The notes: generated from the letters alone by a model not told the origin. A DNA stretch of 64,000 nucleotides from Lentisphaeria bacterium (GCA_041690595.1 JAWLHB010000044.1:1-64000); one strand, 5' to 3'; shown: positions 1-64,000, counted from the stretch's first letter. Made by a program: numbers and translations.

Positions 1-76
1 ATGCCTTGGCATGGTGCTTGCACGCCTGCTCCAGTTCCGCCACCTGCGCCGCGCTCAGCTTCAATTTCGGCTTCAT
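1..76 (-). mobile_element. 5' end of a probable IS630-family transposase / HTH protein (runs off the window)
   Basis: Minus-strand ATG at 76 preceded by a GGAGG RBS; translates MKPKLKLSAAQVAELEQACKHHAKA..., resembling IS630 transposase N-termini (L.L...q..eLe). Only 25 codons visible. Confidence 0.4.
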
Positions 77-174
77 CGCCACCTCCCTGGGTTGCCATAT
101 CATAGACGATCAAGGTACCGCTGTCCATTTAAATAATCAAATATTATCAGGGTTGAGGGGTGGAGGGCAGGATA

Positions 175-205
175 CCCAGGGTAGCCGCCAGGCGGCAACC
201 CTGGG
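175..205. repeat. REP-like GC-rich palindrome
   Basis: CCCAGGGTAGCCGCC-A-GGCGGCAACCCTGGG: 15-bp inverted repeat with one mismatch, intergenic. Confidence 0.7.
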
Positions 206-219
206 CTGGAGGACGATGC

Positions 220-333
220 CCCGTCAGGGCATTTTCGGGTGCTATGCCAGGGAGAGGTGTGATGGGAAAAGTACCTGTCACCGAGTGGTTCCCGTCAGGG
301 CATTCTCGGGTGCCATGCCAGGAGAGGTGTGAT
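220..333 (+). repeat. Two ~43-44 bp imperfect direct repeats (220-263, 291-333)
   Basis: CCCGTCAGGGCATT(T/C)TCGGGTGC(T/C)ATGCCAGG(G)AGAGGTGTGAT twice, separated by 27 bp. Confidence 0.85.
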
Positions 334-362
334 AGTCACAATCGTCAGGTGGGGGGGAAGTA

Positions 363-1409
363 TTAAGGGTTTCCGAGGGGAAGAGCGGCATCAATGAGGC
401 CGTCGTTGCGCAGGACCTGCCAGAATTCGGGCGGAAGCGGCTCACTGACCAGGCGCACATTGTCGGCAATGCGCTCCGGTTTGCTGGTGTTGAGAGCGAC
501 GGCGACGATGCCCGGCAGGTGGAGGGCGAATTGTACACAGACGGCGGCCGGCTCCAGTTCGTGCTCCTGGCAACGGGCCAGGAAGAGGCGGCGCCAGGCG
601 AAAAGGGGTGCATCGGCCGGGTTGCCCGCTTCGGGAATGCGATAGTCGAAATAGCGGCCGCCGACGAGAAAGCCGGCATTGAAGACGGCGGAGTTGACGA
701 CGGCGATACCACGCCGATTCAGCTCGTCCAGCCACGAGAGCAGCTCCGGCGGGTGACGATAGACGGTAAGACTGCAAGCGAGCATGACCCAATCGAGATC
801 GATAACGCGGGTCAGATCGCGAATGACCTCCCACTTCTTGGCGCCGATGCCCACGCCGGCCACTTCACCGGCTGCCCGCAGCTCGAAGAGCGCCTCGTAG
901 GCGGCCAGTATCTGATCCCAGCGCCGCTTGCGATCATCCGCATCGGCAGAGGCATCGAGATATTCGTCGGGGTCGTGCACGGAGACAAGTTTGGCACGAA
1001 AGGGTTCGCCAAGGAGTTCATTGCCTTGCCGATAGCAAGCGCGAATGCCGTCGCGGCCGAGTCTCTGGCGGGCATCGTGCTGGAGTTCCGCCCAGGCACC
1101 AGGCTCGAAAGTAGGCTCATCGCCCAGCAGAGGGATGCGCTCCCAGCCAAGCTTGTTGCTGATGATGACGGAAGCGGGATCGACGTCGAGATCGCGGAGG
1201 CAGTTGCCGATCGTCTCGAGGGAGAGGCCCGCCCCATACTTGCCGGCGGAGTCCAGGACGAGGGGCGGGGGGACGTGGGCGAGCATCTGGCGGACACACT
1301 CCAGCTTGGTCTTGTAAGGGAGCGCCTCGTAGAGGTTGCCCAGGCAGCTGGTGCCGAAGATGATCGGCGGCACGGTCAAGCCGGTCTTACCGAAGGGTTG
1401 CGGTTTCAT
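363..1409 (-). CDS. Aldo/keto reductase, D-threo-aldose (L-fucose/L-galactose/D-arabinose) dehydrogenase-like
   Basis: GKTGLTVPPIIFGTSCLGNLY N-terminus; catalytic tetrad motifs LDSAGKYG, SNKLG, VHDP; SAVFNAGFL. Confidence 0.9.
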   Translation of the reverse strand: MKPQPFGKTGLTVPPIIFGTSCLGNLYEALPYKTKLECVRQMLAHVPPPLVLDSAGKYGAGLSLETIGNCLRDLDVDPASVIISNKLGWERIPLLGDEPTFEPGAWAELQHDARQRLGRDGIRACYRQGNELLGEPFRAKLVSVHDPDEYLDASADADDRKRRWDQILAAYEALFELRAAGEVAGVGIGAKKWEVIRDLTRVIDLDWVMLACSLTVYRHPPELLSWLDELNRRGIAVVNSAVFNAGFLVGGRYFDYRIPEAGNPADAPLFAWRRLFLARCQEHELEPAAVCVQFALHLPGIVAVALNTSKPERIADNVRLVSEPLPPEFWQVLRNDGLIDAALPLGNP

Positions 1410-1413
1410 GTGC

Positions 1414-1818
1414 TCACCTGCCTACGCCCGGGATTTTTCCCTGTTGACGATGGATCCAGATATCGTCGCGGGTCTTCCACTTCTTGTCGGGACCGGCACA
1501 GCCCACGCCAAAGCCCGTGTCGTAGACGCTGAACTGATAGGGGGTACCCCACCAGTCATTCGCCGGGTCGCGTTTGCTGTTGACGTTGGTTTTGAGGCTG
1601 CCGCGGATGAAGTCGTCGAAATGTCTCGGGGAGGGATAGCTCTGGCTGGTGATGTATTCCTGTTCGACGGCGCTGGCCACCCGCTTGATCTCCTGGCGCA
1701 CGAAGAAAGTGTCGGTCAGATTCTCCAGAATGCCGAAACAGGCGTCGAAGCTGCGATAGTTGGCAAAGCAGAGATAGCCGAATCCGATCAACGTCAGCAT
1801 GAGCATAAGCCGCTTCAT
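1414..1818 (-). CDS. Small membrane-anchored protein with type II secretion protein G (GspG)-like C-terminal motif
   Basis: N-terminal hydrophobic helix; DWWGTPYQF...VGCAGPDKKWKTRDDI matches the GspG D-PWG.PY...S.GPD...T.DDI pattern; ATGA overlap with the upstream gene. Confidence 0.65.
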   Translation of the reverse strand: MKRLMLMLTLIGFGYLCFANYRSFDACFGILENLTDTFFVRQEIKRVASAVEQEYITSQSYPSPRHFDDFIRGSLKTNVNSKRDPANDWWGTPYQFSVYDTGFGVGCAGPDKKWKTRDDIWIHRQQGKIPGVGR

Positions 1819-3776
1819 GAGCGCGCGGTCTCCCTGGTACGATTCTCGGCAATGGTCTCGAGGACATAGCCGGTCGCAACGCTCTGGGTGATAAAGGTCT
1901 GGAAATCGTGCTTGTGCAGCGTGAGGGAATGGCCGGGACTCTCGGCGATCACATCCGCGTTAGCGGGCTGATCAGTCAACAGGCTGATCTCCCCGAAGAA
2001 GTCGCTCTCGCTCAGGTCAACGATGCGTCGCCCGTCACGATTGACCCGCACAGAGCCATCGTAGATGACGTGGAAGGTATCGTGGGATACGCCCTGACGG
2101 ATGAGGATGTCGCCTGCCTTGAAGGGTTGCAGCTTGAAGCTGGCGGCAAGCTTGAGGAGAGTCTCGCCCGGCCAGTCGGCAAAGAGGGTGACACGCTTGA
2201 GGAAGGTGACCAGGCGCAGGCGATGGGGCAGCGGCTCGCTGAGGTTCCAGGTTGCGATCAAGCCATCGAGCTGAGACGGTGAGATGACGATGAGGCTGCT
2301 TGTCTGCCGGGTGCGAACGCTCTCGGCGCGACGTTCGCCATCGAGCATGGCCATTTCGCCGAAGAGATCTCCCCGGGTCAACTCTCGAAGCGGACGCAGC
2401 CCACCGCCGATGCCGGTGCAAAAAGCCTCGGCAACCCCGTCATGGATCATGAAGAAGTTGCGGCATCGGTCTCCTTCGCGGATGACCAAGGTCTGAGCGG
2501 GAACCGTGTAGAAGGCGCAGATGTCGGCAAGCTGGTGCAGTTTCTCCTTTTCCAGAACGCTGAAGATGGGCGTGAGCCGCAGCGTGTCTGCCAGTTCGTC
2601 GCGGTTGGGACGTGACGACGCATGCGCGAAGAGAGAGAGCCGACTCTCGACCGGGAAATGACCGCGGATTTCCTCCACCAGGTGATTGACGAGCGCCCAC
2701 ACCTGAAAGAGCATGGGCGCGAGCAGCGCGACGAGCAGCAGGCCCAGGCAGACGGCGGCGGCCACCGCGTCCAGCGGGCGTGCATCTCCGAGCAGTGCCG
2801 CAATGAGATGATTCCCCTGCTTCTCGGCAAAAAGCGCGAGTCCATGCAGCAGGAGAGCCAGCCAGAGCACGGCGTACGCCATGTAGGCGAGGACATACTG
2901 ATCCAGCTCCGCATCCCGCCAACTGAACAGACGATGCAGAAAATGTTTCTTGAGCAGTCGGGACCCGCAGCGTGGCACCTGGTAGCCGCGCCTGGCGACG
3001 GCATAGACCAGCGCATGTCCCGGAGTATCTCCAAGGGGCAGGCTCAGCAGCAGGAAAGCAATCGCCGCACCCAGAATGATCCCCTGCTTGTCCAAAAGCA
3101 CCCCCGCGGCCGCCGCCGCAAAGGGGGTTGCCAGCATCTGCATGGCAATGGCTGCTTCAGCGCGGCGCCCGGCCATGAATGCATCCCGCCGGTCTACCGA
3201 GAAGGCGGGAACCCCATGACGGAGACTGAGGCGTGGCCGATAGACCAGCCGACCGTTGCCTCGCAGCACCGCGCCTGCCAGGAGATGCGCGACGCTGACA
3301 GTCAACGACACGGTAACCAAGGCGGCCAATGCCAGACCGGCGCTGAAATCCGCGGTCGGCGGGCGAATCATTACGGCCGCAATTCCGCCTGCGACAAGGA
3401 GCAGACTGAGCGCCAGCGCCACACCACTGCCCCAGCCGAAAGGCCAACGATAGCCTTTCAGGGGAGGCGGGCGTTCCTCGCCTTGTTCCGGCATGAGCAG
3501 GATGCCACTTTCCGTAGCGCTGAGAATCAGATCCCAGAAGGCACGAATACTGGGACGCGCCGGTTCCACCAACATCTCCCGGAGGACCTCGCCGACCGAG
3601 CGCGAACCATCCAATCTGGCAAGCAGGGGTTGCAGAGTGGGCACCACGGCAAGATACCGCGCCCGCTCCGTCTCCTTCACCAGAAGCAGCCCATCTGGTA
3701 GTTGTCGAGTCTCCAGATGCGACGAGAGGGTCGGTCTGGCAATCTGGAACGAGTGCGATGGCGTCATGGGCGGCAT
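1815..3776 (-). CDS. Membrane protein with two C-terminal cyclic-nucleotide-binding domains; N-terminal PqqD-like and M50-like regions
   Basis: VIREGD...GDLFGEMAMLDGERRAESV and LIRQG...DFFGEISLLTDQPANADV; several TM helices; N-terminal LLARLDGSRSVGEV. Start could be 3836, 3776 or 3767. Confidence 0.8.
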   Translation of the reverse strand: MPPMTPSHSFQIARPTLSSHLETRQLPDGLLLVKETERARYLAVVPTLQPLLARLDGSRSVGEVLREMLVEPARPSIRAFWDLILSATESGILLMPEQGEERPPPLKGYRWPFGWGSGVALALSLLLVAGGIAAVMIRPPTADFSAGLALAALVTVSLTVSVAHLLAGAVLRGNGRLVYRPRLSLRHGVPAFSVDRRDAFMAGRRAEAAIAMQMLATPFAAAAAGVLLDKQGIILGAAIAFLLLSLPLGDTPGHALVYAVARRGYQVPRCGSRLLKKHFLHRLFSWRDAELDQYVLAYMAYAVLWLALLLHGLALFAEKQGNHLIAALLGDARPLDAVAAAVCLGLLLVALLAPMLFQVWALVNHLVEEIRGHFPVESRLSLFAHASSRPNRDELADTLRLTPIFSVLEKEKLHQLADICAFYTVPAQTLVIREGDRCRNFFMIHDGVAEAFCTGIGGGLRPLRELTRGDLFGEMAMLDGERRAESVRTRQTSSLIVISPSQLDGLIATWNLSEPLPHRLRLVTFLKRVTLFADWPGETLLKLAASFKLQPFKAGDILIRQGVSHDTFHVIYDGSVRVNRDGRRIVDLSESDFFGEISLLTDQPANADVIAESPGHSLTLHKHDFQTFITQSVATGYVLETIAENRTRETARS

Positions 3777-4109
3777 TCCCCGTCGGCAATGAAGGTTTCT
3801 CGACACTTGCCTGCGACGGTGAATATGGCGCTGCAAATGACGATTGCAAAAGATCCGCGGAATTGCGGGCGAGGTGAATAAAGATGCTCCGCTTGACGTC
3901 TATGGAGCATGACAACTTCACGAAGAGATGCGGGAACGGGACATTGGCATCCGGTATGCGGTAAGGCAACCGAGGTGCGCTTCCAGCGGGTCGGCAGGTT
4001 CAGAAGGCAGGGTACGGACGGGCAGGGCTACCGCGAACGGTGACTTTCGTCAACGCAGGTTGACGGCTACCATTGCGGCTTTGCCAGACGTCAAGCGACT
4101 GAGCGAGTA

Positions 4110-5360
4110 ATGAGGCATGACAACGGAATCAGCGACATGAACTGTGTCAAGAACATACTGATTGTGGACAGCAAGCTTTCGCGGGCATTGGCGACAGCGC
4201 ATCGGCTGGAATGCAACCAGATGTGGCCATCGACGATCGTGTCGACAGGCGAAGCGGCGCTGGCTTGCGTGGCGCGAAGCCACACCGCGGTGGCAATCGT
4301 CAGCCTGCCGTTGCGTGGCGCGATCGAACTGGAGGTTCTGGTTTGTCTGTTGACGGAGTTCCACCTGGTGCCGGTCATCCTTCGCGGATCGACCGACGAG
4401 TTGGCGGTGGATGTGGAGTGTGAAGGTGTACTGTTTCTGCCCGAACCCTTCAACGACCTGCGCCTGCGCCAACTGCTGCAGAGCGCCCGGGAGTGGCAGA
4501 CGGAGGTGAACCCACTGCCGGATCTTTGCAGTCTGACGGCGGATGTACGGGATCCCCAATGGATCGCGAAGCCTTCAGGCGAGTTGGTTTACATGAACAC
4601 CGCCGCCGAGGCCATGACCTGCAGGATGCTGGACGAGGTGGCAGGTTGGGACCTGCCGGAAATGCTTCCGTTTCTGCTGGAAGGCAAGAACGACGATGCA
4701 TGGGCGCTGCTGCGAACGGGGCGAGAGCAGGTGGTGACGCTGCCGGATTCGCCCGACCGCCCCCTTCATGCAAGTCTGCATGCGATTAAGCTCACGGGGA
4801 AAACGTGCATTCATGTCTTGACCTGTCGCCCCACGTTGCGCCTGCTGGAGTCGGAGCGGTCAAAGCCGCGGCCGGATAACCACATGTTGGAGCTGCATCT
4901 GGTGGTCAATGATGCCCTTCAGGCCCTCTCGGGAAGCTGGTTGACGCATCAGATCGACCTGACCCTCGACCTCGAGCCGATCGTCACGGTGCATGGCGAC
5001 CGCGAACGCCTGGCCCTGGCGCTTCTTCACGTGCTGGAGAATGCGGCGGATGCCCAGATCGATTCCAGCCACCCCACCATCCACATCAACATCGGCAGAG
5101 ACGCAGACCGCGCTTTCATACGGGTGGTCGACAACGGTTGCGGCTTCGGTCCTGAAGCCGACCTGTCAAGCCTGCTGCTGCCCGTCGTTTCGCGCAAGGG
5201 GGCGCAGGCGGCCCCGAATTCGCCGCATACGGCTCTGCGCGGTCGCGGCCTGGGCCTCGGAATCAGCAACAGCATCGTGCGTCGCCATGGCGGCTCCATT
5301 CAACTCGAAAATGGGTCAGCCGGGGGCGCATGTGTCACCATCTGGCTGCCCAGATGCTGA
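4110..5360 (+). CDS. Receiver-like + PAS + HATPase_c protein (histidine-kinase-like, degenerate)
   Basis: NILIVD receiver start; YMNTAAEAM PAS motif; HVLENAADA N-box, VVDNGCGF G1, GRGLGLGISNSIVRRHGGSI G2. Confidence 0.8.
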   Translation: MRHDNGISDMNCVKNILIVDSKLSRALATAHRLECNQMWPSTIVSTGEAALACVARSHTAVAIVSLPLRGAIELEVLVCLLTEFHLVPVILRGSTDELAVDVECEGVLFLPEPFNDLRLRQLLQSAREWQTEVNPLPDLCSLTADVRDPQWIAKPSGELVYMNTAAEAMTCRMLDEVAGWDLPEMLPFLLEGKNDDAWALLRTGREQVVTLPDSPDRPLHASLHAIKLTGKTCIHVLTCRPTLRLLESERSKPRPDNHMLELHLVVNDALQALSGSWLTHQIDLTLDLEPIVTVHGDRERLALALLHVLENAADAQIDSSHPTIHINIGRDADRAFIRVVDNGCGFGPEADLSSLLLPVVSRKGAQAAPNSPHTALRGRGLGLGISNSIVRRHGGSIQLENGSAGGACVTIWLPRC

Positions 5361-6108
5361 GTGCAATCGCGCCGACCAGGATGCCGGCCAGAGTCAGCAA
5401 CCGCAGCCGGGCATGACGCCAGCCAATGGCCGCGATCGCGAGGAGCACCCGCAGGCCATCGGCTACCGGCCGCAGCTTGCTGGCCGTCCCGGTTGGGCGC
5501 GGTCGACAAAGGTAGCGAACATAACCCACCCGCTCGGCGCGACAAAGCATGCTCAGTCTGAAATGGGCGGTGAAGCCAAACCCTTCAGGCACCGTCTCGA
5601 GCAACGACAAGGTGAGGTGGCGCCGTGCCCCGTAGTAGCCGGAGGTGAGGTCGGGCTCGGGAAAACCAAAGAGCAGCCGGGCAGTCGCCGTCAGCAGGAT
5701 GTTGCCCAGACGACGAGTCCGCGGGATATCCATGCGGTAGCGCACTCCCGCCACATAGTCCTTGTCGCGCAGGGCCTCGATAAACTCTCCGAGGCAGTCA
5801 GGCGGGTGCTGGCCATCACCATCGAACTTGATGAAATGGGTGGTGGTGGCGTTGAGGATGCCAGTGCGGATAGCGAATCCATAGCCAAGATTGCGCTCAT
5901 GCCGGACGACGCGTACGCCAGCCATGCCGGCGACGGATTCGGCGGTGCCGTCGGTGGAGCCGTCATCGACAATGAGGATCTCATGCAGCTTTCGGTGATG
6001 CCCGGAGGCGAAGATCTCCTCCAAAAGGGGTCGCAGGCAGCCGCGCTCGTTGAAAACAGGTATGATCAACGTACATTGGTTTGACTGGTTGTGAACGCTG
6101 TCCGCCAT
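5335..6108 (-). CDS. Glycosyltransferase family 2 (polyprenol-phosphate glycosyltransferase, DPM1-like)
   Basis: IIPVFNE, ILIVDDGSTDGT, RHERNLGYG, FDGDGQHPP, DLTSGY; C-terminal TM helix. Confidence 0.92.
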   Translation of the reverse strand: MADSVHNQSNQCTLIIPVFNERGCLRPLLEEIFASGHHRKLHEILIVDDGSTDGTAESVAGMAGVRVVRHERNLGYGFAIRTGILNATTTHFIKFDGDGQHPPDCLGEFIEALRDKDYVAGVRYRMDIPRTRRLGNILLTATARLLFGFPEPDLTSGYYGARRHLTLSLLETVPEGFGFTAHFRLSMLCRAERVGYVRYLCRPRPTGTASKLRPVADGLRVLLAIAAIGWRHARLRLLTLAGILVGAIALSIWAARW

Positions 6109-6143
6109 GAAACGTCGACCTGTGGTCTGGAAAGGGGCCTTGA

Positions 6144-7994
6144 ATGCGAGTTGAGCGCGCGTGGCTGCAAAAAGGCCTACTATACCCGATCTATGCGGCA
6201 GCGCTATTGCTGCTGCTGCTGGTGCCGTTGGTTCAGCACGTGCATGAGGCGCGCTACCGCCGCCTTCTGCTGGTGATGTGCATGTTCCTGGCGCTGCTGC
6301 ACGTGGGCGTCTGGCTCAGTCGGAGCGTGAAGGCGATGCTGCTGATGGCCTTCGTCGATATTGGCCTGGCGGTGGTGGCCGCGGGGCTATTCCGCCAGAT
6401 GCTCTTTGTCTTCGACTACGATACGTGGACCCACATCGAGCTGGCGCGGCAGGTGGCTCTGCACGGCCCCTTTCCCGGCGATCCCCACCTTGCGGGGGAG
6501 GCGACGCCGCCTTTCCTGTCACTGATACACTGGATTCTTGGCGGTCTCCACCGGGTGACGGGGATCGAGGTGGCAGCGCTGTGGCAGTGGAGCGGGGTCG
6601 TCGGCATTCTGCTTCGCCTGCTGGCCATCCTCTTTCTTGCCGTCAGTTGGTTTCGCCGGGCGGATGTGGCGTTGGCCGCAGTCCTGATCGCCGCCAGTCT
6701 GAGCTGCTTGACCGCCACGCGCTACCTCTATCCCTTTCTCCTGGGGGGGACGCTGCTCTGGTGGGCACTGTGGTGCCGGTCGGAGCTCGATGCGCGACGG
6801 CGGCGACGGCCACCGATTGCGCCGCGTGTGCTGTGGCACTGGACGGTGGCGCTGGGGATCCTCTATGGGCTTTGTACCGCAACCCACCTGTGGGCGGGCG
6901 TGATGTGTACCATGGTGCTGATCCTTCATGAGGGAATTCTGGTCTTGAGGGAGCCGCCGCTGCGGCGCTTGGGCTGGGCAGGCTGGGCAGAGCGCCTGGT
7001 CTACCTGCCGATCGGGTGGATCGTCGCCTCGCCCTGGCTGGTTGCCACCTTGCGCCAGATGATCTCCGCGCGAACCGGCAATACGTGGCACTACGTGACT
7101 GACTTCCCGCGCTTGTTCGGCTTGTGGCAGGTGGCGGATTGGGGACGACTGATCGATAGAACGCCGGCGATCCTGTTGCTGTTGAGCCTGATCGGGCTGT
7201 TCCTGACGCTGCGCCCGATTCGCCGTGGAATAGGATTCCGACTGCTGCCGGCGCCGAGCCAGGCGGGGCGGATCTTCCTCTGGATCAGTGTCGGCCTGCC
7301 CTTGGTTGCCTTGACGACACCGCTCTTCACGCTGCTCATGAGGTGCTTCGGCCACGCCTATCCCATCCGCCTTGCAGGCCTGCTTGGAATTCCCTTTCTC
7401 GCGGCATACGCGCTGACGCCGATCGTCCAGTTGCCTCGGCATCGCCTGGGCGAAGGTACTCTGAGAGTACACATTGCCTTGTGCGGTGCGGTGCTCGGCA
7501 GCTTTGCCCTGCTGATCACGCTTCGCTCGGGCATCGACATCCGCCAGCGGCTACGGGTGCTGGGCAACTTCCCCATTGTCGATAGCAGCGTGCAACCAGC
7601 GTGGGGGGGAAGGCTGCGCCAGGAAACAGCCGGCGGCATCGTCCTGACCGATCCGTACAGCGCCTACATGGTGCCTTACCTGCTGCACGCGAAGGTCGTG
7701 GCGATCGACCCCAGCCACACCAGCCCTTTTGTCGATCCCAGCAAGCGGCTGGAAGCCGTTGAAACCGTGTTGAATCCGGCCTCCGACGACGACCGGATCA
7801 CCGCGGCGCTGGAGGCATGGAGAGTGACGCATGTCCTCCTCAATCTCGAGCCGGTGCCGGGACGGAGCGATCCTCGTTTCGCGCCGATCCAATCGGCCTA
7901 TCCCGCTGGGCTGGCGGAACGGTTGGCCGATCATCCGCGCCTGCGCCTGGTCGAGGAGGGCGACGGCATCGTCCTCTTCCGCGTCAAGCGGTGA
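6144..7994 (+). CDS. Multi-pass membrane protein, GT-C-like glycosyltransferase
   Basis: Roughly 12 hydrophobic segments; acidic first loop YDTWTH; soluble C-terminal domain IVLTDPYSAY; adjacent to a DPM1-like GT2. Confidence 0.6.
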   Translation: MRVERAWLQKGLLYPIYAAALLLLLLVPLVQHVHEARYRRLLLVMCMFLALLHVGVWLSRSVKAMLLMAFVDIGLAVVAAGLFRQMLFVFDYDTWTHIELARQVALHGPFPGDPHLAGEATPPFLSLIHWILGGLHRVTGIEVAALWQWSGVVGILLRLLAILFLAVSWFRRADVALAAVLIAASLSCLTATRYLYPFLLGGTLLWWALWCRSELDARRRRRPPIAPRVLWHWTVALGILYGLCTATHLWAGVMCTMVLILHEGILVLREPPLRRLGWAGWAERLVYLPIGWIVASPWLVATLRQMISARTGNTWHYVTDFPRLFGLWQVADWGRLIDRTPAILLLLSLIGLFLTLRPIRRGIGFRLLPAPSQAGRIFLWISVGLPLVALTTPLFTLLMRCFGHAYPIRLAGLLGIPFLAAYALTPIVQLPRHRLGEGTLRVHIALCGAVLGSFALLITLRSGIDIRQRLRVLGNFPIVDSSVQPAWGGRLRQETAGGIVLTDPYSAYMVPYLLHAKVVAIDPSHTSPFVDPSKRLEAVETVLNPASDDDRITAALEAWRVTHVLLNLEPVPGRSDPRFAPIQSAYPAGLAERLADHPRLRLVEEGDGIVLFRVKR

Positions 7995-9122
7995 TCAACG
8001 GTGGCCTGCCGGCGGCGGAGCGATGACAAAATCACGGTAAGCTCCCGGATCTCCCTGGGCACCCGCTTCGGCGGCCTTGACGATGTTGTACATCTCCCGT
8101 GCGGTCACGTAGTGCAGGCGGTAGCGCTGGCCATCGTTGCAGGCGGTGGCCAGCCATTGGTGCAGCGTGCGCATGGGCTCCCCGAGGAGCATATCCAGAT
8201 TGCGCTCGTTGCAGCCGTGGGTGTGCAGTTTGATGAAGAGCCACTCGGGGCGATTGGCCACATGGATGTGCTGGCGCAGCCAGAGCCGGCCACGCTGGGC
8301 GGTGGGCGGACAGGCGCCGGTGAGATCACCATACTCCAGGCGCGGCAGCAGCCCCCATTTGCGCCACCCCCAATTCAGCGCGAGGGGGCCCTGAATGAGC
8401 ATCAGGTCACCGGCGTCTTCCCGAGGCGTGGGGCTCGAAGTCGGTGCGGCGGCGGTGACCATGATGCCGCCATCATGCGAGCGTGGCCTTCCCGGCTTGT
8501 TGCTCGCATGGTAGATGGCGTTGACGGTGCGGCTCTGGGCGGGACTGGCGCCGGCCGGCATGGTCATGTCGCAGTAGCAGCCGCTTTCCCGCAGAACCAC
8601 CAGCTCGTCGTTGACACCGCACCAGCGTCCATCCGGGAGTGAGTTGCACAAGGACCAGTTACCGTGGATGAAGGCGAAGGCGGGCGATCCGTCCGGCGCG
8701 CTGCCCAGCAGGCCATGCTCGTTTCTCAGGCGATCGCGAAATTCTACGAGGCCGCGGCTCAACGATGCAGCGGTATCGCCATCGTGATGCAGGTGAATCT
8801 CCACTTCCCCCCACCCTTTCGCGGTCAGTCCGGCCAAAGCATCCAGATAGGCGGGGCGGTACTCTTCGGCTGGATAGAAGAAGCTCCAGCGGGGGGGCAG
8901 GCCATCCGCGTCGCGAAAATCCGCCGCCAGGCGAGGAAAGCGCTCCTGCCATTGCTGAACGCGCCATTCGCCCTTCTCGTTGCTCGCTTTGCCGCCGGGA
9001 GTCAGCGGCTCGAAATGATCCATGAAGCCGATCATGACATGCACCGGGGAGGCGGTACGCCGCGGTCGCCGCAAGATGCTGCGCAGGTAGCCGACCAGCC
9101 ATCTGTCCATCCCCCTAAGCAT
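7995..9122 (-). CDS. Conserved hypothetical protein of EPS loci (polysaccharide deacetylase-like barrel)
   Basis: Start MLRGMDRW at 9122 overlaps the GT4 stop; motifs DHFEP, EIHLHHDGD, FIHGNWSL, FIKLHTHG, LHYVTAREMYN. Confidence 0.7.
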   Translation of the reverse strand: MLRGMDRWLVGYLRSILRRPRRTASPVHVMIGFMDHFEPLTPGGKASNEKGEWRVQQWQERFPRLAADFRDADGLPPRWSFFYPAEEYRPAYLDALAGLTAKGWGEVEIHLHHDGDTAASLSRGLVEFRDRLRNEHGLLGSAPDGSPAFAFIHGNWSLCNSLPDGRWCGVNDELVVLRESGCYCDMTMPAGASPAQSRTVNAIYHASNKPGRPRSHDGGIMVTAAAPTSSPTPREDAGDLMLIQGPLALNWGWRKWGLLPRLEYGDLTGACPPTAQRGRLWLRQHIHVANRPEWLFIKLHTHGCNERNLDMLLGEPMRTLHQWLATACNDGQRYRLHYVTAREMYNIVKAAEAGAQGDPGAYRDFVIAPPPAGHR

Positions 9123-10284
9123 GGGCGCCCTCCTCCCGGCGCCGCGCAATTGCGGCCAGTACCAGGCGCGCGGCCGCCTCCCAGCTCTGCTCTGCCAGTG
9201 GCGCCGCAATGGCGGTATGATCCCAGGAACGCGCCAGCGCCCGCCGAAGTGCCGCTGCCAGATCGGCGGTGAAGCGGCTGCTCTTTGGGTCGATGAGAAA
9301 GCCGTTCTCGCCATCGCGAACCAGTCTGGGGACTTCCCCGACGGCACTGGCCACGACCGGCGTTCCACAGGCGAGCGCTTCCACCACCACATTCGGCATT
9401 CCTTCCGACCGACTCGGCAGAACCAGGCACTGCGCCCGGCGCATGCAATCCGCGATCTCCCGGGGCGTCCGGCGTCCGAGGAAAACCACCTGGCCTTCCA
9501 GCCCCGCCCGCCCCACCTGCTGGCGCATCTCACGTTCCAGCGCCCCCCCGCCAATGATCGTCAGCACAAGCTCCTCCGACATGCCGGTCACACACGCGTT
9601 CCAAACGGCGATAAGCCGATCGGCGCCCTTCACCGGCAGCAGGTTGCCCACGTAAAGCACCCCTTCCCGCGTTATGCCGCCACCCGCCACCGGATGGAAG
9701 TGCGCCGGATCGATGCCATTCCGAAAAGGAGCCAACTGCTCCGCCGGTATGCCCGCCTCCCGGACCGCGCCGGCCAGCGCCTCGCCAGAGGTCACGATCA
9801 GCGGCGCCCGGCGCAGCAGTGCCATCAGTTTCGGCCCCACTCCGCGCTGAGTCCGCCGGAAGAGGAAATCCGAACCGTTGAGACGCACCGACCAGCGCAG
9901 CCCCAACCTCTCGCACAGCGGCGCCATGGCGGCGGCATCCGGAAAAGCAAAGCCCAGGATCACATGATCCGGCTCGAAGCGCTCGACCACCTCGCAAAAA
10001 TGCCGGGCAATGGACCAGCGGCAGAAGTGGTCGTGCCAGTAGATGAGGCAGCGCGGGGTACGATAGAAGGGGGGATGCGATACACGGATCCCATCGAGCA
10101 TCTCCCAGCGCGGCGGGAAGCGTCCCGGACAAAGCTGGGGCATTCCCGGTACGGTAACGATCGGGGCAATCACCTCGACCTCGTGGCCCAGCGCCGCCAT
10201 GGCGGTCAGCAGCGAACGATTGTAGGTGGCCCGAGTCGGTTCCAGGCTACTGGGATAGAGTGTGGAAACGAAGAGGATCCGCAT
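9115..10284 (-). CDS. Glycosyltransferase family 4
   Basis: MRILFVSTLYP, NGID, YVGNLLPVKG, LPSRSEGMPNVVVEALACGTPVV (EX7E). Confidence 0.93.
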   Translation of the reverse strand: MRILFVSTLYPSSLEPTRATYNRSLLTAMAALGHEVEVIAPIVTVPGMPQLCPGRFPPRWEMLDGIRVSHPPFYRTPRCLIYWHDHFCRWSIARHFCEVVERFEPDHVILGFAFPDAAAMAPLCERLGLRWSVRLNGSDFLFRRTQRGVGPKLMALLRRAPLIVTSGEALAGAVREAGIPAEQLAPFRNGIDPAHFHPVAGGGITREGVLYVGNLLPVKGADRLIAVWNACVTGMSEELVLTIIGGGALEREMRQQVGRAGLEGQVVFLGRRTPREIADCMRRAQCLVLPSRSEGMPNVVVEALACGTPVVASAVGEVPRLVRDGENGFLIDPKSSRFTADLAAALRRALARSWDHTAIAAPLAEQSWEAAARLVLAAIARRREEGAHA

Positions 10285-10316
10285 GTGTTGCCGATGGTAA
10301 ACGGCGTTCGGCCGCG

Positions 10317-11009
10317 CTATTTCCCGAGCGACTCCGCGCCTTTGCGAGCATCGTTCAGGAACATCTGCACCGTCTCCTTTGTGTACGGATGAACCAGCAT
10401 TCCCTCCAGCAGCTTGGGGGTCACCGTGACGATATGGGCCCCGGCTTCAAGCCACTCGATAACGTTGAGGATCTCCCGGGTCGAGCAGGCGATGATCTTG
10501 CTCGGGAGCGCGTGCATGTCGAGCACCCGCCGCAGCCGCATCAATTCGTCGCAGACATTGTAACCCATGTTGTTCATGCGCCCGCCGAAGAGGCTGACAT
10601 ACGTTGCCCCTGCCATGGCAGCCAGAAAGCACTGCTGCGCCGACATCATGGCCGTAATGTTGAGGCGGATGTTGTGCTTCGTCGCCAGCTCGTGGATGAC
10701 GGCGACGTTGTCCAGTTCCCCCTCCGGACCGTGAATGGTGATCTTCACGACTACCTGCTCATACCACTCCTGGAAGGCCAGCGCCTGGTCGATCATGCCC
10801 CGCGGGTCGTTAGTAGTCACTTCCACGCTGAGCGGCAGCGGTGCGATGATCTCGGCGATCTGGCAAGCACGTTCCTTGACGCCCGCCATCCCCCCCTTCA
10901 CGCCGTCATTGAGCATGATGGTGGGATTGGTGGTAACGCCGCGGAGAATACCCATGCGGTGAAAACGCTTTACTTCTGCCGGATCGCTTGAGTCGAGAAA
11001 GATCGCCAT
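10317..11009 (-). CDS. tal: Transaldolase (short TalC/Fsa-type)
   Basis: IFLDS, GVTTNPT, LSVEV (Glu), VVVKI (Schiff-base Lys), VSLFGGR (Phe); the Glu/Phe pair indicates transaldolase rather than F6P aldolase. Confidence 0.88.
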   Translation of the reverse strand: MAIFLDSSDPAEVKRFHRMGILRGVTTNPTIMLNDGVKGGMAGVKERACQIAEIIAPLPLSVEVTTNDPRGMIDQALAFQEWYEQVVVKITIHGPEGELDNVAVIHELATKHNIRLNITAMMSAQQCFLAAMAGATYVSLFGGRMNNMGYNVCDELMRLRRVLDMHALPSKIIACSTREILNVIEWLEAGAHIVTVTPKLLEGMLVHPYTKETVQMFLNDARKGAESLGK

Positions 11010-11144
11010 ACCATTGAAGCTCCTGAATCGTGATGCTGCGCCACAGCTTTGCAGAGTGGCACAAGTGTATCACACTAGCAAGAACATATCCAGCCCCGGG
11101 CAAAGATTTGCGCCACGGCGGAAGGTACACCCTCACGTGCCCGA

Positions 11145-13031
11145 CTATTCGAAATCGATCTCGTAGCTGTAGACATTGCCGTTGAGCTGGCTCGTCACCC
11201 GCTCACCGCTCTTGTTGAAGACCGCCTGCATCGCCTTGTTGTCGCGCAGCACTTCAGCCGTAAAGCCACTGATGCCCTGCCCCTTGGCAAGTCGGATCAG
11301 CAGCCGGTTGAGGTACGACCCGATGCCGCGGTTCTGCCAGTCGTCCATGACGACGAAGGCAACTTCCGCGCGGTTCGTCTTCTCGTTCAGATAATACCGT
11401 CCCACGGCGATGATCTGCTCGCCGAAGGCTTCCGGCAGTACCCCGACTATCGCCACATCATGCCGATTGTCGATGTAGACGAAATCCTGGATCTGCTTGC
11501 TCGGGAAGCGCTTCATGTGCGTGAAGAAGCGGTAGTAGAGTGTCTGCTCCGACAGCTGGTACAGCAGGTCCTTCACCAGCGGTGCATCCGTCGGGCGGAT
11601 AGGCCGGAAGGTTACCTCCGTACCGTTGTTCACCACATACGTGAAGCGGTAATCCGGCGGCCCCACCTTGATCTTTCCTTCCACCCCCGCCAAGTCCTGA
11701 CGCAGGTACTTCAGCTCGATCGCCTGGTAAAGCAGCTCTTCACGATAGTCCGGATGGGCGATGGTGATCAGCGCCAGCGCCCGCTCCTGCACACTCTTGC
11801 CGTGCAGATAGGCCGAGCCGTATTCCGTCACCACATAGTGCACGTCGCCTCGCGTCGTCACCACGCCGGAACCGGGATCCAGAATCGCCTTGATGCGCGA
11901 TACCCGCCCGTCTTTCGTCTCCGCCGTCGACGGCAGCGCGATGATCGCCTTGCCATTGATCGCTCGCGTCGCCCCGCGGTTGAAGTCCATCTGCCCGCCC
12001 AGCCCACTGAAGAACTTGGCGCCAATGGAATCCGCGCACACCTGGCCGGTCAGATCCACGCTGATCGCGGTATTGATCGCGATCATCTGGTCCTGCTGGC
12101 TGATCACAAAGGGATCATTGACGTACTCGGTCGGCCGGAACGAGAACTTCGGATTGTCGTGTATATAGTTGTACAGGCGCGGCGAGCCGATGCAGAAGCT
12201 GGCAACGATCTTGTCCCGGTCCTTGCTCTTCTCGCTGCCGGTGATCACCCCTTCTTCGACCAGCTCGATGATCCGTTCCGTCAGCATCTCCGTATGGATG
12301 CCCAGATTCTTCTTCCCCTTGAGGAATTCGATCATGGCGTGCGGAATGCGGCCGATCCCGAATTCGAGGGTGGCGCCGTCGTCCACCAGCGACGCAATAC
12401 GCTCGCCGATCTGACGGGTCACATCGTCCAGCGGCGCCGGCGCGATGGTCAGCAGCGGCTCATCCACCGGTACCAGAATATCCATGTCATACACATGCAG
12501 CCCCTTGTCGCCAAGGGTACGCGGCATGTTCATGTTCACCTGGGCGATCACCAGCACCGCATTTTCGGCCGCGGCCTTCACGATGTCGACCGAGATGCCC
12601 AGACTGCACATGCCTCGCTCGTCAGGCGGGGAGACCTGAATCATGGCCACGTCGATAGGCAGCCGCCCAGTACGGAACAATTTGGGTACGTCCGAAAGCG
12701 AAATGGGGGTATAGTCCCCCCATCCCTGCTGAACCGCCTCACGTATGCTGTCGCTGATGAAGAAGGAGTTGATCCGCACATTGTGGATGAACTCCTCCTT
12801 GGCATACGGCGCGTCGCCGAAAGGGAGAACCTGCACCAACTCCAGGTCGGCCAGGTCACGGGCCCTTTCGGTCAACGCGTTGACCAACGCCACGGGCTCG
12901 CCACACGCGGTACCGATGAAAACGCGAGTGCCGGGCTGCAGCCGGGCCATTGCTTCCGATGGGGTGGCTATCAGCTCCGCGTATTTTTCCCGCCAGTCAG
13001 GATCGATATCCGTTCGTCTGTTCAAGTCCAT
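11145..13031 (-). CDS. Acetyl-CoA hydrolase/CoA-transferase fused to a C-terminal GNAT domain
   Basis: LGISVD, FGIGRIP, LGIHTEM (catalytic Glu), VDLTGQVCADSIG, GGQMDF; GNAT AEVAFVVMDDWQNRGIG. Confidence 0.92.
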   Translation of the reverse strand: MDLNRRTDIDPDWREKYAELIATPSEAMARLQPGTRVFIGTACGEPVALVNALTERARDLADLELVQVLPFGDAPYAKEEFIHNVRINSFFISDSIREAVQQGWGDYTPISLSDVPKLFRTGRLPIDVAMIQVSPPDERGMCSLGISVDIVKAAAENAVLVIAQVNMNMPRTLGDKGLHVYDMDILVPVDEPLLTIAPAPLDDVTRQIGERIASLVDDGATLEFGIGRIPHAMIEFLKGKKNLGIHTEMLTERIIELVEEGVITGSEKSKDRDKIVASFCIGSPRLYNYIHDNPKFSFRPTEYVNDPFVISQQDQMIAINTAISVDLTGQVCADSIGAKFFSGLGGQMDFNRGATRAINGKAIIALPSTAETKDGRVSRIKAILDPGSGVVTTRGDVHYVVTEYGSAYLHGKSVQERALALITIAHPDYREELLYQAIELKYLRQDLAGVEGKIKVGPPDYRFTYVVNNGTEVTFRPIRPTDAPLVKDLLYQLSEQTLYYRFFTHMKRFPSKQIQDFVYIDNRHDVAIVGVLPEAFGEQIIAVGRYYLNEKTNRAEVAFVVMDDWQNRGIGSYLNRLLIRLAKGQGISGFTAEVLRDNKAMQAVFNKSGERVTSQLNGNVYSYEIDFE

Positions 13032-13044
13032 GGGGTGGCTTCCT

Positions 13045-15150
13045 TCAGTCGTGTTTCAAGGTCATGCGTGCATCCGCCGCGAAGGCTGGCTGGCCCACTT
13101 TACCGACGAAATAAGGATTGATGTCCAATTCGACGATATTGGGGAAGTCGGTCACCAGTTGGCTGATGCGCTGAAGTCCTTCGGCAATGGCAGACATGTC
13201 GACGCTGGACTCGCCGCGCACGCCTTCGAGCAGGGCATACGACCGCGTCTCTTTCAGCATCTGCATGGCTTCATCCGAGGTGATTGGCGCCAGATGGAAG
13301 GTCACATCCTTCAGTACTTCCACAAAGATGCCGCCAAGCCCGAACATCAGCATCGGCCCAAACTGCGGGTCGCGGCTCATGCCCAGAATCACCTCACGCC
13401 CCTTCGGGCACATCTCTTCAATATACACGCCTTCCACCGGAACATTCGGATGACGACGGTTCACCCGCATCATCATCAGGTCGAAGGCGTCGCGCACCGC
13501 ATCGGCATTGTGCAGATTCAACCGTACACCACCCACATCCGACTTGTGCAGAATCTCCGGCGAAACGATCTTCATCGCCACGGGGAAGCCAATCCGCTCC
13601 GCGACCTCGACCGCCTCCTCATCCGTGCGTGCCAGATAGCCTTCCGGCGTCATGAAACCATAGGCGCGCAGGATCTCCTTCGCACCGATCTCGCCGATCT
13701 CGTGCCGGCCCGAATGCTCGTGCCGCCGGATCACCCGCTGAACGCGGCGACGATTCACCGGGAAGCGGGTCACCTTCCGCGGCGGCCGCTGCTTCCACGA
13801 CGCATACTCCATCATCGCGCGCAGCGCGTCCACCGCGCGTTCCGGCGACGGAAAATCGGGCAGGCTGCATTCCACCAACTGGTTGCGTCCAGGCTTCACC
13901 TCTTCGCCGCCCATGAAGGATGCCAGGATCGGCTTCTTGGCGTTCTTCGCGCATTCAGCCACAGCCAGCGCGGTCTTCACCGGATGAGTCATGGCCTGCG
14001 GCGTCAGCAATACGATGATCGAGTCGATGCTGTCGTCTTCCAGCGCGGCATTGATGGCCAGCGCATAGCGCTCGGGATCGGCATCGCCAAGCACGTCGAT
14101 CGGATTGGCGGTGCTCGCCGACGATGGCAGCAGCTTCTTCAGTGCCGCATCGATGTTGTGCGACAGACTGCTCACTTCCATGCCGCACTTCTCCGCCGCG
14201 TCCGCGGCCATGATGCCCGGCCCGCCCGCATTGGTGATGATCGCCAGGCGACGTCCCTTTGGCACCGGCTGCATCAGCAGCGCGGTCGCGTAGTCGAACA
14301 GCTCCTCGAAACCGTCCGCGCGAATGACGCCGCATCGCTTAAAGGCCGCGCCATAGGCGATATCGCCGCCGGCCAGGCTTCCCGTATGAGACGACGCTGC
14401 CTTCGCCCCAGCCTTGGTCGTACCCGACTTCAGGATGACGACCGGCTTGCGGGACGCCGCTGTCTCCGCCGCCTTCAGAAACTCGTCACCTTCCGTGATG
14501 CTCTCCAGGTACGCGACGATGATCTTCGTCTGATCGTCTTCAGCAAAAGCTTCGAGAAAATCGGTCTCTTTCAGCTCGGCTTTGTTACCGATACTGACAA
14601 GTTTCCCCAGACCGATGTGGCGCTCCGCTGCCCAGTCCAGAATGGCCGTACAAAGGGCGCCCGACTGCGAAATGACGGAGATCCCACCGTTCGACGGCAT
14701 CTGCCCGGCAAAGGACGCATTCATCAAGTTGTCGGTGTTGATCAGCCCCAGGCAGTTCGGCCCCAGCAGGCGCACATTGGCCTGACGGCAGACGTCGGCA
14801 ATCTCCCGCTCCATCTCCGCCCCAACTTCGCCCGTTTCCTTGAAGCCCGCCGTGATGCAGATGATCGCGCCACACCCGGCATTGATCGAATCTTCGACCG
14901 CCTGCATGACGAACTTGGTCGGCACGGAGATGACACTCAGGTCAATCTTCTCGCCATACGCTTCCAGGCTCGCGTGACAGGGGATCCCCAGCACGTCGGG
15001 CGCCTTCGGATTCACCGGTACGATCTTCCCCTGGTAGCCGAAGTTTTTCAGATTGGCCACAATCTCGTGGCCAACTTTGCCAGGGGCGCGTGATGCGCCG
15101 ATCACCGCGACCGATTTCGGATACAATAACGATTCCAATAACATCCCCAT
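13045..15150 (-). CDS. acdA: ADP-forming acetate/acyl-CoA ligase (fused alpha+beta)
   Basis: PKSVAVIGAS, LLGPNCLG, SQSGA, AASSHTGSLAG (phospho-His), TNAGGPG, ATP-grasp HKSDVGGV, DPQFGP, ELDINP. Confidence 0.92.
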   Translation of the reverse strand: MGMLLESLLYPKSVAVIGASRAPGKVGHEIVANLKNFGYQGKIVPVNPKAPDVLGIPCHASLEAYGEKIDLSVISVPTKFVMQAVEDSINAGCGAIICITAGFKETGEVGAEMEREIADVCRQANVRLLGPNCLGLINTDNLMNASFAGQMPSNGGISVISQSGALCTAILDWAAERHIGLGKLVSIGNKAELKETDFLEAFAEDDQTKIIVAYLESITEGDEFLKAAETAASRKPVVILKSGTTKAGAKAASSHTGSLAGGDIAYGAAFKRCGVIRADGFEELFDYATALLMQPVPKGRRLAIITNAGGPGIMAADAAEKCGMEVSSLSHNIDAALKKLLPSSASTANPIDVLGDADPERYALAINAALEDDSIDSIIVLLTPQAMTHPVKTALAVAECAKNAKKPILASFMGGEEVKPGRNQLVECSLPDFPSPERAVDALRAMMEYASWKQRPPRKVTRFPVNRRRVQRVIRRHEHSGRHEIGEIGAKEILRAYGFMTPEGYLARTDEEAVEVAERIGFPVAMKIVSPEILHKSDVGGVRLNLHNADAVRDAFDLMMMRVNRRHPNVPVEGVYIEEMCPKGREVILGMSRDPQFGPMLMFGLGGIFVEVLKDVTFHLAPITSDEAMQMLKETRSYALLEGVRGESSVDMSAIAEGLQRISQLVTDFPNIVELDINPYFVGKVGQPAFAADARMTLKHD

Positions 15151-15241
15151 TTCCTCCCTTTACTCCCTGATGCGCGCCCATTGCAGGCAAACGCGGTACG
15201 CCCGATTGGTGGTCAATCGGTAGCTCATGACTAGTCTGCTA

Positions 15242-15269
15242 AACTTAGATGCCGTTCGGCCCGCGTCAA
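15242..15269 (-). promoter_or_regulatory. Possible sigma70 promoter of the acdA operon
   Basis: Minus strand TTGACG-16 nt-TAAGTT about 90 bp upstream of the start codon. Confidence 0.3.
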
Positions 15270-15325
15270 GCCAGACTGCTCGGCTATCCCGTAATTTACC
15301 CCAGTTTACACGACACTGACAAGCC

Positions 15326-17218
15326 CTACCGGCTCCCCGGGACACGCTTCTTTCCGTAGATGACCTCCCCCAGGCAGAACGGCCCCGCCGGCCCCCATTG
15401 ATTCTGCTCCAGCACCACATCCTGGCAATGGTTCAGCGAGATTGCTCCCGTGGAAATCAGCCCCAACTGACTCCCCGTCTCCGTGCAATCCACCTGCTGC
15501 GTCTCCGACAGTCGATTGCCGGTAATCGACAGCCTGCGCGCCGATGTGGCAAGGATTCCCGCTCCGCCAACGTGCGCGATATCGTTGCCAATGATGCGGA
15601 TATCCAGATTCTCCCGCGGATAGACGCTGCCTTCCTGCCCCGGCCGCAGAAAGTGCTGCACCACAATTGCCCCTCCGTTATAGGCGCCGGAGGCGAGGCT
15701 GCGGTCATCGAAACAGACATCGCGGATGATGTTGTTTCGTACCTCGATGTCACGGACCCAGCCACCTTCATGATGAATCGCGTGCGGCCCGAGACTGATC
15801 GCGCTCGACTTGAGTCGCTCGAAACGGTTCCCCTCGATCACCCCGTGCGAAGCACCAAGCCGCAGGCCCCGCGCCCGATGGTCGTGAAAGTAGTTGTTCC
15901 GGAAGACAAAGCCGGGACAAGCAGTCGCCGGAATCTCCAGGCTCTCCCCCGCGGCCACCTCCACCCCTTCCCGCAGCGTCAGTCGGATTGCGTACAGCCG
16001 CGCCTCCGCGGAAAGAGCGAGGGCCTGACGAATCGTCGCCTGCAACTCGGCCGTCGGCTCACGCACCAGCTGGCAACTCTCGATGACCCCCTCCGCTTTC
16101 AACGCGTATGTATCGCGGGCGAGAAAGCGCACAAGGTCCCCTGGCTCCACTTTCACCTGGAACTCCGGAAAGCCGCGCGTCGCCGCCCAGATCGTGCGGT
16201 TCCCTTCCACCGCCACCACATCCACAATCGCTCCATGCAGGTTCACCGCGTCGTCCCCCATCCAGGAAAAGTCGCAATCCTCCATGACTGGCCCCTGCCG
16301 CGAGTAACCGACATTGAAGCCATCCGCTATCGTGCTCAGCAAGCGCTCCTCGCTCGCGCCTGCCGGCTTCGGCCCCCGGGTGATCGTGCATCCACGAAAG
16401 ATCAGCGGCCCGCTGCAGCACCGCATCATGAATCCCGCCAGTGGCGACGTATACACGGTCACATCCTCGACAAGCAGCGTGTCGCATCCACGGAAGAGAA
16501 ACGCGTTGCCCTTCGGGTTCTTGAAGGCCACCAGATCCCCCGTTGCGAGGTTGGCATAGCCCGGCAGATTGCCGGAGAAGGAAATGCGACCCCGGGTCGG
16601 GCTGAGGACGTCGCTCCGGCTTGGATAGATGTCCGGTACATCCTGGCGCCAGCGGCGGCTTTCCCGCGCAAAGACAAAGGCCCCGCTGGAGCCATAGCGC
16701 ACCCCCTCCACCAGCAGCGGATACCCCGCATGCACTTCGTACTCAAAGCTTCCACCATCCTCCGCCACACTCACGATCGTTCCCTGCGTGAAGGGAAGCG
16801 GCCCGCAATCCACGGTCAACCCCTTGATTGTCAGATCCCTGCAGCCGCTGAACTGAAGCATCTCCCCCTCCGGCGGAAAGATCAGCGTGCAGCCGTAACC
16901 CTCGATGGTCAGCCCCTCCGCGCCCGAAACCGCCACCTTGCCGGGCACCCGAAAGATCCCTTTCGGCAGACGCAACGTTCCCTCATTCGCAGCCACCGTC
17001 TCATCGAGCAGTTGCTGCAGGTCCAATATGGGAATCGTCTCCGCAACGGGCATACTCCCCTCCCAGACACGATGTTGACACGCATTCAGCACCAGCAGGC
17101 ACGCCAGTAGGTACCACCGCCGAATCCCACCGCCAGTTGCGTCGCATACCATGGCCACTCGCCGCCATGACCGATGCGCTCCACCCTCCATTATCGCCGT
17201 CCCCACCTTTTCCGCCAT
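15326..17218 (-). CDS. Right-handed parallel beta-helix glycoside hydrolase, GH110 (alpha-1,3-galactosidase)-like
   Basis: PLPFTQGTI, LLSTIADG, MGDDAVNLHG, HRARGL, IEGNRFE beta-helix rungs. True start uncertain (possibly downstream of 17218). Confidence 0.75.
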   Translation of the reverse strand: MAEKVGTAIMEGGAHRSWRRVAMVCDATGGGIRRWYLLACLLVLNACQHRVWEGSMPVAETIPILDLQQLLDETVAANEGTLRLPKGIFRVPGKVAVSGAEGLTIEGYGCTLIFPPEGEMLQFSGCRDLTIKGLTVDCGPLPFTQGTIVSVAEDGGSFEYEVHAGYPLLVEGVRYGSSGAFVFARESRRWRQDVPDIYPSRSDVLSPTRGRISFSGNLPGYANLATGDLVAFKNPKGNAFLFRGCDTLLVEDVTVYTSPLAGFMMRCCSGPLIFRGCTITRGPKPAGASEERLLSTIADGFNVGYSRQGPVMEDCDFSWMGDDAVNLHGAIVDVVAVEGNRTIWAATRGFPEFQVKVEPGDLVRFLARDTYALKAEGVIESCQLVREPTAELQATIRQALALSAEARLYAIRLTLREGVEVAAGESLEIPATACPGFVFRNNYFHDHRARGLRLGASHGVIEGNRFERLKSSAISLGPHAIHHEGGWVRDIEVRNNIIRDVCFDDRSLASGAYNGGAIVVQHFLRPGQEGSVYPRENLDIRIIGNDIAHVGGAGILATSARRLSITGNRLSETQQVDCTETGSQLGLISTGAISLNHCQDVVLEQNQWGPAGPFCLGEVIYGKKRVPGSR

Positions 17219-17318
17219 GGCTCCCCCCTTTGCCCAAATCTAACCCGGAAACGGAGTCGATCAAGCGCAGGCGCGGAAGCCATGGCGGAACGGAGGCCTT
17301 CAGCCACGAGTCGGCTTA

Positions 17319-19817
17319 TCAGAATGGGAAGCTCCCCTCCGTCCGGTTGGCAAGCAGATTCGCGATCACCCAACTGGTCGCATCCTCCAGCGTCATCTCC
17401 TGACCGTTCAACGTCAGCGTTTCAGCCAGGATATTCGCGGTGAGGCTGGACTGCGTATAGGTGCCCCGGCCATTGCCCGCGATCCGGTGACGACGAATGA
17501 TCCCCGAATATGCAAAGGGCACCCGCTGCATCGCACCCGTTCCCAGCGCGTGGCTCACCTGCAGACCGTAGGCATTCCAGATCAGGTGCTCCCCATCCTC
17601 CGGCTGACTGAGCGCACCCAAGACCTGATAGCCACCGCCGATGCCGATGGTATACATATAGGTGTTTCCCGCCAGCCAATCCTCCACAGCATAATAGTCG
17701 GTGCTCCCTTGGCGCCAGGCAGGCAGCAGCCGCACCTGATGCGTCGCGTAATCGACCAGCAGGTAGCCGCTGTACGCAAAATTGCTCAACGCGTTGTTCC
17801 CAGCATGCAGCCCCGGCATCGAGAACCGGTACAGCGCCAGGGGACCATGCGAGGCAACGGTCGGTGGGGCGGCAAGCACCGCGGGCCATGCGTCCGCGCC
17901 AAGCGAGATCCCCAGACTCGTCGCCAGCTGCTCCAGCACCGTCTGGTAAGGTGTGTTGACCGCGTTGTAGCCCCTCGTCTCGTTCAGCAGGATCCGCGCC
18001 GCCAGCGTCGCCATGCCGAAGTGTTGCGTCGACGCATCACCCCAGCGCGATTCCCCCGAAAGACTCGCCGCCACATCTCCCACGCCCCGGCCGCCCAAGG
18101 CGATATTCCGGTGCAGCAACCCCAGCACCTGGTCATAGCGCCATGCATCGAGGTTGACTGCCGGTTGCGGCGCGTTGCCCTCCTCCAGACTCATGAACCA
18201 ATAATCCGACGTCCCGATACTGCTTGCGTAAAGGACTCCACTCTCCGTCCATGTGCGCACCTCACCCGGCCCGTTGCTGTACTTCACCAGCGAGGTGACT
18301 GTGCCCGTGTTCTGGTCGATCACCAGATAGCCATTCCCGCTACGCGCCGTCGCCCCAGTCCCATACTCATTCCCGCGCACCTGCAAGCTGTACAGCACCG
18401 TGCGCGTATTGTCCACGTTCAGAACCGTGATCTGGACGCTGTTGGAATCCCCGAAGCCGGAAGCCGACGCGCTGATCGTCACCACCACGTCCTCGTCCCG
18501 TACCCCATCCATCACGCCGGTGATCGCAAACGTCTCCGAAGAATTGCCCGCCCGAATGCGGATTCCCGCCGGTACCGACGCCTCTGTCGGATCACTGCTC
18601 GTCAACGACACCTGCAGTTCGCCATCCGTACCGTTGCGGCTGACCACCCCAGTCGCCGTGCGCCCTTCCTCCACCGTCGACTGCTGCAACGACAGAACCA
18701 GCGCCCCCGTGTCATTGTCGGTGATCGTCACTACTCCGGTCTGCTTCAGAATCGACGTTCCCGCGCTCGACTGCATCAAGTCTACATAGAAGATTTCTCC
18801 ACCGTCCTGAGCCGTGTCGTCATGGACGGTCAGCGTGATGCTCTTGCTCGTCTCACCCGGCGCAAAGATCAGAACCCCGGAGACCGCCGTATAATCGGCT
18901 CCCGCGGTGGCCGTATCGTTGCGGCTCTGGTAACTCACCTGCACGGAGCTCTGCATGGCCGGCGTCAGCGTCACCGTCAGTTGCCCCGTGCTGTCGCTCC
19001 CGGTATCGCTTTCCGCAATCGTGGTGTCGTCGATGCTGAAAAGCGGCACATCGACATCCGCAATCGTCATCCGCGCCGTGCTCTTCTCATAGACCACCCC
19101 CGTGTGCGACTTATTCATGAGGCGCACCCCGAAGAACTCATCCCCTTCCGCAATGGCGTCAGGGAGCAACTGTACCGAGATGACCTTCTCCGTCTCACCA
19201 GGCTGGAAGGTGACGGTACCGCTCGCCGCCACGTAGTCGTCCCCGGGCGTTGCCGTGGCGCCGGTGGGGCTATAGGTTTCCCAATCCGTGGAGATCGCGA
19301 ACTGCAGCGCGAGGGGTATGCTGACCGTCGTCGTGATCTGCCCCGAAGTTTCCAGAGCGCGCGCGTCGGCAACGCTCAGCCTCGCCGCGTCGGTATCCTC
19401 AATGTGCCCAATCGCCTCTCCGATGAAGATCGTCGCGCCGACCGCGTTGCTCAGGCTCACCCTGAACTGCTCCGGCCCTTCACCGATGCCGTCACCTACA
19501 ATGACGACGACCACCGAGTTGAAGGTCACTCCCGGTTGAAAGGTCAGGGTACCGCTCTTGGCCACATAATCGGCACCGGCAAGCGCGGTATCATCAATCG
19601 TTTCATAGTCAACCGTCACGATGCTCGCGCTGGCTTCATCCAGCCGCACGTGGAAGATCATCTGTACATCCTCCACATCACCTTCCACGACCGGCTCCGC
19701 GTCGTCTATGGAAACCTGAATCGCCATGGCGCCCATCCCACCGAAAAGGCACAGCAGTGCCAGCCAAAGATGCATGCGAAGCGTGAAGAGTGAATGAGTG
19801 GAAGGAATAGACTTCAT
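17319..19817 (-). CDS. Secreted Calx-beta repeat protein with an uncharacterised duplicated C-terminal domain
   Basis: GAGGAGG RBS before MKSIPS; signal peptide; three Calx-beta units (TA.AGADY...SGTLTF.PGET...); Ig-like domain; C-terminal ~360 aa homologous to the C-terminus of 51412-55368. Confidence 0.85.
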   Translation of the reverse strand: MKSIPSTHSLFTLRMHLWLALLCLFGGMGAMAIQVSIDDAEPVVEGDVEDVQMIFHVRLDEASASIVTVDYETIDDTALAGADYVAKSGTLTFQPGVTFNSVVVVIVGDGIGEGPEQFRVSLSNAVGATIFIGEAIGHIEDTDAARLSVADARALETSGQITTTVSIPLALQFAISTDWETYSPTGATATPGDDYVAASGTVTFQPGETEKVISVQLLPDAIAEGDEFFGVRLMNKSHTGVVYEKSTARMTIADVDVPLFSIDDTTIAESDTGSDSTGQLTVTLTPAMQSSVQVSYQSRNDTATAGADYTAVSGVLIFAPGETSKSITLTVHDDTAQDGGEIFYVDLMQSSAGTSILKQTGVVTITDNDTGALVLSLQQSTVEEGRTATGVVSRNGTDGELQVSLTSSDPTEASVPAGIRIRAGNSSETFAITGVMDGVRDEDVVVTISASASGFGDSNSVQITVLNVDNTRTVLYSLQVRGNEYGTGATARSGNGYLVIDQNTGTVTSLVKYSNGPGEVRTWTESGVLYASSIGTSDYWFMSLEEGNAPQPAVNLDAWRYDQVLGLLHRNIALGGRGVGDVAASLSGESRWGDASTQHFGMATLAARILLNETRGYNAVNTPYQTVLEQLATSLGISLGADAWPAVLAAPPTVASHGPLALYRFSMPGLHAGNNALSNFAYSGYLLVDYATHQVRLLPAWRQGSTDYYAVEDWLAGNTYMYTIGIGGGYQVLGALSQPEDGEHLIWNAYGLQVSHALGTGAMQRVPFAYSGIIRRHRIAGNGRGTYTQSSLTANILAETLTLNGQEMTLEDATSWVIANLLANRTEGSFPF

Positions 19818-20187
19818 GGCAGCCTCCTCGAAGTAGGTTATAGATGTGGCAATTGTCACGTTTTGCGGAAGTGATAACCCTGCGCCCTTCCTCCAGCGAC
19901 GAACCGAATCCGATCATGCAGTACCAGATTCAGCCTTTCCTCTAGTCTGGCCCCACCAGCTGCCTCCACACAAATCATCCGTGCCTCCCAACCCCTGCAC
20001 AACCCACCTTCTTCATCATCTTCCTGAGGCTGAAATACTATCAGAATAGCCCTTCACAATTTTCTTCTCCGCCCACTTCAAATTTTTCCAACCCCCTCGC
20101 ACATTTCCCCGCCGTCGCTCGAAACGTTCATCGCCCGGCTGACACCTGCGCCCCCCCGCCGCTGGTCCTCCGCCGTAAATTGGTCCC

Positions 20188-20239
20188 TTGACAACATAGT
20201 TGGCCCCGATATATTGTGTTTATTCACTACAACTATAAT
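20188..20239 (+). promoter_or_regulatory. Sigma70-type promoter region of the GntR gene
   Basis: TTGACA (20188-20193)-16-TATATT; a second TATAAT at 20234; inverted pair ATAGTTG/CAACTAT overlaps it. Confidence 0.5.
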
Positions 20240-20265
20240 CTCTCTCTACTCAGAACAACGATGCC

Positions 20266-21483
20266 ATGAAGGTCAACTCGGCAGTCCGGGCATTTCGGCC
20301 CCAGCGGCAGCGCAGCCTGCGGTCACAGATCACCGATGCCGTGCGTAGCATGGTCACGACCGGCCAACTGCGGCCGGGTGACCGCCTCCCTTCAACCCAG
20401 GCGCTGGCGGCAGAGTGGGATGCGCAGGTTCGTACCGTCCACGACGCCCTCACGCCACTGGTCAAGGAAGGGCTGCTCGAGCGCACGCCCCGTGTGGGCA
20501 CCTTTGTTCGCAGCCAGGAGGAACGGCTCTCCCATGTCGGGATTTACGTCTGCAACTCGCTGTGGACCACCCCCGCCTTCACCTTTGGCCGCGCCGTCTG
20601 CAAGGAGCTGCACGATCAACTTGCCGGCCTCGGCATTGCCGACAGCGTCTGGGTCGATCCAAGATCGCCTGCCGAACAGTCAACGGCATGGGACGAGCTG
20701 GGGCGCGCCGCCGGCGAGCGTCGGATTCAGGCACTCCTTGTGCCGCTCTCCGACTCCGCGCATATTCAATGGCTGGACAAATTGCCCGTGCCAGTCGTCT
20801 TCCTCTCCACTCAGCCCCTACCCAACAAGGTTGGATTCGACAGCCGCCAATGGGTGGAAACCGCCCTCACCTTGCTGCGCGACCAGGGCTGCCACACCGT
20901 CGGTGCCATTTCGGCCAACAAGGTGCGCTTGACCGCCGCTGGAGAAGCCATCGAAGGCCACACCGAATTCTACCGGCAACTGCGCGATGTCGCCAAGCAG
21001 CTGGGGCTCGAACTCCGCCCGGAATGGATTCTCCACGCCCCCCCGGAAGGCTTCGGCCACAATGGCGGGGCCGTTCAACAGTTCGGCTTCGAGGCGATGT
21101 CCCACCTCTGCAAACTCGACAAGCGACCGGACGGCGTGGCCATCTATGAAGACGTCACCGCCAGTGGGGCGATCATGGCAGTCATGCAGGAGCGCATCGA
21201 CGTCCCCCACGATCTCAAGCTCGCGCTGCACCGCAACGCGGAAATCGGTCTGTTCTGTCCCTTTCCCGCCGCCTTCGTCGATGTCCGCGTTGCCGATGTC
21301 GCCGCGGCGATGATTGGCCACATGCGTCGGCTGTATGATGGCGTCGAGGTGCAATCCCTGGACGTTCCGTACCATGCCGTGCCCGCCTCGCCGTCAGCGT
21401 CGCGCGGCGCCGACCCTGATCAAATTGCTACCGCCATTCCATCATTCAGCGAACTCGATTACGTCACAAGGGCTGATGCGTGA
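20266..21483 (+). CDS. GntR-family regulator with LacI-type sugar-sensing domain (AraR-like architecture)
   Basis: LRPGDRLPSTQALA...LVKEGLLERTPRVGTFV; C-terminal RPDGVAIYED...IDVPHDL. Confidence 0.9.
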   Translation: MKVNSAVRAFRPQRQRSLRSQITDAVRSMVTTGQLRPGDRLPSTQALAAEWDAQVRTVHDALTPLVKEGLLERTPRVGTFVRSQEERLSHVGIYVCNSLWTTPAFTFGRAVCKELHDQLAGLGIADSVWVDPRSPAEQSTAWDELGRAAGERRIQALLVPLSDSAHIQWLDKLPVPVVFLSTQPLPNKVGFDSRQWVETALTLLRDQGCHTVGAISANKVRLTAAGEAIEGHTEFYRQLRDVAKQLGLELRPEWILHAPPEGFGHNGGAVQQFGFEAMSHLCKLDKRPDGVAIYEDVTASGAIMAVMQERIDVPHDLKLALHRNAEIGLFCPFPAAFVDVRVADVAAAMIGHMRRLYDGVEVQSLDVPYHAVPASPSASRGADPDQIATAIPSFSELDYVTRADA

Positions 21484-21545
21484 CGAGAGCTGGGCAGGAA
21501 TAAAGGTGCCCACTTACTCGTGCATCCACCAAAAGGCAACGCAAA

Positions 21546-22340
21546 ATGAAACGAACAATTCCCGCGTTCGACACGGTCTCCGATAAGTGGCTGCCTGCCG
21601 GTCCCAATTGCAGGACTCGCTTCACCCTCATCGAATTGCTGGTCGTTGTAGCCATAATAGCCATCCTGGCCTCCATGTTGCTGCCCGCCTTGACCAAGGC
21701 GCGCACAAAAGCCCGATCCATCTCCTGCCTGGGCAATCTCCGTCAAGTCGCGATGGCCTGCCATGGGTATGCCGACGACTTCACCGACTACCTGCCCCCC
21801 GCCGGCGGCCAGTCTCCCGACTCTCCCACCCATCCGAATGCCAGCCAGGGATTCGCGGCCTGGACAGCCTTCGCCGGCGCGCAGATCTACACGGATTACT
21901 CCATCACCGACCTGCGCTTCGGCGGCAACACCTACAATTGGGGCATTGCGCCGAACTGGATCATGCGCTGTCCGGTTCATCTCATCGGCAATCACAGCTA
22001 CGGCATCAATGGCACCACCTGGGTCGACTCCACCGACAGCTCCTGGAATATGTTCGAGCGCGGCGTCGCCCGCGTCAAGCGCAATCGCCTGCTCACCCCC
22101 GACCAGACCTTCATGGTCGCCGACGCAAGACTATATCGTTTCTACGACCCCAACTGGATATGGGATGCCGACATGAATGGCGATTTCTTCTTCGGCGCCA
22201 GTCGCCACGACATGCGGGTCAACATGAACTTCGTCGACGGCCATGCCGAATCCAGGACATTTCGCGAGATTCCCCATTACGGACACTCCCAGGGCGCGGG
22301 ACATCCCCTCGACAAGAACTTCTGGGGAAACAACTATTGA
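21546..22340 (+). CDS. Prepilin-type N-terminal cleavage/methylation protein with H-X9-DG motif (DUF1559-like)
   Basis: [29 protein letters not shown]...[24 protein letters not shown]. Confidence 0.93.
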
Positions 22341-22415
22341 TCGTCTCTTTGTAAGATCAGCCAACCCGGTGCCACCCCTTCTGATCATCGACACCACCAT
22401 AGGAGCCCCCCAATC

Positions 22416-25400
22416 ATGCGGAGAACGACACCACTGAAGCACCAGGCGACCCTGCCACGCCTCTTCTGGGTTGCCACTTTGGCCCTCATCCTGCCGGTTC
22501 TGGGCGAAGCTCCGGCGACCATCTCGCTGACCATCGCCGAGCCAGGCCAAGTCTCCGCCACGGGGCCGGAATTCGATATCGCGCCAAACTCCCAGATCTC
22601 ACTGCAATTGACGTACGTCGGTCGGAACCTCGGCCGCTCCATGTCCCGCGAAGTGGCCAAATCCGGCGGCTCCACATGGTTGAAAATCACAGTGATCTGG
22701 CTCGATGCGGAGGGCAACGACGTGGATGTGGCCCGCGAAAAGCTCGCCTTCCCACCCCTCAAGCAAAGCTGGGAAGTGGCGGACGGCTCCGGCCGCCCCG
22801 TCGAAGTCGCCGTCAACCTCTCCTCCCCCGGTGATGCCGCAAAGGCACGCGTCGATTTCACCGTCCTGCGCGACCGCGCCATGGCACCAGGCGGCGCGGA
22901 CATTGGCGACATCCGCATCACCCCCGGTCAAGTCCAGGAAAGCGGCATTGCTCGCATCGTCACCGGCCCTCCGGACGCAGGCCCCGTTACCTCACCCCCA
23001 GAGGGCGTCTCCTTCGGCGAGAATCTGGCCCCCAATTCAACTCTCGAAGAGGGCGAGCAGACGCCCTTGGGCTGGCGCATTGTCGGCGACAACAGCGGTG
23101 GTGCGGCGCGCTGGATCGACGGCGGCGCCTATTCCGGCCGGCGAGCCTTCCGCATTGACGACCGCGCCCCTTATCGACGCAGCTGGGGTGAGGAACCCGA
23201 TCCTCAGGTACTCATCCCCGGCAGCGAACCGCAAGCTAACTACGGCTTTGGTCGCGAGGAAGTCTATGCCCGCTGGGTGAGCGATCCCGTCCCCGCGGAA
23301 CCGAACGCACTCTACATGACCATGGCCGCTTACCATTACGGCAATCGGCACGATCCCAGCCGCAACCTCATGAATCCCGTGCGCATTGAATTTCTGGATG
23401 CCAACCAGCGCCTCATCCCGCTCCCCCATTGGGCCAACAGCTTGCCGGATGCCATGGAGATTCTTCATCCCCCAGGATGGACCCCCATTGTCGGCAAACC
23501 CGTGCCAGCCCCGCGCAACGCTGCCTTTGTTCGCTTGGCGATTGTGCTGCAACACGCCTATTACGAGACCATGCAGGGCCCGTTGAACAAGAATGCCCTC
23601 AATCCCGGTTTCGTGGTCGTCGACAATATCGCCCTCTTCAAGACTGCCACCGAACGCCCGGCTGATGATCCCGGCCTGACCCGTGTCACCCGCGAGCGAG
23701 CCTTTGCCGAGACACTCGCCGCCGGCGGCGTTCCCTTTGTCCCCAGCAGCCCGGCCCATCGCCCAAACAGTCTCACCGCCGAGAGCCATTCGCCTATCGG
23801 TGGCGGTATTCTCCTGAGTGGCCAGTCCGACGACCTCGGCCTCATTGTCCGGGACAAGATCGGCGACCGCCGTCACCTGAACGTCGCCTACGACCTGCTC
23901 GACGCCACCGGTCAGTCGGTACATCGGGAGGAGGCAGTGGGAACCATCGAACCTTATCGGGAGGCGGTCCTTGCGCTCGACGTACCCGCCGACCTCCCGT
24001 TGGGGCCCTACACCATCGCCTACATCCTGCGCGAAGGCGATGTTACCGCCCACGCCGGGGAAAGTCGCCTCGCAGTCGCCATCGACCATCCCGCCGATCT
24101 GGCCGAACGCCGCCGCATGGATTATCCCTTTGCCACCTGGGCCCATCGCTTCAAGGAATTCTTCGTCAACGACCATCCCGAAGAGTTCGCGCTGTTGGGA
24201 GAGAGCTGTCGCTACATGGGCGCAGGCAAGCAGGGCTTCGTCGTCTCCTTCTATCCCGAGCACTATCTCGCCATTGCCAACGACACCGCACGGCGCGCGA
24301 AGATCGAGGCCGACATCGCGGAAAGGCGGGCCTTGATGGTGGCGATGGCAGAGCACGATGTCTTCAACCTGCCCCTCCTCCATCCCGTGCCGCCCCTGAC
24401 CGACGAAACTCGACCCCGCGCCGTGGAGCTGGTCACCATGCTTGTCAATGGCCTCGCCGACCTCTCCCTCGTCTGGACCTACGGCGATGAGCAGATTCAC
24501 GGCGGCATTGAAGTCGCCCAACTCGATGAAACCACCCGCGCCGACGGCAGCATCATCATGAATTGGGGCTACCCAGGCTCGGCCCGCACCTATATCCATG
24601 ACTATCTCCTCCTGTACGATACCATGAAGAGCGCCCAGCCCGATGCCATCTTCGGCTTCAATTCCGCCAGCCACGGCAACGGCAACGTCATGCGCCTCTT
24701 GCTGGCCGCGGGCGCACGCGGCAAGTTCGACATGCTCGGCGTCAACATGTTCATGAGCCCCTTCTCCATCTGGCCGGCTACCCTCGAAGTCATGCGCGAG
24801 CACGGCATGGACGATGACGCTATCCATTTCTTCGGCCACAACCTCGGCGGCATCATCCGTACCGACCCCCGCCTTACCGGCAGTCAGCGCCTTGAAGGCG
24901 AACTCCACGATGCCCTCTCCCTGCCCAAACAATGGACCCAGATCCTTCATTCCTTCCCCCAGCTGACCTTTGTGCCCCAGTGGGATCCCGGTCTCGGCAA
25001 CGATCAGGCCAGCTTTACCTTCAACCAACGAGTCAAGCCCGCCTTCTCCAGCTACGCCGCCATGACCCGCCTGCTCGGCGCGGGCCGCTTCACCGCCAAG
25101 CACCTTTTCCCCGGCGCCGAGCTCTACGTACGCGAACGCAGCGCACGTCCCGGCATCGTCGGCATCGCCTGGGCCAACAGCGACAACCCCGTCACCATCG
25201 AACTGGCCGTGGGCGCCGATACAGTCACCGTCGCCGATGTCTGGGGAAATACCCGCGACATGCAAAGCGACGACGGCGTCCTGGAGCTTACCGTCACCGA
25301 TTGGCCCCACTATATCGTCGGCGCCACCAAGCTCGAACCCGCCCCATCCGTGCGCATCACCCTCGATCAGGCCAGCACAGCGGCCGGCAAGCCCCAGTTC

Positions 25401-26849
25401 GCCATCACGGTGAATAACGATACCGCACATGCCATCGGCGGCCACCTGACCCTCGATCCCCGCACCGCCGCCACCGTCGCCCCACAACGCCTCGCCGTCG
25501 AGCCCATTCCGCCAGGCCAGACCCGCCGCTACACCGTCACGCTCGCCATCCTCGAGCCGACCATGGACCAGCCGGTGCCGTTGCACGTTCGTTTCGCGAC
25601 CGACTACAGGAACCGCGTTTACGAAACGACTACCATGCTCAATTTCCACTTCGCCCCCCGCGTCCAGACCCCGCCGATCATCGACGGTGAACTCGACGAC
25701 TGGAGGCTCGAAGCCACGCTGGCACTCGTCGCCGATCGTGAGGAACAGCTCTTCCGTTACGAAAACAAAGGCCCATGGGCTGGCCCCGAGGAACTCAGCG
25801 GCAAGCTCTGGCTAACCTGGGACAACCAGCATCTCTATTTCGCCGCCAAGGTCCGCGACGGCGGCCAGACCATCGCCGACACCCCCGAATGGCTATGGGC
25901 AGGAGACAGCATCGAGATGCTTATCGCCCCCATGGGCAGTCGCGAACGCGACAGCGCTTATGCCCAGATCGCCCTCGGACTGGTCAAGGGTGGCCAATCC
26001 AGCGTTATGCGCTACCATGGCCCCGGACCCAATGGCCCGCTGCTCGCGGCAAAGGTGGCCGTCAAGCGGGTTGACGGCGGTTATCTCTACGAAGCTGCCG
26101 TCCCCTGGCGTGACCTCACCGACAACCCCGCCTTCAAGCCTCGAGCCGGCCATCCCATCACCACCGCCTTCGGCTTCAACGACAAAGACGCCGGAGTGCG
26201 CATGATTTCCTGGTACGACCGCGTCACGTACAAGGATCCTGCCCGCTTCGGACAGATTGTCCTCACCGCGCCAGTTGACGACACCCCATTCCCGCCGCCG
26301 CCCGGAAACTTGGTACCCAACGGCGATTTCGAGGATGCCGCCCTGCCACCAGCCGACGACCTGTCGGATTGGAGCACCACCTTCCGGCCCGACCCGCTCG
26401 GCAATCCCAGCGCCATCGCCTACGTGAGCACGGACGGCGCCTACCAGGGCAAGAGTCTGGTCATCGAGCGCCTGCATGTTCACAATCATGCCGAAGTCCA
26501 CGCCTTCCGCGTCCCCGTCCAATCTGGGCGCCGTTATCTCGTCCGCGCGATGATCAAGGCGCCGATGCGCCAGCCAGCCGTGCACCTCTCCTTCCGCAAC
26601 GCCGCACAAGAGGCCATCCAAGACCCGCTCACAGTCATCACGCTCACACCCGCTACCGACTTCAACTACAACAGCCTGATGCTCATGAACACCGATCGCG
26701 TCACCGACCGCGCCCGCTTTCACCCAGCCGCCATCGCCGTCGATGCCCCGTCAGGCGCCACCACTCTGTGGCTCAGCTTCAGCTACAACTGGGCTTCCGG
26801 CAAAGCCCACTTCGACAACATCGAAGTCATCGAGCTGCCGCTGCCGTGA
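22416..26849 (+). CDS. Large secreted multidomain glycan-binding/GH39-like protein (CBM4-like, clan GH-A-like barrel, CBM9/DOMON-like)
   Basis: Signal peptide; NLAPNSTLE and NLVPNGDFE CBM starts; WTYGDEQ; KPAFSSYAAMTRLL; IIDGELDDW...WDNQHLYFAAKVRD...GDSIE. Confidence 0.7.
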   Translation: MRRTTPLKHQATLPRLFWVATLALILPVLGEAPATISLTIAEPGQVSATGPEFDIAPNSQISLQLTYVGRNLGRSMSREVAKSGGSTWLKITVIWLDAEGNDVDVAREKLAFPPLKQSWEVADGSGRPVEVAVNLSSPGDAAKARVDFTVLRDRAMAPGGADIGDIRITPGQVQESGIARIVTGPPDAGPVTSPPEGVSFGENLAPNSTLEEGEQTPLGWRIVGDNSGGAARWIDGGAYSGRRAFRIDDRAPYRRSWGEEPDPQVLIPGSEPQANYGFGREEVYARWVSDPVPAEPNALYMTMAAYHYGNRHDPSRNLMNPVRIEFLDANQRLIPLPHWANSLPDAMEILHPPGWTPIVGKPVPAPRNAAFVRLAIVLQHAYYETMQGPLNKNALNPGFVVVDNIALFKTATERPADDPGLTRVTRERAFAETLAAGGVPFVPSSPAHRPNSLTAESHSPIGGGILLSGQSDDLGLIVRDKIGDRRHLNVAYDLLDATGQSVHREEAVGTIEPYREAVLALDVPADLPLGPYTIAYILREGDVTAHAGESRLAVAIDHPADLAERRRMDYPFATWAHRFKEFFVNDHPEEFALLGESCRYMGAGKQGFVVSFYPEHYLAIANDTARRAKIEADIAERRALMVAMAEHDVFNLPLLHPVPPLTDETRPRAVELVTMLVNGLADLSLVWTYGDEQIHGGIEVAQLDETTRADGSIIMNWGYPGSARTYIHDYLLLYDTMKSAQPDAIFGFNSASHGNGNVMRLLLAAGARGKFDMLGVNMFMSPFSIWPATLEVMREHGMDDDAIHFFGHNLGGIIRTDPRLTGSQRLEGELHDALSLPKQWTQILHSFPQLTFVPQWDPGLGNDQASFTFNQRVKPAFSSYAAMTRLLGAGRFTAKHLFPGAELYVRERSARPGIVGIAWANSDNPVTIELAVGADTVTVADVWGNTRDMQSDDGVLELTVTDWPHYIVGATKLEPAPSVRITLDQASTAAGKPQFAITVNNDTAHAIGGHLTLDPRTAATVAPQRLAVEPIPPGQTRRYTVTLAILEPTMDQPVPLHVRFATDYRNRVYETTTMLNFHFAPRVQTPPIIDGELDDWRLEATLALVADREEQLFRYENKGPWAGPEELSGKLWLTWDNQHLYFAAKVRDGGQTIADTPEWLWAGDSIEMLIAPMGSRERDSAYAQIALGLVKGGQSSVMRYHGPGPNGPLLAAKVAVKRVDGGYLYEAAVPWRDLTDNPAFKPRAGHPITTAFGFNDKDAGVRMISWYDRVTYKDPARFGQIVLTAPVDDTPFPPPPGNLVPNGDFEDAALPPADDLSDWSTTFRPDPLGNPSAIAYVSTDGAYQGKSLVIERLHVHNHAEVHAFRVPVQSGRRYLVRAMIKAPMRQPAVHLSFRNAAQEAIQDPLTVITLTPATDFNYNSLMLMNTDRVTDRARFHPAAIAVDAPSGATTLWLSFSYNWASGKAHFDNIEVIELPLP

Positions 26850-26910
26850 TCATCAAGCCCCGGACTCGCTGCTCCCGGGGAGGCTGAGCCCGCCTCGGAT
26901 GTCTGATGCT

Positions 26911-26953
26911 CTTGCGTCTCCGTGGCCTCGTGTCTCCGCGCCTCCGCGCGAGA
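26911..26953. repeat. Short degenerate tandem repeat of (CT/GT)CCGCG-type units
   Basis: CTTGCGTCTCCGTGGCCTCGTGTCTCCGCGCCTCCGCGCGAGA: 8-9 nt units in an intergenic spacer. Confidence 0.5.
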
Positions 26954-26998
26954 CTGACGACAGTGGGCATGGTACCCCAAAATGTGTCTGTCTACTCC

Positions 26999-27041
26999 TT
27001 GACAAGAGACCGTTCGCAGATAATTATTAGATAATTATTAG
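26999..27041 (+). promoter_or_regulatory. Promoter with an 11-bp tandem direct repeat (candidate GntR operator)
   Basis: TTGACA at 26999 followed by AGATAATTATT x2 (27018-27039), each copy holding the palindrome ATAATTAT. Confidence 0.6.
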
Positions 27042-27094
27042 GATCATGAACATGGGCAGACCCAAAATGTGGTCTTGGTTTTCTTTGCAGGATT

Positions 27095-28180
27095 ATGAGC
27101 ATGGCCAGATACAAGGAAATCTCCGCTGTCCTGCGGCAACGCCTGCTGAGCGGTGCGTTGAAGCCGGGTACCGTGCTGCCGACCACTCTCCAGTTGGCGG
27201 AGCAGTTCGACACCAGCGCCTTTACCGTCCAGATGGCGGTGGCGCCGCTTGTCGAGGAAGGACTCCTGGAGCGACGGCGCAACCTCGGCACGGTCGTGCG
27301 GCACAATCCAGCCCTGTTGAGCTGTGCCGGCATCTATGCCGGTAGCGGACTGCTGGACGAGCGCGAGTTCGCCTTCTATCGCGAGCTTTGCCGCCAACTG
27401 CAGCGGCAATTGAACGAAGCGGACGTACGCAGCGTGCTGTATATTGATACGCGGCCGCGGGAGGAACTGCACGCGCCTTTGCCGGAGCTGGTCCAAGCCA
27501 TCGACAGTCGGCGCGCGCAGGGACTCTTCGTGGCGCTCACCGACAAGGTCAGTTCGGGATGGCTGAGGCGGCTGCCGGTGGCAACCTCGTTCGTCACCAG
27601 CGATACCAGCGTGAACCCCGTCGGCTTCGACGCGACGCAGATGGTGCGCCTGGCATTGCGACGGCTCCACGAGCAGGGGTGCCGGCGCATTGGCGCTATC
27701 AGCTCCATCAGGATGCCCGAAGATATCCACCATCCGTATTTCCGCTTCTACGAGGCATTTGTCTCGACCATCGCCGACTTGGGACTGCAGACTCGCGATA
27801 GCTGGGTGATCTCGCCGACCGAGCCGGTGACCAGTCGAGAGCGCTACGGCTATGCGTCCTGCAAGGCGCTCTGGCAGCAGGCGGAGCGCCCGGATGGGCT
27901 ATTCGTTTACCCGGACGTCGCCGCGCGCGGCGTTACGATGGCGCTGCTGGAGCTTGGCGTGCGCGTACCCGACGTGCTGAAGCTGGTCTGCCACCGCAAC
28001 AGCGGTGTCGACTGGCCCTGCCCCCTGCCCATCAGTTGGGTGGAATCGGATGTCGCTCGCTGTGCCGCCGAAATGGTGGCCCAGGTCCGGCAACTGAAGG
28101 CCGGGGGCGCCATCGCACCGGTGTATCTGCCCTACATTATCCGCAAGGAACACCGCCACGAAGAACAGGAGCACGGATAA
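27095..28180 (+). CDS. GntR-family regulator with LacI-type sensor domain (paralogue of 20266)
   Basis: LKPGTVLPTTLQLA...LVEEGLLERRRNLGTVV; RPDGLFVYPD...VRVPDVL. Confidence 0.9.
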   Translation: MSMARYKEISAVLRQRLLSGALKPGTVLPTTLQLAEQFDTSAFTVQMAVAPLVEEGLLERRRNLGTVVRHNPALLSCAGIYAGSGLLDEREFAFYRELCRQLQRQLNEADVRSVLYIDTRPREELHAPLPELVQAIDSRRAQGLFVALTDKVSSGWLRRLPVATSFVTSDTSVNPVGFDATQMVRLALRRLHEQGCRRIGAISSIRMPEDIHHPYFRFYEAFVSTIADLGLQTRDSWVISPTEPVTSRERYGYASCKALWQQAERPDGLFVYPDVAARGVTMALLELGVRVPDVLKLVCHRNSGVDWPCPLPISWVESDVARCAAEMVAQVRQLKAGGAIAPVYLPYIIRKEHRHEEQEHG

Positions 28181-28263
28181 TGAGTGGCCGGCGCCCCCCA
28201 GTTTCCCGCCCGCGAACAGACGATGGTCATCCCCGAACTCAACCTCGTCTGGGCAGGAAAGGG

Positions 28264-31200
28264 ATGACCATGACAAGCCTCAACCGCCTCGGGCAATCCC
28301 TGCTCGCCTGCCTGGTGCTGGCCGCCATGCCGTGCCGTACAGCCGCACAAGAGAGCCATGAGCTGCGTGGCTACGGCTCCTTCACCATGCACTCGTCGGC
28401 CGAGAATGCACTCACGGTTCACCGGCTGCGCTTTGCCGACGCCGAGCGCGCCCGGCGCTTCGCCTCGAAGCTCTATGGCGATTTCCTGCTGACATCCGGC
28501 AATCGCCTCCAGGTCTGGACAACCCCGCATGGCGAGATCGATGCTATCGCCCTCGCCGACCGAGGCTATCTGCTGCCACTCCTCACGGCCGATGCCGAAA
28601 GCATCACCGTCATGATCGGGGATGACCGACAGGCCCTGATCGCCGCGGCCATGGCGCAGGCGAAGCCGCCTCTCATGCGCCGGGCACAGCTCGACCATCC
28701 CCTCTTCATGGACAAGTGGGATCGGCACTGCCTCGGCATCTGGGGCCGCATCGGCGACCCCGAACAGGTCTATCCCGAGTTCGCCGACGACCGCTTCGAG
28801 GCGCACGACACCTACTACAAATGGGCGGGACGCCTGGGCATCAATCCCCAGTTAAACGTCGGAAAAAGGGCTATCGACCTGGCCCGCTGTGATAACCAGA
28901 CCTCCTGGCAGCGGCAGTATCTCTCCGCTAACGGCGTCAACTACCAGCGCGTCGAATGGCTGATGCACCATCCCGACCTGTACAATCGCAACCCGTTCCT
29001 GACCCACACCATCAACCCCCATGTCGCCACCGAATGGAGCTATTACGGCGAGCGTTCCATGGCTGGCAGCCTCCTGCGCCAGGTGCAGAACGCCAACGCC
29101 CTGGTTACCCTCGTACCGACCCTCGCCGACCCGAACCAGATGGCCATTCTCGATCCCAATGGCGAGATCGGCCCCTTTGCCCACGACCGCGTCGGCCTCT
29201 ACGGCCCGGTCGCCAGGCGCGAGTTCGTGCGCTTCCTCCGAGAGATCCGAAAGTTGAGCCTGGGGCAGGTCAGCAGTCGCTACTACGGCCGCGAAGACAG
29301 CCTCAAGAGCTGGGACGATGTCACCCTCGCCGACTGGCGCGAATTCTACGGCTGGAGCGACGGCTCCACCGATCTTGCCGGCGAATGGCGGTTCATGCGT
29401 GACGACGACCTCCAGGGCTTTCGCCTGGGATGGGCACTGCCAGACTTCAACGACGACGATTGGATCCGCCTCTACTACCCCGGGGATGCCATGCTCCATG
29501 CCCTCCCCGCGAACGACAAACCCATCTGGATGCGCAAGTCCTTCACGGTGAACGATCTCACCCGGCCGACATTCCTCTCCATTGCGCCCCTCACCGCCGC
29601 CGCGGTTCAGCTCTTCCTCAACGGTCGCCCACTCGAGCCCCTCGAACCAAACTTTCACACTGCCCGCACCTACGGGCAGTTCGACATCACCGAACAGGTG
29701 CGTGCGAACCAGACGGTGACCGTCGCTATCAGGCTCACGGAAGCTCCCGCCGGTCCCATCTTCCTCACTCACCGGCCCATCGAGACCTTCCCCACGTCCG
29801 ACCCACGCGTCAATGCCCGGAGATGGGATCATCTGGAATTTGTGGACTGGGTCGTGGCGCAGGCCGTTGGCACAACCCTCGAAGCCATCCGCGCGGTCGA
29901 ACCCGACCGGCCCATCAAGGTGCACGCCTACGGCAGCAGCCCCTGGGGATGGAAAACCGTCGCCGACTACGGTGGCTACTCCCATCATACCGGCAGCGGC
30001 GCCGGCTGGGTCTATACGGTACCCAAGCGCTACGGCGCCGCCAGGGGCCTCCAGCACAGCTCCGAGCCCGGCGGCCCCATGAAGTCCCTGCGCGATTTCA
30101 AGGGGATCTGGGGCGCCCTCGCCGCCATGGGCATGAACGCTCACGACTACTTCATCAGCCCTCAGTCGATCACGGACGATCCCGACAAGCGCGCCTACTT
30201 CGAGCGCAACGTCGATAAGATCAAGGTGATGGGACGCGCCAACCTGGTCGTCTCGCCCGTCGCCGCCATTCGCGGTACGCTCAACACCGAATACCAGGGA
30301 GAGTTTGCCGTCTGGGAAAACTGGCGCTACGGCGTCGACCCCACGCGTGGCGGCGAGCTGGTGCCGCTGCTGGACGAAGTGCGCCTTCGCGAGGGCAACC
30401 TGGAGGCCTTCCGCGCCATTGTGGACGAGGGAACCGCCTGCTGGGACGAGGAGATGACCGCGGCCCTGCGTGCCTATGTCGAGCAGGGGGGCGTCTTGAT
30501 CCTCAACCGGCTCAGCGGCCTTCACACCTTCATCCAGCGCGATGCCGGCCCCGGCGCCGCGCTGGCCGGCGTGCAGATCGCCGCTCCCCCCGCCACGGGC
30601 GGCATCATTGCCTTCGCCAAGGCCGACGACTGGATTCCCGGCATACAGGGCGACATGAAGGTATGGGAGCGCAAGGGGCTGTCCGGCGCCAGCCTCCAAC
30701 CAATGCCGGGCACCGAGATCATTGGACGCTGGCCCGATGGCTCGGCAGCATTCACCCGCCGCGCCCTCGGCAGCGGCATGGTCTACTTCGCCAGCACCTC
30801 CGCTTACCCGGCCGAGATCGACAGTGCCGTTGCCGCCGCATTCGGCCCGCGCACCTTCGCCACCGCCGACGGTGGCGCCGATCTCGTGCGTACCGCGCGC
30901 GCCAACAACGGCAGCGAAGAGCTGCTCATGCTGCGCGGACTGGGCAAACCCCTCACGGTTACCTGGACCTGCGAGCAGGCGCCAACCGCGGGCATCTACG
31001 ATGCCGTCACCGGCGAGCCCATCCACGCCAGCATCGAGGGCAACACCGCCACCTTTTCCATCGACATCCCCGACTGGGACTTCCGCTGGCTCGCCGCCCG
31101 CCGACCCGACCCCGCCCGCGCCTTCTCCCATTGGCTGGAACGCCAGGCTCAAATCTGGGCCGGCGTCACTCACGGCGCAGACGTTCCCATCGTCCCCCTC

Positions 31201-33402
31201 TTTCGCAACCTCGGCCTCAATCAGGGCTGGAAGTTGGTCCAGACCGATTCCATCGAAGACGCCCTCGCCTTGCTGCCGCTCGACGACGACTCCGCCGGCA
31301 TGGCCCCCACGCAACTGCTCTTCTGGAACGCTCCCGGCATGACCACGCGCCACGACGATGGCGTCATCGGGCTCTATCGCCGCACCTTCGACCTGCCGGA
31401 GGCCTGGCGCAGGGGCAACCGCTTCGACCTCGCCGTCAGCGGCCGTTTCCACGACTCGCGCCTGCATGGCTTCATCGGCCCCGGCACGATTTACCTCAAC
31501 GGCAAGGAGATCTGGGCAGGCGAGAGACTGGAATCTGCCTGGTTGGACGTGACCAACCTGCTCAAGCCCCTTGGCAATCGTCTGGAGATCGTCCACCCAA
31601 GCCCCGGCATTGTGCCCGTGGTACGCCTGGTGCGCTCGGCGCTGCCGGAGTCCGTCATCAACCTGGCTGGTGAATGGCAGGCGGTGTCGAGACTGCATGC
31701 CCAGGCGCCCGTGCACCTGCCGGGCCGCATTGCCGCGGGCTTCGTCTACCGCGACATCGTCGTGCCGCCGTCGGCGGCAGACCGTGAGGTCTGGCTGCGT
31801 GTCGAGGGGAACTGCGCCAGTGCCGTGATCAACGGTCGCATGCGCTATCGCGCCCTGAACCTGCCGAACGACATCGGCCGACCGCCTTTCTACGAGATCG
31901 ATATCACGCCCGATATCCGCTTTGGCCAGCCCAACCGTATCCTCCTTGGCAATGGCTGGCGCCCGGGCGAGATTGACTATGCCCGCATCGAGCTGGCACT
32001 CTATCGGCCGGGACAATGGGCGTCCGATGGCCAGGGCACGCGCCAAGCGCTCACCGAAAAGGAACTGGCGGCCGTAGCGCGCGACGCAGCGCTCATCCAG
32101 CAGTACCCCATGGTTCACGCACCCATGGAAAAAGCCGCGCCTGCCGCGCTGCCGACCGACGCGCTGCCGCCGGAACTGCCACCCGCAATCGTCGATCTGC
32201 GCCTTGACGCGGAGCCGGACCACGTCATCGACCGAGGTCCGCACCAGCTCGCCGTCACCCTCAAAGGCACGGTCGAGCCGTTCAGCGAGGCGGGGGGCAG
32301 GATTCGCGGCGTCTATCTGCGGGGCGAAAGCGCCGCGCCCGCCACGATCGAGTTGCCGCCGGCCGTCTTTCGTCGGCACCTGGAAGGCAAGGCAAGCACC
32401 ATCCGCGTCTGGGTCAAGCCCATGGCCATCGACCGTGCCGGTGGCTCCCTCTTCAACTGGAGTTCCTACCTGTTCGATTGGAAACTCGCCGACCACAGCA
32501 CCTCCATACTGATGCCGTCCGCTCCACAGAAGAAACTCACGGTCAATGCGCTGATCCGCCAACGCGAGTGGCAATCGCTCACCCTCGTCCTCGACGGGCC
32601 TGCCGCGACGCTCTACTGGAACGGCGTGCCCGTCGGCATGCAGATCTGGGAGCAACCGCCGCGGGGAACCGACGTGCCGCTGACCATCGGTTCGATCGGC
32701 GCCTCTCGCGAGTTTCTCAACGCCAAGCTTGCCGCCTTCACTATTTACGAAGGAGCGCTCGCCGAAAACGCCGTCGCGCTGCTCTATGCCGCCGAGCGGT
32801 CCCGCTACCGGGTCGAGCCGGCCGATTATCCCGAAGACGACCTCTTTCGCCTCGACTTGTCCGCCGGCGTCGGCGCGGATGCAGCCGAGATCTCCGGCCG
32901 CGTCGAGCAAGGTGAAGGCGTGACCCTTGGCCACGAGCAGAATCGTCCCTTCCTCTCCTTGGACGGTCGGCGCTCCTACCTGGTGCTGGCGCACCACCCG
33001 CGGGCCGCCTTGCTGCATCGTCCCTTCACCCTCGTACTCGATTTTCGCCCCGCACCAGGCGCCTCCGGCACGATCTTCCGCCGGCATCACGCGCTCGCCC
33101 TCCAATTGCTCCAGGACGGTACCCTGCGGTTCGACGCCAACATCGGCCGGCGCAACTGGATCGACTTCCCCAAGGCGGTGACCTTTGGCGAGTGGAATCG
33201 CCTGCGCTTCAGCTACGACGGCCGGACCGCCAGACTGGAGGTCGACGACGGCCAGCCGGTCGAGCAAGACTATCCCGGCGCCCTCGCCACCGGCAGCAGC
33301 TACCCACTGGTCTTCTTCGCGGACAATACCTACCCCGGATTTCCAGCCGCCTTCAACATCGCCTGCGATGTCCGCGAATTGCGCCTTATGCTCCAGCACT
33401 GA
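28264..33402 (+). CDS. Giant secreted GH42-like glycoside hydrolase with jelly-roll inserts and two LamG-like domains
   Basis: Start MTMTSLNR after AGGAAAGGG; signal peptide; LDPNGE, HSSEPGG; LRAYVEQGG trimerisation-like domain; DLAGEW GH2-N-like modules; WQSLTLV...LYWNG LamG. Confidence 0.7.
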   Translation: MTMTSLNRLGQSLLACLVLAAMPCRTAAQESHELRGYGSFTMHSSAENALTVHRLRFADAERARRFASKLYGDFLLTSGNRLQVWTTPHGEIDAIALADRGYLLPLLTADAESITVMIGDDRQALIAAAMAQAKPPLMRRAQLDHPLFMDKWDRHCLGIWGRIGDPEQVYPEFADDRFEAHDTYYKWAGRLGINPQLNVGKRAIDLARCDNQTSWQRQYLSANGVNYQRVEWLMHHPDLYNRNPFLTHTINPHVATEWSYYGERSMAGSLLRQVQNANALVTLVPTLADPNQMAILDPNGEIGPFAHDRVGLYGPVARREFVRFLREIRKLSLGQVSSRYYGREDSLKSWDDVTLADWREFYGWSDGSTDLAGEWRFMRDDDLQGFRLGWALPDFNDDDWIRLYYPGDAMLHALPANDKPIWMRKSFTVNDLTRPTFLSIAPLTAAAVQLFLNGRPLEPLEPNFHTARTYGQFDITEQVRANQTVTVAIRLTEAPAGPIFLTHRPIETFPTSDPRVNARRWDHLEFVDWVVAQAVGTTLEAIRAVEPDRPIKVHAYGSSPWGWKTVADYGGYSHHTGSGAGWVYTVPKRYGAARGLQHSSEPGGPMKSLRDFKGIWGALAAMGMNAHDYFISPQSITDDPDKRAYFERNVDKIKVMGRANLVVSPVAAIRGTLNTEYQGEFAVWENWRYGVDPTRGGELVPLLDEVRLREGNLEAFRAIVDEGTACWDEEMTAALRAYVEQGGVLILNRLSGLHTFIQRDAGPGAALAGVQIAAPPATGGIIAFAKADDWIPGIQGDMKVWERKGLSGASLQPMPGTEIIGRWPDGSAAFTRRALGSGMVYFASTSAYPAEIDSAVAAAFGPRTFATADGGADLVRTARANNGSEELLMLRGLGKPLTVTWTCEQAPTAGIYDAVTGEPIHASIEGNTATFSIDIPDWDFRWLAARRPDPARAFSHWLERQAQIWAGVTHGADVPIVPLFRNLGLNQGWKLVQTDSIEDALALLPLDDDSAGMAPTQLLFWNAPGMTTRHDDGVIGLYRRTFDLPEAWRRGNRFDLAVSGRFHDSRLHGFIGPGTIYLNGKEIWAGERLESAWLDVTNLLKPLGNRLEIVHPSPGIVPVVRLVRSALPESVINLAGEWQAVSRLHAQAPVHLPGRIAAGFVYRDIVVPPSAADREVWLRVEGNCASAVINGRMRYRALNLPNDIGRPPFYEIDITPDIRFGQPNRILLGNGWRPGEIDYARIELALYRPGQWASDGQGTRQALTEKELAAVARDAALIQQYPMVHAPMEKAAPAALPTDALPPELPPAIVDLRLDAEPDHVIDRGPHQLAVTLKGTVEPFSEAGGRIRGVYLRGESAAPATIELPPAVFRRHLEGKASTIRVWVKPMAIDRAGGSLFNWSSYLFDWKLADHSTSILMPSAPQKKLTVNALIRQREWQSLTLVLDGPAATLYWNGVPVGMQIWEQPPRGTDVPLTIGSIGASREFLNAKLAAFTIYEGALAENAVALLYAAERSRYRVEPADYPEDDLFRLDLSAGVGADAAEISGRVEQGEGVTLGHEQNRPFLSLDGRRSYLVLAHHPRAALLHRPFTLVLDFRPAPGASGTIFRRHHALALQLLQDGTLRFDANIGRRNWIDFPKAVTFGEWNRLRFSYDGRTARLEVDDGQPVEQDYPGALATGSSYPLVFFADNTYPGFPAAFNIACDVRELRLMLQH

Positions 33403-33512
33403 CAACGTGCCCGGCGCCGAGAAGCTCAACCTCCTGTTGGCTGCTCGGATCAAGCCAAAGTGCCGGCAAGCAAGAGCACCATCACGACAACCAATGAAGA
33501 GGGAGTAAAAAC

Positions 33513-36500
33513 ATGTTGAGCGTTACGTGGAAAACGGGAATCAGCCTCATGCTGCTAGCCATGCTGGGGTGCGGACAGGCAGAGTTGCCGCAATCCCTGA
33601 CAACGAAGGAGGTCGGGCCTTACGCGATGCGCGGCTTTGGCACGGTCTCGGCCACGGCGCAAACGCGGAAGGTCGAGGGCGGCAGGGTCTCGCTGGTGAC
33701 GTTCCAGGCCGAGGACGCGGCGAAGGCGCGTATTGTCGCCTCGAAATACATCGCCGACATCGAGGGTTACAGCGTCGGGCGGGAGTTGGCGGGAGATTTC
33801 CCATGGGCGGGCTGGACGTACCAGATCGCGGACGCCGGCGTCTGGGTGGTCGGGATCGAGGGGGCGGCGGTGCACGTGCTGTCGGCGCCGGACGAGGCGG
33901 TGCTGCGCCAGGCGGCGGCGGCGTTTGGCGCCGGACGCTGGGAACGGCCGGCATCCGCGGCGCATCCGCGCTATCTGGACAACTTCGACAACCATGCCCT
34001 GGCCTTCTGGTACAACAACCCGTGCCCGAGCGGGGAAGCCGTCGACTGGGCCTCACGCCAGGGCGCCATCATGAATATTTTCCAGGCGACGGCCGCCGAC
34101 AGTTACGCCCCGGGCGTTTACAACCTGGCGGGCATGGAACAACTCGCCGCGATCGGAAGCCGGATTGACCGGCCGCACCGGGTGATGCTGTACGCGATGC
34201 ACGGGCCGGCATGGTGGATGCGCGGCGTGGACATGCGTAAGCACTTCGAGTCCGCCTCCCCCGGCACCGCTTGGGGGAGCGACCTGTTTCGTGCCGATCT
34301 TTATCAGGCCGCCCAAAGCGCCTCGGTCGAGGCCAACTCCGTTATGGCCGAGGTGATCTTCGCGCAGATGAACACGCTGGCCGGGGAGATGGCGATGGCC
34401 TGGAAGGTGCCGCCCGGCGAGTGGAACATCAAGCCCTGGGATCCGCCAAACGCCGTGGAAGGCTACCGCGCCTTTCTGCGGGACGTGAACGGCTACAGCC
34501 TCGAGGAAGCCAACCGCCTGCACGGGGCGGCGGCGGCAAGCTGGGACGAGTTCCCGTACCCGGAGTTGGCCTACTTCTACGGCCGTCGCGGAACCTTCAT
34601 GGACGTGGACGGCGACTGGCGCTGGCGGCAGGCGACCCTCGAGGAGGGATTGGCGGCCGCCGCCCATGACCCGGCGACCGACGACGGCGACTGGCTCCGA
34701 GCCTCCCACGACAGCCTGCGCCTGCAGGGAATTCATATGCATACGCGGGTTTCGCCGCTCTGGGGACGGACGCGGATTGACGTCCCGATGGAACTGGCTG
34801 GTTCCGGCGAGCCCCTATATCTTTACGTGACACCGGAAAACGCCAGAGGTGGCCGGGTGACCCGGCTGTGGGTCAACGGCGGGGAGGCGCCCTGTGTGGA
34901 ACTCTTCCCGGACGCGCCCCAAGACAACTGTTCCTATGCGGATGTCACCGGGGTGCTCCGTCCGGGCGAAAATCATGTGACCTATTTCTCCGGTGGTGGG
35001 CCGATCCGCGGGCGGGTGTGGCTGACGACGACCCCGCCGGACATCTATCCGTATGGGGAGCGCACCGTGACCCGGCGCTACCTGGACTGGAAGGCGTATC
35101 TCACCAGCGCCAAGCTCGATACCGTCCGTTTCTGGCTCGACGCGCTGCGTAGCGTGGACCGGGAACGTCCGATCAAGCTCATGACCGGAATGTTTTTCCA
35201 GTCCGAGACGCAGGATTTGTTCGAGCGCTATGGGGGCTACCTGCAGCTGACTGGGGAGGGGTCCTGGTACCGTCCCATGCACTACAAGGGATACTCGAGG
35301 CTGCGCGGGTTGCCCGCCAGCAGCGAGGGGGGCGGTCCGGCCGGAAATGTAAATCAATTGCAGTATAAATTCGGCATGATTTTCTGGGAAGGCCAGGACG
35401 CGCACGACTACGTCTTCGACCTGCAGCGGGATATCTACTCGAAGGGGGAATGGAAGCGGGAATGGTTCGAGGAGCACGCGCCCCTGCTCGCCACCGTCGG
35501 CAAGACCGATTTCCCCCACGACGACAAGATCGGTTTGCTGCGCGACACCACCCAGTCCGAGCTGTACGGCGACAGCGGCATCTGGACGTGGGACTTGGCG
35601 CGAGGCGCCCTGCCGGCGCTTGGCATCTGCCCCGTGCTGGTAGACGGCCCGGACATGGACAAGGGCTACGCGGCGAAGATACCGCTGGTGTTCGACACCT
35701 CCACCGCAGTCATGAGCGAGCGCCGGGTGGAGGCGATCAAGGCCTATGTCGAGGCCGGCGGCACCTTTGTGGCCGGTTTCGATACCGGGCGGGACAGCGA
35801 ATACGAGAAACAGGCCTGGCCGCTGGCGAAGGCGCTGGGGCTTGAGATCGTCGAGAAGCAGGTCGCCCACGGCCGCGAAGTCAAGCAGAGTCCGGTGCTG
35901 CCGCTGACCTTCCTGGAGGACCAGGATCTCATGCCCTCGCTCAGGGGAAAAACCATCGAGGGGATGGGCATCTCGATCGACCACACGGAAAAGACCCACA
36001 CCGGGGCGGTGGGCATATCCGCGCCGGATGGGGGCGAGGTCAAACCGATAGCCCTGTGGGACGACGACGGCACCATGGCGATCTGCGAAATCCGGCTGGG
36101 GAAGGGTCGCATCGTCTGGATCGGCAGTCCGTTCTACTTCCGCGGCAAGGACACGGCCGGCGCCTGGCTCAACGACGCGGCCCGGCAGCGCTTGCTGGCC
36201 GAACTGCTCGGGGGGCTGGGGATTGAACTGGAGGTAGAGCGAGCCGACGAGCGACTCTGGCTGAGCCGCCGCGAAAGCAAGAATGGGCTCTACGATGTTT
36301 ATTTCGCGGCGCCCATGGCAACCCCGCGCGATGCCGACGCCACCGAAGTGGTCAACGCCTCCTTCGCGGTCTTGGCGCCGCCGGCGGCGGGCTCGGCCGC
36401 TTTTGAAATGAGCGCGGCGGAACGCCCGGCGGTGGCGACGGCGCGCCGGGACGACGGCGCCATGGTTTTCGAGGATTTCGATTTTCACCCATTCCTCGTG

Positions 36501-37502
36501 CGCCAGTTTGCCATGGTGCGCGACGATGTCGGCGTCGAGGGGCCGCTGCATTGGTTGAGGACGCAATCGCGAATCTGGCGGGCGCTGGAGCTGCCGGACA
36601 ACATCGGCCTCCTGCGCGGAGAGATCGAGACCCGGGCGCGGGACGTGGCCCGGCGCCTCGGGCAGGGCGGCCTCTCGCTCACCGAAGGCTGGAAAGTCCG
36701 CAAAATCCGGGACGCGGCGCCCGCGGACGCGTGGACCGCGCCGGCATACGACAGCTCGGACTGGGAAGACGGGGCGCTCGGCTTATGGAATGCCAGGGGC
36801 TGGAACGACGCCACCCGCGTCCAATACCGTCGCCGGGCGGAGATTCCCGAGTCCTGGTTGGCGAAGGGTCGGCGGGTCTTCCTCTGCTTCCGCGACCTCT
36901 CACGGGGGATGGCCAAGACAGGCATGCGTGATCGCGGGCAACTCTGGCTGAACGGCGAGGAACTGGCAGCCCATATCGAGGATCCCATGATGGTGGATAT
37001 CACGGATCGCTTCCAGGGCGGGTCCGTGGACTTGGCGCTGGAGGTCGAGGGGGAAATCTGGGGCGGCCCCGGCGGCAGCCTCTACCTGTGGTCGTTGCCT
37101 GTCCCAGCGGCCACGCTGGAGCTTGACGGAGAGTGGCGGGTGGCCACCGACTTTGACCGCGAGGAGGGCGCTGTCCAACTACCGGGAGCCGTCGAAAAGC
37201 GGCACAAAGCCTTCGGCATCCGCAAGCGTTTCGAGCTGCCGGAGGAATGGGTCGGCCGCACCGTCCATCTGGTCGTCGAGGGCGAGCCCGGCGTGGGGCA
37301 GGAGGGCGGTTTCATCGTCAACGAGCGCGGGTACTTCCGCGAATCGCCGGCGGTGATGGCGCCTTACGGCGTGCGCGTCGACCACTGGTTGCAGCCCGGA
37401 ACCAACGAAATCGACATTTACGCCCAGCGGCATATGTCTCTGCGCGACAAGGGCGTCATCACCGGCCCGATCTCGTCGGTGCGGCTGGAGCTGTATGAAT
37501 AA
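33513..37502 (+). CDS. Secreted (possible lipoprotein) GH42-like glycoside hydrolase, paralogue 2
   Basis: LLAMLGC lipobox-like; PPGEWN; ASSEGGG; IKAYVEAGG; shares blocks with 28264 and 39375. Confidence 0.7.
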   Translation: MLSVTWKTGISLMLLAMLGCGQAELPQSLTTKEVGPYAMRGFGTVSATAQTRKVEGGRVSLVTFQAEDAAKARIVASKYIADIEGYSVGRELAGDFPWAGWTYQIADAGVWVVGIEGAAVHVLSAPDEAVLRQAAAAFGAGRWERPASAAHPRYLDNFDNHALAFWYNNPCPSGEAVDWASRQGAIMNIFQATAADSYAPGVYNLAGMEQLAAIGSRIDRPHRVMLYAMHGPAWWMRGVDMRKHFESASPGTAWGSDLFRADLYQAAQSASVEANSVMAEVIFAQMNTLAGEMAMAWKVPPGEWNIKPWDPPNAVEGYRAFLRDVNGYSLEEANRLHGAAAASWDEFPYPELAYFYGRRGTFMDVDGDWRWRQATLEEGLAAAAHDPATDDGDWLRASHDSLRLQGIHMHTRVSPLWGRTRIDVPMELAGSGEPLYLYVTPENARGGRVTRLWVNGGEAPCVELFPDAPQDNCSYADVTGVLRPGENHVTYFSGGGPIRGRVWLTTTPPDIYPYGERTVTRRYLDWKAYLTSAKLDTVRFWLDALRSVDRERPIKLMTGMFFQSETQDLFERYGGYLQLTGEGSWYRPMHYKGYSRLRGLPASSEGGGPAGNVNQLQYKFGMIFWEGQDAHDYVFDLQRDIYSKGEWKREWFEEHAPLLATVGKTDFPHDDKIGLLRDTTQSELYGDSGIWTWDLARGALPALGICPVLVDGPDMDKGYAAKIPLVFDTSTAVMSERRVEAIKAYVEAGGTFVAGFDTGRDSEYEKQAWPLAKALGLEIVEKQVAHGREVKQSPVLPLTFLEDQDLMPSLRGKTIEGMGISIDHTEKTHTGAVGISAPDGGEVKPIALWDDDGTMAICEIRLGKGRIVWIGSPFYFRGKDTAGAWLNDAARQRLLAELLGGLGIELEVERADERLWLSRRESKNGLYDVYFAAPMATPRDADATEVVNASFAVLAPPAAGSAAFEMSAAERPAVATARRDDGAMVFEDFDFHPFLVRQFAMVRDDVGVEGPLHWLRTQSRIWRALELPDNIGLLRGEIETRARDVARRLGQGGLSLTEGWKVRKIRDAAPADAWTAPAYDSSDWEDGALGLWNARGWNDATRVQYRRRAEIPESWLAKGRRVFLCFRDLSRGMAKTGMRDRGQLWLNGEELAAHIEDPMMVDITDRFQGGSVDLALEVEGEIWGGPGGSLYLWSLPVPAATLELDGEWRVATDFDREEGAVQLPGAVEKRHKAFGIRKRFELPEEWVGRTVHLVVEGEPGVGQEGGFIVNERGYFRESPAVMAPYGVRVDHWLQPGTNEIDIYAQRHMSLRDKGVITGPISSVRLELYE

Positions 37503-37632
37503 CCCTGACGCGAAAAACGAACTGATAAGCATGGAGCCAAGGATGAAGGTAAGGCAGAAAGATGGCGGAGGAACCACGAAAGCCGCCTGGCGCGCCGCGG
37601 TGACACCGGCGCTGCTGGCGGTGGTGCGGGGC

Positions 37633-39279
37633 ATGAACTCACGCAAGTACGTCATTATGGTCCTCCTGGCAATCCTGTTGTTGCCGACGCCAGGCGGCGC
37701 CGCTGCCGCGGACAACGAGGGCATCGCCATCTGGGGGCATTCGTTCCCGGCGGATATTACCCCCGAACGGCTGGCGGCCGGTCTGCGGACGGTGGGGGCG
37801 GAGCGCCCGGATCGACCGATCGTCAACCAGGCCATTGGCGGGTCGAAGTTCGACCTGTCCATGACGCGCCAGGGTGGTTACGAGTGGACCGTGGAAGTGG
37901 AGGGTGGTGCGATTCCGGCCAGTGGTCGGGTAAAGCTGATCAATCCGCGCGGCACTGCGATGGCAGCCCAGTTCAATGCCGGGCTGGATCCGATTGTCGC
38001 GAAGTACCTCCCGCCTGAGGGTGAAACGAAAGCGTTGGAGGTGACCTTCAATGCCGACACTCTGTTCAGGTTCGCCCTTGCCCCCGATCAAGGCGAGCGG
38101 CTCGCCGCGGCCATCTTCGAGGGCATCCGTTGGCCGGCGTTCTGGGCGGATGACGATCCGCGCGCCAGGATGCAAACCTGGGTCTCGATTCAGGGCGTGG
38201 TGGGACAGCTTGGCTTGGACAAGCCTGAAGACGGGGAGCCGGCGTTGTCTTTTCTGCGTCGGGAGGAAGGCGATGCCGTCAGGGTGGATGGGCAGGCGGA
38301 AGTGAAGATGCTGGCCGTTGGCCGTCAGATGCAGCACGATGTGACAACACTCAACCGCTGGCTCAAAATTCAATGGGCGCCAGGGCCGGAAAAGTTGAAA
38401 TGGCCAGAAATATATGGGCCGTCTGAGCAAAGGCAGCTCGAATGCGAGGCGAGCTTTGCCATCAACAAGCTTCGCATGATGGTTTTCGTGCAGTCCGCGC
38501 TGCGGTGCATGGGCGCCGCTGATAAGCGCCTGATCATGATAATTGGCTCGCAGGGGACCGCGGCGGCGTCGGATAATCGGCATGACGGGCATAGTGGTTG
38601 GATCGCTGCTGAAGTGGGGCGGCAATTCTACCGCGATAATTTCCCCGAATACTCGTTCGATTTCGTCGCCGCCTCGTTGACCGGTCTGGGGCCAGTGCCA
38701 CCGGCGAAGGAGTGGTTCGCGAAGGCGCATCCGGAGTTGTTGCGGGATCCGGACTGGGGCTGGGGGGCGGAATTACATGTCATTCCCGATGGCCGCTGGG
38801 CTGGCGGTAAGCATAGCGGCCGTGAGCGGGCCGCCGTCGCCGAACTGCGCCTCACCGGCAATGGCGGCGGCGGGGTGAAGGCAGCGGCGCGGGTGGCGAC
38901 GATCACGCCGGAGTCGACCCGCTGGGTCAAGACCGGGCTTTTGGTCGGCGTCGAGGCCGAGAAAGGGGTCGCGGTTCGGCTGACGATCCGCGAGGGCGGC
39001 CGGGGTTATGTGGTGGGGGATACGATCACCATCCCGCCGGGCGCGGTCGGCAATGCAGAGCCGATCAGCGGCGAGGTCACGGCCATCCGCGAGGAAACCA
39101 TCGGCACGGTTCGCCATCCGGACGGCACGGTGGATGTCGCGAACTCCTACAGCCAGTGGGATGTGGACAACGGCTACTGGCCGCGCTGTTTGCGGCGGGA
39201 TGCCGGACATTTCAGCGGTCCCGGCGCCGAGTACATCAGTCTCCTGCTGGCGGCGTTCATCAAGGAGAAAGGGTGGTGA
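37633..39279 (+). CDS. Secreted SGNH/GDSL-hydrolase-like protein with large insertions
   Basis: Signal peptide MNSRKYVIMVLLAILLL; block I IAIWGHSF, block II IVNQAIGGS, C-terminal RRDAGHF (DxxH). ORF extends upstream to 37495. Confidence 0.6.
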   Translation: MNSRKYVIMVLLAILLLPTPGGAAAADNEGIAIWGHSFPADITPERLAAGLRTVGAERPDRPIVNQAIGGSKFDLSMTRQGGYEWTVEVEGGAIPASGRVKLINPRGTAMAAQFNAGLDPIVAKYLPPEGETKALEVTFNADTLFRFALAPDQGERLAAAIFEGIRWPAFWADDDPRARMQTWVSIQGVVGQLGLDKPEDGEPALSFLRREEGDAVRVDGQAEVKMLAVGRQMQHDVTTLNRWLKIQWAPGPEKLKWPEIYGPSEQRQLECEASFAINKLRMMVFVQSALRCMGAADKRLIMIIGSQGTAAASDNRHDGHSGWIAAEVGRQFYRDNFPEYSFDFVAASLTGLGPVPPAKEWFAKAHPELLRDPDWGWGAELHVIPDGRWAGGKHSGRERAAVAELRLTGNGGGGVKAAARVATITPESTRWVKTGLLVGVEAEKGVAVRLTIREGGRGYVVGDTITIPPGAVGNAEPISGEVTAIREETIGTVRHPDGTVDVANSYSQWDVDNGYWPRCLRRDAGHFSGPGAEYISLLLAAFIKEKGW

Positions 39280-39374
39280 TTCCAATCGTCCACTGGAATG
39301 GGAAGAAGAATAGTCACACGGAAAGATGCGCTGTCAAGTTTGCTGGAATGACCAAAAACATAAAGGTGGCAAGG

Positions 39375-42300
39375 ATGCGGAAGAAGAGCTTGGTGTTGTG
39401 CGGCATTCTGGCTGGGGTACTTGGAATCGCTGGCCTGGCGCTGTCGTCGGGGGGTGGACGTGGTCCGGGTTCGGTGGCGGGAGGTGATAGCGCGCTGGCG
39501 GCCCAGGCCGCGCCGCCGGGGTTCCAACTGGCGGGCGCACGAAGTCGCGGAACGGTTCATCTGCGGGGGTTCGGGCGAGTGTCGGCGGCGGCCCGGCTAT
39601 GGACGGACGCGCGGGAGCGGCAGGCGGCTCTGGTGGCGTTCCAGACGCAGGATGCGTCATTGGCGAAAGTGCTGGCCTCCAAGTACGTGGCGGACATGCT
39701 GGCCTACGGCGCGGTGGTGCGGACGGATGCGCCGGCGGGCGCGGGCGGCACGGGCTTGTCGGTGCGGCACGGCGGGGAATGGCTGGTGGGAGTGGACGAT
39801 GACCGGGTCCTGGTGGCCTCGGCGCCGGACAAGGAGGCACTGGGCGCGGCGGCCGCCGGCTGGGGGGCGGCAAAGTGGCAGTCCGCGCCGGCTAACAGCC
39901 ACCCGCGCTGGCTGGACAATTTCGACAACTCCGCGCTCGGCATCTGGTGGATGTCCTCGACCAAACCCCGGGAGCAACTGGATTGGATGGAGGATTTTCC
40001 CGCGGTGGGTAACCTTCACAACCAACTGCTCTCCAACAATCCTGCCCCGGGCGTCTTCGACACCAGCGGCCCGGAGCACGCGATGACGCAACTTGAGGCG
40101 CTCGGCAAGCCCTACCGCCACATGCTGTGGATGGGGGGCCGCAACAGCGGCCAGTGGATGAAACCGGGTGAACTGCCGGGGCAACATTTCGAAACCGCAC
40201 CCGAGGCCTACACCGGCAGGCGTTTCTTCGAGGCCGGGGGTTACCAGAGCCAGCAGGGCAAGTCGCCGCTCGCCGACACCATGGCGAAAAGCGCGTTGAT
40301 CGAGATCATGCGCCGGCATGTGGACAACGACCAGCTACTGGCATGGATGGAGCCGCATGGAGAATTCCACCTCGACCATCTGGGCATGCTGCCAGGCCAC
40401 CAGTTCCGCTTCCCCGCCTGGCTGCAAGCTGAAAAGGGCTACGATCTGGCGGCGCTGGGCAGGGCGTGGGCAAGGCATCCGGAAGCCTTCAGGAATTGGT
40501 CCGAAGTCTCCTATGAAAGCCTCGACTATTTCAAGGGGCGGCGTGGAAGGGTCGTTGACCTTGACGACAAGGTTTGGCGTTGGCTTCCAGGCCCGCTTGA
40601 TGAAGGTGAGGGCTCCGGTTGGCACCTTCCCGACTTCGACGATGCCGGATGGGCATCCAATCCGCGTGATCACCGCCGCATGCTCAGCCAGTGGGACGAC
40701 AGTCGGGTTCATCCCCTGTGGTACCGATTCTCCCACGAGGTGCCGACGGAGTTCCTGGCCGATGGAAAGAAGATTTATCTGCACGTCATGCCAATGACCG
40801 AACATGTCGGCGGCGAGACCACCGTCTGGGTCAATGGCCAGGAGGTCGGGCGCAAGATTCGTGAAAACAGCCCGTGGACGAGACATGTCCAGATGGAAGC
40901 GACCGGGGCGTTGCGTCCCGGTTCCAACGACTTCGCGATTTACTCCAACGGCGGACGCATCGCCTACCGGGTCTGGTTAAGCGACACCCCGGGCGAAAGC
41001 TTTCCCTTCGCCGACGCCGGTTTGAACCAGCGTTTCCTCGATCAGCGGGAATTCTATATCGCTGAAAAACTGCGGACGCTGCGCGAGTTCCTGCGGGTCA
41101 TGCGGGCGGTGGATCCCAATCGCCCGATCAAAGTGATGACCCCGCATTTGTTCCAGGCGGAGGCGATGGAGCTGTTCGAGCGCTACGGCGCCTATCCGCA
41201 GCTCACTGGCCAAGGCGCCTTCTACCGTCCCATGCACTACAAGGGCTACAGCTCACTACGCCGCCTGCCGAGCTCTGGTGAGGGGGGAAGCCCTTTCCGC
41301 GATCCTCGTAGTAGCCAATACGGGTTCGCCACCATCTTCTGGGAGTCGCAGGACAAGCACGACTATGTATTTGACCTGAGCCGCGACCTCTGGTCGAAAC
41401 CGGAAAACATCGCCTGGTGGAATGAGAACAAGGCCTTGCTTGCCACTCTGGGCAAGACCGATTTCGCCGACTTCAAGCTGGGCGTCCTGCGCGACCTGCG
41501 CCAAACCGAGCTGTATGGCGGCGACCCCGGCGAGTCCATCTGGAACTGGGATTTGTCCCGCGGCCCCCTGCCGGCGCTGGGGCTGACCCCAGTTCTCGTG
41601 GACGGACTGGAGTTCGAGAAAGGGCTCGGGGATGCGCTGCCGGTAATCCTCGACTGTGCCACCACGGTCATGGCGCCGGCCATGGTCGACAGCGTCAAGC
41701 GCTACGTCGCCGAGGGCGGGATTTTCGTGACCCAGTTCCACACCGGGCGCCACACGCCGGTCGAACGCGACGCCTGGCCGCTGGCCTCGGCTTTTGGGCT
41801 GAAAATCGAGCCGAAGCTGGTCACCGCGGAAAACTTCCACCGCTGGCCGCTCGGCAAGCTGCGGTTCACGGCGGAGCAGACCCTGTTTCCCAGTCTACAG
41901 GGGCAGGGCGCCGAGGGCAGCGGTGTCTCTATCGACTGGCAGGACAACCACTACACCGGGGCGGTCGGCATCAGCGGCGACATCTCCAAGCTCACCCCCG
42001 TGGCCTATTGGGAGGACGAAAGCATGGCGATCGCCGAGGTCAACTACGGCGCCGGGCGGATCATCTTCGTCGGCACCCCCTTCCAGACCCGATTCCGGGA
42101 CGTGGGCGGCTTGTGGCTGAACGATGCGCAACGTCAGGCGTTGATCGAGGAGATGCTGCGCTCGCTGGGGGTCGAGCGCGAGACCGCGGTCGGCGATGAA
42201 CGTGTTTGGTTTGAGCGGCGCGAAAGCAAGAATGGCCTGTACGATGTCTATTTCGCCTGCGCCATGGGCTTCGACCGTAACAAATACTACGCGGGCGAGA

Positions 42301-43475
42301 TGGACGAGGCCATCGAAAGCGAATTGGTGGTGCGTGGCCTGACGGCTGCGGCGGTGGTGGCGGTGGAACCCACGGCCGAGGGCGCTCCCGACGTGGCGAT
42401 GGAAATGACCGCCGACGGCGCCAGCCTCGGCATGCAGGCGTTCGCGCCGTTCCAAGTCCGGCAGTTTGCCGTGCTGCGTCCGCATGTGGGCGTGGAGGGG
42501 CCGATGCATTGGCTCGAGGCGCAGTGGCGACACTGGCGCAAGCTGGAGCCGGTGCCCGCCTCGCTGGCCGACGACGTATTGGCCAAAGCAGACAGAATCG
42601 CCGCCGACTACGGGGAGGAAGGCATGGATTTGTCGGAGGAGTGGCGAGTGAAAGTCGGCCCCGCCATCGAGGCCGACGACACGACCTGGCTAGCCGAAGA
42701 TACCGCCGCCGACGGCTGGCGCGACGGCCTCGCCGGTCCGTCCTGGCTGGTACAAGGCTGGGACGCAAAACGCGTCCTCTACAGACGGAAACTCGAAATT
42801 CCGCATGACTGGCTTGGCGGTGGCTCGCGGGTCTTGCTGGGGCTTACCGCCTTTTGGCAACATGGCGTGCGACCGCGGGGAAAACTGTTCCTGAACGAAG
42901 TCCCGTCGGCAGACCTCGAGGGCTCGTTCTTGCTCGATATCACCCATGCCATCCGTCCCGACGGCACCTTGGAGGTTGGCTTTGACATAGGCGGCGGCGA
43001 ACATCCCGAACTGGGCATGACCGGCAACTTGCACCTGCGCCGCGTGCCCGCCCCAATGGCCACCGTCGACCTCGCCGGCGAATGGAACTTGCAGGAGAAC
43101 TGGGAACGCATGGGCGAACCGACTCAGGTTCCCTTCGAGAAGCGGCGGAAAATCTTCGGCCTGCGCCGCACGTTCACCGTTCCCGCCGACTGGGCCGGAT
43201 GTCCGGTGCGGCTGGTCATCGAGCATGAGCGCACGGGACCGCATAGCGCGGTTGGCGGCGTCATCATGAACGGCGACTACATGGCGTGCGACACATGGAC
43301 CCCCCTGGGGCCGCGCATCGACCGCTGGCTGCGCCCCGGCGAGGAGAACGAGATCGAGCTGTACGGTGGATTCCACATGCGGGGGGACAGCTTCGACACC
43401 CTCATCCGCGGCGTCCGCCTCGAAGCGTATCCCAAGGTCGAGGCTGAACCTTCCTATACGCAAACCGCGGAATAA
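39375..43475 (+). CDS. Secreted GH42-like glycoside hydrolase, paralogue 3
   Basis: MRKKSLVL signal; AWMEPHGEF; YRPMHYKGYS and RRESKNGLYDVYFA identical to paralogue 2. Confidence 0.7.
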   Translation: MRKKSLVLCGILAGVLGIAGLALSSGGGRGPGSVAGGDSALAAQAAPPGFQLAGARSRGTVHLRGFGRVSAAARLWTDARERQAALVAFQTQDASLAKVLASKYVADMLAYGAVVRTDAPAGAGGTGLSVRHGGEWLVGVDDDRVLVASAPDKEALGAAAAGWGAAKWQSAPANSHPRWLDNFDNSALGIWWMSSTKPREQLDWMEDFPAVGNLHNQLLSNNPAPGVFDTSGPEHAMTQLEALGKPYRHMLWMGGRNSGQWMKPGELPGQHFETAPEAYTGRRFFEAGGYQSQQGKSPLADTMAKSALIEIMRRHVDNDQLLAWMEPHGEFHLDHLGMLPGHQFRFPAWLQAEKGYDLAALGRAWARHPEAFRNWSEVSYESLDYFKGRRGRVVDLDDKVWRWLPGPLDEGEGSGWHLPDFDDAGWASNPRDHRRMLSQWDDSRVHPLWYRFSHEVPTEFLADGKKIYLHVMPMTEHVGGETTVWVNGQEVGRKIRENSPWTRHVQMEATGALRPGSNDFAIYSNGGRIAYRVWLSDTPGESFPFADAGLNQRFLDQREFYIAEKLRTLREFLRVMRAVDPNRPIKVMTPHLFQAEAMELFERYGAYPQLTGQGAFYRPMHYKGYSSLRRLPSSGEGGSPFRDPRSSQYGFATIFWESQDKHDYVFDLSRDLWSKPENIAWWNENKALLATLGKTDFADFKLGVLRDLRQTELYGGDPGESIWNWDLSRGPLPALGLTPVLVDGLEFEKGLGDALPVILDCATTVMAPAMVDSVKRYVAEGGIFVTQFHTGRHTPVERDAWPLASAFGLKIEPKLVTAENFHRWPLGKLRFTAEQTLFPSLQGQGAEGSGVSIDWQDNHYTGAVGISGDISKLTPVAYWEDESMAIAEVNYGAGRIIFVGTPFQTRFRDVGGLWLNDAQRQALIEEMLRSLGVERETAVGDERVWFERRESKNGLYDVYFACAMGFDRNKYYAGEMDEAIESELVVRGLTAAAVVAVEPTAEGAPDVAMEMTADGASLGMQAFAPFQVRQFAVLRPHVGVEGPMHWLEAQWRHWRKLEPVPASLADDVLAKADRIAADYGEEGMDLSEEWRVKVGPAIEADDTTWLAEDTAADGWRDGLAGPSWLVQGWDAKRVLYRRKLEIPHDWLGGGSRVLLGLTAFWQHGVRPRGKLFLNEVPSADLEGSFLLDITHAIRPDGTLEVGFDIGGGEHPELGMTGNLHLRRVPAPMATVDLAGEWNLQENWERMGEPTQVPFEKRRKIFGLRRTFTVPADWAGCPVRLVIEHERTGPHSAVGGVIMNGDYMACDTWTPLGPRIDRWLRPGEENEIELYGGFHMRGDSFDTLIRGVRLEAYPKVEAEPSYTQTAE

Positions 43476-43549
43476 GAGCGTGCACTAAGATTCAAGGATT
43501 TGGTTCAACCGAGATCGACGCGAAACCAGGAACAACAAGGGAGGATACC

Positions 43550-46500
43550 ATGATACGGGCAGGAACGGTGGCGATCGCAACGCGAGGATGCTTGGCCTTG
43601 GTGGTTTTGTGGCTTGGGATGCTCTGGGCGGCGGACGCCGCCGAGGCGCCCGCCACGGCTGAAATAGACGGGCAAAGCGGCCCGATCGATGTCCTGATTA
43701 TCGGGAGTTACAGCCCCGATCGGCGCGACTCCTGGTGGCCGCGACTGCAGCAGGACTGCGCCCGCCGGGCGGTGCGCCTGCACATCCTCGGTGAGGGAAT
43801 CCGCGCCGACTCCCTGGCGTTCGACCGCTTCGACGAGGCCTTCCTCAGGCAGTTTCACGTGGTCATCTTCAACGGCGTCCCTTCCGCCGAGAGCTATGTC
43901 GGCGAGGCGCCCGAGCGCGAGCAGGTCGCCGCCGCGTTTCGCGACCATCTCGATGGCTACTACAAGGCAGGCGGCAGCATTCTCTGGTGTCCGAGTGGAA
44001 GCGAAGATGGCGGCCACCACTGGAACGAGCTGATCGGCAAGCGCTATGATGCGCAAAGCTTCAACGAGAGCATTCACGATGCGTCCAAGACCGTCCTGGC
44101 CAATGCCCTCTTCGCGCGCCAGCTTAACCAGTATTACATCTGGACCTCCGCTATCGCCGAGCATCCGCTGACCGAGGGCGTGCGGGGACTGCTCCTGCCG
44201 CTGCGCGGCGATCACAACTGGCCGGGCACCGTCCCGATGCGCTATGGTCCCACTTGGACGGCGCTCGTGCGTGGCATGGAGTCGACGCGCACCTACGGCA
44301 GGCGCGGCGAACCCGGAAGCGGCCATGGCACCCATGGTTTCCGGGCCTCCGCCGCCGATTTCCAGCCTGAGACCGGCGGCGCCTATCAGGGGGCGCCGGA
44401 GATCGTGGGCGCTCGCGATACCATCGATGGCTCCGGCAGGATGCTCGTTCTGCCCTTTCATACAGCTTACACCTGGCTGAACTACGGCAACTGGGTCACC
44501 GGCGACGCCTTCATGCTCAAAGGCGCCGGCGGCCATCCCGGCGACGGCTTCCAACTGGTCATCAACGGCCTCAAATGGCTGGCGCGCCCGTCGCTTGCCG
44601 CCGGCATGGGCGGGTACGAGGCGCCGCCGGAAAGACGAGGCGCCGCCAGAGTGCCGCCCATCGACTGGAGCAAGGCGGAGTTCGCTGAAAACTCCTGGAG
44701 CGGCATGGGCACCTGGTGGAACGCCCGCCTGCAGGAAGACCATGTCATGAGCGAACTCGTCACCCCCGAGGCCCGCGATTTCAAGGGCATCATCGGCGCG
44801 CGCACCGCCTTGAGCAATGGGCGCGGCACTGTCGCCGACTACGTCGTGGAGGGGAAGCGACTGGGGCTCGCCTTCATCGTCTTCCTCGAAGACCTGACGG
44901 CTATCGACCCCAAAGGCTATGCCCGGCTCGTCGCCGATTGCAAAGCACTCTCCGACGATTCCTTCCGCGCGGTGCCCGGCTACATCTATCGCGATACGCT
45001 CGATGTGTTGTACTACCTGGTGGATGAGGAATTTCTGCCCGCCGAGGAGAACCTGACCGCGGACCGCCGCGTCAAGACACCCAACGTCCTCAATCTGTAC
45101 CGCGGCAGCGGCATCGCCGAACTCGGCAGGAAGCGGATCGATCCCTGGTACCTCCTCTCCTACAACAGCATCGCGCCGATCGTCTACGACGACGCCCGGC
45201 AGATCGACGAGGCGTTCGACGTCTATCTCTCCCTGCAGGGCCGCATGCATCCGCATCCGCCGGTGGCACTCACCATCGTTCGCGATCCGGCCACACTGGC
45301 CGCCACCGTGGAAAAGGCGCACCTCACGATTATCCGCGCCGAGCATCTGGAGCAGACGATGGGGCGGATCGCCTGGAAGAAGCTGTGGAACCCCAACCCC
45401 GTCTACATCAGCAGCGGGCCCACCATTCTCCGCTGGGGCATGCTCAATCCGATCGGTCATCCCTTCGGAATCGGCAAACAGCGCACCCGCTTCGCCCTTG
45501 AACTCGCCAGCGACAGTGGCATCGCCGAGGTGAAGATCCTCGAAGCGCGCAGTGGCCGCATCTTCCGCCACTTTCGCCCGGAAGGCGCCAAGAGCTTCTC
45601 CTGCACCATTGACGAGACCCACAAGGATCACTGGTACCTGGTGCCGGTCATCACCGACGTAAACGGGCGCCAGGCCATCGGTCCCACCTTGTTGACCTAC
45701 CAGGATGGCAACCGCATCCTCCCCTACGGCCAATTCGGCGACAATATCGACGCGGGCAATTCCGTGCGCGGCTACGACAAACAGCGCCGCAACCTCCTCG
45801 AATTCGCCGGCTGGACCGGCGGTCTGTGGACCAAGGGCAGGCTCACGGCGGGCAATCGGCCCGACACTCCAGGCGAAAGCCTCAGAATTCGCGCCTTCGA
45901 CGGCGGTGGCGTTGCCGGCTCGCACTGCAATGTCAGCCCCAAGGTCATCACCGCGACTGGTGAGGAGGAACCCAGGCACGAGGCGTACCGCTTCGAAAAC
46001 TGGCTCTTCTCCTTCGACTATGCCAGCGCCGACTACATCGGCGACTCCCACTACCTGCAAGACCAGCGACGCAAGCGTGACGGATTTCCCGGCAACTGGT
46101 GGTCGATCACCGAAGCGCCTGTCCCAACCGAGATCGCCGACATCACCGTGCGCACCACCGCCGTACGCGCCCGACACGATGCCCCAGTCTCGGCCAACAC
46201 ACGCGCCATCTCCGTCACGTTCAAGAAGGACTGCACCCCGCGGCGCATCGAGATCTGCAAGACATGGCGGTCGTTCGATTGGGGCGCAATGTTCGTGGCC
46301 GTCAAGGACACCCAGGGCACGCATGCCTGGCAGGACGACGGCAAGGAGAACCGCTTCCAGAAAAAAGGCCAACTGGGCCCCGGGGACTACATCTTCCCCG
46401 GAACCGATGCCGCCGGCGCGCCCGTTGTCATCAACCTGGGGCCGGAGATCTTGACCTACGAATACGCCAATCAACGCTTTTCCCTCTTTCTCGACGGCGA

Positions 46501-47146
46501 GGACCGTCAGGTCGAAGCCGGACAGACCATCGCCGCCAACATCGTCATTCTGAGCAAACCATGGAAAGGCCAGAACACCACACAATGGATCGACGACTAC
46601 ATTGCCGACTACGGGATCGGCGGTGGCACGCCGCGCTATGCCGCCAACGTGACGCAGGGCACGTTGCGCGGTAGCGATCATGCGATCCGCATCGGCGCCG
46701 CGATTGGCGGCGCGGCCATCGACGTCGCCAGGCGCCCGCTGCCCCACAACCTGCTCGTCCATGTCGATGGCATTCCCCCCAATGCCGTGGCCGGCCGCTA
46801 CGACACGGTCAGAAAGCAGCTCCTGATCCTGCCTGTCTTCGAACGGGTCGTCACCACCAGCGTCAACACCACACTCGGCGACACGGCGCTCTACGTCGGC
46901 GAACTCTTTCGCTGCGACAGCGAGGACGTGCTGCTCTCCTGTGTTCAGGATGGCCCCGACACGCTCCTGCTGGAGGTGCATAACCCCACCGTCAGTCCGC
47001 GAACCGTGACCCTTTCCGCGCTTCCCGGTTTTACGCCACTCGTCGGCCTTGACGAAACCATCGACGTGCCGCCGTTCGCCAGCGTCAAGCGCACGCTGGC
47101 CGCACAGGCGGGATCCCTGATAGAACGCGAATACGAAGGAGACTGA
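43550..47146 (+). CDS. Large secreted hypothetical protein with a degenerate PHP (CehA/McbA-like) domain
   Basis: GGGAGG RBS; signal peptide; GATase-like N-terminal region; FKGIIGARTALSNGRGTVADY...LGLAFIVFLED; VYISSGP. Confidence 0.6.
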   Translation: MIRAGTVAIATRGCLALVVLWLGMLWAADAAEAPATAEIDGQSGPIDVLIIGSYSPDRRDSWWPRLQQDCARRAVRLHILGEGIRADSLAFDRFDEAFLRQFHVVIFNGVPSAESYVGEAPEREQVAAAFRDHLDGYYKAGGSILWCPSGSEDGGHHWNELIGKRYDAQSFNESIHDASKTVLANALFARQLNQYYIWTSAIAEHPLTEGVRGLLLPLRGDHNWPGTVPMRYGPTWTALVRGMESTRTYGRRGEPGSGHGTHGFRASAADFQPETGGAYQGAPEIVGARDTIDGSGRMLVLPFHTAYTWLNYGNWVTGDAFMLKGAGGHPGDGFQLVINGLKWLARPSLAAGMGGYEAPPERRGAARVPPIDWSKAEFAENSWSGMGTWWNARLQEDHVMSELVTPEARDFKGIIGARTALSNGRGTVADYVVEGKRLGLAFIVFLEDLTAIDPKGYARLVADCKALSDDSFRAVPGYIYRDTLDVLYYLVDEEFLPAEENLTADRRVKTPNVLNLYRGSGIAELGRKRIDPWYLLSYNSIAPIVYDDARQIDEAFDVYLSLQGRMHPHPPVALTIVRDPATLAATVEKAHLTIIRAEHLEQTMGRIAWKKLWNPNPVYISSGPTILRWGMLNPIGHPFGIGKQRTRFALELASDSGIAEVKILEARSGRIFRHFRPEGAKSFSCTIDETHKDHWYLVPVITDVNGRQAIGPTLLTYQDGNRILPYGQFGDNIDAGNSVRGYDKQRRNLLEFAGWTGGLWTKGRLTAGNRPDTPGESLRIRAFDGGGVAGSHCNVSPKVITATGEEEPRHEAYRFENWLFSFDYASADYIGDSHYLQDQRRKRDGFPGNWWSITEAPVPTEIADITVRTTAVRARHDAPVSANTRAISVTFKKDCTPRRIEICKTWRSFDWGAMFVAVKDTQGTHAWQDDGKENRFQKKGQLGPGDYIFPGTDAAGAPVVINLGPEILTYEYANQRFSLFLDGEDRQVEAGQTIAANIVILSKPWKGQNTTQWIDDYIADYGIGGGTPRYAANVTQGTLRGSDHAIRIGAAIGGAAIDVARRPLPHNLLVHVDGIPPNAVAGRYDTVRKQLLILPVFERVVTTSVNTTLGDTALYVGELFRCDSEDVLLSCVQDGPDTLLLEVHNPTVSPRTVTLSALPGFTPLVGLDETIDVPPFASVKRTLAAQAGSLIEREYEGD

Positions 47147-50100
47147 GTGCATACTACCCCGTACACAACCGATGGCAGCCTGTCGGATGGCATCGTGGCT
47201 TTGCTGAACGAAGGCCGATGCGAGACCGCCCGCCGACTCTGTCGCCGATACCTCGCAAGCGCGACCGGAGAGGAACGCGACGTGCTGCTCCTGCTCCTCC
47301 ACCAGGCCTGCCGCTTCCTCGGCGATCAAGCCGCTTGCCTCGACGCGCTTGCCGGCGTCGAATCGGCCGACCAAGATCGGCAGCTGGAGGTCGTGCTGCG
47401 CCGGGCCGAGGACTTCAAGTATTTCGGCACCGGCATGTTCTACCGCGAATCCGAGGCCTGCGCGCAGGGCTATTCACATTGGGAATACTTCGCGTCCATG
47501 CAGAAGAACGCCCTGGAGCAATTGGAACGGGCCCGCGATCTGGCCGACACCGAGGCCCGCCGTCGGCGCCTGACGCAAGCCATGCGCTTCTGCGGCGAAG
47601 GGCAGTTCAGCGAGGTCGACAAGTCCCACAACAACATCGTCGCCCCAGCTTCACCCGAGCGCGCAGGCAGTTGCACGCTCCAGGGCACGCTCTCCTTTCC
47701 CGGCGGGATGCCCGCCGGCAATCTCACCGTCACCCTCGGTCTGCAAGTTGCGCTACTGCCGCCCGACCCCAGGCGATACACCAATCTGAACCTCGAAGTC
47801 TACGAACCCGATCACAGCCTCCTCGAAACCCGTTCCTGCCAGACCGACGACAGGGGCAGGTACTGCTTCACACAGCTTCCGGCGGGGACGCACGAGTTTC
47901 TCGCCGTCAACCTGGATCCTCAGACCAACCCGGTAGCCGTGCGTTTCCTCGCCCACCATATTCTCCTGCACGATGGCGACACCATGGAGCTGAATGCCGA
48001 CATACTGGCTTGGCAAAGCTCGCCCTCTCGCCAGACGAACGTCTGCCTGCCCGAAACCATCGTCTGGCGCGATCAGGATGCCACGTGCGTGGCGACGGAT
48101 GTGCTGCGAAATCCATTCGATTATGCCTTCCCGAGACAGCTTCTCGAAATCGACCTGCCGCCGGGCATCGACGCCGATCCCGACCGGCTCATCCTCCTGC
48201 TCAGCGACTGCCTGGACACGCCCGTGCCCTTTCAGCTCGCCGGTCAGAAGCTCCTCTATTTCTGCGACCTGCCCCCACGCCAGGACCGGATGGCCGGACT
48301 CTACCGCCTCCATCGCGCACAACATGCGATGGACGAGTCGCCCCTGAGAATCGTCGAAGCTGGCGAGGGAAGCGCGCTGATTTCTACCGGCAAGGCGCTC
48401 TTTCGCGTGCCTTGGGGCGACGGGCAGGACCTCCTGCCGCCTATCGTACAGGTGAAAGGCGGGGATGACGAATGGCGCGGCGAAGGGCGTCTTCTTCTTC
48501 CCGAAGGCGTCACCCTGGCGAGCCGCTCCACCACCCTGATCGAGCAGGGGCGCCTGCGCCTCCAGATCGAGATCCGCTACTTCCTGTCGAACGAGATGAC
48601 CTACAGCTTCAGGCTCACCTTTCACCGCGACGAGGAGTATGTCCTCGTACATGAGATTTGCCCCTGCTTGCCGGGCGCCGGCTTCCAGTTCAGCCTGGCG
48701 GAGTTCATGCATGGCCGGTACTTCCTGAACGAAGGCCCCGAAGGCACACGGAAGCGTCTGTGGGGCCCACTGACGCCCGGCGACCGCACGCTCGGGCTGC
48801 TGAAGGAGACGATCTCCTTCGGCGTGCCGCTGGAAGGCTTCGGCTTGCTGATGAGCAAGGACTGCATGGACGAGAAGGATTGCGTCGGCGTCTTCACCAT
48901 CAGGCGCGGCGAATGGATCGACCGTGCCTTCGAGAAGGTCTGCAATGGCCCCGCGAAGGCCGACTGCAGCCATGAACAGGAATGGCCATACCCGGAGATG
49001 ATTGGCTCCACCTACTCCATGATTGTCGCCGAAACCGCCGACAACGACTGCCGCTTCCGCTTCGATGCCTTTGACGGCGAACGCCACTGGGGATTGATGG
49101 TGTCGTCCTTCGCCAGGAATGACGGCCGCTTCAAGGCGCTCTCGGAGTACCAGCACAAGAACTCCTGCCCTCGCCTGCAGGTCTTCAAACAGTGGCGTCT
49201 CGACCTGCCCGACAGCCTGACGCGCCCCTCGCTCCTGGTCCAGGCCGAGAGGCTGCCCGAGCTGCGCCGCCGCAAGGACGACCCGCGCTTTGCCGCCACC
49301 TGGAAACGGATTGTACAGATGCGCCCCAATGGCGGCGGGCAATGGGCCCCAAGCGCCGCCGGCGCCTTTCGCGCCATGCTCGACGCGGATCCGGCGGCGA
49401 TCTGGAACAAAAAACGCGAGCTGGTCGCCATTGCCGGGCCGCACGCGCGCAGTGTGCTGCTGGGCCGCGACAAGACCCCCGAATACAGCCCCGTCGCCTC
49501 CCGCGCGGTAACCCCCTGGATCGAGGACTATGACCTGATCGTCGCCACCGGCGTCTTCGAGCCGGCGGAAGAGCAGCTCGTGCGAGCTCACCACATGCTC
49601 ATGGGCCACATGTACCTGCGGAAGGACTTCATGAACTGGACCTTCAACGCGCGCAACGCCAACTTCGAAGCCGACCGAGTCGATACCGTGGGCGTCGCGG
49701 GCATCTGCTTCCGGGACAATCCGGATGGCGTCACCTTCATCCGCCACGCGCAGTCGCGCATGGCGCGGATCATCGAGACCTACTGCACCCCGGGCAGCGG
49801 CAAGTGGTACGAAAATCCCGCCTGCTACTACCTCACCTCGCTCAAATGCTGGACCAATCTCTTCCTCCACATGGCCCACCATGGTCTGATGAAGATCGAG
49901 GACGTTCCGCGCATGAAGGAGTTCCTGCGGTGGGGCATCTTCCTCCTGACTCCGCCCACTCCCGACTACGAGCAGATGCGCGACGGCGTCACCCCCGGAG
50001 ACTTCGCCGGGAAGCGCCGCATCGCACCCATCGGCGATCATGCCCGCATCGGCCCAACCATTCCGGAAAACTATGCCCTCATGGCGGCGCAATACCGGGT

Positions 50101-51355
50101 CGCCGATCCCGAGTTTGCCGACTTGCTGCGCTGGGCCTATCACGCCTCCGGCGCCGATGGCGATTACCACAACCAGTACCTGCTCTTCTTCGCCAATGCG
50201 GATGAATGGATGCTCTCGCCGCCTGCCGTCAATCCCGCCCTGCCCAGCCGCAGGCTGGAGGGCTTTGGCGCCATCCTGCGCACCAGCATGCATCGCCCCA
50301 ACGAGTCCTGCCTGCTCCTGAAACTGGGGCCGGGCGGCTATCGCTACCACAATACCGAAGGCAGCATCCTCTTCTTCGCCGATGGCAAGCCGCTGATCTA
50401 CGATGGCGGCGAAGCCGGCGAAACCTGGCGCCACTCGACCCTCTCCTTCCACGACACCCATACCATGCTCGCCCCCGGACACGTCGAGCGCTTTCAGGCC
50501 TTCTCCGGCCTCGGCTTCATCCAGGGCGTCAGCCCCAGGGCGCTCAATCCCGGCGAACCGAACTACCTCAACGATCAGTGCAGCCCAGAATCGATCGCCA
50601 TCGGCGCCGCCAATTACCACGAACCCAATCCGGCTGTCTCGCGGTCGCTCTTCTGGGTCGAAGACGACTACCTGATCATGCACGACGCCTTGAATCTCGA
50701 CCCGCAAATAGCCACGCACTGGCATCTGCAGGTGGTCGCCGACAGCCACGCCGAGTGCGCTTCCGGCTGGCGCTTCAAGGGCAGATTCGGCACCGACCTG
50801 CAGGTCGTCATGGCGAACCCGCACGATGCCGTCACGACCATCGCGCAGCTCCCCATTCTCGACGCACGCCCCCTTGAAGAACGCTTCGCCATGCGCCACC
50901 TTCAGGTTGCGGGCAAGAAAGGCACCCGCGATTATCTCGCCGTCCTGCGCCCCCTGCCGGGGACGCGTGGCGAAATCCAGGCAAGCGTACTCTCCTGCCA
51001 CGACCGGACTATCGGCGTCCGCATCGCAGGCTGGGGGATTGACGATACCCTGTACGTTTCCCGCGAGTCCTTCTCGCATCGGCAGGGTCATATCGTTTTC
51101 CGTGGCCGCTATGCCGCCGTCCTCGAACGGCCGGAGTGCCTGCGCATGTACCTGCTTGATGGCGACGCCTTGCAATACAAAGATATCGTCATCTCCAGCG
51201 ACGGCCCCGCCGTCAGCCTGGTGCAGGATCGTCGGCTCGTCACCATCGCCGCGACCGGCAAAGGAGGTATCGTCATCACGCAAGGCAACGAATCCAGGAG
51301 CTTCACCGTCGATGGCGAAGCCCGATGCCTGAGCACATGGGAGAACCGCGCATGA
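47147..51355 (+). CDS. Heparinase II/III-like polysaccharide lyase with N-terminal extensions
   Basis: GTG start abutting the upstream stop; WYENPACYY; IGDH; LEGFGAILR; KLGPGGYRYHNTEGSILFFADGKPLIYDGG; RHSTL; no signal peptide. Confidence 0.65.
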   Translation: MHTTPYTTDGSLSDGIVALLNEGRCETARRLCRRYLASATGEERDVLLLLLHQACRFLGDQAACLDALAGVESADQDRQLEVVLRRAEDFKYFGTGMFYRESEACAQGYSHWEYFASMQKNALEQLERARDLADTEARRRRLTQAMRFCGEGQFSEVDKSHNNIVAPASPERAGSCTLQGTLSFPGGMPAGNLTVTLGLQVALLPPDPRRYTNLNLEVYEPDHSLLETRSCQTDDRGRYCFTQLPAGTHEFLAVNLDPQTNPVAVRFLAHHILLHDGDTMELNADILAWQSSPSRQTNVCLPETIVWRDQDATCVATDVLRNPFDYAFPRQLLEIDLPPGIDADPDRLILLLSDCLDTPVPFQLAGQKLLYFCDLPPRQDRMAGLYRLHRAQHAMDESPLRIVEAGEGSALISTGKALFRVPWGDGQDLLPPIVQVKGGDDEWRGEGRLLLPEGVTLASRSTTLIEQGRLRLQIEIRYFLSNEMTYSFRLTFHRDEEYVLVHEICPCLPGAGFQFSLAEFMHGRYFLNEGPEGTRKRLWGPLTPGDRTLGLLKETISFGVPLEGFGLLMSKDCMDEKDCVGVFTIRRGEWIDRAFEKVCNGPAKADCSHEQEWPYPEMIGSTYSMIVAETADNDCRFRFDAFDGERHWGLMVSSFARNDGRFKALSEYQHKNSCPRLQVFKQWRLDLPDSLTRPSLLVQAERLPELRRRKDDPRFAATWKRIVQMRPNGGGQWAPSAAGAFRAMLDADPAAIWNKKRELVAIAGPHARSVLLGRDKTPEYSPVASRAVTPWIEDYDLIVATGVFEPAEEQLVRAHHMLMGHMYLRKDFMNWTFNARNANFEADRVDTVGVAGICFRDNPDGVTFIRHAQSRMARIIETYCTPGSGKWYENPACYYLTSLKCWTNLFLHMAHHGLMKIEDVPRMKEFLRWGIFLLTPPTPDYEQMRDGVTPGDFAGKRRIAPIGDHARIGPTIPENYALMAAQYRVADPEFADLLRWAYHASGADGDYHNQYLLFFANADEWMLSPPAVNPALPSRRLEGFGAILRTSMHRPNESCLLLKLGPGGYRYHNTEGSILFFADGKPLIYDGGEAGETWRHSTLSFHDTHTMLAPGHVERFQAFSGLGFIQGVSPRALNPGEPNYLNDQCSPESIAIGAANYHEPNPAVSRSLFWVEDDYLIMHDALNLDPQIATHWHLQVVADSHAECASGWRFKGRFGTDLQVVMANPHDAVTTIAQLPILDARPLEERFAMRHLQVAGKKGTRDYLAVLRPLPGTRGEIQASVLSCHDRTIGVRIAGWGIDDTLYVSRESFSHRQGHIVFRGRYAAVLERPECLRMYLLDGDALQYKDIVISSDGPAVSLVQDRRLVTIAATGKGGIVITQGNESRSFTVDGEARCLSTWENRA

Positions 51356-51357
51356 AA

Positions 51358-51394
51358 ATCCCCGCCCCGGCGTGGTTGGCGCCGGGGCGGGGAT
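51358..51394. terminator. Bidirectional hairpin terminator between convergent genes
   Basis: ATCCCCGCCCCGGCG-tggttgg-CGCCGGGGCGGGGAT: perfect 15-bp stem; AAAA on the left gives a U tract on the minus strand. Confidence 0.8.
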
Positions 51395-51411
51395 GATCAG
51401 GGTGCCGCGGG

Positions 51412-54400
51412 TCAGCGCTGGTCAGTGACCAGTGCGCCGGAAGGCAGCCGGTTCACGATCAGCCATTCCTTGGCTTGATCCAGGCTGAAACGCTCCTTGA
51501 CGAAGGTAATCGTCTCGGCCGAGGCCGTCGCGCTGAAGGTGCCGCTGCTGTAGATGCCTTCGCTGCAGTGCAGGGCCACGTGCTGACTCTGCGTGCCACT
51601 CAGCTGCATTGCCAGCGAGACCTGTTCGCCACCGATGGTGACCTGGCTCACCGTGCCGTACAGCAACTGATACTGGAAGGCATGATTCGCGCTGATCACC
51701 GCGCTCTCGCCCAGTTCCTGGCGCGCGCCGATGAGGGCAATCCGGCTGCTGCCCAAGGTCACGGTACCGGCGAGATTCACGCCACCGCGCCAATCCTGCA
51801 CATGGTAGCGCCACTGATTCCCTTCGCGCCACGCAAAGAGCGCTTCCGCCTCATGCGTCGCGCGATCGATCAGCAGGAAGCCCGCGCCGGCGTTGCCCAG
51901 GATCTCACCATTGCCCGCCTGGAAGCCGCGGCTGTTCAACCGGTAGCAGAGTACTCCTTCGTCCGTCGAAACGGAGGCCGATGGCGCCACTTGCGGAACA
52001 TGCGCCGACGACGACGCGAATTCCGGCTCGCCGATCGCGTCCAACGAAAGCCCCAGTTCGGCCGCCAGACTCTCCACGATCTGCGCATGACTGCGCGCAT
52101 TCTCATTCGCCTCGATCGTCTGACGTGACATCAGCTTCGCATTCAGCGACGTCAGCACCACGAAGCCATCTCCGGAGAGGTTGCCCGCGCGGCGCATGCC
52201 CTGCAGCGTCAGGGGAACCTGCCCCGTGACGCCGCCGCCGATGGCGATCTTCGTCCGGGTCAGCATTCCCGTCATCTCCGCGTGGTGATGCTGCCCCTGG
52301 CTGGCGGCCGGCATGCTTGTCACCGCGCCATTGGTCAGGACCCAGTAGCGTGTACTTGGGTCTGTGGCGATGGTGTACCAGCAGCCCGGCTCGCTGTCCC
52401 ACTCTTCCACATTACCGCTGCCATCGCCCGTGGTGGTGAGCAGCGTCGTGAAGCCGCGAAGCACATCCACAACCAGCGCGCCGCTGCGCGCGATGGGCGT
52501 CGTGGTGCCGCCATACCGATAGCCGCGCTCCGTGAAGGCATAGATCACGCTCTGCTCTTCCTGCACCAGTTCGTAGTGGACTTTCAGGTAAACATCGCTG
52601 TTCACCTGGAAACCGATGAGCCGGTCGGTGCTCTCCACGAAGCCGCTCCACCGCACGAAGCGCATCCGGCTTTCGCCCGTACCGATGAACTCCGGTGCTT
52701 CGAGGTAGACGTTCGCGCCGCGCGCCACCGTCTTCACATACGAGGTCGTGCCCGACTGACACGTCGATGATTCGATCCGCACGCCAACCGGGTCCGAGTC
52801 GACCGTGATCGTCTGGATCGGGGCCAACACATAGTGCGCCTTCACCGTCGCGTCCGCGTTCACCTGGAAACCAATCTCGAGATTCGTGCTCTCGACCAGG
52901 CCGCTCCACCGGACGAAGCGCATGCGCTCTTCGCCCTCGCCGATGAACTCCGGCGCCTGCAGGATCACATTCGTCCCGGTCGCCACTGTCTTCGTATAGA
53001 GCGTGGTTCCGGAGTGGCAGGTCGGCGATTCGATACGCACGCCTCGCGGATCCGAATCCACCGTCAAGGTGCGAATCGTCGACAAGGCGACATAGTGGGC
53101 CTTCACCGTTGCGTCCGCATTCACCTGGAAACCAATCTCGAGGTTCGTGCTATCCACCAGACCGCTCCACCGGACGAAGCGCATCCGGCTCTCGCCCTCG
53201 CCGATGAATTCCGGGGCCTGCAGGATCACATTTGTCCCGGTCGCCACGGTCTTCGTATAGAGCGTGATGCCAGAATGGCAGGTCGGCGATTCGATCCGGA
53301 CCCCGCGCGGATCCGAATCCACCGTCAAGGTGTGAATGATCGCCTGCTCGTAATGCGCCTTCACCGTCGCATCCTCGTTCACCTGGAAACCGATCTCCAG
53401 GTTCGTGCTCTCGACCAGGCCACTCCACCGGACGAAGCGCATCAGGGTATCATCTTCGCCGATGAACTCCGGCGCCTGCAGGATCACGTTCGTCCCAGTC
53501 GCCACGGTCTTCGTATAGAGAGTGGTTCCCGAATGGCACGTCGGCGACTCGATACGCACGCCGCGCGGATCCGAATCAACCGTTAAGGTGCGGATCGCCG
53601 ACAGCGCCACGTAATGCGCCTTCACGGTCGCATCCTCGTTCACCTGGAAACCGATCTCCAGGTTCGTGCTCTCGACCAGACCGCTCCACCGGACGAAGCG
53701 CATGCGGTCGTCACCTTCGCCGATGAACTCCGGAGCCTGCAGGATGACGTTCGTTCCAGTTGCCATGGTTTTCGTGTAGAGCGTCGTCCCTGAATGGCAC
53801 GTTGGCGACTCGATTCGGACGCCGCGCGGCTCGGAATCCACCGTCAGCGTGCGGATGATCGTCGGTTCGTAGTGCGCCTTCACCGTCGCATCGCCATTCA
53901 CTTGGAAGCCGATCTCTGGATTGGTGCTTTCCACCAGCCCACTCCACCGGACAAAACGCATCGCTGACGCCCCTTCGCCAATCAGCTCCGGCGCCTGCAG
54001 GATCACGTTCGCTCCATGCGCCACCGTCTTCGTGTACAGGGTCGTCCCCGACTGGCACGTCGGCGATTCAATCCGGACACCGCGCGGATCGGAATCCACC
54101 GTCAGCGTATGGATAACCGGCACCAGCTCGTAGTGCGCCTTCACCGTCGCGTCCGCATTTACTTGGAAGCCGATCTCTGTATTGGTGCTCTCCACCAGCC
54201 CACTCCACCGGACGAAACGCATCAGGCCGGAGCCTTCGCCGATGAATGGCGGCGCCTGCAGGATCACATTGGCGCCGTGGGCCACCGTCTTCGTGTAGAG
54301 CGTCGTACCCGACTGGCACGTCGGCGATTCGATCCGCACCCCGCGAGGATCGGAATCGACCGTCAGCGTATGGATAACCGTCACCCGCTCGTAGTGCGCC

Positions 54401-55368
54401 TTCACGGTCGCATCGCCATTCACCTGGAAGCCGATCTCCGGGTTCGTGCTCTCCACGAGGCCACTCCAGCGCACAAAGCGCATCTGATCACCACCTTCGC
54501 CGATCAGCTCCGGCGCCTGCAGGATCACATTCGCCCCGTGCGCCACCGTCTTCGTGTAGAGCGTCGTTCCCGACTGGCATGTCGGCGATTCGATCCGCAC
54601 CCCGCGCGGGTCGGAATCCACCGTCAACGTGTGGATGACCGCCTGCTCGTAATGCGCCTTCACCGACGCGTCCGCATTCACCTGGAAGCCGATCTCCGGG
54701 TTCGTGCTCTCCACGAGGCCACTCCAGCGTACGAAGCGCATGAGACCTTCGCCTTCACCGATGAACTCTGGCGCCTGCAGGATCACGTTGGCTCCATGTG
54801 CCACCGTCTTCGTGTACAGCGTTGTCCCCGACTGGCACGTCGGCGATTCGATCCGTACCCCGCGAGGATCGGAATCCACCGTCAGGATGTGGATCGGCGA
54901 CTGCTCGTAGTGCGCCTTCACCGTCTCATCGCCATTCACCTGGAAGCCGATGGTGGGGTTCGTGCTCTCCACCAGACCGCTCCACTTCACGAAGCGCATG
55001 CGCCCGCCGCCTTCGCCGATGAACTCCGGCGCCTGCAGGATCACATTGGCACTGTGAGCCACCGTCTTTGTGTACAGCGTTGTCCCCGACTGACAGGTCG
55101 GAGACTCGATTCGTACTCCACGCGGTTCGGAATCCACCGTCAGGATGCGAATAACCGTACCGTCCGGCGCAAAATCCGCCGCCAGCGTTGCCGGCAGCAG
55201 CGGAACATTGCCGCCGATCGCCACGGATGTCAGCTCGACCGAGGGCGATAATCGTTGCCTTGCCATCGCATCGGGAACCGACGCGTGCAGCGCGGATAAG
55301 CCTCCCACGAAGAACGAGACTATGAACAAGGTGACAATCATACGTTTGTTTAGATACGGGACATGCAT
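51412..55368 (-). CDS. Secreted surface protein with ten 86-87 aa repeats (PEGA/InlB B-repeat-like) and the shared C-terminal domain
   Basis: GAGGAAG RBS; signal peptide; repeats LTVDSDPRGVRI...RFVRWSG...TVKAHY; C-terminus homologous to 17319-18408. Confidence 0.88.
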   Translation of the reverse strand: MHVPYLNKRMIVTLFIVSFFVGGLSALHASVPDAMARQRLSPSVELTSVAIGGNVPLLPATLAADFAPDGTVIRILTVDSEPRGVRIESPTCQSGTTLYTKTVAHSANVILQAPEFIGEGGGRMRFVKWSGLVESTNPTIGFQVNGDETVKAHYEQSPIHILTVDSDPRGVRIESPTCQSGTTLYTKTVAHGANVILQAPEFIGEGEGLMRFVRWSGLVESTNPEIGFQVNADASVKAHYEQAVIHTLTVDSDPRGVRIESPTCQSGTTLYTKTVAHGANVILQAPELIGEGGDQMRFVRWSGLVESTNPEIGFQVNGDATVKAHYERVTVIHTLTVDSDPRGVRIESPTCQSGTTLYTKTVAHGANVILQAPPFIGEGSGLMRFVRWSGLVESTNTEIGFQVNADATVKAHYELVPVIHTLTVDSDPRGVRIESPTCQSGTTLYTKTVAHGANVILQAPELIGEGASAMRFVRWSGLVESTNPEIGFQVNGDATVKAHYEPTIIRTLTVDSEPRGVRIESPTCHSGTTLYTKTMATGTNVILQAPEFIGEGDDRMRFVRWSGLVESTNLEIGFQVNEDATVKAHYVALSAIRTLTVDSDPRGVRIESPTCHSGTTLYTKTVATGTNVILQAPEFIGEDDTLMRFVRWSGLVESTNLEIGFQVNEDATVKAHYEQAIIHTLTVDSDPRGVRIESPTCHSGITLYTKTVATGTNVILQAPEFIGEGESRMRFVRWSGLVDSTNLEIGFQVNADATVKAHYVALSTIRTLTVDSDPRGVRIESPTCHSGTTLYTKTVATGTNVILQAPEFIGEGEERMRFVRWSGLVESTNLEIGFQVNADATVKAHYVLAPIQTITVDSDPVGVRIESSTCQSGTTSYVKTVARGANVYLEAPEFIGTGESRMRFVRWSGFVESTDRLIGFQVNSDVYLKVHYELVQEEQSVIYAFTERGYRYGGTTTPIARSGALVVDVLRGFTTLLTTTGDGSGNVEEWDSEPGCWYTIATDPSTRYWVLTNGAVTSMPAASQGQHHHAEMTGMLTRTKIAIGGGVTGQVPLTLQGMRRAGNLSGDGFVVLTSLNAKLMSRQTIEANENARSHAQIVESLAAELGLSLDAIGEPEFASSSAHVPQVAPSASVSTDEGVLCYRLNSRGFQAGNGEILGNAGAGFLLIDRATHEAEALFAWREGNQWRYHVQDWRGGVNLAGTVTLGSSRIALIGARQELGESAVISANHAFQYQLLYGTVSQVTIGGEQVSLAMQLSGTQSQHVALHCSEGIYSSGTFSATASAETITFVKERFSLDQAKEWLIVNRLPSGALVTDQR
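52558..55152 (-). repeat. Intragenic tandem array of 10 units of 258-261 bp
   Basis: Ten near-identical protein repeats counted directly from the translation. Confidence 0.95.
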
Positions 55369-55826
55369 GGCTCAGCTTCCTCTTGCTTCTCGGATGATGA
55401 CACGCGTCCCTCTGCAAAGGCCGATCTCCTTCACTGAAGTCAACCTATGTCATCTGCCACCCGCCCGGCAACCACATCACCTCATGGCTCTACATGCCAT
55501 CCAAGGTCATACTTATTCCACATACAGACTTAGAATCGCTATCAAACAATGTATGACTGCGAATGCACCCGATGTCCGCCTCAGAACCCGATTTTCTTCC
55601 CTCAAACATCGTTTTCTATACTTCTTTAAACTAGATAGAATAAAGGATGTGCTCACAGCGCGAAACCCGCCCTTTACAGCCGGAAAAAAACTAATAGAAA
55701 AAGTCACAGAAGATTCGAGCCCCCCGCCGCAAACGCCGACGAACGGAAAAACCCCGAGCAGCAAAATGCCACTCGAGGTCGATGTCGCGTGTACCGCGGC
55801 ACAGGCGCGGCAGATAGCTCTTGCGC

Positions 55827-56549
55827 CTATTGGTTGCCCCAGGGCGCTTCGTTCACGCGCGCAGGATGCTGGGAGGTCGGCAGCGAGAGCAGCAGGGGCG
55901 TGTGTGTCTCAACATGCCCGTCGCAGTAAAGGATATTGCCGGTTCCGTCGTGCGGGAAGCGCACGCTGGTGTACTGCGGATGGAACCTGAAGAATCCGAG
56001 GTTGAGCGGGTGGGCCGGATCGGCGGTTTCACCAAAGGCAATCTGTGATGAAGCCTTGATGATGCTCGTCTGCCGGCGGTAAGGCGGCTTGCTCGAAAAC
56101 ACCTTTTCACCGCCGATGCCCCACGGGTTCATCCCGTAGTGGGCAAATTCGAAGGTGTTCCAGATTGTGCCGTAGATCGGCTTCATGGATGGACACGACA
56201 GGAATCCGTCCGGCGAAATATGCTGGAACGGTTTCTGGCGAATTGCCGGTTGCAACTCGTCGATCATGATCTTCTGCCAGAACCTCGCCCCTTGCGAGCT
56301 GGACCAGATATTGTCCCACATGGCTGAATGAAAGGCCGGCAGGAAGCCGTCGTTGGCATCGCAATACATCTCCCATGCAAGATGCAGCTGCTTGAGGTTG
56401 TTGACGCACGATATCCGCCGCGCCGCCGAGCGCGCCTTCCCCAGCGCCGGCAACAGCATGCTCGCCAGAATCGCGATTATCGCCACGACCACCAGAAGTT
56501 CGATCAAGGTGAAAGACCGACGGATATGGTGAATTCCTGGGCTGCGCAT
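55827..56549 (-). CDS. Prepilin-type H-X9-DG (DUF1559-like) protein
   Basis: [38 protein letters not shown]...[24 protein letters not shown]. Confidence 0.93.
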
Positions 56550-56642
56550 GCGACTACTCCTTCCAGATGAGGTCGTTCGATCAAGGACTCTGTCGGCTTT
56601 CGCCAACTCTTGAAGTCCAGTCTTGAGCGTGATTCTGCTTGT

Positions 56643-56658
56643 GCATTAACGTTAGTGA
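56643..56658. promoter_or_regulatory. Candidate LacI-family operator 1
   Basis: GCATTAACGTTAGTGA: near-palindrome with central CG, upstream of the pilin gene. Confidence 0.65.
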
Positions 56659-56788
56659 AGAAGTCACCCTCTGTCAAATCATTCTCCAGAATCTTTTTCT
56701 TCATCTTTTTCACCTTCTCCCATTAAACAAGGTTGAGGCATCCCAATAACCCCATGATCCTTACCAGAAAAATCGCAAAATAGCCATT

Positions 56789-56804
56789 GCATGATCGTTA
56801 ATGC
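56789..56804. promoter_or_regulatory. Candidate LacI-family operator 2
   Basis: GCATGATCGTTAATGC: 2 mismatches from the palindrome GCATTAACGTTAATGC, just upstream of the LacI gene. Confidence 0.65.
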
Positions 56805-56851
56805 CCGATATGGTAATGGTGACAAGAAAAAACTGGACGACAGCCTGCCCC

Positions 56852-57889
56852 ATGACCACCCTCAAAGATATCGCCCGGCTCACCGGCGTCTCCGTCAACA
56901 CCGTTTCCCGCGCCCTGCGGGACATGCCCGATATCGGCGATGCGACGAAGGAACGCATCCGCCGCGTCGCCGACACCCTCGACTATACCCCCAACGCCAT
57001 CGCCCGCGGCCTCGTCCTCAAGCGCACCTTCGTGATAGGCGCGCTGGTCACGGAACTTGGCAACCCATCCCGAAGCATGCTCATCCGCGAGCTGCGCCGC
57101 CTCCTCGGCAAGCAGGGTTACCAGCTCCTCATCGAGAGTTACGACACCGGCGACGAAGTCTCCGAGCGGCTCCGTACCATGACCTCCCGCGGGGTGGACG
57201 GACTTCTCATCGGCAACATCGACGGCATCCTCGCCGAGCAGGAGTATTGGCCCGACCTCCAGTCCATCCTCCAGTCCGGCATTCCCGTCGTCGTCTTTTT
57301 CCACGCCATCACCACCAAGGTCGACAACATCGTCTGCGACTATGCCGACATCGCCGCGCAACTCACCCGACACCTGATCGAGACTCACGGTCTGCGCGGA
57401 ATCGTCTATACCGGCGAGAACGCCACCTGCTCCCGCGCCATGGGTTATCGGCGGGCAATGGAGGGCGCGGGCCTCGAAGCGCAGATCGGCTTCATCCCGC
57501 TCCCCTACTGGAGCATGCGGGAAACCCGTGACGCCATGGTCGCTTACCTCCATGATCACCCTGCTCCCGAAGCCATCGTCTGCCACAACGATCTCACCGC
57601 CATGGGCATCATGGCCGGTCTCCGCAAGGTCGGGCTGAAGGTCCCCGATGATATCGCCATCGTCGGCACCGACAATATCGAGATGGCCGAGATCGTCAAC
57701 CCCACCCTGACCACCGCCGGGTTCGACCCCAACCTCATGGCCCACAAGATCTTCACCCTGCTCACCGACCGGATCGAGCACGAAAAGAGCTCCAGAACCG
57801 CCCAACAGGTCAACCTCGACTTCAACATCTTTCTCCGCGAATCCTGCGGCTGCTCCGGCGACTATAGCCCCAAACCACCCCGCACCTGA
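56852..57889 (+). CDS. LacI-family transcriptional regulator
   Basis: MTTLKDIARLTGVSVNTVSRAL; YTPNAIARGL; AIVCHNDLTAMG; KVPDDIAIVGTDN. Confidence 0.95.
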   Translation: MTTLKDIARLTGVSVNTVSRALRDMPDIGDATKERIRRVADTLDYTPNAIARGLVLKRTFVIGALVTELGNPSRSMLIRELRRLLGKQGYQLLIESYDTGDEVSERLRTMTSRGVDGLLIGNIDGILAEQEYWPDLQSILQSGIPVVVFFHAITTKVDNIVCDYADIAAQLTRHLIETHGLRGIVYTGENATCSRAMGYRRAMEGAGLEAQIGFIPLPYWSMRETRDAMVAYLHDHPAPEAIVCHNDLTAMGIMAGLRKVGLKVPDDIAIVGTDNIEMAEIVNPTLTTAGFDPNLMAHKIFTLLTDRIEHEKSSRTAQQVNLDFNIFLRESCGCSGDYSPKPPRT

Positions 57890-57937
57890 TCCCCCTCGCA
57901 AACCTTTTCTGCCTATACCCTGCACAACCAAGGAGAC

Positions 57938-60900
57938 ATGATCATGATTCACAAGCTCGGCTTTGTCCTTGCCACGCTCTTTCTCGTCTGCCACCTGCTC
58001 CCCCCATTCGCGTCGGCGCAGGATCTCGTCCTCGCACAGGATGGCGAGGCGCGAGCGGTCATTGTACACAATGGCCACACCACCGCGGCCCCCGGCCTGC
58101 CGAGCCGCCACGTGCAGTTGGGCCAGATCAAGCCGCCGGCGGAGGAGCTCGCCCACTATCTGAACCTCATGACCGGCGCCACCTTCCCCATCGTCGCCTC
58201 ACCCGATGAAGTCGGCGACCGTGCCGCCATCATCCTCGACATCGTCGACCAGCTCCCCGGCGCCAGCGACCGCGAGAGCCGCCACCAGGCCTACCGCATC
58301 ACCACCGCCCCCAACCGCCTCACCCTCACAGCGGCCTCTCCCCTGGCCCTGCACTATGCCGTTTACGGCCTTCTGGAAGATCACCTCGGCTGCGGATTCT
58401 ACACCTTCTCCCTCAAAGGGCTGCACTACAATGGTCCAGCCCATGAAGTCGTCCCCGATCGCCCTACGCTTCAGCTCCCCCCGATCGACGAGCTGCGCGA
58501 ACCGGCCATCCCCAACCGCGGCATCGTCTATTGGGTGGGAAGCGATCCATGGGTCCTCAAGAACCGAGGCGGCGGCGCCCGCGGAGCAGGACCCGGCATG
58601 GCCGTCAACGCCAACCACAACCTCTATCACCTCATCCCCCCGCGCGACAGTGGCCCGGTCAAGGGTCTCTTCGCCGAGCACCCCGAATTCTACCCCCTCA
58701 CCAGCGAAGGCAAGCGCCAGCCCGACTGGGCGATGGGCATTTGCGGCACCAATCCCGACCTGCCCCGCTTCCTCGCTATCGGCCTCGAGCGCGAGATCGA
58801 GAAACGCCAGGCGCGCGGCGATATCGACTGGTCCCAGCTCTTCTCGGCCGCCCAAGGCGACGGCTTCACCGGCTGCCTCTGCGAACCCTGCCGGACCCTC
58901 GTCCATGAGGAGAAGTCCGAAGCCGCCCCCCTGATCCTCGCCCTCAATCGCACCCTCGACATCATCAACGAAAGCTATCCCCAACTGAGGCTCATCACCT
59001 TCGCCTACTTCCAGACCCTCAGCGTCCCTCAGACCCTCAAGCCCCACCCCAACCTCTGGATCAACGTCGTCTCCAGCTCCCTCAGCCAGAATGCCGCCGG
59101 CGATCAGGTCGGCCCCATCGATGGCAATCCCGCCAACCGCGACTACGCCAGGGCCATCCGCGAATGGCCGCAAGTCACCCCCGGTCGCGTAGCCGTCTGG
59201 CACTGGGACACCTATCGCCCCGAGTGGCCCTCCATCTTCCATGTCGCCGGGAACGTCCGGTACATGCATGAGCAGGGCGTCTTTGCCGCCAATCCCCAGT
59301 TCTGCGGCGGCCCGTGGACCGACCTGCTCGCCTGGCTTTACCTCAAAATGACCTGGAACCCCGATGCCAACGCGGAGGCGCTGGTCCAGCGCTTTCTCGA
59401 TGACAATTACGGCCCCGAGGCCGGTCGCCACGTCTGGGAGTATCTCAAGCTCGGCCAGAAAGCCTACGAGGAATCCCTCCACGTCCCCAGCGCCGTACGC
59501 TGGAGCGGCTGGACCCCCATCCTTCGCGCCAAACTCTTCTCCCCTTCCATCCTCAACGACATGATCAGCCAGATGGACATGGCCATCGCCGCGGCAGAAC
59601 AATCCGGCAACCCCGCCTGGCTGAACAATCTGCGGGCCGCCCGCGGCCGCTCCCTCGATGTCCTCGTACTCGACGGGATCACCAATGGCGCCCCCGCCTG
59701 GGGTACCGTGGCCCATAACGGCGACATGTGGTTCGTGCCCGCCGCCGATCCGCGCATTCCCCCACTCCTCACCAGGGCCAAGTTCGGCATCTTCGAGGAA
59801 GGCGGCGGCGAGCCCGGCGTCCTTCGCTCCACCTTCAGCTTTGCCGCCAATCATGGCGGTCCCATCGTACGACTCGACAACGACGCCGTGACGGCCGACA
59901 TCTGCCCCGACCTCAAGGGCAGCATCGTCAACGGCACCGTCCGCCTCGGCGGCCAGGAGCGCCAGCTGCTGGCAGGCGACGACGCCGGCCAGGGCTACAA
60001 GGACATCCTGCCCGGCCTCCACGCCGAAATCTGGCTCCCACCCGGCATGGCCGACAATCTCGCTCGCCGCACCAACGACGACTGGACCCATCTCTGGAGC
60101 GCCTGGGAGCCCCCCTCCTCCACCCTCCTGGAAACGGAAACTGTCCTCTCCCCCATCTTCTACGGCTTCGACGCCAGCCGCCGCCTCCGCCGACAGGTGG
60201 AACTAACCGACAATGGCCTTCGCATCGAGCGCCAGTACACCGGCAAGCTCGACAAACCGGAACGCTTCACCGCGCGCTGGCGCTTCGTCCTCCCCGCCCC
60301 CAACCAGGCCAAAGTCTCCGTCAAAGGCGGCGGCATCGACCGCATGCTCGATCTGCGCCACGCCGTGCCCGGCGGCATTCGCGGCGTCAAAGCCGGCGAC
60401 CGCATGCCCGCCGCCGACAACATGGACGAGCGCTTCGACACCGTCATTGCCATCTCCGATGCCGAGGTCACCCGCCTCGACGTCAAGAGCGACGCCAACG
60501 AGACGATCGCCATCAAGCTCGACCGCGGCGATGGTCTCGCCGTTGTCCTGACCACGACCAGCGCCGGCTGGGAATCGGTCGAAATCAAGCCCGTCGTCGA
60601 CCGGCAGTACCTCGAAATCACCCTCGTCGGCGCGAAGTCGGTCGGCGCGGCGACCGTTGCCGAAGAGCTTGCGTTGCCTCCTCAGGAACTCTCGGCTGTC
60701 GTCGTTCCCGCCTTGCCCGCCGAAGAGAGCGTCCCAGCGGCCACCGCCGTCCAGTCCGTGGTGCAGCCCCGAGTGCGCATCACCGGGCCCACGACCGCCG
60801 TCAACGAGATCGACGGTGCCGAGCTCGTCTGGATCCCCGCCGGCTCCTTCCTCCGCGGCAGCCCCGCGGGGACCGGCGGCGGTGACGAGCAACCCCAGCG

Positions 60901-61543
60901 CCCCATCCGCCTCGATGGCTATTGGATCTACAAGTACCCCGTCACCCTCGACCAGTATCTTGCCTTCTGCAAGGCCACCGACCGCCCCTTCAACCCGACC
61001 TGGGGCCAGGGCATGCATGCGGCTCCCGCTGGCGAAGCCGGTGCCCACGCCGCCCAGGGTGACTGGTACGAAGCCAATGCCTATGCCGGTTGGGCCGGTG
61101 CGGCCCTGCCGACGGAAGCCCAGTGGGAAAAAGCCGCCCGCGGCGAAGACGGTCGCGACTATCCTTGGGGCAACGACTGGAATGCCGACAACTGTGTCTC
61201 CATGGAGAACACCATCTACGCCTTCACCACCGGCTTCCGCCCCGTCGGCACCTATCCCGATGGAGCCAGCCCCTACGGCGTCATGGATATGGCCGGCAAC
61301 GTCTGGGAATGGGTCCGCGACTGGTACGCCTACGACTACTATCAGGCCGCTCCAGAGCAGAATCCAACTGGACCCGAGGTCGGCACGCACAAGGTCCTGC
61401 GTGGTGGCTGCAGTCTCTACGATGAACGCTTCAGCCGCACCGCCGCGCGCATGGTCATGCCGCCTCAGGTCCGCGACTGGACCGCCACCGGCTTCCGCTG
61501 CGTCGTCATAGCCCCAGCCCCTCCAGCCGCGGTCCAACCCTGA
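57938..61543 (+). CDS. Secreted DUF4838-type glycoside-hydrolase-like protein fused to a C-terminal FGE-sulfatase (SUMF1-like) domain
   Basis: AEELAHYL...[11 protein letters not shown]-domain; [17 protein letters not shown]-terminal [36 protein letters not shown]. Confidence 0.8.
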
Positions 61544-61545
61544 AG

Positions 61546-62907
61546 ATGCACAACCAGAACCCGACCCGATCGCCCATCGGCTTGACCCTGATCCCACCCT
61601 CGCCAGTGACGGATAAGATCACGCTGGACATCCGTGCCGGGCTGCGGAATCGAGAGGCGGCCCCTCGCCCCTTCGAGGTCGCCATCTATCTGGATGAGGA
61701 AAACCCGGCACATCGCCTGCATTATGTGCGCCTGGAGGTGGCCGGGCTGACGGCCGCCTGTGTCAAGCTTCGCTGGCCGACAGCCGCTCACGCCGGCGAG
61801 CATACGATCATTCTGGTAGTCGCCAGCGGAGCGGAAAGGTGGCGGACTCATCAGCCGCTGACCATCCTGCCCTCCGCCACTCGGTCGCCGCAGCGTCTCG
61901 GCGGCGCCTGGGCCGGTATCCGCCACTGGAGCGATACCGAAGGTCACTACTGGAACCGCGACATCTCGCGCATGACCGACGATCACTGGCGCCAGCTGGT
62001 CCGCGGCATGCACGAGGTCGGCCTTGACGTCATCAACATCCAGGAGATCTTCCGCCACGAGCAGTATGCCGGCAGGCATGCCATCGAGAAGGAGGGTTAC
62101 CAGGGGCAGGCCTTCTACCCGTCTGCCCTCTACCCGGGACGCATGCCCATTGCCGCCTCCGATCCGCTGGAAGCCATCTTCGACGAAGCCGACACCCTCC
62201 GCATGCACGTCCTCCCCGGCATCGGCCTCTACGCTTGGTTCGACTACAGCCCCGCCTCGCTGCAATGGCATCTCGAGATCGCCGACGAGATCTGGGAACG
62301 CTATGGTCACCACCCCTCCTTCTACGGCTGGAAGATCAGCGAGGAAGGGCATGGAAGCCTCGGCTCCAGAAGCTGGGAGCCCGGCCCTCTCCTCGACCAG
62401 GATCGCCTCGATCTCGTCGACTTCTTCCGCCGCTTCGGCGACCACGTGCGCCAACTCGCCCCCGACAAGCCCGTCATGGTGGCCCGCAGCACCCACGGCA
62501 TGCGCGGCGCCGAAGCGGCCTACCGGCAGCTCCTCCACCACCTCGACATCCTCTGTTCCTTCTGCTTTCACCGCATGCCCCCCGACGACATGACTGGCGA
62601 AGCGGCCGCCGACATGCTCCAGTCCCTGTGTGATGAAGCCGGCGCCCACCTCTGGATGAATATGGAGCTCTTCCTCTTCGAAAACGGCGGCGACACCGGC
62701 AGCCCCCTCATCCCCCGCCCCATAGACCAAGTCAGGAATGACCTCCTGCGCTTCCCCAATTTCGAGAAGATCCTCTGTTACCAGTACCCCGGCCTGATGA
62801 CCCACCCCCATGCCGACATCCGGCTCGGCGGTGATGCCGCGGTCAAGCTCTACAACGACTATCGCGCCTTTCTCACTGAGACGACCAACAGGAAGCAAGA
62901 TCCATGA
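61546..62907 (+). CDS. DUF4434/DUF5109-like TIM-barrel glycoside hydrolase
   Basis: WRQLVRGMHEVGLD, DPLEAIFDEAD...GIG, RYGHHPSFYGWKISEE, HLWMNMELF. Confidence 0.75.
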   Translation: MHNQNPTRSPIGLTLIPPSPVTDKITLDIRAGLRNREAAPRPFEVAIYLDEENPAHRLHYVRLEVAGLTAACVKLRWPTAAHAGEHTIILVVASGAERWRTHQPLTILPSATRSPQRLGGAWAGIRHWSDTEGHYWNRDISRMTDDHWRQLVRGMHEVGLDVINIQEIFRHEQYAGRHAIEKEGYQGQAFYPSALYPGRMPIAASDPLEAIFDEADTLRMHVLPGIGLYAWFDYSPASLQWHLEIADEIWERYGHHPSFYGWKISEEGHGSLGSRSWEPGPLLDQDRLDLVDFFRRFGDHVRQLAPDKPVMVARSTHGMRGAEAAYRQLLHHLDILCSFCFHRMPPDDMTGEAAADMLQSLCDEAGAHLWMNMELFLFENGGDTGSPLIPRPIDQVRNDLLRFPNFEKILCYQYPGLMTHPHADIRLGGDAAVKLYNDYRAFLTETTNRKQDP

Positions 62908-64000
62908 CCGCCTACCCGCACTTCACCAGACGCCTCACCCATGATCTGAACCGCCTCTGGGATTTTGTCTTCCTTCCGGAGAGCCGGCTCGACAAGCTAG
63001 CTCCCGAGGCGCTGGCCTACACCGACCGGCTGCCCGTTCCCTCGGCCTTCGACGCCCTTCCAGCCTACGCCGGCAAGCGCGGAATCGGCGTCTACCGCAC
63101 CGCTGTCGAGGTCACCCCCGACACCCCTTCCGTGCTGAAGATCGGCGCCGCCGGCATGACCGTCAAGGTCTACATCGACGGCGTGGCCACAGCCTCTCAT
63201 ATCGGCAGCTACACCCCCTTCGAGGTCCTCCTGCCGGCCGCGCCACACTCCCGCCGCGAGATCGTGGTGGCTACGGAAAATCGCTTCGACTACAAGCGCA
63301 ATCCCCTGCAGGAGAACTTCTTCGACTTCTACAACTATGGCGGCATTTTCCGGCCGGTATGCCTGGAAGAACTGCCTGAACACCCCCTGCGACAGGCCTT
63401 TGTCACGGTCGATGACCTTCAGGCCGGCCGTATCCGCGTCGTCGTCGACCTCGATGGAGCAGGCACCGGCCTGACCTGCCGCATCGACGATGGCGACCCC
63501 CAGGCGGTCCATTGCACCACCCTGCCCGACCATCGCCTCGAATTTCACACCGTCGTGCCGAACCCCACGCTCTGGTCGCCCGCGACGCCAAATCTGCATA
63601 CCCTGACGCTCGACACCGGCAGCGACGCGATGACTGTCCGCTTCGGCCTTCGCGAGGTGCGTACGGAAAATGGCCGCGTCCTCCTCAACGGCGAACCCGT
63701 CAAGCTGCTCGGCTACTGCCGCCATGAAGCCCACCCCCAGTTCGGTCCCGCCACCCCCGTCTCCCTGATGGCCGCCGACCTGCAGCAGATGCGCGACCAG
63801 GGCTGCAACTTCGTTCGCGGCTCCCACTACCAGCAGGATGCGCGCTTCCTCGACCTCTGCGACGAGCTGGGCTTCCTCGTCTTCTCCGAAAGCCTCGCCT
63901 GGGGACAGCACCAGAAGCAGCTCGCCGATCCCGCCTTTATCGAGGCTCAGCTCGACCAGACGCGTGTCATGGTCCAGACCGACTTCAATCATCCCTCCAT
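62904..64000 (+). CDS. Glycoside hydrolase family 2 (beta-glucuronidase/galactosidase), truncated by the window end
   Basis: ATGA overlap at 62904; MTAYPHFTRRLTHDLNRLWDF; DFYNYGGIFRPV, LNGEPVKLLGYCRHE, GCNFVRGSHY, DLCDELG, DFNHPS. Absent from the ORF track because no stop lies in the window. Confidence 0.92.
   Translation, partial: MTAYPHFTRRLTHDLNRLWDFVFLPESRLDKLAPEALAYTDRLPVPSAFDALPAYAGKRGIGVYRTAVEVTPDTPSVLKIGAAGMTVKVYIDGVATASHIGSYTPFEVLLPAAPHSRREIVVATENRFDYKRNPLQENFFDFYNYGGIFRPVCLEELPEHPLRQAFVTVDDLQAGRIRVVVDLDGAGTGLTCRIDDGDPQAVHCTTLPDHRLEFHTVVPNPTLWSPATPNLHTLTLDTGSDAMTVRFGLREVRTENGRVLLNGEPVKLLGYCRHEAHPQFGPATPVSLMAADLQQMRDQGCNFVRGSHYQQDARFLDLCDELGFLVFSESLAWGQHQKQLADPAFIEAQLDQTRVMVQTDFNHPS

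Follow-up and report, generated by a model that had tools for sequence, protein, structure and literature searches.

A cassette consisting of a sugar-sensing regulator, a type IV pilin-like protein and a glycan protein, in this order, is repeated as a genome-wide, order-specific rule in a Lentisphaeria bacterium (GCA_041690595.1). One copy lies within the window, the 64,000 nucleotides of JAWLHB010000044.1 that were analysed here and to whose first letter all coordinates refer. It starts with a 405-aa regulator (20266..21483, plus strand) which joins a GntR-type helix-turn-helix (PF00392, E 4e-15) to a LacI-type sugar sensor (PF13377, Peripla_BP_3, E 3e-8), followed after 62 bp by a 264-aa DUF1559/H-X9-DG type IV pilin-like protein (21546..22340, plus), recognised by profile matches and its model, and after a further 75 bp by an exported multidomain glycan protein of 1477 aa (22416..26849, plus), recognised by profiles, signal peptide and structure models. 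The first-pass annotation had described these genes with the 62 bp spacing, and both are as it stated. It had also placed a second pilin divergently to a LacI-DUF4838-DUF4434-GH2 series, and profile matches show this pilin, with Ser at position -1, at 55827..56549 (minus), a LacI-family regulator at 56852..57889 (plus), and at 57938..64000 (plus) genes for a DUF4838 protein with a signal peptide, which also carries an FGE-sulfatase-like part, followed by DUF4434 and GH2. Beyond the window this operon runs on with GH95, a GH9-like gene and two unknowns.

Between the two pilins a second GntR-type regulator with a sensor domain (27095..28180, plus; profile matches), 35% identical to the first, heads a run of six large genes (28264..51355, plus; gene calls and profile searches) and is not followed by a pilin. 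The products of 28264, 33513 and the ORF ending at 43475 form a paralogous set whose GH42-type or LamG matches are weak, and the products of 37543, 43550 and 47147 gave no family match, 47147 having a heparinase-II/III-like lead (score 0.83); PDB sequence searches with 33513, 43550 and 47147 returned nothing informative. The gene at 51412 encodes a repeat surface protein and adjoins the second pilin on its downstream side, so that no hydrolase is found there. An RNA search across 20200-26849 listed no RNA holder. Between 15 and 64 kb no gene has a Pfam match to a transporter or to a pilus-assembly protein, nor has any of the four further genes before the contig ends at 72.6 kb, and for each of these 22 called genes at most one transmembrane segment is predicted. 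The absence of assembly genes and of transporters, both in this part of the window and just outside it, is thus in line with the earlier reading; its figure of about 44 kb for the glycan genes is on the high side, since it includes three genes without any family match and the repeat surface protein gene 51412.

Upstream of the first regulator there is a sigma70-type promoter match (TTGACA-16-TATATT, 11/12, -35 at 20188; 20188..20215, plus), which is a consensus match only, and the second GntR-type regulator has its own match at 26999-27027; with five promoter matches in the region versus 1.8 in shuffles, such matches are weak alone. A palindrome at 56643..56658, a candidate LacI-type operator, precedes the second pilin by about 95 bp; a second copy (56789..56804) precedes the likely LacI start by about 47 bp, so that both lie between these two divergent genes. 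Upstream of the two GntR-type regulators no shared palindrome stood out above shuffles (307 and 259 of 500 shuffles reached the score), and the promoter scan found no minus-strand promoter for the second pilin.

Across the genome 176 pilins of the DUF1559 class were identified. A LacI/GntR-type regulator is located directly upstream of 66 of 175 and downstream of only 6 of 176 of them (background 2.0%); seen from the regulators, a pilin occupies position +1 in 61/132 cases versus 11/130 at -1 and 15/132 at +2, with a median of 46 bp from the regulator stop to F+1. Of 73 genes sampled directly after a pilin, 35 carry a glycan-active Pfam domain, versus 6 of 120 controls, and 16 have no Pfam match at all. 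Directly after pilins DUF4838 (17/66), GH123N-like (10/34) and CBM9-bearing genes (24/77) are found, and sulfatases, which mostly lack a signal peptide, are not enriched (3/74). The enrichment of DUF1559 genes beside regulators and glycan proteins that had been predicted is therefore strong. The link is not obligatory, since 7 of 14 loci with homologues of the 1477-aa protein show no pilin. This, together with the visible duplication and shuffling of cassettes and the occurrence of pilins beside glycosyltransferases, ECF sigma factors, PilM or ApbE, would also be expected if pilins and glycan genes lay together in mobile regions that are expanding, without being linked in function. We regard such hitch-hiking as very improbable, given the fixed +1 position and short spacing, the palindrome shared at the divergent pair, and the same three-gene order in a planctomycete record (L145), that is, in another phylum. 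Outside this class the link between pilin and regulator is weak, none of 12 loci from other classes having a LacI/GntR-type regulator beside the pilin.

Both window pilins belong to the PVC paralogue family which combines DUF1559/SBP_bac_10 (PF07596) with N_methyl (PF07963, TIGR02532) and H-X9-DG (TIGR04294). The stated expansion of DUF1559 in PVC bacteria is borne out by the count in this genome, which is of the kind seen in planctomycetes, with 68 paralogues in P. limnophila (PMC10632474) and 74 in R. baltica (PMC2754498) according to the available parts of these papers. PF07596 and TIGR02532 score above cut-off and a literal H-X9-DG is present in both window pilins; TIGR04294 is above cut-off for the pilin at 55827 only, the 264-aa pilin being unlisted at E<=0.05. 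The latter matches the DUF1559 N-terminus with E 2.7e-8 and N_methyl with E 5e-4, slightly short of the Pfam cut-off, and consists of a 25-aa leader with Arg as its last residue, F+1, E+5, Cys36, Cys-Pro, a variable aromatic head and an H-X9-DG beta-hairpin. Its hydrophobic N-terminal helix with F+1 and E+5 is that of type IV filament pilins; across the set F+1 and E+5 occur in 175 of 176 and Cys36 in 174 of 176. With a median mature length of about 230 aa the copies in this genome are short, and their matches to the PF07596 model are confined to its first 30-60 positions. The 264-aa pilin is predicted with moderate confidence to have a type IV pilin fold, as had been proposed: its model (mean pLDDT 71, head loops below 50) aligned to type IV pilins over residues 1-229, and the top 19 rows were all pilins or pseudopilins, the best being PilA4 (rmsd 3.2 Å over 116 residues; Z 5.8, within the range which the tool calls common). 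Foldseek gave no match at E<=0.001. With type IVa pilins and T2SS pseudopilins (top structural matches PilA4, ComP, PilV and EpsG) it shares a class III-type N-terminus, the long helix and the pilin sheet, and it differs by its relaxed -1 residue, a variable insertion of 130 residues, and the location of its genes with catabolic operons and not with machinery.

The residue at -1 bears on a different reading, in which the protein would be a non-polymerising, inner-membrane-anchored periplasmic binder or sensor that holds oligosaccharides or enzymes near the membrane. DUF1559 is called a solute-binding family in the available parts of PMC2754498 and PMC4807772, most pilin loci encode no solute-binding protein, and Gly remains at -1 in no more than 15 of 176 pilins, the window pilins having Arg and Ser. 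Position -1 is, however, equally relaxed in the pseudopilins of two secretion clusters of the same genome (Ala, Gln, Arg, Arg in C28; Gly, Arg, Arg in C53), so that it does not by itself tell whether the protein is cleaved; Arg at -1 as proof that the protein is not cleaved was rejected for this reason. The near-invariant F+1 and E+5 and the 50-residue helix are assembly features that a plain anchor would not need, and the predicted fold is that of a pilin and not of a solute-binding protein. A membrane-anchored binder is thus in our view improbable.

Machinery that could assemble these pilins was sought elsewhere and found: a pilin-less PilC-PilT-PilB-PilB cluster (C9), PilM-secretin clusters (one of them C2), a full T2SS operon with its own pseudopilins (C53), and a single prepilin peptidase. 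The genome, which is 97% complete, encodes only four TonB receptors and yields no SusD match, versus 133 sugar-type regulators; none of the receptors is on this contig or within three genes of a pilin. Some pilin loci do carry ABC importers, and named importers within three genes of a pilin (ABC 4/31, MFS 3/16, SSF 1/2; background 16%) are neither enriched nor clearly depleted, depletion being shown by the transmembrane-count proxy alone (10/500 genes in downstream runs versus 5.1%, p 4e-4). The inner-membrane uptake route is also absent from the loci, so that the missing transporters do not point to the outer-membrane step in particular. The first-pass interpretation, of a substrate-specific pilin subunit supplied to a shared machine, is partly supported, as it agrees with the enrichment, the machinery elsewhere, the transporter-free stretch to the contig end, the fold and the palindrome; its wording that each locus supplies a pilin was too strong in view of the pilin-less loci and of those with ABC importers.

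Resting on the computed cassette order and enrichment, the pilin fold, the few outer-membrane receptors and the presence of machinery, the reading we favour, to which we give an even chance, is that the pilin binds glycan as the subunit which its locus contributes to a shared fibre. From the gene order and operator-like sites, sugar would release the regulator so that pilin and enzymes are made together; the pilin would be cleaved by the single prepilin peptidase and join the fibre through its near-invariant helix, using machinery encoded elsewhere; and the variable aromatic head would bind the glycan of its own locus, keeping the cell on its substrate. That a PilT-type motor then retracts the fibre through a secretin, drawing chains to periplasmic enzymes, is the most speculative step and is rather doubtful. 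Neisseria ComP, the DNA-binding subunit of an uptake pilus, offers a functional analogy. Trp and Tyr make up 10.3% of the pilin heads versus 7.1% of 12 other pilin-like proteins, 6.6% of 177 exported CAZyme-like proteins and 4.5% of the soluble proteome, and only 6.4% of the second window pilin; aromatic heads would suit protein binding as well as sugar binding. A complex prediction of the pilin head with residues 200-980 of the 1477-aa protein (scores 0.01 and 0.00) gave no answer and counts neither way.

Binding to proteins would be the task of the head if the pilin were a substrate-specific pseudopilin through which a shared T2SS recognises, expels or holds at the surface the large proteins of its own operon. 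A signal-peptide-like stretch is present in 84 of 124 next genes versus 28.5% of distant genes, and the families that follow pilins contrast with the sulfatases, whose lack of enrichment suits an export role and counts against capture. For 20 of 138 pilins the next gene is homologous to that of the closest paralogue, whereas 2000 shuffles gave a mean of 1.3 and never more than 8; tandem pilin-giant pairs occur in L033, a full T2SS operon is available, and a shared C-terminal anchor is absent in the 40 inspected of 75 large partners, with no PEP-CTERM match genome-wide. Against this, many strongly homologous partners (500-620 bits) are paired with unrelated pilin heads and similar heads front unrelated partners, and heads diverge faster than partners (65% between giants versus 48% between heads; 36% versus undetectable), which led us to reject a strict pairing of one pilin with one enzyme. 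Homologous giants also exist without a pilin, and in known T2SSs a single set of pseudopilins serves many exported substrates. Since 40 of the 124 next genes have no signal-peptide-like stretch, some of them encoding enzymes, and since very similar pilins have unrelated next genes in 13 of 16 pairs, a link to the substrate fits better than one pilin per exported protein, and we consider the export adaptor unlikely. The similarity of pilins tracks that of their regulators weakly (4/66 versus 0.55 expected; Spearman 0.07), which counts against the favoured reading.

The 1477-aa protein comprises a Sec-type signal peptide, N-terminal CBM-like beta domains, an Ig-like domain, a GH39-like barrel, a CBM9-like domain (CBM9_1 by Pfam; residues 1121-1284, 25776..26267, plus) and a C-terminal CBM-like domain, and no anchor was seen in it. 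Residues 421-1000 (23676..25415, plus) were modelled as Ig-like, (beta/alpha)8 barrel and beta-sandwich with a pLDDT of 93.5 and match 5jvk with E 2e-21. As in GH39 and clan GH-A (5jvk, PslG), barrel and sandwich are present and an acid/base Glu follows strand 4, E692 of the pair D691-E692 (24486-24491) being aligned by the profile to the WNE motif in 5jvk; the protein differs from these enzymes by its 15% identity to 5jvk and by the missing nucleophile Glu after strand 7, a position taken in its clade by Asn (N809, 24840-24842). Among 49 aligned rows this position is Asn in 11, Glu in 37 and another residue in one, and Asp-Glu at the acid/base site is found in 10 of the 11 Asn rows (the remaining one has a gap), which form one clade, and in none of the 37 Glu rows. 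Two adjacent acidic residues are typical of GH20-type catalysis, and an Asp beside the acid/base Glu without an enzyme nucleophile recalls the substrate-assisted families GH20, GH123, GH163 and GH185. The second carboxylate of this catalysis is described in the available part of PMC10570127. No sequence match to GH20 and GH123 models was obtained, and no nucleophile-less GH39 was found in the main texts searched, few of them from subscription journals. Judging from these residues the protein is most likely, though at slightly less than an even chance, a substrate-assisted N-acetylhexosaminidase-type enzyme, making this clade a candidate for a new enzyme mechanism; that it is a non-catalytic glycan binder is a less probable but serious possibility.

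Like the SusC/SusD PULs of Bacteroidota, the cassette clusters a sugar-sensing regulator with glycan-degrading proteins and is repeated many times per genome; it differs in having no adjacent susC/susD pair, cytoplasmic LacI/GntR-type regulators and, at its head, a pilin. Functionally it may resemble a PUL, but it does not belong to the Sus type. A type IV-like pilus has been tied to glycan uptake in Akkermansiaceae, where MUL2, in a PVC host as here, is proposed to attach to and take up complex glycans with PilM and secretin (PMC13174399); the likeness of C2 to it consists in the presence of PilM and secretin alone, and MUL2 comprises a single locus of four genes with an archaeal-type pilin, whereas the roughly 176 variable pilins of this genome are dispersed, every one within a regulated locus of its own. 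In planctomycetes, the available part of PMC5394234 describes pili-like fibres that bind dextran and terms the uptake system uncharacterised. The literature searched, in the parts available, gives DUF1559 as of unknown function or as a solute-binding family, with no link to glycan operons or to the pilin fold; it consisted of main texts, few of them from subscription journals, and supplementary proteomic tables may already show induction.

In its boldest form, which we think doubtful, a retractile type IV fibre would import polysaccharides by means of more than 100 lectin-like pilins, exchangeable and each induced on its own, with one for every glycan locus, as a third route beside SusC/D and ABC and as the identity of the PVC sugar-binding fibres, with the 1477-aa protein founding a branch of clan GH-A switched to substrate-assisted catalysis. 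DUF1559 is among the largest PVC gene families and has no known function; the cassette suggests a possible one, and bears on the question of how PVC bacteria move polysaccharides across the outer membrane with few TonB receptors. The pilin may also serve as a marker for unannotated glycan proteins, such as those next genes that lack any Pfam match. The recurrence of the cassette, dozens of times in one genome, suggests that DUF1559 pilins may supply sugar-specific subunits of a fibre, in the place that outer-membrane transporters take in other bacteria.

Gene calls and domain matches agree with the first-pass annotation on the three genes of the cassette at 20266-26849 (+), namely a GntR/LacI-type sensor regulator, a DUF1559/H-X9-DG pilin (21546-22340) and a 1477-aa giant protein (22416-26849), on their spacings and on the second pilin (55827-56549, -). 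Between 15 kb and the end of contig C44 (72,656 bases, the window covering the first 64 kb) the scans turned up neither a transporter nor a gene for pilus assembly. The 44 kb of glycan genes that had been proposed stand in part; for three of the large genes no family could be matched, and 51412-55368 (-) encodes a surface protein with Flg_new_2 repeats. This protein and the Calx-beta-repeat surface protein at 17319-19859 (-) each flank a pilin cassette and have in common a C-terminal region of ~375 aa (29% identical), a possible anchoring or secretion domain. The gene at 57938-61543 fuses a DUF4838 hexosaminidase-like domain to a C-terminal FGE-sulfatase-like domain, and the 1402-aa product of 47147-51355, which lacks both a signal peptide and a family match, has a helical N-terminus and a weak heparinase II/III-like lead. 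The 300 bp that separate the second pilin from the divergent LacI gene (56852-57889), searched without bias, contain one palindrome in two copies, 56643-56658 and 56789-56804, one upstream of each gene, with a score reached by 0/500 shuffles; only two other genome sites lie within 2 mismatches of this pattern, which was derived from the window pair. The GntR-type regulators of the window yielded no comparable palindrome pair; upstream of the second of these (27095-28180) an 11-base unit repeated in tandem at the -10 region and two copies of a 12-base motif (26975-27075) make up a candidate operator.

Across the genome (8.1 Mb, rated 97% complete; 5616 genes called with an in-house hexamer model, start sites approximate) a pilin N-terminus profile gave 205 ORFs, of which 202 were placed on called genes and 176 scored as DUF1559 class, a class that takes in a few atypical members, e.g., one adjoining a secretin. 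From the distribution of this family, the source would be a PVC bacterium, most likely a member of the Lentisphaeria. LacI/GntR-type sensor regulators numbered 133 by iterated profile (121 matches by Pfam). The enrichment of these pilins near regulators and carbohydrate-active enzymes, suggested as a check on the first annotation, is present: the upstream neighbor is a regulator in 66/175 cases (on the same strand in 61, divergent in 5), and the downstream neighbor is one in 6/176, the background being 2.0%. Relative to the regulators, a pilin occupies position +1 in 61/132, -1 in 11/130 and +2 in 15/132, and of the 140 clusters that result when neighboring pilins are merged, 85 lie no more than three genes from a regulator. 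The first non-pilin gene downstream (the next gene) has a median size of 793 aa (n = 130) against 352. A random draw of 60/101 regions supplied 73 next genes, the window's own included, among which Pfam by our count identified a named GH, PL, CBM or sulfatase domain in 24, DUF4838 in a further 11 and no match in 16, against 6/120 glycan-related genes in controls (six consecutive genes from each of 20 places distant from pilins); the Fisher p values of 5e-7 and 2e-12 are overstated because the controls are consecutive and not size-matched. Local profiles bear this out across whole families: 17/66 DUF4838, 10/34 GH123N-like and 24/77 CBM9-bearing genes stand directly after a pilin, but just 3/74 sulfatases do (background 2.4%). 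DUF4838 is, according to PMC10570127, the catalytic domain of hexosaminidase families GH163 and GH185.

Residues 421-1000 of the giant have a predicted fold (pLDDT 93.5) whose best match is GH39 5jvk (E 2e-21). Profile alignment to 5jvk places E692, within an Asp-Glu (24486-24491), on the WNE motif of the acid/base site, while N809 (24840-24842) falls on the TE nucleophile motif. In 49 aligned rows the nucleophile site is Glu in 37 (Asp-Glu in 0/37) and Asn in 11 (Asp-Glu in 10/11); the 11 Asn rows form one clade and so represent one event. A paralogue on contig C73 retains Thr-Glu and Glu; no pilin accompanies it. The altered site resembles that of substrate-assisted hexosaminidases, which agrees with the many DUF4838, GH123-like and GH20 partners of pilins; alternatively, the giant would be an inactive binder.

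The closest homologues of the giant (P0003) and, among named pilins, of the pilin (P0012) each lie on a 5,893-base JGI contig, probably, from the equal size, one and the same. Fourteen other loci with a full-length giant homologue were counted (L039/L040 as one), to the exclusion of L035, which has a partial homologue and lacks a pilin, and of the fragments L038, L041, L043, and L044. A pilin lies no more than two genes upstream in seven (L030-L034, L145, and L154; L031 and L032 from the same genus), and none was seen at the C73 paralogue, L039/L040, L042, L037, L146, L148, and L153, the last four with just 0.7-1.4 kb of upstream DNA. L145, in a record titled as a Phycisphaeraceae MAG, has regulator, pilin and giant in this order with identical Asp-Glu/Asn sites. 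At L033 (G182:C312:36000-54000) there are at least three tandem pilin-giant pairs, with homologues of the 1477-aa protein and of the GH42-like paralogues at 28-43 kb, and a pilin head (the variable part of the protein) among the closest to that of the window pilin. Within the genome, the nearest paralogue of a pilin has a homologous next gene in 20/138 cases (null 1.3); 13/16 very similar pilin pairs lack homologous next genes, and unrelated pilins stand before many of the partners that are homologous, a pattern of co-inheritance with shuffling. Among 20 H-X9-DG loci of other genomes (Pfam on 42/156 flanking ORFs), those of the same class have a regulator no more than two genes away in 5/8 and a glycan domain next in 5/8; of the 12 of other classes none has a profile-detectable regulator, while AraC occurs at one and a CBM9 gene at one. 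There is thus a lineage bias in the cassette, and H-X9-DG pilins also have other uses.

F+1 and E+5 are kept in 175/176 DUF1559-class pilins, Cys36 in 174/176 and Cys-Pro in 162/176; a disulfide between the two cysteines is likely. Gly-1 is found in only 15/176, but the C28 and C53 clusters have pseudopilins that are just as relaxed at this position. H-X9-DG is literal in 74/176 and has a spacing of 7-12 in 133/176. The pilin model (71-row alignment, pLDDT 71) shows a 50-residue helix and, among 48,161 chains, best matches PilA4 (Z 5.8), a type IVb pilin, ComP, PilV, and EpsG; H-X9-DG falls within its last beta-hairpin and is thus a structural motif. Some 130 inserted residues make up the variable part. 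The heads contain much Trp, Tyr, and Asn (Trp+Tyr 10.3%), and an aromatic C-terminal segment is nearly unchanged in the two closest orthologues, which points to a specific ligand, either a sugar or a protein. That the pilin is a membrane-anchored binder is a reading we find doubtful; the invariant assembly signature argues for a fibre subunit.

Assembly genes (PilB, PilC, prepilin peptidase, secretins) do occur on other contigs, with 20 PilB/GspE-class matches (8 full-length), 6 matches for secretins and a single prepilin peptidase. The T2SS-like operon on C53 is complete and includes pseudopilins of its own, C9 carries PilC, two PilB and a PilT-like ATPase (356 aa, without tetracysteine motif, retraction motif degenerate) with no pilin gene beside the cluster, and PilM-secretin clusters are found on C2 and C7. 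Secretion and retractile systems are therefore both available, which does not decide between secretion and retraction. A DUF1559-class pilin heads the secretin-PilM-PilB cluster at C7:125517-133481 (L175), a direct genetic link between this class and assembly machinery. Several PilT/PilU-like ATPases on C3, C4, and C10, stand-alone or tandem, are distant from pilus clusters, PilB-like genes on C6, C10, and C60 have unrelated contexts, and C9:140885-148787 is a candidate Tad/Flp-like cluster, judged from the N-termini and from how large the genes are.

Transport genes amount to 4 TonB-receptor matches, 31 ABC permease matches, 22 MFS matches (16 places), 2 SSF genes and, at 97% completeness, no SusD match, a small set given the 133 sugar-type regulators. 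In the gene runs that follow pilins, polytopic proteins account for 10/500 genes, as compared with 5.1% in the whole genome, though named transporters near pilins are about as frequent as background. Two pilin loci depart from the transporter-less pattern, each adjoining ABC permeases fused to solute-binding domains, at C5:254483-259216 (L179) and C8:142983-147391 (L178). A signal-peptide-like stretch, by a crude hydrophobicity call, is present in 84/124 next genes against 28.5% of distant genes and 7/133 regulators, and this preference for exported partners speaks for the pilin as an export adaptor, which we consider rather unlikely; the loose pairing with single partners favors a glycan-binding subunit. 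Precedent for a glycan-linked pilus exists in the type IV-like pilus MUL2 of Akkermansiaceae (PMC13174399), in dextran-binding fibres (PMC5394234) and in pili and chitin adhesion (PMC11131199); the portions seen of the literature naming DUF1559 contained no glycan link. With about an even chance of being correct, the reading we favor is that the pilin serves a shared fibre as its glycan-binding subunit. Our reasons are that outer-membrane receptors are missing from the loci, that the assembly signature does not vary, that the heads resemble binding surfaces and that single-partner pairing is loose.
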